From NCBI GenBank assembly GCA_023213395.1, contig CM041465.1, positions 27,039,741 through 27,103,740 on the forward strand: a DNA stretch of 64,000 bases, in the 5' to 3' direction. The DNA is from Cycas panzhihuaensis. Taxonomy: Eukaryota; Plantae; Cycadophyta. The position numbers and the translations under genes are program-made. This document shows, piece by piece, positions 1 through 64,000 of this stretch. The stretch's first letter is position 1, and every line of letters starts with the position of its first letter. Below the pieces are notes generated by a model. It was not told where the DNA came from. It saw only the letters and a list, made by a program, of their open reading frames with translations, and ran no database searches.

Positions 1-3000
1 CTGCAGTTCTCCATATTGAATTTTTTGAGTATGTTCTTTATGTATTTGGATTGAGATAATCCAATGAAGTCACTTGTCTGATTTACTTCTATTCTAAGAT
101 ATTAATAGAGAATTCCCAAATCAGTCATCTCAAAAACCTTTTCAAGTTGGTTTTTGATAGATACAATTGAGGCATCATCATTTCCCATGAGTAGTATGTC
201 ATCTACATATATTGCAATAATTGTTACCTTTCCTCTATTGAGTTTTATATATAGACTTGGATTTGACTCACATCTGTGAAAGTTATTGTGTATTAAATTG
301 TGATCTAGTTTCGCATACCAATTTCTAGGAGCTTGTTTGAGTCCATAGAGAGCCTTTTTTAACCTGCATATTAGATTTTCTTACCCTGGTTTTCAATAGC
401 CTTCAGGTTAATACATATATACCTCTTCCTTTAGATCTCCATTTAAAAAGGCACTTTTTATATCTAGTTGATAAATTTTCCATTTTTGTTGAGCAGCTAA
501 GGCTATTATTGCCTTTATTGTAGTCAGTTTTGCTATCGGTGAGAAGGTTTCTTCATAATCTATACCTGTTGTTTGAGTATATCCTTTAGCAACCAACCTT
601 GCTTTATATCTTTCTATTTCTCCATTGGATTTCTCTTTGATTTTGTAAACCCATTTGCAGTTTACTATGGGTTTGTTTTTTGGACATTCCACTAGTTCCC
701 AAGTTTTATTTTTCTGAATTGTAGCAATTTCTTCATTCATGGTAGCTTTCCATTCTGCATGTCTTCTTGCCTCTTCATAATTGACTGATTCCAGAGAGCA
801 TGACAAAGCTTGATGTCTCTATGACCTGGTCTTATACTCATAGATGTCTCCTTCATTTTCTTCAATGGTTTTGAGATACCATTTTGGAAACCTTTTTAGG
901 ATTTCTTATTCACAAATGTCCCTGTGCTCTTTTTCATCTTGAATGTGAGAAATATCTTCTTCACTCCTTGGATAATACTCTTCAATATCTTCATATGTGA
1001 TGTCAGACTTGTCTTATAAGGATATAGAGGATTATTTATCTGCAGTCTTTGTTAATGCCTCTATTTCTTGATATTCCCTTCGAATTTTCCCTGGATCTTC
1101 ATCAAACACAATGTCTCTACTAATATGGATTTTGCTAGTTTTTAGATCCATGCATCTATATGCTTTTGATTTTGAGCAATAGCCAACCATTATACATTCT
1201 ATACTTTTGTTATCTAGCTTTGAACGCTTCTTGTTTGGAATGTGAACATAAGCTTTACACCTAAAGACTTTAAGATTACTTACATCAGGTTTATGACTCG
1301 TCCACGCTTCTTCAGGTGTAATTTTTTGTAGAGCATGTGTTGGACTCCTATTTATTAGATATACTACTGTGTTGACTGCTTCTGCCCAATATGCTTTGTT
1401 AATCCCTTTATCATAAATTAAGCATCGTGTTATTTCCATAATTGTTTTGTTCATTCATTTTGCAACTCCATTTGACTAGGGTGTGTATGAAGTGGTTATT
1501 TGCCTGTATATCCTATGATCTCTGCAGTAGTTGAGAAATTTCTTTAACATATATTCTCCTCCTCCATCAGATCGAATATATTTGATTTTATTATTACTTT
1601 CTAATTCAACTTCAACCTTGAGCTCTCTAAACTAGTCAAAAACTTCATATTTATTTTTTAAGAAATATATCCAGGTTTTTCTTGAAAAATCATTAATAAA
1701 GGTTAGAAAATACTTTGCTCCATTGATTGAACTTGGCATAATTGGACCACAAATGTCTGTATGTATTAATTCCAATTTACTTCTGGTCTTTTGAGTGCTT
1801 TCTGAAAAAGGACTTCGATGTTGCTTTCCCATCATACAACTCTTACAAATAAAAGAATCAAATGATAACTTTGGTAACCTAGTAACCATGTTAGAATTTT
1901 TTAATAGTTCTAATCTATCATTTGAGATATGTCCATATTTTAAATGCCAGATTTCATTACTATTTTTGCTTGAAACAACAAAAGATTTTACATCATATGT
2001 AGGCGCAATTGGGGTAGAAAGTAATTTATAAATATTGTCACTTTCTATACCTTCTGCTATTACAACACCATCCTTTTTCATGTCTAATATAAAATAATGC
2101 CTATTGGTATCAAAAATGGTTACCAATTTTTCTTACTAAGATGAGAAACTAATAAAAGATTTTTTTTCATCCTTGGTACATAGAGAACTTTACCAATTTG
2201 CTATGTTTTTCCATCAATTTCAACTGCTATTATTCCAATTCCTTTAATATGTAAATGAAAATTATTTTCTAATTCTACTGAACTAATAGATGAATATGGT
2301 TTAAGTGGTTCAAACCATTCTTTTCTTCCTGTTATGTGGTTTGATGCTCCCGAATCTATGTATCAGTTATCTGATGTTTTTGTACTTGCTGCTAATGCAA
2401 CCATAAAGGTTGTTTCTATATCATTCTCTTCTATTTCTTGATCTCTTTCTTTACTATAGTTTCCAGCTATTTATTTCCCTCTCTAAAGTATTGCTTTCTT
2501 GCATTAATAGGGAAAGTGACCAGATTAACCACAATGGTAATAAACATCAAAGACATGATAGTTACTTGAAAAATGTCTGGGTTTCCCATAATTGAAGCAA
2601 ACTCTTGCATCTCTTGGTGGTGTAGATCTTCCTCTACCTCTTCCATCAATCTAGGGTCCTTTGAAGTTTGATTTTTGAATTCAACCTCATCCTCTGAAGC
2701 TTGGTTGAGTGCATCCTCGTCTTATGTTAAATCTTGATACAAAGATTTCTTCTATTTCAGCAGTATCCTCTTTATATCATTTATTTCTTTGTTCTTGATT
2801 TAACATATGACTTATTAACCCTTCAAATGTCATCTTTGCTATTTGACCACTTCCTATTAACATGTTGACCATGTTATCAAAAGATTTGGGAAGTTTGTTT
2901 AGGACATGGTATACCAATTCTAGATCTGAGATTTTATCTCTTATAGAGATAAGCTCATTCTTTATGCTATTTATTTTGGCCACAAATTTAGATACAGATT

Positions 3001-3354
3001 GATTTTCTCTCAGTTTAAGTTTGTATAGTTCTTCCCTTATTGCGATTATCCTGGCCTCATTTTTTTGACTGAATAAGGAAGTTACTATATTCTAAATTTG
3101 TGAGGAGGACTCTACACCATCCACATAAGATAGAAGAGAATCTAAAATAAAAGTTTTAGAATTCCAATTGTAATATTATCCTTTTCTTCCCAAATTATTT
3201 GATCAACTATATCTGTGGGTTTTTTTTCTTCACTAGTAACAATTTTCCATGCTCCCTTTACTCTTAAAAGGCCTTCAATCTTGATTTTCCAAAGGCTAAA
3301 GTTCATTTTCATGAGTTTATCAGCTTTAGGAAGGGCAATAACTAAGGAAGCCAT
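1..3354 (-). pseudogene. Copia-1 gag-pol polyprotein, disrupted
   Basis: ORF fragments 3142-3354, 2777-2983, 1632-2126, 1032-1454 and 408-806 carry Copia motifs and are separated by stops/frameshifts. Confidence 0.9.
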
Positions 3355-4048
3355 TTTTAGAATATTAATGAGTCACCTTTGAGTATGAAAGTACATGGTT
3401 GTATGACTATACGGTATGTATTTGTACGAAAAAATCAACTTATATGGATGAGCAAAATTAGGGTGTCAAAAGAAAGATCTAAGTGTGAGGATTCTAGATC
3501 TGAAGTTATTTTCCCAGAAAACTTAATGGTTAGGTCAGAAAATGCAATCAAATTTCATAAATACAGCTAGGATTTTTAGAGAAAAGTCTTCGTTTCTCAA
3601 AAAATATACTGAAAAAACTTTGAAAAATTATCTCAATCATTCAATATTACCCTAGAGAAGATTTTCAGTCAGAATTTACCCAAAATCAATGCTCTGAGCA
3701 GAAGAAAAATTTAGTAGAATGAGTAAACCTGTGCCCACTAAAAACTACTAGAAAACAGATTAAGATGAAATTTCCAGGCTTCGATCCTTTAGAAGAAAGT
3801 GACGGCCTCGCAAGGGTGAATCTCCTGGTAAAATTTTAGACAAATCTGAGCACCTCGAATTTTGTCAAGATGCAGTATAATTCAGACTCTTCCATCTTTG
3901 CACCGCATGCCTGCAGACTGTTCGCTTTCCTTTTGTCTTTCACTGTTACTTTAAAAAAAAACTTCACTTCTTGGTCCCAATTTGGACTTCAAATTTCTCC
4001 CTCTTTCTTAGATCATAGAACTAATTCTCATTTTCTGGAGGATAAACT

Positions 4049-4060
4049 GCTTTGATACCA
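4049..4060 (-). promoter_or_regulatory. Primer-binding site (tRNA-iMet type) of Copia-1
   Basis: gctttgatacca = revcomp TGGTATCAAAGC (canonical TGGTATCAGAGC), directly adjacent to the LTR-terminal CA (tg at 4061). Confidence 0.85.
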
Positions 4061-4255
4061 TGAAAAACTATTCAATCTTTATTTCTGTCAAAAGTTACGC
4101 ATTATTATGATGTCTATCACTCATTTATATTGTACATATGAGAGAGAGTTTCAAATTGGTTTATCAACCACCTAAAGACTGATAAATGACTTTATGCCAT
4201 ATGGCATAATTATAAATGAGTCTAAGTTACTTAAGATAAAACATTACTTTTTACA
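4061..4255 (-). repeat. Probable 5' LTR of Copia-1
   Basis: Begins at the PBS-adjacent TG and a candidate end is ...ttttaca at 4255. The partner LTR is outside the window, so the outer end is unverified. Confidence 0.5.
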
Positions 4256-4947
4256 TTGTCATCATCCCAAAATGATCCATTACAAGTTATATATAGTGTT
4301 TAATATGACCAAGTTTAATTTTTACAAAAGGAGCTAAGTAAATTTTTTAGGACAATTATTAATAAATAAGACCTACCTTTGCTCCGAGCATTAGAACTTC
4401 CACCAACGAAGTTAAAAATTAGTTCTGTTAATACTAAATCAAAGTACATTCTCACTTGGTTGAAACAAGTGGTCACATGACCACCTTCAGTTTTAGTTTG
4501 ATAGACTTTTTAATGAGTGAAATTGAGCCAATATATTTTTTAGCCTTTTTTGCTAAAAGGTTAACTTTTTGCAAAAGTTTTTAATGCATAACTTTGTGAT
4601 ATGGTATCAAAATTGAGTTATATCTAAAATATTAGACTCCATTTTCTATTGTCTATTAAGTTGTAAGGTGAGAATTTTTTTTTTTGAAATTATTTTATGT
4701 ACTATTCTTATTCTCCAAAGTGGCACTAGTGAAGGGCTTCTTGCATGATGACCCTTAATAAAAATTATTACTTCTTGAGATGGTTGGAGTCCTAATTAGG
4801 ATATTTGCACTAGTCTTGGAGGTGAAGTGAGATATTTCTTGTGGTTGTTAAGTGTCCTTGCATTATTTTTCATATAATTTGATTGTAATTACTTTTAAGT
4901 AATCTACATTTTTTGAAGGTCTATTATTTAAAGCAATCTCCTTTATA

Positions 4948-7900
4948 ATGGTAGCAAATATTGTTAATATAATTGTACCCAATTTTGATAGAAATAACTT
5001 TCTTAATTAGAGTAGGCAAATGAAACCTATTTTTATTGCAAAGGATATGTGAGATCTTATCAATACAAGTTATGAAGAGATTAATAAAACAACCATAAAA
5101 GATGAAAAGAAAGATTACAAGGAGATTACTAGAGAAGAAGTCAATGAGTTCATCACAAAGGTTTAAGATTTAGTCAATCAAATGATATCTTTAAGAGAAA
5201 TGATAAGTGAGAAAAGGATTATTGAAGAGATTTTAAGGTGTATAGGAGAAATCAAAAGGTTTGAAATAGTGGCAATAAATATTGAAATTTCAAAAGATCT
5301 TAACATACTTAGGATTGATCAATTAAGTGTTATGCTCTTAGCTATTGAGGAGAAGAAAGGGGGTAATAAATCCATTGAATACACTTTTATAACCAAGGCT
5401 AGAATTAGGTAAAACTTTCAAGGACAAAGTTCTAGGATTAGGGGCTAATCCCTTAGAGGAAGAGGCCAATAAAGAAACCAATTTTAAAGATAAGATTTCT
5501 AAAATTATTAAGGTAACTTTTAAGAATAAGGTAACTTCTAAAGATAAGAAAATTATTAAGGACAAGGCCCTAATCAAGGTTTTCAAGAGTAAGATCAAAG
5601 GTATTTTCAAGGCCAAGGACAAGGCCAAAACTTTAGAAGAGGAGGAGAAAATTCTAGAGGTAGAAATCAAAGTCAAAGAGGAAGAAGTTCAAGAGGAAGA
5701 GAAACCACTCAATGTTCTTTTTGTCATAGAATTAGCTACTTAGAAGAAAATTATTTTGCCAAAAATGCAAGTACACAAAGGAACAACCAATATAATAATA
5801 AAAGAAAGGTATGATGATAGATTATTTCTCTCAAATCTAGTAGCTAATGAAGAAGATGATATTTAGTATATCAATTTAGGATGTTCAACACACATGACAT
5901 ATAAAGAAGAATAGTTCAAAGAGATAGATAATTCTAAGAAAAGTAGAATTCTATTTAGAGATAATACCATATATATAATAGTTAAAAAAGGAAACATTTC
6001 TATAACAACTGATTTAGGAGAAACAAGAAGTATAAATGATGTTCTACATGTTTTAACTCTAAAAAAGAATCTACTCTTGGTGAGTCAGATGATGGATCAA
6101 AAGTATAAAGTAATATTTGATAATACAGAATGTACAATCAAAGATAAGTTAAGGAATAAGGTGATTATGGCAAAAGGCCAAATGACTAGTGATAGATTAT
6201 TTAAACTAGTTATTCCTTCATTAGATTTATATGCTTTAAAGGCTTAAATAAATGTTGATTATGAAACATGGCACAAAAGACTTGGCCATATAATTATAAT
6301 AGCTTAGCTTTGATGAAAATAATGGATATGGTGATCATACTCTTTGCTATAGAAACAAACAAAGAGCTTTGTGAAAGTTGCATACTTAGAAAATAACAAA
6401 GGGAAAGTTTTCTAAATGAAAGTTATAGGCCCAAAGGGCTCCTTCAATTGATCTATACAGACTTGTGTAGTCCAATGGATGTGCCTTCACTAGGTGGTGC
6501 TAAGTATTTCATAACATTTATTGGTGACTTTACTAGAATGACTTAGGTCTATTTCATCAAGTTTAAATTAGATGCTCTTTAATGTTTTGTTGACCTCAAA
6601 ACTTTGGTTGAGAAATAAAGTGGGCTTAGAATTATTACCCTAAGGTCATATAATGGGGGAGAATTAATCTCAAATGAGTTTAAGGCATATTGAAACTATT
6701 GTGAAATAAGAAAATAACTCCCTAATCCTTATATTCCATAATAAAATGGAGTTGCAAAAAGAAAGAATAGAACCATCGCTGAAATGGTAAGAAGTATGCT
6801 TAAGGATAAGCACCTTGGACATGAATTTTAGGCAGAAGTTATACACATAATATTTTATTTATTAAATAAGTATACCACTAGGGTTGTTAGGTGGGTCACA
6901 CTTGAAGAAGCTTGGATAGGTTGCAAGCCAAGCATAAAGCACTTAATAATTTTTGGATGCTTAGCTTTTTACACATGTTCTAGATTAGGAAAGGACCAAG
7001 TTAGATGATAAGAGCACCAAGTATATTTTTATAGGATATAACAATACTTCTAGATCCTATAATCTATATGACCTAAAGGATAAGAAGATGATTATAAGTA
7101 GGGATGCCATCTTCAAAGAAGATGAAATTTATCAAGATGAAGTTGCTGAAAAAGTTAAGGAAAAAAACATCATAGTAGAAATGGAACCAAATCCTAAAGT
7201 TATAAATATACCAAGTCCAAATAAAGTAGGACCCTCTACATCAAATCAAGAGGTCCCTAAGTGGATTTGAAGGGAATATGACCCTTCTAGCATTTTAGAT
7301 AACAACTTTGAGAGAAGAACCATTAGATCTCAAAGGGTAAAATTTGCCTTGATGACTTAATGATGGATGCAAATAAGCCTCATAACTTTGAAGTGACTAA
7401 TACACAAAATGAATGGAGAGAAGCTATGGAGGATGAGTATAATGTATTAATAAAAAATGATACTTAAGAATTAATAGATCTTCCACCAAGTAAGAATGCA
7501 GTTGGAACCAATTGGGTCTATAAGATCAAATATAGATAAGATGGAACAATAGATAAGTATAAATTAAGGTTAGTTGCCAAAGGCTATACCCAAATTAAAG
7601 GCATAAACTACAATAATACCTTTTCTCCTATTGTAAGATTTGAGATAGTTCATTTGATAATAGCTTTAGCTATATAATAAGGTTAGACAATTTAACAAAT
7701 AGATGTTAAAATTACTTTCCTAAACTGATATACAGAAGAAAACATATATGTCCAACAACCTAAAGGTTTTTAAGTAAAGGGGGAAGAACATAAGGTCTAT
7801 ATACTTAAGAAGGCCTTATATGGATTTAAATAAGCACTTAGAGCATGGTACTCTAGGATTGACAAGTATATTAAAGATAAAGGATTCCAAAAGAGTCAGT

Positions 7901-8900
7901 TTAATCCTAACTTATACATCAAGATAGAAGGAAGCTCAATACTTATTATGGGCTTATATATCGATGATCTTATGTATATTGGGAACGACACTCATTTGTC
8001 CCAAAAATTCAAATAAGATATATGTAAGGAGTTTGAAATGACTAATTTGGGACTTATACATTACTTATTAGGCTTAGAAGTATGGTAAGATGAAAATAGG
8101 ATATTTATTTACTAAAGAAAATATATACTAGACTTATTATACATGTTTAACATGAGTAATTGCAAGTCACTTGCAATGTTAGTAGAAGTTGGGGTGAAGC
8201 TATCCAAATTTAAGGATTCAGAATTAGTTGATCCTATCATTTATAACTAATTGATTAGAAGTTTAATTTACTTAACTTCAACCTAACTGAACATCATGTA
8301 TGCTATTAATATAGTTTCTAGATTTATACATGAGCCTAAGGTAACATATTAGCAAGCAACAAAAATGATTTTTAGGTACTTAAAAAGAATGGTTAGATAT
8401 ATATTTCATTACAGATAATTAAAGGACTACAGGTTAATTGGTTATACAGACTCATACTAGGCATGTTATGTAGATGACAAGAAATCTACCTTAGGCTACA
8501 CTTTCAGTTTAGGTTCAACAAAAATAGCTTAGTATTCAAAGAAACATGTCACAATTTCTCTATTGATTATAGAGGTAGAATACAAAGTAGCTGTAATAAG
8601 GGCTTGTGAGATAGTTTAGCTTAGAAGGTTGCTCCAAGATTTGTAGGAAGAATAAGTTAATCCCACATAAATGCTTTGTGATAATCAAAGCACCATTCAT
8701 ATGACATGGAATCCATTTTTTCATGACAAGATAAAGTAAATTAAAAATATAATAACACTTTATTAGGGAATTGGTTCAACAAGGTGAGATTGAAATGGTC
8801 TATTACAACACAGAAGATTAGGTGGTAGGCATATTCACTAAAGCACTTAGAAAGATAAAGTTTAACAAATTCATAGATAAGCTTGGAGTCTCCCTAAATG
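4948..8900 (+). pseudogene. Copia-2 gag-pol polyprotein, heavily decayed
   Basis: Recognisable remnants: gag NF..W, zinc knuckle ~5713, protease ~5865 (GCSTHMT), integrase (WHKRLGH, YTDLC, YFITFI), RT (KLRLVAKGYTQ, YIDDL) and RNase H (LCDNQSTI). Confidence 0.88.
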
Positions 8901-8908
8901 TATATTAT

Positions 8909-9234
8909 GGAGGAGAAATATTGGAATAATACCCATTTAGGCATATTGGCCTAGGGTTTGGTAGAGATTATGTTGGTATCACTAGCCACACCTAACTAAC
9001 TTATTAGATGTTTGTAGTAAATATTCTAACATTTCTTAATGCCATTTGGTGGTAGACATTGAGTGCTTCTTAATGCTAGTTGGTGGTAGACATTGAGTGC
9101 TTCCTGCTCAATTCTTGCCTATAAATTCATGGGGTCCAAAGGCACTAGTATTCTTTAATATAACCATTATATTAGATTCTACTTTAGCCTGTTTGTGCAT
9201 TCTTTATCCCCTCTAAACCCCCTACATTCCTTCA
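8909..9234 (+). repeat. PPT and probable 3' LTR of Copia-2
   Basis: Purine tract ggaggagaaa (8909-8918) follows the RNase H end. Then ta(=tg)ttggaataat..., a TATA-like cctataaat near 9118, and an end at ...ccttca where host Tat gag resumes. No 5' partner is seen. Confidence 0.6.
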
Positions 9235-9239
9235 TCTAT

Positions 9240-11290
9240 AGGGTAAGCAATATTAGATCCTTGATAAGGCCTTAGAGGCATGTCCTATGTTTAATGGAGA
9301 TAGAATAATTATAGTAGAGTAACAAATAGAATTTTTTTCTATGATGTAGATGATATTGAACATCATTGGGCCTAATGTGGCAATTAGGCTTTTAATCTAT
9401 TCTTTGATAAAAATTATTGCTACGTGGCTTTATAATTTACCTAATATCTTCATTAATGATTAGAAACATTTGATACAAGTATTTAAAGTTAAATATGGAA
9501 ACAAGCAGACTTTTACAACAATAATAAGATAATTAGCAAGCATGAGAAAAGGAGTCAACAAAAGTACTACCAATTATGTTAAGAGATTTAAGAGAACTTT
9601 CAAGTAGATTTATGTTGAAAATTGACCTACATAAGGTATTTTAATGGAGTGGTTTCTAGATGGGCTTGACCCTGAAACTAAGCTAATGATATTCTTAAAG
9701 AACCAGATGATTTTCAAGTAGTAAAAGGCACTACTCTTGCTTTGGAGATAGTAATAGATAGATGTAAAAAAACTCCTTTCCTTTTCATCCAAACTCTAGA
9801 AGGAAGAATCCTCCACCACCACCTCAATAAGTAAAAGGAGGTGTATAAGTCATGATTAAGAAGTTGAATAAGAAGGTGTAATATTGGAAGATATAAGCCA
9901 AAGGAAAGGATCCACATGACATCATTTTATTAAAAATGCCTAAAGAATAGCCAACAAATTTATATTTAGAAGATGAATCCAATATTATGGCTATTGATGA
10001 ATAGGATATCTAATATAAAAAAAATGCCAAGCTATACATATATTAGTGATGATGCACTGCCATTAAATTATGGAGTCTCTACAATTATAATAGCATCCTT
10101 TAATGATAATCAAGAATGAAAGTTTCCTCCTACCAATCTAATAGTTATGACTAGGTCATAAGTCAAATAATGATATAAGCTTATTGAAGAATAGAGGTTT
10201 ATTATTGTTGAGAAAATAGAAAAGGTAATTAGAGGTAATGCTCCTATGAGAACACCTCAAAGTACTACAATAATTATCATGGAGAAAAATACAAAGGCCT
10301 CTAATAGAAGATGAGTATGATATTTTAAGAGAAATGAAGAAGTACCCTACTAGATCGAACCTCTTTTAGGCTATGAAGTTGTTTGAGTAGAGGGATAGGT
10401 TGATAAAGGTGCTTTAATAATAAAGGGATCCTTATTTGAACACTTAGATTCATGATAGGGTGGCTTTTGTTGTTGTCTTAGCTTTGAAATATAAGGATTC
10501 TTCTTTTTATATCTTTCTAAATATTTATGATGATTTTACCCTTCACAATTATATTGTGGATATGAGAGCCTTATATAATTGATGCCCTATACTATAATTA
10601 AGGCCTTAAGCATTAAAGGAATGAAACCTAGAATTTAGACTAGTGGCTATGATTGGTGAAATTAAAGATCTAGTTGTTCCTTAAATAATTTTCCCTAGAA
10701 TTTTAATACCTACCACTATAATGATAGTGGATATCCTACCTATCTATGGCATGTTGCTTGGGAAGGAATATATTTATAACACATGGGTTATTCCTAATCT
10801 AAGGATGGGTAATATTATGTTCCCATTAGGCTAAGATCCCATTACCTTATTAAGGAGAGAAAGTTATATGAATCATATGGAAAATAAAGTTGGTCCACTT
10901 TTTGATTTTGGTTTTGATCCAACAAGTTTGGGAACTTGTATAGTCCTACTACAAAATGATGCTTTGCTTATAATAGAGGAGGAGAAATATTACATAGGCT
11001 TGATAAGGCAATACTCAATTTGGGAGATATCCTTTGATAAGATCAAATCAAAGATGGGAGCAATGGCATGTGTTTTAATATAATCTCTTGATGGAGAGCT
11101 CTTTCTTTTTTCCCTCAAATTAATGCTTGAAAATATAAATAATATTGTAAAGTATGGAGCCTTAATTCTAGGACTTCATAAGGTTTTAGATTTATAAGTT
11201 AAATTATTGAAGATTTAAGGGGACTCATGGGTAGTCATAAATTATATAAAGAACATACGTTCTACTAAATGTAATAGGTTGAAGGGTTAC
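9240..11290 (+). pseudogene. Host Tat-type Gypsy element, part 1: gag, aspartic protease, N-terminal half of archaeal-type RNase H (aRH)
   Basis: Gag motif CPMFNG...RLL..SL...ATWLYNLP (~9285-9445), protease IVD.RA (~10550), and aRH motifs WEISFD (~11020), NNIVKYGALILGL (~11138) and GDS (~11219). Ends at ...LKGY. Confidence 0.8.
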
Positions 11291-13331
11291 TAGAAGCGTG
11301 CCTTCTGGGGGTCCACTATAAGCTACTATATACCAACTAATAATAGGCTTAGGAGGTATAGCTTTAGTTTACCCTCAAAGGGCATTTGTACACCTTGTAA
11401 GCATAGGTTCAGGGACCCAAAGGATGCATGTTTCCTTTCTACTCCTATAGGGCCTTGGTTCCAGGTTGATTAGTACTATGTTTAGGTCATGAAAGGCTGG
11501 GCCTTCCCAGATTACCAAGTAACCTAGGGAGGTTTCTCCTATCCTCATTTCTAAGGAGGGAATACGTTTCCCTTTCAAAAAAGGGGGGCAGTGATAAATA
11601 GGAAATAAGGTAGGAGGAGGGGTTTGATATGTTTCCTTGTTGCCTAGAAGGTTTTATTTAGGATTTAATGGGAAGATAAAGTTCCTTGATTTGGTTTTGT
11701 TCTTTGTTTCAAATGCAATATTTTTGTATGCTATAGGTTGTAGTTATCTTATCACAAAAATGAAACAATTAATAAATATAACTAACAATGTACGATGGAT
11801 GCAAATCCTCACTTTCAATTCTCTATCTTTATCTTTTGGCAAAAAGAGATTTAAAGTTATATGCCTAAAATAAAATAGTCATTAATACGGTTGGGAGTTA
11901 TGTAAAGGAGGAAGAAAGATAAAGATTCCTATACACATGCAATGATTCCTTTCCTCAACATGTTTTCTTTTACACATATAAGGAGAAATGCACACTCTAA
12001 AACTAGAACTTTAACTTTGTTTGGTATGCATATACTTATGCAAATGACAAAGTAATTCTTTCATAATATACCCCTTTTTTAATAAAGAGGGGAAGAAGGA
12101 GAAGAGAGGTTTCAGAAGGAGTGTACCTAGTTTGTGACATTTAGCAATGACCTTGGCCCTCTTTTGCTAATGCTATAAGTTCCTTTGCCACAAGAATTAT
12201 AAGAGGCAATGGGGCTTACTTACTTTCCCTAGGCCTAACTAAAATGTTATATAAACAAAGAAAATAGAATAAAGAGAAGGACAAAATGCATACAAGAAAT
12301 TATAATGCTAAAACACAAGTTGGTGCTTGCCTTGGGATGAGGCTTTGCACTCTCTTACCAACTATGGAGAGGTATGCACTTCATATAGGAGAAACTTATT
12401 GCTTATGGCTAGAAGTAGTGAGGAAGAATCCCTTGCAACTCTTGAGAGAGTGACTTTAGAGAAGATCCTTGAGTTCTGAGAAGAAGGAGATAGTGTTTAG
12501 TCCTTGTAGGAGAAGATCTTAAGCACCTTAGTGCTAGAATCAAGCTTTTGTTGTGTCTTTGTTTCAAGACTGAGGTTTTCTTTTAATTTCTATATGTAGA
12601 ATGAGCCAAAAGATGAGAATTAGATTCTTATTCAAACTCAAAATGAGAGTTTTATTGTTTGAGAGGGTGCCCCTAACTATTGCACCTTGATTTGGGCTTG
12701 CCCTAAGGTGCCAGGTGTCTTAGGGAGTGTAATTAATACAAATTTGAACATTGCTAACCACGACTATCAATGTAACAATTACACCATAAAATTATTCATG
12801 GTAGTACGAAGATATTTATGGTGCTAGTAATAATCAAAGTGGTGCAAACAATAATCATCATGGTAGAGACAATAAACTCTACGGTGTAAATGTAGGGTAC
12901 AAGAATCAATTGATAGTTGACCAAAGGCTAATTAAAGGAGTACTAATTCTTATCTTAGACTTTTGTAAACTAACCATGAAGCTCTAAAGTAGTTGATTAC
13001 ATATAAAAAAGTGAGAAAATGAAGTTCATAGGCAGTAATAAGTCAAAAGTATATGAAAAGTAGAGTTGTAATATCATTGAGAAGTTAACTCATCGACTAG
13101 GAGATGGCATTGGGGGCTATAAATGCCATTAGACCAGAGTCCTGGTTATCATAAGCATCTAGGTAATCATAGGCAAGCTAAATAAATCACACAGACACAT
13201 ATATAACAATCACATAAACATCACATGGAACTATAAATATGAATGATGTAGTGACAAAAATTTAAGTGAGATATGTACCTATACTTACCTGTATTGTGAC
13301 TTCCAAAACTAGTCCTACTAGCTAGGAAACA
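11291..13331 (-). repeat. 3' LTR of element A
   Basis: Colinear with 50559-52653 along its length. Termini ta(=tg)gaagc...ggaaaca. Confidence 0.92.
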
Positions 13332-13342
13332 CTGCCTCCTTT
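13332..13342 (-). promoter_or_regulatory. Polypurine tract of element A
   Basis: ctgcctccttt = revcomp AAAGGAGGCAG abutting the 3' LTR. The homologous ctacctcctt is at 16838 in B. Confidence 0.7.
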
Positions 13343-13657
13343 GCAGTAGAACCTTGTCACTTTGAAACTTAGATGATGGTGACTACTGCCAATATAAATA
13401 TAGTGAGTGTACACAACTAGTAAGAATAAAATATGTACAGGTCCAAGGGATAATGAGTGTCATGACAGATACGCAGATAGGAAGCACAAGCTAAGGAGGG
13501 ATCTTAGAGTATGATTAGATCTATCTCGAGGCACAAGGCTATAAAATCCTAAGCATGTAGGTGATATAATAAGAAAGATAGTAGTGAAGGTGGGTGCCCC
13601 CTTAGTGGCTCACCAAATAGGTGGTGTGACCTAGAAAGGGTTTGGAAACCTAAAGAA

Positions 13658-13709
13658 TATTAGATAATGTGACAATAATGTTCTTAAGGAAAAAATTTTG
13701 ATAGGTTGG
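13658..13709 (+). repeat. First 52 bp of the Copia D 5' LTR
   Basis: tattagataat...aaattttgataggttgg matches the start of LTR 38376. Confidence 0.85.
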
Positions 13710-16700
13710 TGGAATCGCATCTTTGGGGGGGGGTCGCTAGACTTGGATGAGATTAAGCCAAATGACCAATGGTTTCGGTGGCTATGGACCTACAATGGAA
13801 AGTAAAATAAATCACGCACAAGGGGTGTCCATGTGTCGGAACACAAGTTTAGGACCTACAAATGGAACACAAACTCCTTTGAGGTAACTCTTCCTTGATA
13901 CAGAGTAGTGGATGGATGAGGGATCTCCTGAGTTTCTCAAGTAACCTCAAAAGGTGCCCTCCCATCCTTAGATGGTCGAAGGAGGAAGGAAAGAGATGAG
14001 GGAATGGCTCCTTGCATGAAGGGGTTATGAAAGGGATGATCCTTAATAAGAAAAGAGGAGAAACACGTACATAAACCTAAGGTAGCTTGCTATGTGAGTG
14101 GTGGAGATTGTGGCTGGTTTCGAAATCTAGGCATTGACCTAAAGACTAAACTAGGATGGTCTAGCCTAGAGAAACAAGAAAAATAAAGCGAACAACCTTG
14201 AGAGGAGGTGCTCTCAAGGGGCCAAACCTAAAGAGGATTCTAGGAGTGGCGAGTAAACAAAAAGGGTTATCTTTGTGTTTGTCTTTATTTCATATACAAT
14301 AAAGAACTACAAAGTGAGAGTGTGGTATTTATGGTAATGTTGTGTATTTATGTTTAAAAGAAATTACTTTTTTAAAGTCAAGAAAGTAATACAAATCTCT
14401 CGCTCTCATTTACTTATGCATGCAACCTCACTCTCCTTTTTTTTAAATGCAAGAAGTGGGAGTCAAAGAGATTGCCATATGACATGAAGCTCATGCAAAG
14501 AGTGCAAAGTTACTTAGTGACATATAACAAAATGGAAGGGGCGAATGCATGCAAGTACCTAGACCTCCACTATATGAGCTTATAAAAATAAACAAGCAAA
14601 GTGCAAGAAACCCTACTGATCCTTTCCTTTTCTTTTACTTAAGGGATACTCAAAAGAGGGGGAAAAAAGTAAAGAAAAGAAGGCCAGGAAAAGGAAGATG
14701 TACTTGGGATATGATGACTGAAGTAGTGCTTCCCTCACCATGCTTGTAATCCTTGCCCTTCTCCTAACCATGGATGGTGAGATGGAAGGAGTGCCGACAA
14801 AGAAAGGGGGCTTCCTTACCTTCCCTGAAATAAAAAAGGAAAATAGAAATATAACGAAAGGAAACGTAAAGACTATTATAACTCCACTTTATAATTCCAA
14901 GAGCAAAAGAAAAGTAACTATTGAAAGAAGGGGAATGTACCTAGGATAAAGTCCCTTTTTCCTCCAAGTGTAAAAGAAAACCTACAACCAACGAGGTTTG
15001 CCCTCTCCCAAAAGGTACCAAACATACATGGGACAAATATACAAAATAAAAAGTGACAAGATACGACTATCTTAATTAAAAGAAATATATTAAATATCAA
15101 TATCACTCCTTTTACTTCATATGTTATTTAGTATGCAATATGGGAAAGGAGGGAAAGAGAACAAGGAAGGGTGGTTAGCCTTAGAATGGATAACCCTCCA
15201 AATCAAAGGTCCTTAATGCTACCCCCAAATATCAGGATAAAGGGGTAAACAAATACAAGCAAGCTTTTAAAAATATAAGCAAAATTGGTAAGAAATATTA
15301 GAAACATTGCAAATATTGTAACATGCAACTTTTGTAAGTTCTGCAAGGTTCAAATCAAGGGACAAAAGGAATATGGAGTGGGGGCTAAGACCCCACCTAT
15401 GTAGGATCTACTATGTTGGTTGCAAGTGCAGCAATGGGTTACCTATGCTGATGCTAGTAATGATCTACTCTCTAATGGTCCTTTGGGATCTCCAGGGAGG
15501 TATGGAGAAGGAGAGGTGAGGAGAGAAGGGTGTTGCCTTTGAGGAAAAGGCACGTTGGCTGCAGAACCCAAACTATAGATCCTTTCACTCTCTACAGATA
15601 CCTTTTCTTTGTTACCTCCTTGAAGAAACTAGGAAGGAACCAAAATAAGGAGAAGACAGGCTGGGAAAAAGGAGGGTTTACCTCTCATTACAATGGAAAG
15701 GAAAGAAGAAAGTTGCTATAAAAAGGTACTGGAAAAAATATCTATATTACTCAAGGTAAAAGAAACAAAAAATGTACTTGTTATAGGCCGATCTGATGTA
15801 GATCTACCTCTGAAATTAGGTGAGGAAGTAGGCCCTATGGGATTTGTAGGAGAGGACCCCAATGGTGCAACAAATAGAGGTAAAACTGGAGCAAGAAAGA
15901 TGGCTAGAGCTTGCTAGAGCATTTGGAGCACAATCTTCCCTTGGTTGGCCACATTGTAGACCTGCAACCCGCATGTCTTAAGCTATAGGAGCCTAGCATC
16001 TGGTTGAGAATTAGGTGTAGCAAAACTTGATCCTATTTGTAGGGTGTTTTTGGAGGAGATTGTGGTAAAAATAAATGAGAGAGACAAAAAATGAGGGTGT
16101 TTTTGTGTTTTTAAATCCAACCCTAGCTCAATCGAATGATTAGGGTTTAATTTGGGTAAGAAACAAGTCACTACCACATGATAATTTCATAATAAATGCG
16201 AAATTAGCTGTGGAAAATCTAAAAAATGACTGTGGATAGTCACCCCATGCTAAACTTAGTGGTACCGCGAGGTTTGTAATGGTACCAAGAAGTTTAATAT
16301 GGTATGGTAGAAACAAAGCAAAAAGAGAGAGAGGAGAGCCCATAAGCTCCAAAAGAGGGGGAAACTAAGGCCCAAGGAGGTATGGTACTATATCCAAGTG
16401 GCCAAAAGAGGGTTGCGGGACTCAGAGAGGCCATAACGAGAAAGCAATAAAGGTAAAAGTTTCCTTAAAAGGACAATGAGTGGACGTAGTATGACGACCA
16501 GGCCTAGGTAGGGTGCTAAGGGTCATGATGCACTAACAAGTGATGTGGTGTAGGCTATGGAAGCCAAACAATACTTGGGGATATTGTAGAGACATGGAGG
16601 AGGGTTATGGAGCACTGCAGGATATGTATCCCTAAATTGTCATAAGTTGAAGAGGTACAAAGATGCAATGTGGTCAAGTAATGGATGCATAGTGGTCATG

Positions 16701-16837
16701 TAGTAAATTAATCATCATGCAATGTAGGTGAAGTACCTCAATTTACCTTTTCTAAAACTGACAAGGGTAGGGATAGAAGCATGCCTATACTTACTTGAGT
16801 CGACTCACCCATGTCCATTCTTAGTAACTGAGAAACA
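13710..16837 (-). repeat. 3' LTR of element B
   Basis: Colinear with 25599-26592 + 31576-33732. Confidence 0.92.
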
Positions 16838-17283
16838 CTACCTCCTTGGCAGCAGAGCCTCGCTACTCGAAAGCATAACACGACATCGAATGCTAGCAAG
16901 AAAAGGTTAGAAAAATACTGGATGCGTGGGTAGGGAGATGAGAGAGTGGCAGTATAGGGGTTGCCTATGCATTGCCCTAGAGTCGACTGGTAGTGATAAT
17001 GGATGAGGAGGATGCCCCCATCGCATGAGTGTAAGATAAATAGTGGTGATAACCATGAACATGATCAAACAAACGCTATGAATGGGATGCTATATACATA
17101 GGAGAGTCAAAACAATGGGGACTATATACTGAGGGTGGTACGAAGGGTAGAGTGAAGAAAACAAACTTGATGGTCACTATAGTTTAACATTATTAGTGGC
17201 AAACTTTTAAAGGTATGAGCGGATCACCATCTGGAAGATGGAATGACCCAGAACCTGGGCGCTTGGGTGATCGAATAGGTCCC

Positions 17284-17705
17284 TCAAGGGGGATCATCAA
17301 GGAGAGGGAAGTGATACTTGAGGATGAGACAGATGAGGCCATCCACCTCAATGTTGTAGTCCTGGGAAATATGTCAGATATCTATGGAAGAGAAATGGGA
17401 TAGAGGGACCTAACGGTTGAGGTGAGGGTCCTCATGCATGGGTAACGCACCTTGTAAACCTAGGTGAGATGTGACATAATAACCTGAGAGTTACAAATAA
17501 GGATGATAGGTCCATAGTGGAAGCAGAGTGTATTAGTAAGAGCTTTAATAACAACTGTGTACTAAGCTTCATTATTAGTAGCTTCGGGAAGGAAGACCCT
17601 AGAATGCATGTAGTCATATCCAGAGGGGTCATGGAGGATCCATATGGTAGCAAAAGGGCCTGGGTTACCATGATTTCCTCCATCACTAAAGATAAGTAAT
17701 GCCAT
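17284..17705 (-). pseudogene. Stand-alone aRH ORF of element B
   Basis: MALLIFSDGGNHGNPGP...ATNNEA*YTVVIKAL...LICNSQVIMSHL...HISQDYNIEVDGL, with stops and one frameshift near 17400. Same start as in A. Confidence 0.82.
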
Positions 17706-18443
17706 GGTAAGGAGATGAGGGTCTCGGTTAGATGGTAGAAGAAGAAAAGTGACAACAGGGTCGACAAGTAAAGAAAGGTGTGATAAGTAGTGATAGGGCT
17801 ATGAAGTACTCAGAAGGCTGTGAATAGGGATTATGGAGGATAAGAGAGCCCTAAAAGGAGGCTACTTGGGGATGAGGAGACTGACCCAATGGAAGGGAAG
17901 GAAATTATAGCGTAAAGGGCCCCTTTGGGGTCCCAAAGGTTGTTCGAAGGGCCTTGGTGAGGTCTAGGATGAGGGAGGCACTTCTTTTAGGAGCCCTAAA
18001 GGCTCAGGTGGACATAAAAAATGGACTCAGGGTGGTGAAAGGATCCAAAGGAGTATAAAGATGGGTATGGTTTGGAGTAGTATGAAAATCAAAATAAAAG
18101 GGATCTGTGAGAGATTGAAAGGGTCATCATAATGACACTAAAGAAGCTTAAAAGGGAGGCCATAGAGGTGAAACGAGGGATGGACCTAGAAGGTAAAAAT
18201 AATATAGGAAAAGAGGTGGTCGTAAGGGCTATCATAGTGGGAGGAAAGGAGGAAGTGCTCATTGGGGCCCCTGCCTATATAAAGGAAACTTGATGAAAAT
18301 GAAGTTCATTTTCACGAGCTCACGATTGATCTGGAGCCCTTTCCTTTATGTAGTGGAGTGCGACCCAACTTTAGAGGTATGCATTGGGAGATCTGACCAT
18401 CGAATCGAGGTGTAGAGATAGCTGATAAGACTGAGACAATGAG

Positions 18444-20875
18444 ATGGCAGTAGTAAGGCTAGGCCCAGTGAGTGGATCACCCCCTACCCATTCCATTTTG
18501 TCCATTACATTTAATGTATTTTCTATGCTTTTTTAGGTGATTTTTGGCCCCTTAAGGGTGATTTGAGACCCTTTGAAGCCTAATTTGGACCTAGAGAGGG
18601 GGAGGACTAGGGCATTAGATAGCCTTAGTCCTAGTGGGCTTGGTTGTGGTCCGCTTAGATGAAAACTTTTGGGTTTCTTGAGCAATCCACCCTCCCCCCT
18701 TTTGAGGGGGGTGTAAAGGGCCCTATAATAAAGATCGCAGTGCTACGAAGTTTACTGCGGGGCCATTGTACCATGGAGTTTGATACGGGGTAGAGGGGAA
18801 CAACCAAAAAAAGGAAGAGAAATGGCCTAGGAAGGTACCAAACTCAGCCCCAAGAGGGCAAGAGGCAAAATGAGGGTAGGTGGGCATAGTGTGGAGTGTT
18901 ATGACTGACTCTTAGGTTCTTTTTGTAGGTGGTTATTGTGGTAGATAACCATGAGAACATAGGGATTGCTATAATGAGTTTTATAGAGATGATGATATAG
19001 GGGGGATAGATGGACATTGGGACGATGTGGGTTGCTGAAGATTATTAGGACCCCCCAATATATATTGGATCAGTGCCTCTTGGTAGATATAGTCTTCCAT
19101 CGGAATCGTAGGTAACAAGTCTTCCACCTTCCCTAAGTGGGGGATATTACTATCACGCCATGAGACATCAAGGGGATCCTGGGTGTACAAGTAGGAGGAG
19201 CACCAACATCATTAGGCATGTTGCCCAACATGGATACCACACACAAAAAAGTGGCCATATTTTTCACTATCTAAGATAAGTGGGATAGATGCAGGATATC
19301 AGTCCAGACAATGGTTATGTCGTGAATTTCTTAGTTGAGGAAGTTGATTACACTGGGCATTCTATTCTGGATCTCATAGAAATAGAGCTATAGAGACATT
19401 CCAGGTAGTTGGATGGACACAATCAAGAGATGTGAGGCTAAGGAGAGACTAGATTAGGCCGCCTTGATAGTGATGAACATGGTTGCCTAATTAGATGCTA
19501 TTAGGGTGGTAGGGAGAGGAGGATTCTCCTATTTCACACTGCTATAGTGTTATTTTTTTGACCATTTTAGGGAATTGGTGCCACTAGGAGGACCTCACTC
19601 TATTTTGGCGAGAGCGCCGATGGTGCACATATGGCAGACTCAGTTCAAGGGGACTGAGGATCAAGCACATGTCAGGTAGTCAGTGGAGGTGACATCGCTA
19701 GACCTCCTCACTTTGGCAGACTACATAGTGGACCCATATAGAGGAGTGAGGTGGGATAGTGATGATGAGGTAGGAGATGGTCTTAGAGATGGTGGCGATG
19801 ATGGAGGTGATGGGGTAGGCCCATCAAGAGTGGCAAGAGAAGAGGCAGGTCCATCAGAGGTTATAGGAGGAGAGGCAGGGCCTTCATGAGATGTAGGAAG
19901 GGGTGTAGGTCCTTCACGAGCTACAGGAGGAGAGGTAGGTCCTTTAGGAGCTACAAGAGGAGGTAGGCCACCCCGCACACTAGCGCAGAGATTAAGGGTA
20001 GTTAGTAGGGCTCTAGTGGCAGCAGTGGCAAAGGGGGGAGAAGACACCTCGATAAGCTAGAAGGTAGGCAAGGTGGTACCCAAGGCTAAGGAGGAGGTAT
20101 TAGTATTCGAGAGAGGTCCCCAAGAGGAGGTGATTATCTGAGTCGAGGAGCTATCCATCCCAGGAGGTGAGATACTACTTTTTCCTATCATCTTTTGACC
20201 ACTAGGCGATTAGATAGTTTGCTTTAATTTGGATTTGAGGATTTGATATATGGATGTATGGACTAACACGTGACGTGTTTGACTTAGCAGGGGCAGCAAA
20301 GATGGGGAGGTTGATAGAGGTGGTAGTTTGGGAGGTATTCCCCCAGGTCTACATGGAGGGACAACCTCCCATCTAGGCTACAGAGGAGCCTCGATCAGTA
20401 GGGGCATACATAACGTCATTCACCCCACTGATTAGAGCCAAGGATATATGCGTAGTGGAGTCCTAAGAGCACCAAGCGAGGGTGGAACAACTACAGGGAG
20501 AGCTGGACAGGACCCACATGGAGAGAGATACCTTATGAGGTTGAGTTCAGGCATTGGAGGCTTAAGGTAGAAGAGCAGGTGGTGATATGGAGAGCTGCAT
20601 TAGGATAGCTGTGCTAGAGGAGAGGCTCAGAGGAGTAAAGGGAGAGAGGGATCGTATCCAAGCGTAATACAATCAACTGGTAGATCAGATGGTTATGAGG
20701 TCATCACAGAGAAGGACTCAGACATACATGATGATGACGACCTTGAGATAAGGGGATCAAGGCTGGGAGCTCATAGTGGTGTAGGAGGAGCCTAGGAGGC
20801 ATGTGGTCTCCTCGGGAGGGATCACACCAGCCAGGAGATGATACCCCTTAAGCAAAGGAGCACCAACGAGTAGGG
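18444..20875 (+). pseudogene. Antisense PMD gene of element B, intron-containing, with EAGPS repeats and a coiled-coil-like tail
   Basis: One frame reads LDQCLLVDIVFHRNRR*QVFHLP*VGDITITP*DIKGILGVQVGG...LL*CYFFDHF...LDLLTLADYIVDPY. Intron 20167-20290 restores the frame. Ends are approximate. Confidence 0.8.
20167..20290 (+). other. Predicted spliceosomal intron (phase 1) in the PMD gene of B
   Basis: GAG|GTGAGA donor, T-rich body, branch-like GACTAAC and TTAGCAG acceptor. Splicing joins the frames, and the same CCAGGAG|GT donor occurs in A. Confidence 0.7.
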
Positions 20876-21399
20876 TATGATGGGTTTTGATTGGGAAAGC
20901 ACTAGACCTCTAGGGAGTCACCATATGTTACCACATGATTGTAATCCTCCCTACAAGGATTCCAGCTTCCCTAGGATGATGTACTATATTATTTTATATG
21001 ATATGATTCTTTATGTATATAGACAGGGGCCTATTGGCATCCTATTTAATCAATGATGATGGTGTTATGATGGTGTATGATGTTGTATTTATGGTTTATT
21101 TATTTATATCTTTATGTGTATGTGGACACGGGTGCACAAGTGCATGAGAGACTGTAGATCATGACAATTTTGGTTGGTTGTTATGTGACTTTTGTTATTA
21201 GATTACTTGGGTGATGCCTATACTTCCTTTCATGCAGGGCCATACTCATAGGGGGCATACATGACCACCATGAGCATAGGTGATAGGTATGTGTGAGGCT
21301 AGGAGATGGAGAGCCATGCATGTCCATTGACAGAACATAGCATATATACAAAGGAAGTGCTAACGAAGAAAGAGTATAGGTACTCGAGCATGCAGTCCT

Positions 21400-24300
21400 A
21401 GTTGGAGTGCATTTCCAAGCTTAGGAGCGATGGAAACCAACACATCCAATAAGGAGAAAAGGTTTTCCTCAGGAGGGAAACATAAGATGCCATAGGAGAA
21501 AATGTAGAGATAGAAAAGCCACCCTAAACCATCATTCCACCTATGGTTAGGAGGAATGAAGATACGCTTAGAGTGGTAGTTTGGGCTCATTTTAGAGCAA
21601 AAAGAGAGGAGTGATATGGCGAGCTTACACAGGGATAGGGACATGCCACACATAGAATGAAGATGGATGACGAAGGGTAGGCCCTATATAGCTAGGCCTA
21701 TAAGTAAAATGGTTTTGGTTAGAACCAGATGAGTGCGATGGACCTAATACGTGATGGATCACGCGGTAAGGTTATATCTGAGTAAGACTGGTTCTAGTCC
21801 TGGGTGAGGACCTAGAGCGTGAAGAAGAGATACCTTTACGAGGGGTTCATCGACACTGACACCTATGTGAAGTTGCTCAGGGAGGGTGAGGAAATGGAAA
21901 AAGTGGCTAGTTTAGAACCAACAGCTCAGGAGCTAATGTAGAATAAAGAGAAGAGGGAATATCTAATCATGGTATCTCTCTAGGTGTACGTGAAACCAGG
22001 GTGACACGTTAAGGAGGGGGCTCATGGCCCTCACTATCTAACTTAGAATCATCCATGATGGCTAGGTAACCATAATTACCGATGTTAATAAGGGAAAACC
22101 TGACTAAGTTTGGCTCATGATAAGGCATAGGTTCTATTTGATAAAGACCAGTCTATTGAAAAAGGGGCCCCATAGAAGGGATAACCTCCTTAGGATCATT
22201 ATCTTCATCATCAAAGATAGCCTAATAGGTTGGATGAGAAGTGTGAGATGGTAGAGGCTCATGGGTGACAACTTTAACTCATCCTTCATGGACAAACTTA
22301 AGTTGCTCCCAATGCGAGGAGTAAGTTGCTCCCATTTGGTCAAGCCATGGTTGGCCCAACAGGAGGTTTTACTCCACATCGATATCGAGTACAACAACAT
22401 CTATAGAAATGATCTTTCCTCTTAAGGTGAGCAAAAGGGAGACTGTCCCTAAGGGGGACTTCTCGATCCCATCATACCCTTGGCATTTCCAAGGGATGAA
22501 CTCAAGTGCTACTATGCCTAGCTCCTTAAGCATACACATAGGCATAGCATTAACCAAGGAGCCATTATCTATGATGGTCCTCTTTATGATAAAATCAGGA
22601 GTGTCAACAAAAATGACAAATGGGTAATACAAAAGCTTCTCCTGTTTATTGCGATATGGTAGATCTCAGGGATCAAATAAGATGATATGTGGTCCATAGG
22701 AGGCGATGCCTATAGCATGGATGGAAGCATCTTGTTGGTCAAGAGCTTCAAGAAGAAGAGTGCATTGCTTAAGACAACTTCTCAAGACATCCATCATAGA
22801 CATCCCTATGACCACGGTGTGAAGCTTATCAACGATGGAGAAGGGCTTTCCCTTCGTGGTAGGTTGGGAAAGCACCCTTTAGAAATCATAATGACTAGGG
22901 CATACAATAATGGTCTTGGGAAGCATGGGGATTTTTGGAGGAGGGACTTCTAGAGGAGGATCAAGGTAAATAGTGGAAGAAGAGGCACCAGTTGCCACTT
23001 TAGCTGCTTGGGACTGAGTTAAGGCATATAACACTATAGTCTTAAGCATTTTAATGACTCTCTTTCCCTTGTTTTGGGATCGAGAAGGGGAAGGAGTTCA
23101 GTGGTTGGGAGAACTAGAAGAAGAGGAAGAGTTCCTTACACCCTTCCCTTTAGCTTATGAAGGGCGAGGGTTTGGGGACCTTCCTCTATTTTAGTTACCC
23201 TTTTTATGGGTGTTGCGATCACATTCCCCATGTTTGAGGAAAGGATCCTTGTGGATGGGTTGGTCTAGGTTAGGCCTAAACACCCATTTGGGGGAAGAGT
23301 CATGTTGTAGGGCAGCTCTAGGGTGTTGGGCCCTACATTGTGAATCTTTGTGGAAGTATTCCCTATGGACGAAACACCACTTCTTCTCTAAGGAGGAATC
23401 TGGCTTTCTCGTTTGAGAAGACTAGGTATTACCACCCTTGGGGGGAGCGGATTAAGAAGCTTGGTGGACTGATTTGTGCGAAGTGGGTGATGAAAGGGCT
23501 TGGAGTTTAAGCTCCTTCATGGTACATTCGAAAGAACATATAGCAAAAGTTAAGGGATCTAAGTTCTTCTTTGTCGAATGAGATGAAGACATAGGGGGCT
23601 GTTGGACATTTGTATCGCAAGGTGGGGGAGGTGCCTCACACCATTGTGAGGACCTAAGAGGCTTTTTGAGACCCACTTAGATCTCAATTGTCTCGAGAGC
23701 CAAGCACTTGGCTATGGTAGAATCACACATTGTTTCCCCCATGTTGAGGACTTCAACATGGACTTCAGGACAAAGGGCATTAACAAAGAGATCTCGCTTT
23801 AACTCCTTAGGCAAGGTTGTCTTTGTAGAGTGGAGAAGATCATGAAAGCATCTCACAAAGTCATGATTCATCTCATTGTGAACTTGTTTAAGAGACAAGA
23901 GAGCCTTCATTCCACTCTCGAAAGGATGAGCTACGCTAAAATAATTGACGAACTAGTTAACAAGTTGTTAGAATAAGTGGATAAAGTGCACTAGAAGCCG
24001 ATAGAACCATAAAAGGGCATCAACTTGGAGGGAGCATGGAAAGAGTTTCATTAGGATATGGTCATATTCCCAAAAATTGATGCATGCCATAGAAAAACTT
24101 CTAACGTACTCTGTCAAGTCTTGTGAGGAGGTCCCATTGAATTTGGGAGCCTCAGGAGGGTGAGGCAATAAGTTAGTTCTTAGCGCCTCAATGGATAGAG
24201 GTGTTGATCTATAATCCATGAAGGGGTGTTCCCTTGATTGGACCATAGGATCAATGGAAGATGGAAGAAGAGGGAGACAAGGTTGCTTGAATCCTCCTTA

Positions 24301-25445
24301 GGAGACTTGGTTCAAAAGAGGATATTGACTTCCTATCGTTTGGTGGGAAGGAGCTAATCCCGCATTCGAAGGAATTTGCATATGGGCAGATGGGTACAAA
24401 AGACCCATCCCCCCTTATGGGTATGCTCCTTGTTAGAAATGAGCTAGAGAGGTGATGCCTTGGGAGGGGGCTTTCCCTCCTTATAAAGGCACAATATGAG
24501 AAAAAATATAAGAGGATGGAATGGCAGGGTGTGAAACCAGGTTTTGCCTGTATGGGTTGCTTATAGGTGGTGCAACGACATACAAATGCAAAAGATCCAC
24601 TCGATAAACTAGAAGAGGGCTTCCCTTACCATGCCCCCATGATTGAGAAGCATAACTTGGAGGTAAGTAAAGGGAAGGATCCCTAAGTTGAGCTTAGGAA
24701 TGTGTGGGGGTGGGCCCCACACAACTAGAAGTAGGGGCATGCACAAGTCCCCTAGGTCTAACAGGGGGCAGATAGACTATAGTTAGTTGGGATGTAGCTA
24801 TTTGACTGAAGAGAGGTATACTCAACCCAAGTTGGGAAGAGGAAATACCTTGGGTGGTTCTTAAGGAACATGGATCATAGGGAGAGGAAGACAAAGTGAG
24901 GGATGCCCTTATTATAGGTAAAGGAGTTGAACGAGATGGATGAGGTAGAGCAGATGTGGAAGAAGGAAGCACAATGCTTCGTAAGATATTATCCAACCAC
25001 TTAGGATGTGATTAGAGGCTGGCAGCTTGGAAGCACTAGTTAAGGGCTTACACAACATCCATGGGAGGGGTGCCTACCTGATCATAAGAGGTGGAAGGGT
25101 CCTCATATAAGGCAGAGCCCATAGGATGATCCTCATCAGAGTCACCATCAAGGTGATGGAACTCTAAAGGAGATGACATGTCCACTGTATGAGTGGAGAG
25201 GTGATGGAATTATGGGTGTTCTTGGTCACCCGGGTAAAAGATAGGGTTCTCACCCTCTTGGGTGGGCCCTTGGAAGGAAGTGGATGGATCATGAGACTCA
25301 GAGACGTAGGCATGATATGCCCAGTCTGAAGGGAATCCTTCCATGGTCACATTGAAATCTGACGAAGGAAGGGGATGATAAGAGGAGTCTTCCAACAAGG
25401 AAGGAAGGCCTTGTAAGTGATGAGAGAATCATTGCATATAAGTTT
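21400..25445 (-). pseudogene. Element B gag-protease plus conserved C-terminal extension (no RT/INT)
   Basis: ORF pieces 23968-24246 (PPEAPKFNG, MKLFPCSL..ALLWF), 23677-23910, knuckle KKWCFVHREYFHKDSQC (~23340-23385), and protease IIDNGSLVNAMP / LLLGQPWL. Confidence 0.85.
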
Positions 25446-25579
25446 CCCCTAAAGATTGGAAGGAAAAGAGATAATGAGGTGGTAAATGTTAGGGGTTTCC
25501 CAACAGATTGAGGAGACCTACCAGGGAGGAGGTAGCACCAACAGAAAAGGGAGAACGGGTTAATCCCTTACTGGCATAT

Positions 25580-25597
25580 TCCTCAGTATGGTTGCTA
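25580..25597 (-). promoter_or_regulatory. PBS of element B (tRNA-Arg-like)
   Basis: Revcomp TAGCAACCATACTGAGGA, 1 nt from the LTR and homologous to the PBS of A. Confidence 0.7.
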
Positions 25598-26592
25598 GTG
25601 GAATTGCACCTCTTAGGGGGTTACTAAACTTGGATGAGATCGAGTCAAATGACCAACGGTTTCAGTGGTTATGGACCTATAATGGAAAGTGAAAGTAATT
25701 ACCCACAAAAGGTGCTTGTGCATCAAAACATAGGTTTGGGACCCACAAATGGCGTATAAACTCCTTTGAGGTAACTCTTCCTTGATACAGAGTAGTGGAT
25801 GGATGAGGGATCTCCTTGATTTCCCAAGTAACCTCAAAAGGGGCCCTCCCATCCTTGGATGGCTAAAGGAGGGAGGAAAGAGGTGAGGGAATGGCTCCTC
25901 ATGTGAAGGGGTTATGAAAGGGATGATCCTTAATAAAAAAAGAGGAGAAACACACACGTAAGCCTAAGGTAGCTTGCTATGTGAGTGGTGGAGATGGTGG
26001 TTGGTTCCATAAACTAGGCATTGACCTAAAGACCAAACTTGGATGGTCTAGCCTAGAGAAATAAGAAAAATAAAGAGAACAACCTTGAGAGGAGGTGCTC
26101 TCAAGGGGCTAAACTTAAAGAGGATTCTAGGAGTGGCAAGTCAACAAAAAGGGTTATCTTTGTGTTTGTCTTTGTTTTGTATACAGTAAAAAACTGCAAA
26201 GTGAGAGTGTGGTATCTATAGTAATGTTGTGTGTTTATGTTTAAAAGAAATTATTTTTTAAGGCAAGAAAGTAATGCAAATCTCTCTCTCTCTCTCTTGT
26301 TTACTTATGCATGCAACCTCACTCTCCTTGTTTTTTAAATGCAATAAGGGGGAATCAAAGAGATTCCCATATGACACAAAGCTCATGCAAAGAGTGCAAA
26401 GTCACTTAGTGACATGCGACAAAATAGAAGGGGCAAGTGCATGCAAGTGCCTAGACTTCCACTACATGAGCTTATAAAAACAAACAAGCAAAGTGCAAGA
26501 GACCCTACCGATCCCTTCCTTTCCTTTTGCCTAAGGGATACTCAAAAGAGGGGGAAAAGAGTAAGGAAAAGAAGGCTAGGAAAAGGAAGAGG

Positions 26593-26901
26593 TGTTAGAT
26601 AATATGATAACAATGTTTTAGAGGCTAAAATTTTGACAGGTTGGCAGCACGGTTTCCCTCCCAAACTTTCGTGGGGGGGTTCTAAGGGGGGCAGAAGCCC
26701 CCCTTGGTTGGGGGGATGCGGGGGGTTTACCACGTTATATCAGGTGTATATGTGATGCTTGGCTTTCTTATTCATTTTATTACATTATCTCTAGTTTAAG
26801 AATTTGCATGTTAAATTTTAGTTTCGGTTCCTGTAACTAGTTGAAAAATAGTTTAGATCTTGGTGGAAGTTTCAGGTTATTGGGATTTTATCTTCTCAAC
26901 A
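26593..26901 (+). repeat. 5' LTR of Copia C (internally deleted, 309 bp)
   Basis: Matches the start and end of 30920-31570 but lacks ~340 bp of the middle. Confidence 0.88.
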
Positions 26902-26974
26902 AGTGGTATCAGAGCCACTTTTATTTTTAGAGTATGTTTGCGAAGGTTTTGGTGTCAGAATTTTTCTATACCAA

Positions 26975-29900
26975 ATGGCGAAACTAGCGAATGTAAAGTT
27001 CAAGGTGGAGAAATTCAATGGTAAGAACAACTTTAAGTTGTGGAAATTGAAAGCATATGATGTTCTAGTGCAATAAGATTTGTACAGAGCTCTTGCAGGC
27101 AAATTAAAGAAACCTGCAAGGATGGACAATGATGAATGGGATGATCTAGATAAAAGGGCTCTTAGCTTAATATGATTATGTTTAGCAGATGAAGTTCTAT
27201 TCAACATCGCAGGGGAGCAGACAGCAGCAGGATTATGGACCCGGTTGGAAGGCTTGTATATGACCAAATCAACGACAAATTGAATTTACTTGAAGAGGCA
27301 ACTATACTCATTACGAATGAAGAAAGGTAAAAAAATTACTGACTATTTAAATGTTTTCAATACTCTTATTTATTGATTAGCTAGTATCGATGTCATAATT
27401 ATACCTTACTATGTTTATTACCAGAATCCTAGGATAATATTGTCACCTCAATTAGTTTTAGCACTATAGATGAATTAGGTTATGATTCTTTTGTGAGTGC
27501 TTTACTAATGGAAGAAGTGAGGAGAAAGTCTAGTCTTCAAACCTCCACACTAGAAGCTATGACAGCAAAGGTAGAATAATTGAGAGAGGACAAAGCTCTA
27601 GGGACACATCGAGGTTAAATTTAAAAGGCAAGAAGAGTAAGCTCATATGTTAGCACTGTAATAAGATAGGTCGCCTCAAGAAGGATTGCTACAAAAGGAA
27701 GGAGTTCCAAAAAAAGGAAGATCTTGCCAAGGAGGCTAATCAGGTGGAGTCAAATTAAGATACAAATGATGATGTCTTGGTTGCTTGTAATGTTTTCCAT
27801 TATTGGTTATTAGATTCAGGTGCTTCACACCACATGTGTCCACACAAGAGTTGGTTCTCATCATACCAACCTCTTAATGGCGGTGATGTGCTTATGGGAA
27901 ATGAAGTTTCTTATAAGACAGTAGGCATTGGTAGCATCATAATTAACATGTTCGATGGTGTAGTGAGAACATTAACTAAAGTTAGACATGTAGCTAATCT
28001 GAAAAAGAATCTATTTTCCTTGGGTGAACTAGATTTTGGTGGTTATAAATACACAGATCATGAAGGAGTTTTAAAGGTGTCAAAGGGCACTTTGGTTATA
28101 TGAAAGCCTTAAAGAAAGGAAACCTTTATATTTTAGTGGGAGGTACAGATGTCAGTCATGCAACTACAATATCAAAGATTGTAGAAGATCCAACTCAGTT
28201 ATGGCATCAGAGACTTAGGCACATGAGTGAGAGAGGACTTAAGGTGCTGATGAACTGTAAGTTATTTCCTAACTTATAACTTTCAGATTTGGCCTTTTAC
28301 AAACATTGTATTTTTGGAAAGTAGTGTAGACTTAGGTTTAAAGTAGGGAGTCGCACTAGTAAAGGTGTTCTAGATTATGTACATTCAGATGTGTGGGAAC
28401 CAGCCCCTACAATATCTTATGGAGGATCATTGTATTTTATCATATTTATAGATGATTACTCCAGAAAGGTATGGGTCTATTTTTTGAAAAGGAAATATGA
28501 AGTTTTCAGTGTGTTTAAGCATTTAAAGGCTCTAGTTGAGAAGAGCACTAGCAAGTTAATTAAATATTTGAGAACTAACAATGGAGGTGAGTTTAACTCG
28601 TTGGAGTTTGAGAAGTATTGTAGAGAAGCTAGGATTGAAAGGCATAAGACCACTAGCTATACTCTGCAGTAGAATGGCATAGCTGAGTGCATGAATAGGA
28701 CACCCTTGGAAAGAGTAAGAAGCATGGTAAGTAATGTAGGAGTGGAGCCGGGCTTATAGGTAGAAGTTGTTCAAACAACTTGATATTTGGTAAATAGTTC
28801 ACCATCACTTATAATAGATTGTAAGATTCTTGAAGAGGTATGTACTAGACATCCATTTCATTATTCAAATTTGAAAAATTTTGGTTGTGATGCTTATGCC
28901 TTGATTGATAAAAGTCAACATTCAAAGTTAGACCTAAAATCCAAGAGATGTATCTTTGTTGGTTATGGTGATAGAGATGGTGTGAAGGGATATAAGTTGT
29001 GCGATCCTACTACCTATAAAATCACTATTAACAGAGATGTTGTATTTGATGAATCTCCCTTTCTAAAATTAGATAGTATAGAAGTTGAAGTGAAACATAA
29101 GTAGAAAGTTGAAAATTAATAGGTCAAGTTTGAAACCCAACCATCTTTAGAAACATAATAGTAGAAAGATCTTTTTGAAGATGAATCTATAGCAGATATA
29201 TAGTAGTATGTGGACACTCCTCCACCTACTGTTAGAAGATCTATACAAGTTAGTCATCCACCTAACATGTATAACCCTTCTATTTCTCGTGCTTTAGTTT
29301 CTAATAATGGTGAGCCTACATGCTATCAGGAAGCAGTAGATGATATCCATAGTAAGAAATGGAAGAGGGCTATGCAGGAAGAGATAAATGCTTTGAAGAA
29401 AAATAATTCATGGGACTTGGTAGAACTTCTACATGGAAGGAAGACTGTTGGTTGCAGGTGGGTTTTTAAGAAGAAAACATATGTTAATGGAAAGGTTGAT
29501 AAATACAAGGCAAGATTGGTGGCTAAAGGCTTTGTACAAAAAATAGGTATTGATTTTCATGAGATATTTTCATCAGTTATCAAACTAGTTTCAATTCAAG
29601 TTCTATTAGCATTGGTAGTTTCTCTTGATTTGGAGTTGGAGCAGTTAGATGTAGAAACAACTTTTCTACATGGAGATTTAGATGGGGAGATCTATATGGA
29701 TCAACTAGAAGGGTTTGTACAGGATGGTAGGAAAAGACTTGTTTGTAGGCTAAGGAAATCATTATATGGCCTGAAGTAATCACTTAAGCAATGGTACAAG
29801 AAGTTTAATGCCTTCATGGAGATCTAAAATTTTAAAAGAAGTGAGTATGATCATTATGTTTACTTTAAATTCTTCGATAATGGTTTATTTATTATCTTGG

Positions 29901-30871
29901 TATTGTATGTTGATGACATACTAGTTGCAAGCAAGAGCATGGCAGAAATCAATAAGTTAAAGGCTCAATTGGCTAGGACTTTTGATATGAAGGATCTAGG
30001 AACTACAAAATAAATCTTAGGTATGGAGATACATAGAGACAAGAAAAATGGTAAGCTATAATTATCATAGTAGAAATATGTAGAGAAGGTGCTAACCAGG
30101 TTTGGTATGGCAAATATGAAACTAGTGAGTATCTCGTTGGCTTATCATTTCAATCTTTCTTCGAGTATGAGTCCTAGCAATGAAGAAGATAAGAATTATA
30201 TGTCTCATGTACCTTATTCTAGTGTACTAGGAAGTTTGATGTATGCCATGTTATATATAACACCTGGCATTTCACATGCAGTTGGTGTAGTAATTAGGTT
30301 TATGGAAAATCCAGAAAAGGAACATTAGGCAGCAATGAAATGGGTGCTTCAGTATTTAAGAGGTACAAGTGACTATTGTATTACCTTTAGAGGTATAGGT
30401 AATCAGGTTTGTGGATGTGTTGATTCAGACTTTGTAGGAGATTTAGATAAGAGAAGGTATGCTTCAGGTTATATAATCACTCTTGCAAATGGTCCAGTTA
30501 GTTGAATGTTAAAATTGTAGAGCATAATTGCATTATCAACTACATAAGCTGAATATATTACTGCAGCACATGATTATGAAGAAGCAATCTAGTTATAGGG
30601 TCTATTGGTTGAGCTTGGAAGGAAACAGGAAAAGGTAAAGGTATTTTGTGATAGTCAAAGTTCCATTTACTTAGCAAAGAATCCAACTTATCATAGTAGG
30701 ACAAAGTATATTATTCTTAAGTACCATTTTGTTAGACAAGTTGTGAAAGTAGGTGGAGTGGCACTTGAGAAGGTTAACACAAAATAGAATTGTGCTGATA
30801 TGTTCACAAAAGTAGTACTATTAGAGAAGTTCAAATGGTGTTTGACTTCTCTTGGCTTGTAGAAAAGGTGA
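26975..30871 (+). pseudogene. Copia C gag-pol, disrupted
   Basis: MAKLANVKFKVEKFNG..., WLLDSGASHHMCP, FIDDYSRKVWVYFLK, YKARLVAKGF, LYVDDIL, VFCDSQS. Confidence 0.93.
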
Positions 30872-30919
30872 TGAATGGTTCAGGAAAGGTATCATGTAAA
30901 TTATTGTCAAGGTAGAGAT

Positions 30920-31570
30920 TGTTTAATAATTTGACAACAATATTTTGGAGGCTAAAATTTTGATAGGTTGGCAGCATGGTTTCCCCTGCAAACTTTCGCG
31001 GGGGATTCTAAGGGGTGTGGGAGCCCCCCTTGGCCCAAGGGGGATGCGGGGGGTGTTGGAACGCCTCCCGTAAAGAGGGGGTTTGGGGCTGATAGCCCCT
31101 GACCCAAAAAGCTAGCACTGAAAAGTATACTAAATTGTAAAGAGAATCATGGTTGTTCACTTAAAATACCCTAGATTCTATGGTCGAGATTTGTACCTTG
31201 TATGACTATTTCATGTAGCCCGATTACGGGTGTTTTTCATTATGTTTGATGTATTGGATGTACTATGAGGAATTGGGCAGCTGGTTATTGTTGCTGTAAG
31301 TATTCTACTACAGATTATGTACATTTCTCCATTCTTTGATAATAAAGATCGATACCTTTCCTGTATGGATGTTTCCCTAGCACATTGCTAGGATTTTACC
31401 ATGTTATATCATGTGTATATGTGATGCTTGTCTTTCTTATTTATTTTATTATATTATCTCTCATTTAAGAACTTGCATGTTAAATTTTAGTTTTGATTCC
31501 TATAACTAGTTACAAAATAGTTTAGATCTTGGTGGCAATTTCAGGTTATTGGAACCTTGTCTTCTTAATA
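30920..31570 (+). repeat. 3' LTR of Copia C
   Basis: Follows the PPT, is homologous to the D LTRs, and ends ctta-ata before the TSD. Confidence 0.9.
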
Positions 31571-33737
31571 AGATGTACCCAAGATGCAACAGTCGAAGTA
31601 GTGCTTCCCTCACCATACTTGTAATCCTTGCCCTTCTCCTAACCACAGATGGTGAGACTGAAGGAGTGCTGATAAAGAAAGGGGGCTTCCTTACCTTCCC
31701 TAAAATCAAAAAGGAAAAAAGAAATATAGTGAAAGGAAATGTAAAGTCTATTGCAACCCCACTTTATAAATCCAAGGCAAAAGAAAAGTAACTATTGAAA
31801 GAAGGGTAATGTACCTGGGACAAAGTCCCTTTTTCCCCCAAGTATAAAAGAAAACCTACAACCAACGAGGTTCACCCTCTCCTAAAGGGCACTAAACATA
31901 CGCGAGATAAATATACAAAATGGAAAGTGACAAGATACAGAACTATCTTAATTAAAAGAAATGTATTCAATATCAATATCACTTCTTATGCTTCATATGT
32001 TGTTTAGTATGTAATATGGGGAAGGGGAGAAAGAGAACGAGGAAGGGTGGTTAGCCTCAGAATGTCTAACCCGCCAAATCAAAGTTGCTCAACGCTGCCC
32101 CTAAGTATTAGGATGAAGTGGTAAACAAATGTAAACAAGCTTTTAAAAATACAAGAAAAAGCAACAAGAAATATTGTGAATGTTGCCAATGCTACAAAAG
32201 TTGCAACATGCAACTTTTGCAAGATTTGCAAGGTTCAAATCAAGGGACAAAAGGAATATAGAGTGGGGGATAAAACCCCACCCATGTAGGATCTATTGTG
32301 CTAGTTGCAAGCATAGCAATGGGCTACCTGCATTACTACTAGCAATGATCTACTCTCCAATGGTCCTTTAGGATCTCCAGGGAGGTATGGAGAAGGAGAA
32401 GTGAGGAGGGAAGGGGGTTGCCCTTGAGGAGAAGGTACATTGGGTGTAAGACCCAACTTATGGCTCCTTTTACTCTTTGTAGATACCAGTTCTTTGTTGC
32501 CTCCTTGAAGAAACTAGGAAGGAACTAAAAGAAGGAGAAGACAGGCTAGGAAAAAGGAGGGTTTACCTCTCGTTATAATATAAAGGAAAGAAGAAAGTTG
32601 CTCCAAAAAGGTACTGGTAAAAATATCTATGTTACTCAAGGTAAAGGAAACTAAAAATTGACTTGAGAGTACCTATTATAGGCAGATCTAAGGCAGATCT
32701 ACCTATGAAATTGGGCAAGGAAGTAGGCCCTATAGGGTTTGCTGGAGAGGACCCCAATGGTGCAACAGATAGAGGTAAAATTGGAGCAAGAAAGAGGGCT
32801 AGAGCTTGCTAGAGTATTTGGAGTACAATCTTCCCTTGGTTGGCCATGTTGTAGACCTGCAACCTGCATATCTTAAGCTGCAGGAGGTTGGCAACTGGCT
32901 AGGAATAAGGTGTAGCAGAACTTGATCCTATTTATAGGGCATTTTTGGAGGAGATCGTGGTAAAAATAAATGAGAGAGACTGGAAATGAGGGTGTTTTTA
33001 GGTTTTTAAACCCAACCCTAGCTTAATCGAGCAATTAGGATTTAGCTTGAGTAAGAAACAAGTCACTGCCATGTGGTAATTTTATAATAAATGTAAAATT
33101 AGCCATGGCAAATCTAAAAAATGATTGTAGATAGTCACCCCATGGTAAACTTAGCGGTACCACAAGGTTTGCAATACTACCACAAAGTTTAATGTAATGT
33201 GGCAGAAACAATACAAAAAGAGAGAAAGGGGAGCCTAGAAGCTACAAAAGAGAGGGAAACTAAGGCCGAAGGAGGTATGGTACCGTATCCAAGTGGTAAA
33301 AAGGGAGTTGTGGGACTAAGAGAGGCCATAACGAGCAAGCAATGAAGGTAAAATGTTCCCTAAAAGGACAACAAGTGGACGCTGGGTGATGACCAAGACT
33401 AGGTGAGGTACTAGGGGTCATAATATATTAGCAAGTGATGTGGTGTGGGCTACAAAAGCCAGACAGTACTTGGGGACGTTGTGGAGACATTGAGGAGGGT
33501 TATGGAACACCACAGGATATGTATCCCTAGATCATTATAGGCTGAAAAAATGTAAAGATGCATAGTGATCAAGTAATATATGCATATTGGTCATGCAGTA
33601 AATCAATCATCATGCAATATAGGTGAAGTGCCTCAATCTACCTTTTCTAAAACTGACAAGGGTAGGGATAGAAGCATACTTGCACTTACCTGAGTCGACT
33701 TACACATGCCCATTCCTGATAGCTAGGAAATAGTTGG

Positions 33738-34346
33738 TAATACAGTTTCCCTTCCTAAACTTTCTTACGGGGAACCAAGTGGTGTAGAAGCCCCTCTTTG
33801 CTAGGTATTATAGGAGGAGTTAGAATCCCCCTTATGCAAATAGGGGTTCAGGTGTGGTAGCCCCCAACCCAAAAGACTAGCACTGTAAAACATACTAAAT
33901 TATAAAGAGAATTGGGGTCATTCATTAAGAATACCCCAAATTCAATGGTCAATATTTGTGCCTTATATGACTCTCTCATATAGCCCAATTTAGGGTGTTT
34001 TTTCATTATGTTAATGGTATTTAATGTATTGGATGTAGTACATTGAGAAGCGGTGGTTGGTTGTTATTACTATGAGTATTCTACTACATATTATATATAT
34101 TTCTCTATTCTTGGATAATAGAGATCGATACCTTTCCTATGTGGATGTTTCTCTAGCATATTTCTAGGGTTTTACCATGTTATATCTAGTGTATATATGA
34201 TGCTTTAGCTTTTTGATTTATTTATTGTATTATCTCTGGTTTAAGAACTTTTATATTAAATTTCAGTTTTAATTCCTATAACTAGTTATAAAATAATTTA
34301 GATCTTGGCGATAGTTTTTGGTTATTGGGACCTAGTTTTCTCAACA
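33738..34346 (+). repeat. Remainder of the Copia D 5' LTR
   Basis: Continues the LTR after TSD gttgg and ends ctcaaca before the PBS. Confidence 0.9.
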
Positions 34347-34418
34347 AGTGGTATCAAAGCTAATTTAATTTTTATAGCAAGTTTTTGAAGGTTTTAATGT
34401 CATCTTTTTCTATACCAA

Positions 34419-37400
34419 ATGGTGAAACTGACAAATGCAAAGTTCAAGGTGGAGAAATTCAATAGCAAGAACAACTTTGAGTTATAAAAACTAAAAGTGT
34501 ATGATGTTCTAGTACAATATAGATTGTACAGAACTTTGGAAGGCAAATCAAAGAAACCCATCAGGATGGACGATGATGAATAGGATGATCTAGACAAAAG
34601 GGCTCTTAACACAATACGATTGTGCTTGGTGGACAAAGTTCTATTTAACATCATAAGGGAGAGGATAATAGTAGGATTATGGACCCATTTGGAAGGCTTA
34701 TACATGACCAAATCAGTGACAAATCAAATCTACTTAAAGAGGCAACTATACTCATTATGGATGAAAGAAGGTATAAAAATTCTTGATCATTTAATGTTTT
34801 CAATACTCTTATTTTTCAATTGGCTAGTATTAGTGTCAAGATTGAGGATGAGGATAAGGTTGTTACCTTGCTATGTTCATTACTGAAATATTGGGATAAT
34901 ATTATCATGTCAATTAGTTTTAGTACTATAAATGAATTAGACTATGATTCTATTATGAATGATTTACTAATGAAAGAGGTGAAGAGGAAGTCTAGTCTTG
35001 AAACCTCTATACCAGAAGCTATGATAATAAGGGCATGATAAGTGAGAGAGCGAAAATCTCTAAGGACACATCGGGGTTAAAGTCAAAAGGTAAGAAGAGT
35101 AAGTTTAGATGTTGTCACTATAATAAGACAAGTCACCTCAAGAAGGATTACTACAAAATAAAGGAGTTCCAGGTAAAGGAAAATCCTACCAAGGAGGTTA
35201 ATTAATTTGAGTCAAATCAATGTATGAATGATGATTTCTTGATTGCTTATAATGTTTCCTATTATCATCATGATTGGTTATTGGATTTGGGTACTTCACA
35301 CCATATGTGTCCACATAAGAGTTGGTTTTTATCATAGCAACCTCTTGATGGTGGTGATGTATTTATGGAAAATAAAGTTTCCTATAAAATAATAGGCATT
35401 GGTAGCATGAGAATTAAAATGTTCAATTGTGTAGTGAGAATATTAACTAAAGTTAGACATGTACCAGATCCAAAAAGGAATCTAATTTTCTTAGGTGAAC
35501 TGGATTCTGGTGGTTATAAGTATATAGGTCATGAAGGAGTCTTAAAGGTGTCAAAGGGTGCTTTCGTTACGAAAGCCTTAAAGAAAGAAAACCTTTACAT
35601 TTTGGTGGAAAGTATAAATATTAACTGTGCAGCTACAGTATCAAAGATTATAGAAGAACTAGCTTAGTTATGGCATTAGAGACCTGGGAATATAAGTAAG
35701 AGAGGACTTAAGGTATTGATGAACCATAAGTTGCTTCCTAACTTGTAACTTTTAGATTTGACTTTTATAAACATTATATTTTTGGAAAGCAGTATAAACC
35801 TAGGTTTAAAGTAGGGAGTTACACTAGTAAAGGTGTTCTAGATTATGTACATTTGGATGTGTAGGAATTATCCCTTATAATATCTTATTGAGGATCATTA
35901 TACTTTATCACATTTATAGATGATTACTTTAGAAAGGTATGGGTCTATTTTTTGAAAAGGAAATCTGAAGTTTTCAGTGTATTTAAGCAGTTCAAGGCTT
36001 TAGTTGAGAAGAGTACTAACAAGTCAATCAAATGTTTAAGGACTAATAATGGAGGCAAGTTTAACTCCTTGGAGTTTGACAACTATTATAAAGAAGTTAG
36101 GATAAAAAGGAATAAGACCATTAGCTATATTCCATAGTAGAATGGTATAACTGAGTACATGAATATGACACTTTTGGAAAGAGTGAGAAGCATGTTGAGT
36201 AATATAGGAGTGGAGTAGGGCTTATAAGCAGAAGTTGTTTAGATAACATATTATTTGGTAAAAAGGCCACCATCACTTACAATAGACTATAAGATTCCTG
36301 AAATGGTATGGACTATACATCTATTTAACTATTCAAATTTGAAAGTTTTTGGTTATGATGCTTATGCCTTAACTAATAAAAGTCAACATTTAAAGTTAGA
36401 CCTAAAATCCAAGAGATGTATCTTTGTTGGTTATTATGATAAAAATGGTATGAAGGGATACGGGTTATGAGATCCTACTGCCCATAAAATCACTATTAAT
36501 AGAGATGTTATATTTGATGAATCTCCTTTTCTAAAATTAGTTAGTGTAGAAGTTAAAGTAAAATATGAGTAGAACATTGAACATCAACAAGTCAAGTTAA
36601 GACCCAACCATCTTTAGAAATAGAAAAGTAAGAAGAGCTTTCTGAAGATGAATCTGTAGTAGATTTATAGGAGTATATGGACACTCCTCGACCAACTATT
36701 AGAAGATCTATATGGGTTAGTCATCCTCCTGATAAATACAATCCTTTTATTTCTATTGCTTTAGTTTCTAATGATGATAAGCTTACATGCTATTAGGAAG
36801 TACTAGATGATATCGATAGTGAGAAGTGGAAGAGGGCTTTGTAGGAAGAGATAGATGCTTTAAAGTAAAATAATTCATGGGACTTGGTAGAAATTCTATA
36901 TGGTAGGAAGACTATTAGTTACAGGTGGCTTTTTAAGAAAAAAGCTAATACTGATAAAAAGGTTGATAAATATAGGGTAAGATTGGTGACTAAAGGCTTT
37001 ACACAGAAAGTAGGTATTGATTTTTATGAGATCTTTTCACTAGTTATTAAACTTATTTTAATTTAGGTTCTGTTAGCATTAGTATCTTCTCTTGATTTGG
37101 AAGTGGAGTAGTTAGATATAAAAATAACTTTTCTACATGGAAATTTATATGAGATCTATATGGATCAGCGAGAAGGGTTTGTACAAGATGGCAGGAAAAG
37201 ACTTGTTTGGAGGCTTAGGAAATCATTGTATAGCCCAAAGCAATCACCTAGGTAATAGTACAAGAGATTTTATGCCTTTATAGAGAGAAAATTTTAAAAG
37301 AAGTGAGTATGACCGTTGTGTTTACTTTAAATTCTTAGACAATAGCTTATTTATTATCTTGGTATTGTATGTTGATGATATGCTAGTTACAAGAAAGAGT

Positions 37401-38327
37401 ATGGTAGAAATCAAGTTAAAGGCTAAATTGGCTAGGACTTTTGATATGAAGGATTTAGATGTTTCAAAACAAATCTTAGGTATAGAGATACATAAATATA
37501 GGAAAAATGATAAGCTTTAGTTATCACAGTAGAAACATGTAGAGAAGGTTCTAACTAGAATTGGTATAGTAAATGTAAAACCAAATAGTATCCCGTTGGC
37601 TTCCTATTTCAAGCTTTCTTCAAGTATGAGTCCTAATAGTGAAGAAGGAAAATATTATATGTATCATATACCTTATGATAGTGTAGTAAGAATTTGATGT
37701 ATGCTATGGTATAGAAAACCTGACATTTCACATGCAATCAATGTAGTTAGTAGGTTTATAGAAAATTTAGAAAAGGAACATTAGGTAGTAGTGAAATGGG
37801 TGCTTCAGTATTTGAGGGGCACAAGTGACTATTGTATCACCTTTAGTGGTATAGGTAATCAAGTTTGTAGATATATTGATTCAAACTTTATAAGAGATTT
37901 AGATAAGAGAAGGTCTACTTTGAGTTATATGTTTACTCTTACAAATGGTCTAGTTAGTTAGATGTCAAAATTACATAGTATAATTGTATTATCGATTATA
38001 GAAATAGAATATATTGCTACAACACATGCTTGTAATGAAGTAATCTAGTTATAGGGTCTATTAGGTCAGCTTGGAAGGAAATAGGAAAAGGTAAAGATAT
38101 TTTGTGATAGTCCAAGTGCCATTTACTTAACAAAGAATCTAGCTTATCATAGTAGGATAAAGTATATTACTCTTAAGTACTATTCTATTAGATAGGTTAT
38201 GGATGTAGGTGGAGTGGAACTTAAGAAGGTTAATACAAAATAAAATTGTACTAACATGTTTAGAAAACTAATACTATTAGAGAAGTTAAAATGGTGCTTA
38301 ACTTCTCTTGGTTTGTAGAAAAGGTGA
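34419..38327 (+). pseudogene. Copia D gag-pol, disrupted
   Basis: Complete domain series gag-PR (WLLDLGTSHHMCP)-INT-RT-RH, colinear with Copia C. Many stops. Confidence 0.92.
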
Positions 38328-38375
38328 TAAATAGTCTAGGAAAGGTATCAGGTAAATTATTGTCAAGGTAGAGAT

Positions 38376-39037
38376 TGTTAGATAATATAACAAAAATGTT
38401 TTAGAGGTAAAAATTTTGATAGGTTGGTAGTGCAATTTCCTCCCTTAAACTTTCTTAGGGGGATCTAAGGGGAGCAGGAGCCTCCCTTGGTTGGAAGGTA
38501 TGAGGGGAGTTGAACCTCCCCACCCCATAAATAGGGGTTCAGGAGTAGTAGCCCCTAATCCAAAAATCTAGTATTGTAAAACATACTAAATTGTAAAGAG
38601 AATCATGGTCGTTTACTAAAAATATCCTAGATTCGATGGTTGAGATTTGTGCCTTGTATGACTCTCTTATATAGCCTGATTTAGGGTGTTTTTTCATTAT
38701 GTTGATGGAATTTGATGTATTGGATATATTATAATGAGAAATGATGACTAGTTATTATTGCTATGAGCATTCTACTACAGATTATATATATTTCTATATT
38801 CTTGGATAATAAAGATCGATACCATTATTGTATATATGTTTTCTTAGCATACTACTAGGGTTTTATCATTTTATATCTAGTGTATATATGATTATTTGGC
38901 TTTTTGATTTATTTATTATATTATCTTTAGTTTAAAAACTTACATATTAAATTTTAGTTTCAATTCCTATAGCTAGTTGTAAAATAGTTTAGATCTTGGT
39001 GGGAATATTTGGTTATTAGGACCTAGTTTTCTCAACA
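38376..39037 (+). repeat. 3' LTR of Copia D
   Basis: TG...CA termini, preceded by PPT and followed by the TSD. Confidence 0.93.
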
Positions 39038-39237
39038 AAGAAGACCTTAGGGGAGATGAGGGGTTGCCTTATTGTACCCACTAAGGATAAGGAGTTAGGA
39101 AAATAAAGGTATCAGTTGACATAGTTTAACCTTATCAGTGACCCTCTCTCAGAGGTAAGGAGAAAGAAAAAGCATAGGGTTGCCCCTAGGGGTCTCTAAT
39201 GGGTAACCTATAAAATCAACTAAGAGTCCCCTTAAAG

Positions 39238-39639
39238 CTAGAGGTGATGCTGAAGGATAAAGTTGACCACGCTATCAGTCTTAATATTTTGATTATGAGG
39301 AATGTATCAGATGCCAACTAAGGAAAAGTAAGATAACAAGGACCTAACAATAGTAGCTAAAGATCTTAACCTAGGATAAAGGGCCTAGTAGGTTTGGGTT
39401 AATTGGGATACCATGATTTGGGAATTGCAGTGTAGGATAATAGAGCCATGATGGAAATAAAGCTTGTTAGTTAAGGCCTCAATGGCGACTGTATACTCTG
39501 TTTCGTTATTTATGGCCTTGGGATGATATATTGTAGAACACATGAAATTATACCCAAAAGGATCATAGATGATCCAGGCTACCATAGAGGATCTTAGGTT
39601 ATCATGACTACCACCATTGGTATAGATGAGTAGAGCCAT
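39238..39639 (-). pseudogene. Stand-alone archaeal/plant-type RNase H (aRH) ORF of element A
   Basis: MALLIYTNGGSHDN...INNETEYTVAIEAL...LHCNSQIMVSQL..Y*...YIPHNQNIKTDSVVN: the full RNase HI motif set with 2 internal stops. Confidence 0.82.
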
Positions 39640-40369
39640 TGGGAGAAAGGCAACTAGGACCTAAAAAAGGATAAATAAAAAAAAACTCCTTTACAAAGAA
39701 AGGATGGTAGAAAAGAAGCCTAGGTGAGGGATGATGAGTTTTAGAACCACAATCAATGTAAATAGCCACTCAACAAGAGGATAGGAGAGACATATAGCTT
39801 AGTAACTAGGTTCATAGAGGGTCTGCCCTATAGAAGGGAATATGTGATGTTGAAATAAACTCATCAATTAGGCCCAAGGTTGGTATGGGACCAACAGGGG
39901 ACTTAACTATGGGATGAGATTCCACTGGGTGAAAAATAGATGAAAATAGTTATGAAAAATAAAATCAGTACATCAAAATGAGTCCAAAGAGTATAAACAT
40001 CAAAGGGGTTTTGAGTAGGTGAGATACAAGGATAAAAGGCTCCATTAAAAAGCTAGGAATTGCCATTAATACTTATAAAGGTGAGAAAAAGTAGTACCTA
40101 GGGGCCAAAGAGGGCTTGGGCCCTAAAGGAAGCAAGAGAGGGCTTGCAAACATGGTCCTGATGGCTCGATTGGAAAAGAAAATGGGCACCGAGCCTCGAG
40201 GAGCTTGCTAAATAAAAATGAGTCAAGTAAGGAAATCAAATTTATTTTTACTGTTACCTGGCTAAAAACCTTCCTGACACCTTGAATTCATCAATTTTAG
40301 ATAAGCTTATCAAGAGATTTAACCATAGGATCATTACACAAGATAAGTCATCAGGACCAAGAGGGAGCG

Positions 40370-45760
<5,391 letters not shown>

Positions 45761-46399
45761 ATGGCCAGAGGGTGAAACTCTATGATTGCATCTAGATTAC
45801 TACATTGGGACTTCAGGTATGATTTATTTTGATCAGATGAAAGCCCAGACCTCTAGGGGGTTCTATAGTATGCATTTAGATGATTGCACACCCCCACTAT
45901 AAGCCTTCTAACTTCCTAGAGCGTATTGTACCAGTACACCATTGTATTATTTTTTATAACTATATATATAGAGATAGGGACCACATTGGTCCCCCCATAT
46001 ATAGATATATAGATGTATGATATAGATTCATAGATGCTTTAATGGTACTAGATATTTTGATGGTATTATTTACTTTTATTCATGGCTTCAAACACATACT
46101 AACCATATATGATCACTTAGTTAGATTAGGTATCATCATATGATGCTTGGGTGAAAGGAACCACATGCCCCTTTAAGGCGAGGATAGTAGTTTGAGTAAG
46201 GATAGGACATATTGGATATAGATACCCTAAAAGTCCTAAAGAAGTGGTGAGTTTGTTGATGATAACTCTTTGGGATGGCAACTTACTTTTATATCTAGGT
46301 ATAGTTACCCCCATAGAGCCTGATCCAACTCATGGCTCTGGATCAGTGAAGATCTTAAACACAGGTATGGAGAAGCTTCTTTGCATGTGGATATGTCTA

Positions 46400-49300
46400 C
46401 CACTACTCATAAATTGAAGAAAGGCACCACTTGTTAATGGAGTATGATGCCTTTGAAAGGGATATAACTACCCTTTACAATAAGTGGTGGCATCACACAA
46501 GCTAAATATGCATTGTGCCCCCAGTGGGGGCATTCAATGTTGTAGTCAAATGGTAGTTTAGGCTCATTTTGGAGCAAATCATGAAAGGTAGGCCTAATGA
46601 GGCTAGGCCCATGAATAAGAAGAGCTTGGTCAAAACTAAACTGATGCATAGGACCTGACACATAATGGATCATATGGAAAGATTATATGTAGGTATGATA
46701 GGCTCTAGTCCTCAATGAGGATCTAGGGCATGAGGATAAGGTTCCCTTATGAGTGGTACATCAATGTGTATGCTTATGGGAAGCCATTCGAGCAAACTAG
46801 AAAAATAGGAGGTGCAACTGGTTCAAATCCAGTGATTTAGAAGACCTTGAAGAGTCAATGTGAGAGGGAAGGCTTGCATGGGATGCCTCCTAGGGTGTAT
46901 GGGAGATCAGAGTGACACGTCAAGGAGGGGGCTTATGGTCCTTAGAATCTAACTTGTGGTCACTCATGATGGCCAAGTAGCCATAGCTACCTATGCCAAT
47001 AGGTGTGAATCTAACTAGATTAGGTTCATGACGAGGTAGGGCTTCATCCTGGTGAGGACTAGGTCCTTAGAAGAGATTCCCTAAGGAAGGGAGAGGCTTA
47101 TTAGGATCACTGTCTCTAGCATTGAAGACTACCTGGCAAGTAGGAGGAGATGTGAGAGAAGGTGGAGACTCATAGGTGATAACCTTAACTTGTCCTTTAT
47201 GGAAAAATTTGAGTTACCCCCAACATGAGGAATAAGCTACTCCCATTTAATCAAGCTATGGTTGACCCAATAGGAGGTTGTACTTAACATCAACATTGAG
47301 TATAATAATGTCTATAAGGACAATCTTCCCCTCTAGTATGAGTGAGAGGATAACCATCCCCAAAGGAGACTTCTCGCTCCCATCATATCCTTAACATGTT
47401 TAAGGGACAAGCTCAAGAGCTTCTATGCCCAACTTCTCTATCATCTGCATGGGTATAATATTAATTGAGGAACCATTGCCTATAATGGTCCTCTTTATAG
47501 TAAAATCATGAGTATTAATGGTAATGATGAACAAATAATGCCAAAATTATTCCCGTTTGCTAGGAGATAGAAGATCTTGAGGGTTAAATGAGATGAAAGG
47601 GGGTCAACAGAAAGTGATACCTATAATGTAGATAGAAGTATCTTATTGGCTAAGAGTTTCTAAAAGAAGAGTGTATTACTCAAGACTACTTCATAAGACA
47701 TCCATCATGGACATTCCTATAGACACTATGTGTAACTCTTCAAGGATAGAGAAAGCTTTCCCCTTCCCTGTGGGTTGGGGAGGTCCCTCTTAAAATCATA
47801 TCATCTAGGATGGATGGGAATGATCTTTGAGAATATGGGAATCTTTGTTATGGGAGTATCCCTAAGGGATTATTATTAGGAATGAGAGGCTTGACCTACC
47901 ACCTTGATGGTTTGGGATCACATGACTAGGTGCATAGGGGTAGTCTCAAGCATCTAGATAACTCTCTTCACTTTGTTTCTAGGTTGAAAGGATGAGGGAT
48001 GTTAAGACTTAGGCCTTAACAAAGGGGATTGATCTCTTGGCCCCTTTCCCTTCACTTAATCAGAAGGAGGGTTGGGAGATCATCTCCTATTTCTTACCTT
48101 TCTATTCTAGGTGGGATGATCCTATTCCTCATGGTTTGAGAAAGGATCCCTATGGATAGGTTGGTCTAAATTGGGCTTGGAAGCCCTTTTAAGAGAGATG
48201 TTACAACGTGGCATAAGCTTAGGATGTTGCAACTGCCATTGTGAGCCCTCATGTAGGTACTTTATGTGCATGGAACACCATTTCTTCTTAAAAAGAGGTT
48301 TTGCCTTCCTTCTTTAAGAAGTTTGGGTGTTTCCACCCTTAGGTGGCATATTTTAAGAGGCCTAGTAGACAGGTTGATATGACTTAGAAGAAGCTTTATT
48401 TGGTTGGAGTTTTAATTCTCTGATCATAAATTTGAAGGAACATAAAACTAAAGTGAGGGAATCCAAGGTCTTATCAATTGTGCTAGTAGAAGGCCTTCAA
48501 GGTTATTGTTGGCTCTTTTAGTCACATGGGGAAGTGGCTACCTTGTGACGTTACGATTACCGAGGAGGTTTCTTGAGACCTACTTGGATCTTGATGACCC
48601 CTAGTCCAAGCATTTGGCTATGGTAGAATCACATGTTATCACCCCCCTTTTGAGGACTTCCATGTGTACCTTAGAACAAAGGGTATTGATATCTCTTCAA
48701 CTCCTTAGGGAAGGTGGCCTTAGAGGAGTGAAGGAGATCATGAAATCATCTCACAAAGTCATGATTAAGTTTATTGTGACCTTGGTTCAATGAGACGAGG
48801 GCTTTGACCCTACTTTCGAAGGGTTAAGGTACATCAAAGTAGTTAACAAACTCATTAACCAACTACTGGAAGGTAAAAATGGAATGAGCATGGAGATGGT
48901 AAAACCATTTTAGCATGTCTCCTTGTAGGGATCTTGGAAATAGTTTTATTAGGATGTGGTCAAAGGCCTAGTAATAGATACATACCATGGCAAATCCCAT
49001 GACATGCTCGGTTGGGTCCTACAAAGAAGTATTTTCAAACTTGGGTACTTTAGGAGGATGAGGCTATAGGTTGGTCCTAAGAGCATCGATAGAAAGAGGG
49101 GTTGATTGATAATAAAAAAAATGATGGACCCCTAGTTGAGTTAACAGATCAACTTAGGAAGAAGAAGGGGATGGGTAAGAGTACCCACTCCTATTGTGTG
49201 GGGAGTAAGGAGGATGCCCATAAAAAGTATATGGGTTCTCTCTTGATTGATAGGAAGGGGCTATCCCCATATAGGAATATGCCACATAAGGAGACAGGTG

Positions 49301-50400
49301 AGATGGTCTCACCCCACTACAAGGGTATACCACATGCATAACAAAAGTATATGGATATGCCCCTCGGGGAGTAGTTACATAAGGGTATGAAATAAGAAAG
49401 GGAACATACCCCACTTACGAAGGAGTCATGTACAAAGTGGTACATGAGGTGGGTGGTGCTAGGTAAGGGAAGAGGTTTTTCCCGTAAGCTCCCCCTATAG
49501 GAGGTGAAAACCCATAAGTGTGGAGTGCATCCACCCCACAAGTTAGAAGGGGGTTTGGCCCCTAATGCCCCTAAGGCTGTGATGTATAACTTGGGGGCAT
49601 GTGGAGTGTGAGCTCCTAAGGTTGGAGGTGAGGACGTATAGGAACGAGTCCTCCACGACTCGAAGCATGGGAGTGTGACGGTGCCCTAGGTGGGATTAAG
49701 GGGACATGTGTCACTATCGATTGAGATAAAGTGGTTTGTGTAGGAGGTATGCTTAACCTTATTTGAGAGATTGGCATACCTTGGGATGTTCCTTGAGTCA
49801 AGGGAGTGCTCACAGGTGGGGAATCCATGGGAATAGACCCCAATGGTGAAGAAGACAAGGATTGTGATGGTATAGGAGGAACAATGGTGGAGGCAAGAGG
49901 TGTGGTGCTTCAAAGGAAGTATTCCAACCATTTAGGAGGTATTCAGATACTTGTGGATTTGATGTATTGCCTCAACACTTCCACCACATCTCTAGGGGGG
50001 AGTCCCATCTTACTCGTATGAGGTAGAGGGTTCCTTATGTTGAGCAGAGCTTGAGGGAAGGTCTTCATGGGCTCTTTCACAAGGATGAGAGTGATCCACA
50101 TGGAAGGGTCCCCCTACATCATGCATAAGATAGGAATGGAAATCTGGATAGACTTGTGTTTACTCATCTAGATAATATATGGGATCCTTGCCTTCTCAAA
50201 TGGGGTCTTAGTGAGGATATGACACTCAAGGATGGTGCAAGTTAGAAGCATATGAGTGATATGCCTAATTCGATGGATAACCCTCCATTGGTGATCTTGG
50301 TTTAGATGTAGCAATAGAGGCAATAGAGGAATAAAAGGGTTCTTCTTCCATAGGAGGGAGGTCATGTCGGTGATGAGAGAAATGTCAAATTCATGCACTG
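46400..50400 (-). pseudogene. Element A gag-protease plus conserved C-terminal extension (no RT/INT)
   Basis: Colinear homology with B 21400-25445: Pro/Ser-rich N-terminus, PHPPKVPKF gag motif (~49050), KKWC..H....H knuckle (~48270), IIGNGSSIN protease (~47480). Confidence 0.8.
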
Positions 50401-50539
50401 CCCTAAGAACCACAAAAGTAAGAAGGTTAGTTTTATAAGAATGCATTGAGATTACCCATCATACTGCCAAGATCCTATGAGATAAATAGGGTTTAACACT
50501 AGGAAATCAAAGGAATCCTAAGATTTCCTCACTAGCGGT

Positions 50540-50557
50540 TCCCCAATATGGTCACTA
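50540..50557 (-). promoter_or_regulatory. PBS of element A (tRNA-Arg-like)
   Basis: Revcomp TAGTGACCATATTGGGGA. With B (TAGCAACCATACTGAGGA) the inferred ancestor is TGGCGACCATACTGGGGA, resembling the Ogre/Tat tRNA-Arg PBS TGGCGACTCCACTGGGGA. Confidence 0.7.
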
Positions 50558-50558
50558 A

Positions 50559-52653
50559 TGGAAGCACACCTTTAGGGGGTCTATTATAAGCTGCTACACA
50601 CCAACTAATAACATGCTTAGGTGGTGAGAGCCTAGGAGGCATGGTATAGCTTTAGTTTACCATTAAAGGGCATCTATACATCTCATGGGTGTAGGTTCAG
50701 GGACCTACAGGACATGTGTTTCCTTTTTACCCCTATAGGGCCTTGGTTCATAGTTGTTTGGTACTATGTTTGGGTCATGAAAGGCTGGGTCTTCCCGGAT
50801 AACCAAGTAGCTTAGGGAGGTTTCTCCTATCCTCGTTTCTAAGGAGGGAATAAGTTTCCTTTTGAGAAAATGGGGGTGGTGATAAATAAGAAATAAGGTA
50901 GGAGGAGGGGTTTGGTATGTTTCCTTATTACTTAGAGGGTTCCCTTTAGGGTTTAGTGGAAATATGAAGTTCCTTATTCTAATTTTATGCTTTGTTTCAA
51001 ATGTAATGTTTTGGTATACTATAGGTTGTAGTTGTGTTATCACTAAAATGAAGCAATCAACAAATATAAGTAATAATGTATGATGGAAGAAAATCCTTAC
51101 TCTCAATTCACTCTCTTTATCTTTTAGCAAAAAGATATTTAAAGTTATATGCCTAAAATAAAAGAGTCAACAATGTAGTTAGGAGTTATGTAAAGGAGGA
51201 AGAAAGATAAACATTCCTATGCACATGCAATGTTTCCTTTCACTGGTATGCTTTCTTTTAGATATGCAAGGAGAAATGCACTCTTTGAAATTAGAAATTT
51301 AACTTTGTTTGGTATGCATATGCACATGCAAATGACAAAGTAATTCTTTCCTAATATGTCCATTTTTTTAATAAAGAGAGGAAGAAGGAGAAGAGAGGTT
51401 TCAGAAGGAGTGTACCCCATTTGCGACATTTGGCAATGACTTTGGCTTTACTCATCCTTGTCCCTCTTTCACTAATATTATGAGCTCCTTTGCTACAAGA
51501 ATTATAGGAGGTAATGTGGCTTACTTACCTTCCCTAAGTCTAACTAAAATATTATATAAATAAAGAAAATAGAATAAAGGGAAGGATAAAGTGCATACAA
51601 GAAATTATAATGCTAAACCACAATTTGGCACTTACCTTGGGATGAGGCTTCATGCTCTCTTACCAACTATGGAGATGTATGCTTCCCACTTCATGCAGGA
51701 GAAACTTGTTATTTATGGCTAGAATTGGTGAGGAAGAATCCCTTGCAAATTTTAAGAGAGTAACTTTAGAGAAGCTCCTTGAGTCCTGAGGAGAAGGAGA
51801 GAGTGTTTGGTCCTTATAGGAGAAGATCTTGAGTGCCTTAGTGCTGGAATCAAGCTTCTGCTATGTGTTTTCTTAAGACTGAGATTTTCTTCTAGTTTCT
51901 ATGTGTAGAATGAGCTAAAAGACGAGTAAAAAGATAAGCATTAGATTTTTATTAAAACTCAGAATGAGAGTTTTATTATTCAAGAGGGTGCTCTTAATCA
52001 TTGTACCTTAATTTGGGCTTGCCCTGAGATGTTAGGCATGTTAGGGAGTATAATTAATGCAAATTTTGAATGTTGTTATTTGTGACTATCAATGTAATAG
52101 TTGCACCATGAAGTTATTTGTGGTACCACAAAGATGTCCATGGTGCTGACAACAATCAGAGAGATGCAAACAATAATCATCGTTGTATAGACAACAAACT
52201 TTATAGTGTAAAAGTAGGGTGCAAAAATCAATTGACAATTAACCAAAGGTTGATTAAAGGGGTACCAAATCCTATCTCAAACTTCTATAAACTAACAATA
52301 AAGCTCTAAAATGGTTGATTACATATAAAAAGGTGAGAAAATGAAGTTCATAGGCAGTAATAAGTCAAAAGTAGATGAAAAATAGAGTTGTAGTAACACT
52401 AAGAAGTTACCTTGTTGACTGGGAGACCATATTGGGGGCTCTAAATGCCATTGGATTGGAGTCCTAGTCATCATAGGTATATGGGTAATCACATGCAAGC
52501 TAAATAAATCATACATACATGCATACAATAGTCACATAAACATCACATAAAACTATAAACACAAATGATATAGTGACAAAAAGTAAAGTGAGATACATAC
52601 CTACACTTACCTATATTTTGACTTCCAAAACCATTCCCACCAGTTGGGAAACA
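50559..52653 (-). repeat. 5' LTR of element A
   Basis: tggaagc...gggaaaca, homologous to 11291-13331 and adjacent to the PBS. Confidence 0.92.
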
Positions 52654-52658
52654 ATTAT

Positions 52659-54922
52659 AAACAAAGAGTTTAGGATACTTTGGAGTAATTTGAGGTAGTT
52701 GTAGTGGAACATATCCCTATAGAAAATAATCAATTGGTTAATTTTCTTATAATTATTGCTTCCATACCAAATGCTACTCGTAACTCTTCTATCAAAAAGG
52801 TATTTGCTAAGATAGTCACTCCAGCTTACATACCTGATAATATTAATCATTAGCAAAATTTTTAAAATGATAAGTAGACTTTGGGCTTCTTATATGGAAG
52901 GGGAGATTTTATAAATATAATAATAATGAATAAATAAGTTCAAAGTATTTAGAGAAGAAAGGATTGAAGGCATGGCCTTTAATGATGATTTAGTTCAATT
53001 GAAAACAAGTAAAATTCCCAAAAGTATGATTTATTTAAAGTCACTCTTTGATTCTAATGATGTAATTAGAAATGAAGTTGAATAGGAGAAACATTCAAAG
53101 AGTATTATGTAGAAAAATATTTTAGTCAATTTGAATACTCCTAAAGTTCTTAAGATTATTTATATTAGTCTAGAATACACATATGAAGAAAAGTAAAGGT
53201 TCATTGTTCAATACAAAGATATTTTTGCCTAGGGTCATGAAGAATTAAAGATCTTCAATCTTGAAGTGATGCAACATACTATTCCTCTAAAAATAGGAGT
53301 GAATCCCTTGAGATAGAAATAAAGGGTTATTAACCCTAAGATAAAAAATCTAATTTAGAATGGGCTTTAAAATCTTAGATATATAGAGATTATATTCTCA
53401 ATTAAATTTTCAACTTAGGTAACTAACTTGGTACCTATAGAAAATAAAATGAAGACATCTAGTTGTGTGTAGATTTTAGAAATTTAAATAAAGATTCTAT
53501 TAAGGATAATTATCCATTACTAAGGATGGAGCAAATCCTATAGACTGTTACTAGTTTAGTGTTTATGTCTTTGTTAGATGAAATATTATGCTATAACTAG
53601 AATTTTATAGTACAAGAGAATAGGTACAAGACAAATTTTACTACTATCTTAGAAACCTTTGCTTATAAGAAGATGTCATTTGGATTAATGAATGGAGGTG
53701 CTACCTTTTAAAGAGATGTGGATCATGATTTTAAAGGGCTAATAGGAGTGATAGATATTATTTATCTTAATGACATGACCGTGTTTTCTAAAAATATAAT
53801 AGATCACATTAAACACTTGAGAATAATATTCCATAGATGTAGGCAGCTTGGAAAATCACTTAATCTAAAAAATAGTATTTAGAGTGACTATTAGTAAGTT
53901 GCTTATATATATTATGACCAAGGATGGGACTTACATAGATTCAAATGTAGTGAAGCCTATTAAGAAAATGCCCCTACCTCCCAACAAAAATGGAATACAA
54001 TCTTTCTTTGGAAAGATAAATTTTCCAAGGAGGTTCATTCCTAGCTTTGCAAGAATAACTCTACCTACTAATTCCCTATTCAGAAAAGAGGTGAACTTTA
54101 AGTAAAGTAGAGGTGCCAAAGTAGCATTTCGCTAAATCAAGGACTATATTAATGAAGTTCCAATATTAGTAAGTTAATATTTTGAGAAAAAAATTATCAT
54201 ACCTTCCTATGCCTTTTAAGGTACATATACTACCACGTTGATTCAAAAAGATAATGAAGGGAGAGAAAGACCAATGTCTTTTATGAATATATCACTAAAG
54301 GATTATTAATTAAAATACAATCCCATAGAAAAACTTGCTTATGATTTAGTAAAAGTAATTGAATACTTTAAGCCCTATGTCATTCACAATCATATAGTGG
54401 CTTGTGTACCTTAGTAGCTTATTAAAGTAATATTGAACCAAGTAGAGCTAATGGGTAAATGGACTAAATAGCTAGCCAATTTGGAAGTCAAGCCAATAAA
54501 TCTAGTTAAGGGAAAGGGCCTCTATAGCTTGATTTTAAAAAGCCAAATATATAAGATTTTTCATATTATAGAGGAATAATAGGAAGAAACTATGGAGATA
54601 AATGATCTACCCTTAGCCTTAGGAGTTAAAGACCATGATTTAGATCAATTTGATTATTTCTCCCAAAATATGATCCTTTATCTTAAACATGGCTTCTATC
54701 TTAAGTCCATGGATAAAAAAGATAGAAAGTCTTTAAAGTTGAGGTCTAGGACTTATATCTTGATATAAGGATAATTGTATAGGAGGGATACAATAGCATC
54801 TTACTAAAATGTTTGAAGAATTAAGAAATAATAAAAGTACTTAACGAATTTTATGAGAGCCTATATGGAGGCCATTATGATGCTAAGGATACTGGCTATA
54901 AAATTATAAGAGTAGGATATTA
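52659..54922 (+). pseudogene. Host Tat-type Gypsy element, part 2: C-terminal aRH, RT, Gypsy RNase H, start of integrase
   Basis: Resumes in frame as KQRV*DTLE*FEVVVVEHIPIENN. RT motifs LCVDFRNLNK, KDNYPL, MSFGLMNGGATF, IYLNDM. RH region IQSFFGKINF. Integrase Zn region GGHY...KIIRVGY. Cut at 54922. Confidence 0.88.
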
Positions 54923-55370
54923 TGATGAGGTTGCTCTAATATTTCTTTAAACTTAAGCAAATAAATAAGAAACTTAAGAAATGTTGCAATACTTTTATTA
55001 ACAATATAGAAGACTGATTTAGAATAAGAGCTCATAAGATCACTAAAGAGCACCAAAAGGTGTATCAACATATGACCTCTCAAGAAATGACAAGACTCAA
55101 CAACCCTCCCTTTACAACAAGTTGACCTTAAATAGGCAAGAGAGACCCCTTTTTACAAGATGCCATTGGTAGAAAAATGGCCTCAATTTCTATTGGTAGA
55201 CATAAGTGGCCCATGCACAAAAGTAGATGGCTAACACTAACCATCAAGGTCTCTTTACTATATTTGCTAGCTTAATTATTTTTCCTAATAGAGGATAGTC
55301 ATGTGATAGGTCCTCTTGTTTAAGATGTTGAATCCTTGAAGCCAAGAAGAAGATGAAGATGTTGCTTAAC
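54923..55370 (-). repeat. LTR-like segment interrupting the host integrase
   Basis: Starts with TG exactly where the host GYY(W) motif stops. Revcomp TATA-like gcctatttaagg at ~55126. Candidate end cttaaca. No partner or TSD confirmed. Confidence 0.4.
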
Positions 55371-56339
55371 AAATTCAATGAAATTCTATGTTGTTTTGTC
55401 TACTTCACAACTAATCCACTACACCAAGTACTCAGAAATGGTCTTATTTCAAAGGCACCATTAGTGACTCTCGAGAAGACAGTTAATCCAAACAATGAGA
55501 TGTTACTTTTCATATAGAAATAGTAAGGTAGATTAAGGTACTATATTCTTACTAAGGTTTTTCTTAAGGCATAAGATATAGAGTACATTATGGTTTTTTT
55601 GTGGAGAGAGAGAGAGAGCTCAAGTGCATAAGTGATTTTGCTAATTCATTGAAGAACTTTATATGGGCTATAGTAATAAGGACTTAACTTTTGGATTTAT
55701 GGTATTTGAGGCACTATTACTTTTATGGTTGAAGTTGAAGGAAAATAAAATTTCCTACATTAAATGATTAATTAGAATAATAGTGATCAATGAGTTCTTT
55801 CATGTGATTTTGGGCTACTACAAGGTTTTGTTTAAATGTATGAAGGATTTAGTCTATATCTTGGAGTTTTTGTTAGATTGCAATAATATGAAGATTAATG
55901 ACAAGAGTATGGAGATGGGGGAAGATATCCATAGAGGGCTATAAAAGGGTACATACTAATCATTAAGTAGTGGGAAGACTTGTACCAACACTCTTTAAGA
56001 GTTATCCATGAAGCCTATTTATACTAAAGTTTAGATATAAAGCATCATAAACATGTTTCTAAGGTTTTATTTAGGACTTTAGATTAGCTATTAGTTTGTA
56101 GATGGTAAGTTAAGCTCATGTTGAATAAGGTCCTAGAGGCTTAAAAGAGTTCTTACTAAAACATGTTGGCAAATTTTAGATCTTGATTATAGATTATTAT
56201 GGATGGGAAAATATGCAGATGAAAAATTCAATGAATATAAATATTAGTTAGGTAGAACACTATGTATGAAATGTGGATAAGTAAAAATATGCATAGTTTA
56301 TGAGTCTATCAATGACTATCAATATTGAATCAAACACAA

Positions 56340-58400
56340 TAAATAATTCTAAACTTATGATGAAATCCATAACAATATCTTACTATTTACCTTGAGGGAT
56401 ATATAGGGGTTGGAAGAGGCTGGGTTGAGATTTTGTATCAACCATATTCCTCTGATAAGTATCACATTTAGAGGGATATTTTATATTAGACCAATAAAAA
56501 TCAAATTAGATTTGTCTATATATTTTATCAAATCCTAAATGGCTACCATGCAGTGTAGAATGATATTTATATAAAATTCATGGGATGAAGGATGAGGTGG
56601 GTTGGACAAAAATATGATTATGGTATAAGATGTAGGAGTTATGTAAGGAACAATCTTTGTAGTTGTTAAACTTTGGCTTGAATAGATTTTCATCTACCAA
56701 GTTTACTAGCCATAATGGTTAGGGTTTAGATTTTCATCTACCAAGTTTACTAGCCATATTAATCAATCCATTTAGCTTGCTCTTCTGATAAGACAAGTTG
56801 ATCCAAAAGATGATGAAGGCTATGATGGTCTATTAAGATAGTTAACTTAGATCTTAGAAGATATTGATGCCATTTATTAGTGGAATGCAAAATAACTCTC
56901 ATCTCTTTTTGATATGTTAATAAGTAACATTCATGGTCTTTAAATTTATAACTCTCAAATTATATTGGGTAAAAATTTTTCATTAGGATGGCACCTATGC
57001 TAAATCTTGAAGCATCACATTCCAAATGGAAGGGTTGAGGAAAGTCAAGGATGGGAAAAATAGAGGTAGATATCATAATGGATTTAATATTGTTAAAGAC
57101 TTGCTCTACCTCTTTTGACCAATGAACTAAATCTTTCTATAGAAAGTTTATTAATGGAGCTACTAAGGAGACATAATTATGAATAAATTATCAATAAAAT
57201 CTCATGACTCATAGGAAAGCTCATAGTTGAGTAAGGTTTTTAGGTATAGGCCACATTGTAATAATAAAAATTTTATCTGGATCAACTTGGAATGCATTTG
57301 ATGAAATAATATACTTGGGATATTATAATTCTATTTTACCAAATTTACATTTACATAAATTAGCACATAACTAGTGTTGAGTTAGGATTCAAAGAATTGC
57401 TTCTAGATGTTGAAGATGGTCATCCAAAATTTGACTATATATAAGGATGTCATAAAAAAATGATGACAAATTTATGAAGGTAAGGGGCAAATATTTTATT
57501 CATTAGAGCTTGCAATGTTATAGGGGCATCGTAGAGGCCAATAGGCATAATTTAAAATTCAAAATTCTTGTGGTGCATTCTAAAGGTAATTTTGTGTTAG
57601 TACTTTAGGGTAACATGGATTTGATAATATCCAAATTGAAGATCCAAGTTAGAAAATATGGTTGCCCCATGTATTTCATCTAGCATGCTATTGATTTAAG
57701 GGTGGAAAATTTTATTTCTAATTATGATTTTGTTATGTTCTCAATAGTCAACATAAAGCTAAAAATATCTATCCCTCTTCCTTACTAGGATAATTGGTAT
57801 ACCATAAGAGATTTTAGTAGGATAAATGATACCCATGTTGATTATTTCATTCATTATCTTCTCAATTTTATTTTTCTAAAAATATGATTTTTTGAAAGGT
57901 TGAAGGATGATGGGGTCGTGGTGATTTCAGTTTGATAGCATGATGAAAGCCATGATTTAGAGGAATTACTAGAGAGGGGATAAACACAAACTAATATTTG
58001 TTGATAAGGTTTTGGATAAGAGGATGACTAGCTATAGAAGGTTGAATATTATTAATAGTAATGATGTAACTAATGCTGCTATTTAAATACTTGAATATTT
58101 GAATAGGAGATACAAGCCAATTAGGAGGTGAATGGATCCTATATAAATTATGCATTTGGCCCATGTGATCCTTAAATAAGATGAATGAAATAGTAGGAGA
58201 ATTATTTATGTTATAAGTGATAAGCACTTGGAGCCATTGGACCTTGGGGATGGCATTAGATCCTCCTATAGATAGGACATAAAAATTAGAGGTGAGATGT
58301 GGGAATCAATTTGAAGATAAAGTTTTTTTATTATGCCTGCATAATGTAAATATAAATATCAAAAAGAGTTTTACTATCAAGTTATTGAGAGACTTAATTT
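56340..58400 (-). pseudogene. Chromovirus-type (Reina/Tekay-like) Gypsy pol fragment: PR C-terminus, RT, RH, start of INT
   Basis: Revcomp reads FYVLSIGGSNAI..VQWL, then GYYQIH...KITFRMHHKNFEF*IMPIGL..AP.TLQALMNKIFAPYLHKFVIIF..DILIYS, and DIVMDFI. No LTRs or chromodomain are visible. Confidence 0.78.
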
Positions 58401-59045
58401 TATAATTCTTGAAACTCATCTATGTACACTTCTATCGATGTTATCTATCTTAGTCTAGTAAGTTGGCTAAAGAAAGAGTGGTTCTATGTACTATTATACT
58501 ACTTAAAGAAGCTCTTAAAGAATAGGTGTCATATTTAGTTTATTATATTCTCTTATTACCATCAATAAAACCAATCATATGCTTTGCCATCTAAATAAAA
58601 TAAGATAATTATCAAGTATTCTACTATTGACATGACATTCAAGGTAATATATGACTCCATTATACTAATCCCTATTGAGATCAAGGTTAAAAGTTGGTAT
58701 GATGATATTATGATAGGTGTATTATTATTGTGGAGTGAATAATGGTGAGGGCAAGAGTTTAGGATTGTTGGAGGTGGATGGACTTAAATATAGGACACGA
58801 GAATTAAATGGTATCATCATGAGCATTTTATTTAGTTTTTGATCAAAGGGATGCTATTTTTAAGTGGAATCCTTTACCTATTGGCCTAAACCTATTAGGT
58901 TCTTGTTCATCACCTTAATACTATGTGATATTTCTTAAAATTAGACCCCAAGTGCCTAAAAGTGATTTACTTATGTAACAACCATATATGTATAATATAA
59001 TATCATGAATAGAAGAAAGGGTTTGCAAGAAAAATAGGCAGACAA

Positions 59046-59461
59046 TGTTAGTGATAGTTAACTTAGGTTAACTATAACTTAATGCTTTATTAGGGATTAA
59101 TTATTGTGTGAAGGTGTGACAAAAGGATGTGTTAGTATATGAAAGATTATGATGAGGAGGCATGACCATACATGGTATCATTTTGGGGTATATTTATATG
59201 TACCCCCTTAGTATTCCAAATCATCAACTCAAATCAATATGATCTCATCATCTTCTCCTGTTCTATCTTACCTTTGAAACACTATGTATTGATTTATATT
59301 TAATATATTAAGTATTGTATTAATGGGTTTTCTCTCTTGAGAGTTTCCCATGATAAATCTAGTGTTCAAGTCCCCTTGTGTATGTTCCTGGCATGTAGCA
59401 GTCCCTACCTCTAGTTGGTTTAACATCCAACTTGTAACTCATATATACAAAAACTCTCACA
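59046..59461 (+). repeat. 5' LTR of Copia E
   Basis: Colinear with 63643-64000. Confidence 0.92.
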
Positions 59462-59856
59462 TGGTATCAGAGCCTAAGGAAGTAAGGAATGCTATTATAA
59501 CTCAGATCTAAGACTAGAAATGAATGAGTTTATCACTAACCAGCCAAATTCAGAGATTGGAGATCCATAGATTAAGTTAACACTAAGAAAAGTGGTAATC
59601 TAAAGTTGCAAAATATATTTAGATACCTCATATGCTTGTGGCACCAACATTGGAGCTGAACAACAAAGTTGGGCATCAATAGAAGCCATACAATGATGTT
59701 GACCCTAGATTGGGATCATAAAGGTAGTATAAAATTTTTTTAAAGGTACTGGGCACTATTCATCTTTGTTGGGCCCTAAATTCAAGTTGTACAATAAAGA
59801 ATAGTCTAGCGACCATTCAAAATAAACTGTATACTTTCCAAAAGTATTGCAACATT

Positions 59857-60148
<292 letters not shown>

Positions 60149-61167
60149 AAATATTAATATATAATGCCAAAGTCATTTAGTGATAAATATTGGGGATTGA
60201 TCATTATCAAACTATGTAGAAGTGAACTGCATAGAGCTACATCCTTTATAGTTCAATGACTCAACTGTTGTTTGGAGTTTATCACTCTTGAATAAAACTC
60301 TGCATATCTAAAGTGATTGCATTGCCATTCAAAGAGGATTATGTTGAGACCTATCAAAATTGATCAACAAACATTTTGAGGACTACAAGATGGTTGATTA
60401 TTTGATCATTCAGTCATTGGTCTTTGGAAATTAGTTATGCATATTTATCTTTGATAAATATTTTGATTTTTCTATAAGATTAATCATGTTGGATGAAAAA
60501 TCCACTTAAAATAGAATGATAATATTTATGATATTTCAATAGTATTTCAATATACTTTGAAGGGATGATTAATATACTGATTAATTTTTTGAAAGCATAA
60601 TTAATCAGATTTATACAGATAAAATTGAGTAGTACAAGAATAAAAATAACCATTCACAAGTTTGGAAACTCGTACATAATTGATTTTTTGTGATAATATT
60701 GATATATATCATTTGATATATAAATTTGATTGATCAATTATTTTGAAATGCATGCAAATGTCACACAATTTTTTGAGTGATGTAATTAAATAGAATATAC
60801 TATTTTTAATACTTAGCCCTTAAAACCTTTGATAAAGTGATTTACTCCATTTTAAAGAGATTTTATTACTTTTATTTGGAGTAATTTTATCCAAATTTAG
60901 CTTAGTAATACACAACATCTGTGTGGAGATTTTATAGCCTTTGACAAAAAGTTTATGGTGTTAAAAGGTGCTTTTTAACACACTATTACTTTGATTGGTA
61001 TTAAAAGGAATGTTATCTATGAAGAACACATCATACTTATATCAAAATCTTAGTGAAGTGATATGTAAAGTAGTGAATTAAGCTTGGTAAAGTGATAAAA
61101 TAGTGTAAACAAGACTTATCATCATGATTGGTAATCAAGTGGAAGTGAACTCAGAGTATTTACAAAC

Positions 61168-63300
61168 ATGGATGCTAGAACAACCCTGTTGTCATAAGTA
61201 ATCTTTGACAACACTAACTTTAAGGCTTAGAAATCTAACATAGAGCTTATGTTGATGGTCCAAGAGCTTTGGGACCTAACCTATAAGGCTTCACCTAAGA
61301 AAAAGGAAGGGGAAACTAAAGTTAAATTAGATAAACTCACATGGAGAAAGCAACTTCATGCCACCTATCTACTAAAGCTCTCACTTACCCCTGATTAGAG
61401 AGCACTTGTCCATAAGCTGAACATGCCACACAACATTTGGAAAACCCTTTGTGACATATTTGAATAGAAGAAGATAAACTATTTGGTCATCTTATTAGGT
61501 GAACTATTTAATTCTTGCATCAAGGATGAGAGCAACATTAACACCTATTCAAATAAGTTAACTAATATTAAGAGTAAGTTAGAGGGAATAAAAGAAGACT
61601 TGATTAGTGATAAAGTTCTATTGGCAATCATTATGAACAAGTTGCTATCAACTTACAACACCTTTTAGATCATGTATAACATTGACGAGATGTTATAAGA
61701 TACCTTGTTTCAAAAATGAAAGGAATTACTTCTTATAGAGAAGGCTAAGCTCAAACATCATGGGTTTATGGGTTTGACTAATATTAGTCATTCCTTATCC
61801 TTGAAAGTTTAGAAGAATGAGGATGAAGATAGGGATAAATGTTCATATAAAGAGGTTACTAGTAAATAAAAGAAGAAGAAATATAATGGTTCATGTACTT
61901 ATTGCAAAACGATGGGCTATAGGGAAAATTATTACTAGGTGAAGAAAAAGAACTTAAGGTAGGCTAATGGAAAGGAGAAAATTGTAGCTTATTGTGTGCG
62001 AGTATCAACTAAATCAAGTGTACAATAATATATCTCTTCTAAAAGGAAGAGTTTTGATGTGTTAGAATAAGATCTTAGCTAGATAGATATCATACTAAAT
62101 GATGTTGATATAGTACTAGTCCAAAATGCTAAAACAATCATAGTGAAAGGTGGTTATCTCAAGAAGGTGTAGTGTACACCTAGAATAAATCATAATCTTC
62201 ATTCTACTGAGGATATCTAAGTATACTCTCCCAAAGATAAGTTAAAAGTAAAAGATAAAGTGAGAAATGAAAAAATATGTGAAAATCAAATAAAATTCTT
62301 AAGAAGTAATTGTGGAAAAGCTAATGACAATCACATTTCTAAGTTATGTTCTAATCATGGTATTGAGTTAATCCCACATGATGGATTTACCATACAAAAG
62401 GTTGATACCTTAATTAACATGGCATTATATAAGGTGCAAAAACAACATATCCCATTCAACTTCAAGATAAAAGCTATGAGAATTATTGTTCACATTGTGA
62501 ACCAGATTCCAACCTCTATAGTTCAAAGTGTGATGCCATAGGAAAGATGGACTAGTCAGAAGCCTTCCATTAAAACAATATTAGGGTGCATTAAAAATAC
62601 ACTAATCTCTAATAGATAGATGAAGAAATTTGACCATAGTTGCAAAAGCACTTTTGTAGGATAGTATAGAAACAATCAGAGATTATAGGATCTGGTGAAA
62701 TAGAAGTTTCTTCATTGTTAGGATATAAAAATCAATGAAGCATCGACATACCAGTTTATTAAGACTCTATTAATATATGTTTGTTACCCCCCCTTCATTG
62801 CATCTCTTAATCCTGCAAAGGTTAAGATCCAAAAGGAAGATGGGATAAAAGGTAATGGAAAACACTAGTTACTCATTGAGGAAATGGCAACCTCCTCAAA
62901 GTCATTATTAATTTTAACTAGGGATGTAACAGAAAGGCTAATTAAAACTTGAACTACTAGTTGAATTCAAATGAAAAAAGTCATTCACTCCTACATTCCT
63001 AATTCATTATGGTAAATGAATCCTTTCTAGAAAGTACTTATGGAGGAGGAAAGAGATTCTTTACATGGAAATTTTCCTTATATTTGAATTGACCCTGAGA
63101 CAATGATTGTACTCATTGATCATAAGCTAACAAATAGGTTAAATATAGTAGCTACACTTGATGGAGAGTCATATTAAAATAATATCAAATCTACATTTCT
63201 TAACCTAGATTTGAGGAGATTATATAAGGCATAAACCTATGAGGTTATTAAGAAAGGACAAGATAAATAATTATGCCAATTGAATTGCACTAAAGCTACA
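61168..63300 (+). pseudogene. Copia E gag with vestigial integrase/RT pieces
   Basis: FDNTNFKA*KSNIELMLMVQELWDL, UBN2-like region 61483-61668, knuckle CTYCKTMG (~61893), IKFLRSN, and an IKSTFL RT remnant (~63184). No RNase H is recognisable. Confidence 0.72.
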
Positions 63301-63642
63301 TACCTTGTGTTTTATTTGGATGCATCTTCAATTGATGGAATATTATGACTTATGGAAGAAGCTCTTAGTTTGGGTGAAGAGTACCTAAAAGATCAAGTAT
63401 CAACATCAGAAGCAAGATACTAATAGATCATTCAAGAGGTGTTTGATAAAAGAAACCTTCAAGTGGAATCTTCTTCGACCACTAACTAGGTTATGAACTA
63501 ATTCATAGAGTTGTTGGATGAATGTCACTAGTCAACACTCAGTAAGATCATCCTTGAGAGGGGGGATCAGTCTATAAGGATAGATCTCCTAACTAATAGA
63601 GAAGTTATTTTTGCTTCATCCCCTATTTACATTAAGGAGGGA

Positions 63643-64000
63643 TGTTAGCAATAGTTAATTTAGGTTAACTATAACTTAATGCTTCATTAGGGACTAATTA
63701 TTGTGTGTAGGTATGACAGAAGGATATGTCCATATACAAAATATTATGAAGAAGAGACATGACTATACATGGTACCATTTTGGGGTATATTTATACGTAC
63801 CCTCTTGGTATTCTAAATCATCAACTCAAATCAATGTGATCTCATTATCTTCTCATGTTCCATCTCACCTTTGAAACACTATGTATTGACTTATATTTAA
63901 GATATTAAGCATTGTGTTGGTGGGTTTTCTCTCTTAGGAGTTTCCCATAATAAATCTATTCTTCGAGTCCTCTTATGCATGTTCCTGGTATGTAGCAGTC
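63643..64000 (+). repeat. 3' LTR of Copia E (truncated by the window)
   Basis: Matches 59046-59403. Confidence 0.92.

Follow-up and report, generated by a model that had tools for sequence, protein, structure and literature searches.

The window analysed here, a 64,000-nt stretch of the Cycas panzhihuaensis (Cycadophyta) genome (GCA_023213395.1, CM041465.1, 27,039,741-27,103,740, forward strand), holds two LTR retrotransposons, A and B, both on the minus strand and both entangled with copia insertions. Self-BLAST and recounted junctions place A at 11291-52653 and B, with a nested copia element (copia-1) included, at 13710-33732, which reproduces exactly the coordinates of B given in an earlier sequence-only reading. 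Copia-1 (26593-31570, from the same two approaches) splits the 5′ LTR of B; B is located within the 5′ LTR of a second copia element (copia-2, 13658-39037, TSD AAGAA), and copia-2 is located within A. The insertions therefore followed one another in the sequence A, copia-2, B, copia-1. Without the nested inserts, A and B each measure about 12.5-15 kb, with internal regions of 8.4-8.8 kb.

Short target site duplications flank both copies, perfect in B and degraded in A, as had been read from the letters. B carries GTTGG on either side (13705-13709 and 33733-33737), and this 5-bp duplication is validated by an empty-site paralogue in the window, the intact 3′ LTR of copia-2 (38405-38450), since the uninterrupted site has one GTTGG. 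For A, GTTAC faces ATTAT, with three of five positions matching and both mismatches being transitions. A and B are two independent integrations, each with its own duplication.

The LTRs, all defined by self-BLAST on the minus strand and named in element orientation, are those of B at 13710-16837 (3′, 3.13 kb) and at 25599-26592 plus 31571-33732 (5′, proximal and distal parts on either side of copia-1), and those of A at 11291-13331 (3′) and 50559-52653 (5′). Their lengths are about 3.1 kb in B and about 2.04-2.10 kb in A. Within each copy the pair has diverged to a K2P of 0.151 in B (85-88% identical) and 0.187 in A (82% identical). Between copies, BLAST finds no similarity except at the termini, in agreement with the earlier description of unequal LTRs alike only at their ends. 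The termini reported then (TGTTTCC...TTCCA) are the reverse complement of the plus strand; in each copy, one LTR terminus has been altered by a transition. With TG...CA-type termini, a direct LTR pair and a short TSD, A and B both qualify as LTR retrotransposons.

Direct reading of the sequences next to the LTRs identifies a polypurine tract (PPT) that is present in both copies and conserved between them: AAGGAGGTAG in B (16838-16847, minus strand, reverse complement) and AAAGGAGGCAG in A (13332-13342, minus strand), where it opens the 3′ end of the internal region that runs up to the copia-2 insertion (13332-13657, minus strand). PBS-like 18-mers adjoin the 5′ LTRs at 25581-25598 in B (CTAGCAACCATACTGAGG) and 50541-50558 in A (TTAGTGACCATATTGGGG), both read directly as reverse complements on the minus strand. 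They are conserved, with 15 of 19 positions identical, and both begin with TAG, not TGG. ARAGORN found no tRNA genes in the window.

We tallied A/B mismatches in the nucleotide alignment by codon position of the proposed frames. Mismatches are in excess at the third position in the gag core (p down to 4e-9), in the PMD gene (p about 1e-6) and in the RNase H ORF (p = 2.5e-6), and an HSP-based count of the mismatches agrees with this periodicity.

The first unit is a sense gag-PR ORF in one frame (minus strand), at 22250-25428 in B, from the codon periodicity of A/B differences, and at 47193-50381 in A, from the A/B alignment. Counted over 25596-22250, the B frame comprises 1115 codons with 23 in-frame stops. 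It includes, all on the minus strand, a capsid-like gag core (23700-24264; 48607-49168 in A) with 57-74% amino acid identity to that of A and one further relative (P0017, 65 aa, 81% identical); a CX2HX4HX4C zinc-knuckle-like motif (23335-23376), read directly and equally spaced in A; and a protease-like region recognised by its motifs (22282-22665, IIDNGSLVN ... LLGQPWL; 47193-47576 in A), in which periodicity is weak. A post-PR segment (21676-22218, minus strand) is conserved with A and shows neither significant periodicity nor a domain. Pfam matched neither gag nor PR at any threshold, and searches of PDB sequences and of folds were also negative. The two labels are what the frame reads as from its motifs, its position and the strong codon periodicity of the A/B differences.

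The second unit is an antisense gene (plus strand), delimited by the A/B alignment at 18412-20725 in B and 40369-45652 in A. In B it consists of an N-terminal stretch (18412-18993), the putative PMD in a single frame (18996-19680; 13 stops over 18996-20057), an acidic tail built of a 30-bp repeat present four times (19680-20057) and, in a different frame, a coiled-coil-like stretch (about 20470-20725). The same parts follow in A (N-terminal stretch from about 40369, PMD 40892-41520, acidic tail 41594-41760, coiled-coil-like stretch about 45430-45652, all plus strand), where the gene is broken by (TA)1729 at 41881-45338. Pfam returned PMD as the sole family for a 37-aa piece of A (40925-41035, profile positions 15-48, E = 0.16) and gave no PMD match in B. 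A stretch with the motif FHLP.(V)GD.TIT occurs in both copies, interrupted in B by in-frame stops, and third-position periodicity in the PMD frame is strong.

The third unit is an archaeal-type RNase H (aRH) ORF in sense orientation, of about 134 codons in B (17300-17705, minus strand, ATG 17703-17705, with in-frame stops and an approximate 3′ end) and at 39235-39639 in A (minus strand, ATG 39637-39639). It is 53% identical in amino acids between A and B. Pfam RNase_H matches at E = 4.8e-4, below the gathering score, and a profile of A, B and relatives matches archaeal-type RNase HI structures in the PDB (E = 9e-14). The initial methionine is conserved in five sequences (A, B and the short relatives P0001-P0003), and coding periodicity is absent both upstream of the ORF and in the stretch after it. 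Since there is no pol, the ATG is conserved and no coding periodicity lies upstream, aRH is a bounded, separate ORF with its own ATG and not a domain of a Pol polyprotein. No polyprotein matching it was found among 1.84 billion representatives, and none of the 16 library hits was one; we therefore infer a Tat origin of aRH from context alone. Like Tat-clade elements, A and B have an archaeal-type RNase H, but not as a Pol domain. The ORF is situated shortly before the PPT; some 0.7 kb separate it from the PMD gene, from which it diverges. The spacer between the two genes in B (17706-18411, no strand assigned) lacks coding periodicity and may act as a bidirectional promoter or hold a splice acceptor; in both copies a pyrimidine tract ending in AG stands about 20 nt upstream of the aRH ATG.

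The internal regions of A and B are collinear over their entire length at 58-63% nucleotide identity. Because this is far below the identity of 82-88% within each copy's own LTR pair, A and B must have diverged long before they inserted. The alignment breaks at matching offsets from the 5′ LTR (4024 and 4010 bp), and the weakly aligned middle segments (825 vs 852 bp) are homologous. We looked for copy-specific deletion breakpoints between A and B and found none, which therefore makes the pol-less plan older than the A/B split. A Pfam search of sense pieces of at least 35 aa in the PR-to-PMD interval of both copies returned no RT, Gypsy-RH or INT, and a motif scan of A and B for RT, RH and INT was likewise negative. 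With lengths accounted for in the 8.8-kb internal region, of which about 0.8 kb is unassigned, there is therefore no room for RT, Gypsy-RH or integrase. The earlier statement that neither copy encodes these enzymes is borne out, and RT and INT are absent from both of the diverged copies available (n = 2), which goes beyond a single-copy loss. The plan ascribed to the pair (gag-PR, antisense PMD, aRH, PPT) holds in its order and collinearity; its gag and PR have no HMM or structural match, and the Pfam match of its PMD is faint.

We consider it probable that A and B are ancient, decayed copies representing two diverged subfamilies of one pol-less Ty3/gypsy lineage of Tat/OTA type; as they have no RT, they cannot be placed phylogenetically within Tat. 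The RT/INT-less plan is common to two separately integrated, collinear and anciently diverged copies, and for this reason a long-lived lineage mobilised in trans, as the sequence-only reading proposed, remains the best inference. Both copies are pseudogenised and are the only ones available (n = 2); contig scans found no further copies, and no autonomous partner was seen in the data examined.

Antisense PMD(-CC) eORFs and aRNH are both known in Tat elements (PMC4408406, PMC6317226). The gymnosperm lineage TatIII (PMC4408406, PMC6317226) resembles A and B in having an archaeal-type RNase H 3′ of the integrase site, and its PMD eORF, which runs antisense towards the 3′ end, has a putative counterpart in them; Cycas is itself a gymnosperm. 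However, TatIII has a full pol with aRNH at the Pol C-terminus, followed by the antisense PMD eORF (PMC4408406), so that aRNH is fused to Pol and convergent with a downstream PMD eORF, whereas A and B read gag-PR, antisense PMD, aRH and PPT, with no pol and with an aRH that has its own ATG, lies 3′ of PMD and diverges from it. Because one deletion cannot yield this gene order, the simple derivation from TatIII suggested earlier is unsupported. The coiled-coil-like tail of the A/B PMD gene is a feature reported only for the angiosperm Tat lineages IV and V. Ogre/Tat lineage V, known from angiosperms (PMC4408406, PMC6317226), has very long LTRs and a 5-bp TSD as A and B do, and its fused Gag-PR frame and its antisense eORF for PMD and a coiled coil, close to the 3′ end, have putative counterparts in them, but it keeps RT, gRNH and INT, with aRNH internal to pol, between RH and INT (RT-gRNH-aRNH-INT).

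In a different ancestry, another OTA or an unclassified Gypsy lineage would have acquired PMD and aRH independently, with a LINE or a host gene as conceivable sources of the RNase H. No published Tat lineage has the order gag-PR, antisense PMD, aRH, and acquisition of aRNH is thought to be polyphyletic (PMC4408406); moreover, gag and PR are unmatched by Pfam and PDB, and the RT that would allow placement is absent. We nevertheless regard such an origin as unlikely, given that Tat/Ogre-type elements are so far the only ones reported to combine aRH, antisense PMD(-CC) eORF, Gag-PR fusion, 5-bp TSD and very long LTRs (PMC4408406, PMC6317226).

The codon-position data bear on whether the extra genes mattered to their carrier. 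They show that purifying selection acted on all three units, gag-PR, PMD and aRH, during A/B divergence, and the excess in all three units therefore argues that the cassette was used, beyond mere carriage. It is rather improbable that PMD and aRH were passive cargo of a pol-less, trans-mobilised lineage, as a captured pair or as ancestral leftovers with no role in the cycle: although no function is known for Tat eORFs (PMC4408406, PMC6317226), the search for polyprotein relatives of aRH was negative and the head-to-head layout of the two genes resembles a captured gene pair, the third-position excess in both equals that of the gag core in strength and shows that the proteins were constrained while the lineages still replicated, and the aRH ATG is conserved in all five sequences. 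Finally, old LTR elements are often internally deleted and A and B are old and full of stops, but that each was an autonomous Tat element which lost pol by its own deletion or decay after insertion, the common plan being coincidental, is very improbable in view of the end-to-end collinearity with its matching offsets and middle lengths, the lack of any RT or INT fragment in either copy, and the similarly old aRH, gag-like and PR-like motifs that can still be read.

Under the pol-less Tat/OTA-type reading, the ancestral element would have had three coding units: in sense, a frame of about 1,050 codons (Gag, knuckle, protease and a short extension); in antisense, a gene for a PMD followed by a tail, acidic or made of repeats, and ending in a coiled-coil-like stretch; and, again in sense but separate, an archaeal-type RNase H of about 134 codons with its own ATG. 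It would have encoded no RT, Gypsy-RH or integrase. Its RNA would be packaged by its own Gag-PR products, while RT and IN would be borrowed from an autonomous partner recognising similar termini, PBS and PPT. The aRH may be translated from a separate, possibly spliced mRNA and would work as an RNase H in trans. The PMD protein may have had some regulatory role; the anti-silencing role once proposed for it is pure speculation.

A and B are both long dead and represent no new kind of mobile element. The pol-less plan, once put forward as novel, has been described before: in two GAG-Pro-only "semi-autonomous" Gypsy families of Triticeae, RLG_Sabrina_SA and RLG_WHAM, whose partner is the Athila-type RLG_Wilma (PMC9744471), and in 28 non-autonomous sugar beet families with GAG/PROT only and the TR-GAG elements (PMC13570524). 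All of these share with A and B an LTR and TSD structure, a retained gag(-protease) ORF (in A and B a putative one), family-wide absence of RT and INT, and long persistence and diversification through cross-mobilisation. For none of them, however, has an RNase H or a PMD gene been reported, and TR-GAGs, which stay below about 4 kb and code for GAG alone, differ from A and B with their 8.4-8.8 kb internal regions, 2-3 kb LTRs and extra genes. LARDs and Dasheng-type elements are also large, trans-mobilised and without RT or INT, but the large, conserved internal domain of LARDs does not code for protein, nor does that of Dasheng-type elements, whereas three units of A and B have a third-position excess and are under protein-level constraint. 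Pol-less GAG-PROT families and antisense PMD ORFs in Tat elements are both already described; the apparent novelty is an aRH that forms a gene by itself, placed 3′ of PMD and pointing away from it.

We tentatively suggest that a probably gymnosperm LTR lineage may have uncoupled RNase H from RT: it would have lost RT, Gypsy-RH and integrase and kept, under selection, Gag-PR, antisense PMD and aRH, the last as a gene of its own whose mRNA would arise by splicing or from an internal promoter. If so, RNase H would be a trans-acting accessory factor in partner-driven reverse transcription, an undescribed division of labour among retroelements. Should aRH be confirmed as a stand-alone gene under selection in a pol-less element, the accessory genes PMD and aRH would be added to the functions contributed, and the idea of "cooperative complexes", in which autonomous retrotransposons and semi-autonomous ones join, would reach beyond grasses to another plant group. 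The lineage would then offer a natural experiment on which retroviral-type functions work in trans, and on why Tat elements gained a second, archaeal-type RNase H at all.

By self-comparison and a close look at its junctions, the window resolves into a nest of four LTR elements. Element A (11291-52653, minus strand, LTRs at 11291-13331 and 50559-52653) is one of two diverged, decayed Tat-like LTR retrotransposon copies, and the Ty1/copia element copia-2 (13658-39037, TSD AAGAA) is inserted near its 3' end. The second Tat-like copy, element B (13710-33732, minus strand), lies in the 5' LTR of copia-2, and a further copia element, copia-1 (26593-31570, TSD AGAGG/AGATG), interrupts one LTR of B. 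The coordinates of B agree exactly with those of the sequence-only reading. Since both elements are on the minus strand, the termini it gave (TGTTTCC...TTCCA) appear as their reverse complement on the plus strand. As had been described, the 5-bp TSD of B is perfect (GTTGG) and that of A is degraded (GTTAC vs ATTAT, both differences being transitions). The duplication in B is validated by an empty site, since the intact 3' LTR of copia-2 (38405-38450) carries the same flank with a single GTTGG. The paired LTRs of A have diverged by a K2P distance of 0.187 and those of B by 0.151 (the two halves of the interrupted B LTR were joined for comparison), with transitions prevailing by ~4:1 within pairs, and these values fit the nesting order. 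Between the elements, the LTRs are indeed unlike in length (~2.05 kb in A, ~3.1 kb in B), and BLAST detects no similarity between them beyond the termini.

The internal regions of A and B, by comparison, are collinear from ~170 bp past the 5' LTR through the PPT, at 58-63% nucleotide identity, and measure 8.8 kb in B and 8.4 kb in A after a 3.46-kb (TA)n array is discounted. A middle segment that BLAST initially left unaligned, matched in length between the copies (825 vs 852 bp), shows weak but significant homology (63% over 246 bp, E=5e-12). Given this collinearity and the homologous middle segment of equal length, copy-specific breakpoints are absent, and therefore the plan is older than the divergence of A from B, as judged from two copies that are both dead. 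The interiors differ by ~37-42%, vs 12-18% between each copy's own two LTRs, so the lineage split is much older than either insertion. The claim that two diverged copies share one plan is thus borne out.

To locate coding constraint, we took the positions of A/B differences straight from the nucleotide alignment (B coordinates), a count that is free of amino-acid-based selection bias because amino acids are not used. Strong 3-periodicity is confined to three places, and in each of them the excess differences fall at codon position 3 of the proposed frame. Unit 1, the putative gag-PR (protease) ORF, holds a single phase from ~25430 to ~22250; the signal peaks at a ratio of 2.7-2.9 (p down to 4e-9) in the gag-like core, is present in the N-terminal part, and is weaker across the knuckle and the protease-like part. 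Unit 2, the putative antisense plant mobile domain (PMD) gene on the plus strand, is periodic over 18994-19755 (p ~1e-6), with an additional stretch at 18412-18993. Unit 3, the sense archaeal-type RNase H (aRH) ORF, is periodic over 17281-17650 (p=2.5e-6). In the same alignment, no periodicity appears in the spacer of 0.7 kb separating unit 2 from unit 3, past unit 3, or in the segment following the protease. An HSP-based count gives the same outcome, although an antisense control shows that count to be ascertainment-biased. The third-position excess therefore indicates that all three units were protein-coding and constrained while both lineages replicated.

For unit 3, a 91-aa piece of A matches Pfam RNase_H below threshold (E=4.8e-4), and its B counterpart is 53% identical. 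A profile built from A, B, and a few relatives matches archaeal-type RNase HI structures (3u3g at E=9e-14, the Halobacterium and Sulfolobus enzymes also among them), and matches E. coli RNase HI far worse. Judging by these matches, unit 3 is an archaeal-type RNase H. The ORF spans ~134 codons; a Met three residues ahead of the first strand (MALLI[FY]..GG) occurs in both elements and in the three nearest database ORFs, and in both copies a pyrimidine tract ending in AG precedes the ATG. An exhaustive phmmer search with the A sequence against 1.84 billion representatives returned 16 short matches, all singletons from Logan or ENA and none of them a polyprotein, and neither metagenome nor viral contigs yielded a relative when scanned with a three-sequence alignment. 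The bounded ORF, the common Met, and the lack of polyproteins among the 16 matches argue that the aRH is a stand-alone gene, as the sequence-only reading had proposed.

Unit 2 resembles a plant mobile domain. A motif stretch, FHLP.(V)GD.TIT, occurs in A and B, with in-frame stops interrupting the B copy, where a single frame is retained through 13 stops. The frame is so fragmented that the sole HMM support is a Pfam PMD match at E=0.16, which falls at the expected profile positions. The domain leads into an acidic or repeat tail, formed by a 30-bp tandem repeat in B and a (TA)n array in A, and then into a Glu/Arg/Leu-rich, coiled-coil-like stretch that, read by eye only, is conserved between the copies. 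The array within the tail of the A gene is a near-pure microsatellite (41881-45338, ~1,729 units, 3.46 kb, 93% matches). The suggested anti-silencing role for the PMD protein finds no support in this analysis.

Unit 1 reads as Gag followed by a knuckle (CX2HX4HX4C) and then a retropepsin (IIDNGSLVN ... LLGQPWL). For the gag and PR pieces, Pfam at E<=10 gave nothing relevant and a PDB sequence search gave no match; a homologous-protein search returned one 65-aa match for the gag piece and none for the PR piece. AlphaFold models reached a pLDDT of 43 for the PR piece, which is unusable, and 62 for the gag piece, with Foldseek matches only at E>4. The two labels are thus putative, based on reading, position, and the selection signal. 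In both copies (B 23335-23376, A within 48110-48310) His replaces the second Cys of the knuckle, which may reflect a genuine CHHC variant and not decay. TAA accounts for 16 of the 23 in-frame stops in the B gag-PR frame. The post-PR segment (B 21676-22218, A 46587-47129) is well conserved between A and B (e.g., HEPNLVRF..I.IG.YGYLAIM.D.KLDS, 68% aa identity) and shows neither significant codon periodicity nor a domain; it is a candidate cis-acting RNA region or, alternatively, a candidate C-terminal extension under weak constraint.

We found no trace of pol. Pfam was run on pieces of at least 70 aa, 25 of them from B and 10 from A, with the A aRH as the sole match, and 20 further sense pieces between PR and PMD gave none; no sense-strand piece matched RT, Gypsy-type RNase H, integrase, or chromodomain, and a scan for CCHC, D[ST]G, YxDD, and HHCC motifs gave no clean match. 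The 8.8 kb of B are taken up by a ~0.17-kb leader, 3.2 kb of gag-PR, 0.6 kb post-PR, 0.8 kb unassigned, 2.3 kb of antisense gene, the 0.7-kb spacer, 0.4 kb of aRH, and a 0.45-kb 3' end, which therefore leaves no room for pol. Moreover, HMM and profile searches still pick out the aRH, which is of the same age, and gag- and PR-like motifs equally old can be read by eye, so a decayed RT should have been visible. The reported absence of RT, Gypsy-type RNase H, and integrase from A and B therefore holds, with neither Pfam-detectable RT or integrase remnants between PR and PMD nor copy-specific breakpoints.

Elsewhere, we saw no host gene in the 64 kb, and the window holds no Rfam family or ARAGORN tRNA. 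Copia-1 and copia-2 are related (~82% identical), both look truncated after the RT start, and measure ~5 kb each without inserts; their PBS, TGGTATCA[AG]AGC, is taken as a putative initiator-Met type. Against named proteins, the nested copia RT piece is 71% identical to Ginkgo, 53-62% to Pinus taeda, and 47-55% to angiosperms. Copia-type fragments (integrase, RT, gag-like) lie in the flanks at 411-3091 (minus), 5915-6244 (plus), and 62221-62538 (plus), and a smaller TA/TG-rich array at ~59728-60177. Purines prevail along the plus strand (G 12,959 vs C 8,919, GC skew +0.185, A slightly above T), largely independently of TE orientation, with only the first 4 kb reversed. CpG is extremely depleted across the window, with an observed/expected ratio of 0.08-0.28 inside A and B and of 0.07-0.09 in the flanks (e.g., 3100-11200, 53000-59000). 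The flank ratio and the background GC of ~30% fit a report for the GC-poor gymnosperm Welwitschia (PMC8275611). Together with the copia RT identities, they hint at a gymnosperm host.

The GAG-Pro-only Gypsy families RLG_Sabrina_SA and RLG_WHAM, named "semi-autonomous", lack RT and INT population-wide, have persisted for millions of years, and are cross-mobilised (PMC9744471); sugar beet holds 28 GAG/PROT-only families, and TR-GAGs occur in several plants (PMC13570524). Antisense PMD extra ORFs (eORFs), aRNH (i.e., aRH), and a Gag-PR fusion, with a coiled coil in some lineages, are Tat/Ogre hallmarks (PMC4408406, PMC6317226). A and B share the aRH with these elements and would share the antisense PMD gene and Gag-PR; lacking the Tat-defining RT, they are candidate Tat members. 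Given these described families and eORFs, neither the pol-less plan nor the PMD gene is new. We could not find a published description of RNase H as a separate gene or of the order gag-PR, antisense PMD, aRH, and the claim of novelty would be confined to these two features. In published TatIII elements, by contrast, aRNH forms the C-terminus of Pol and converges on a PMD eORF that lies downstream, while in A and B it is separate and follows the antisense PMD gene. One RT-RH-INT deletion from TatIII would not give this order, and the proposed TatIII origin is not supported in its simple form.

The best reading of A and B is a "semi-autonomous" element, which would make its own Gag-PR, draw RT and integrase from an autonomous partner, and carry two accessory genes that would matter to it. 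The position of the aRH, a 3'-terminal sense ORF preceded by an antisense gene, would call for a spliced or internally initiated mRNA. PMD and aRH stand head to head on either side of the 0.7-kb non-coding spacer, which may serve both as a bidirectional control region. Altogether, the original observation is confirmed and its interpretation upheld in part, and the single feature worth follow-up is the aRH as an apparently stand-alone gene under selection.
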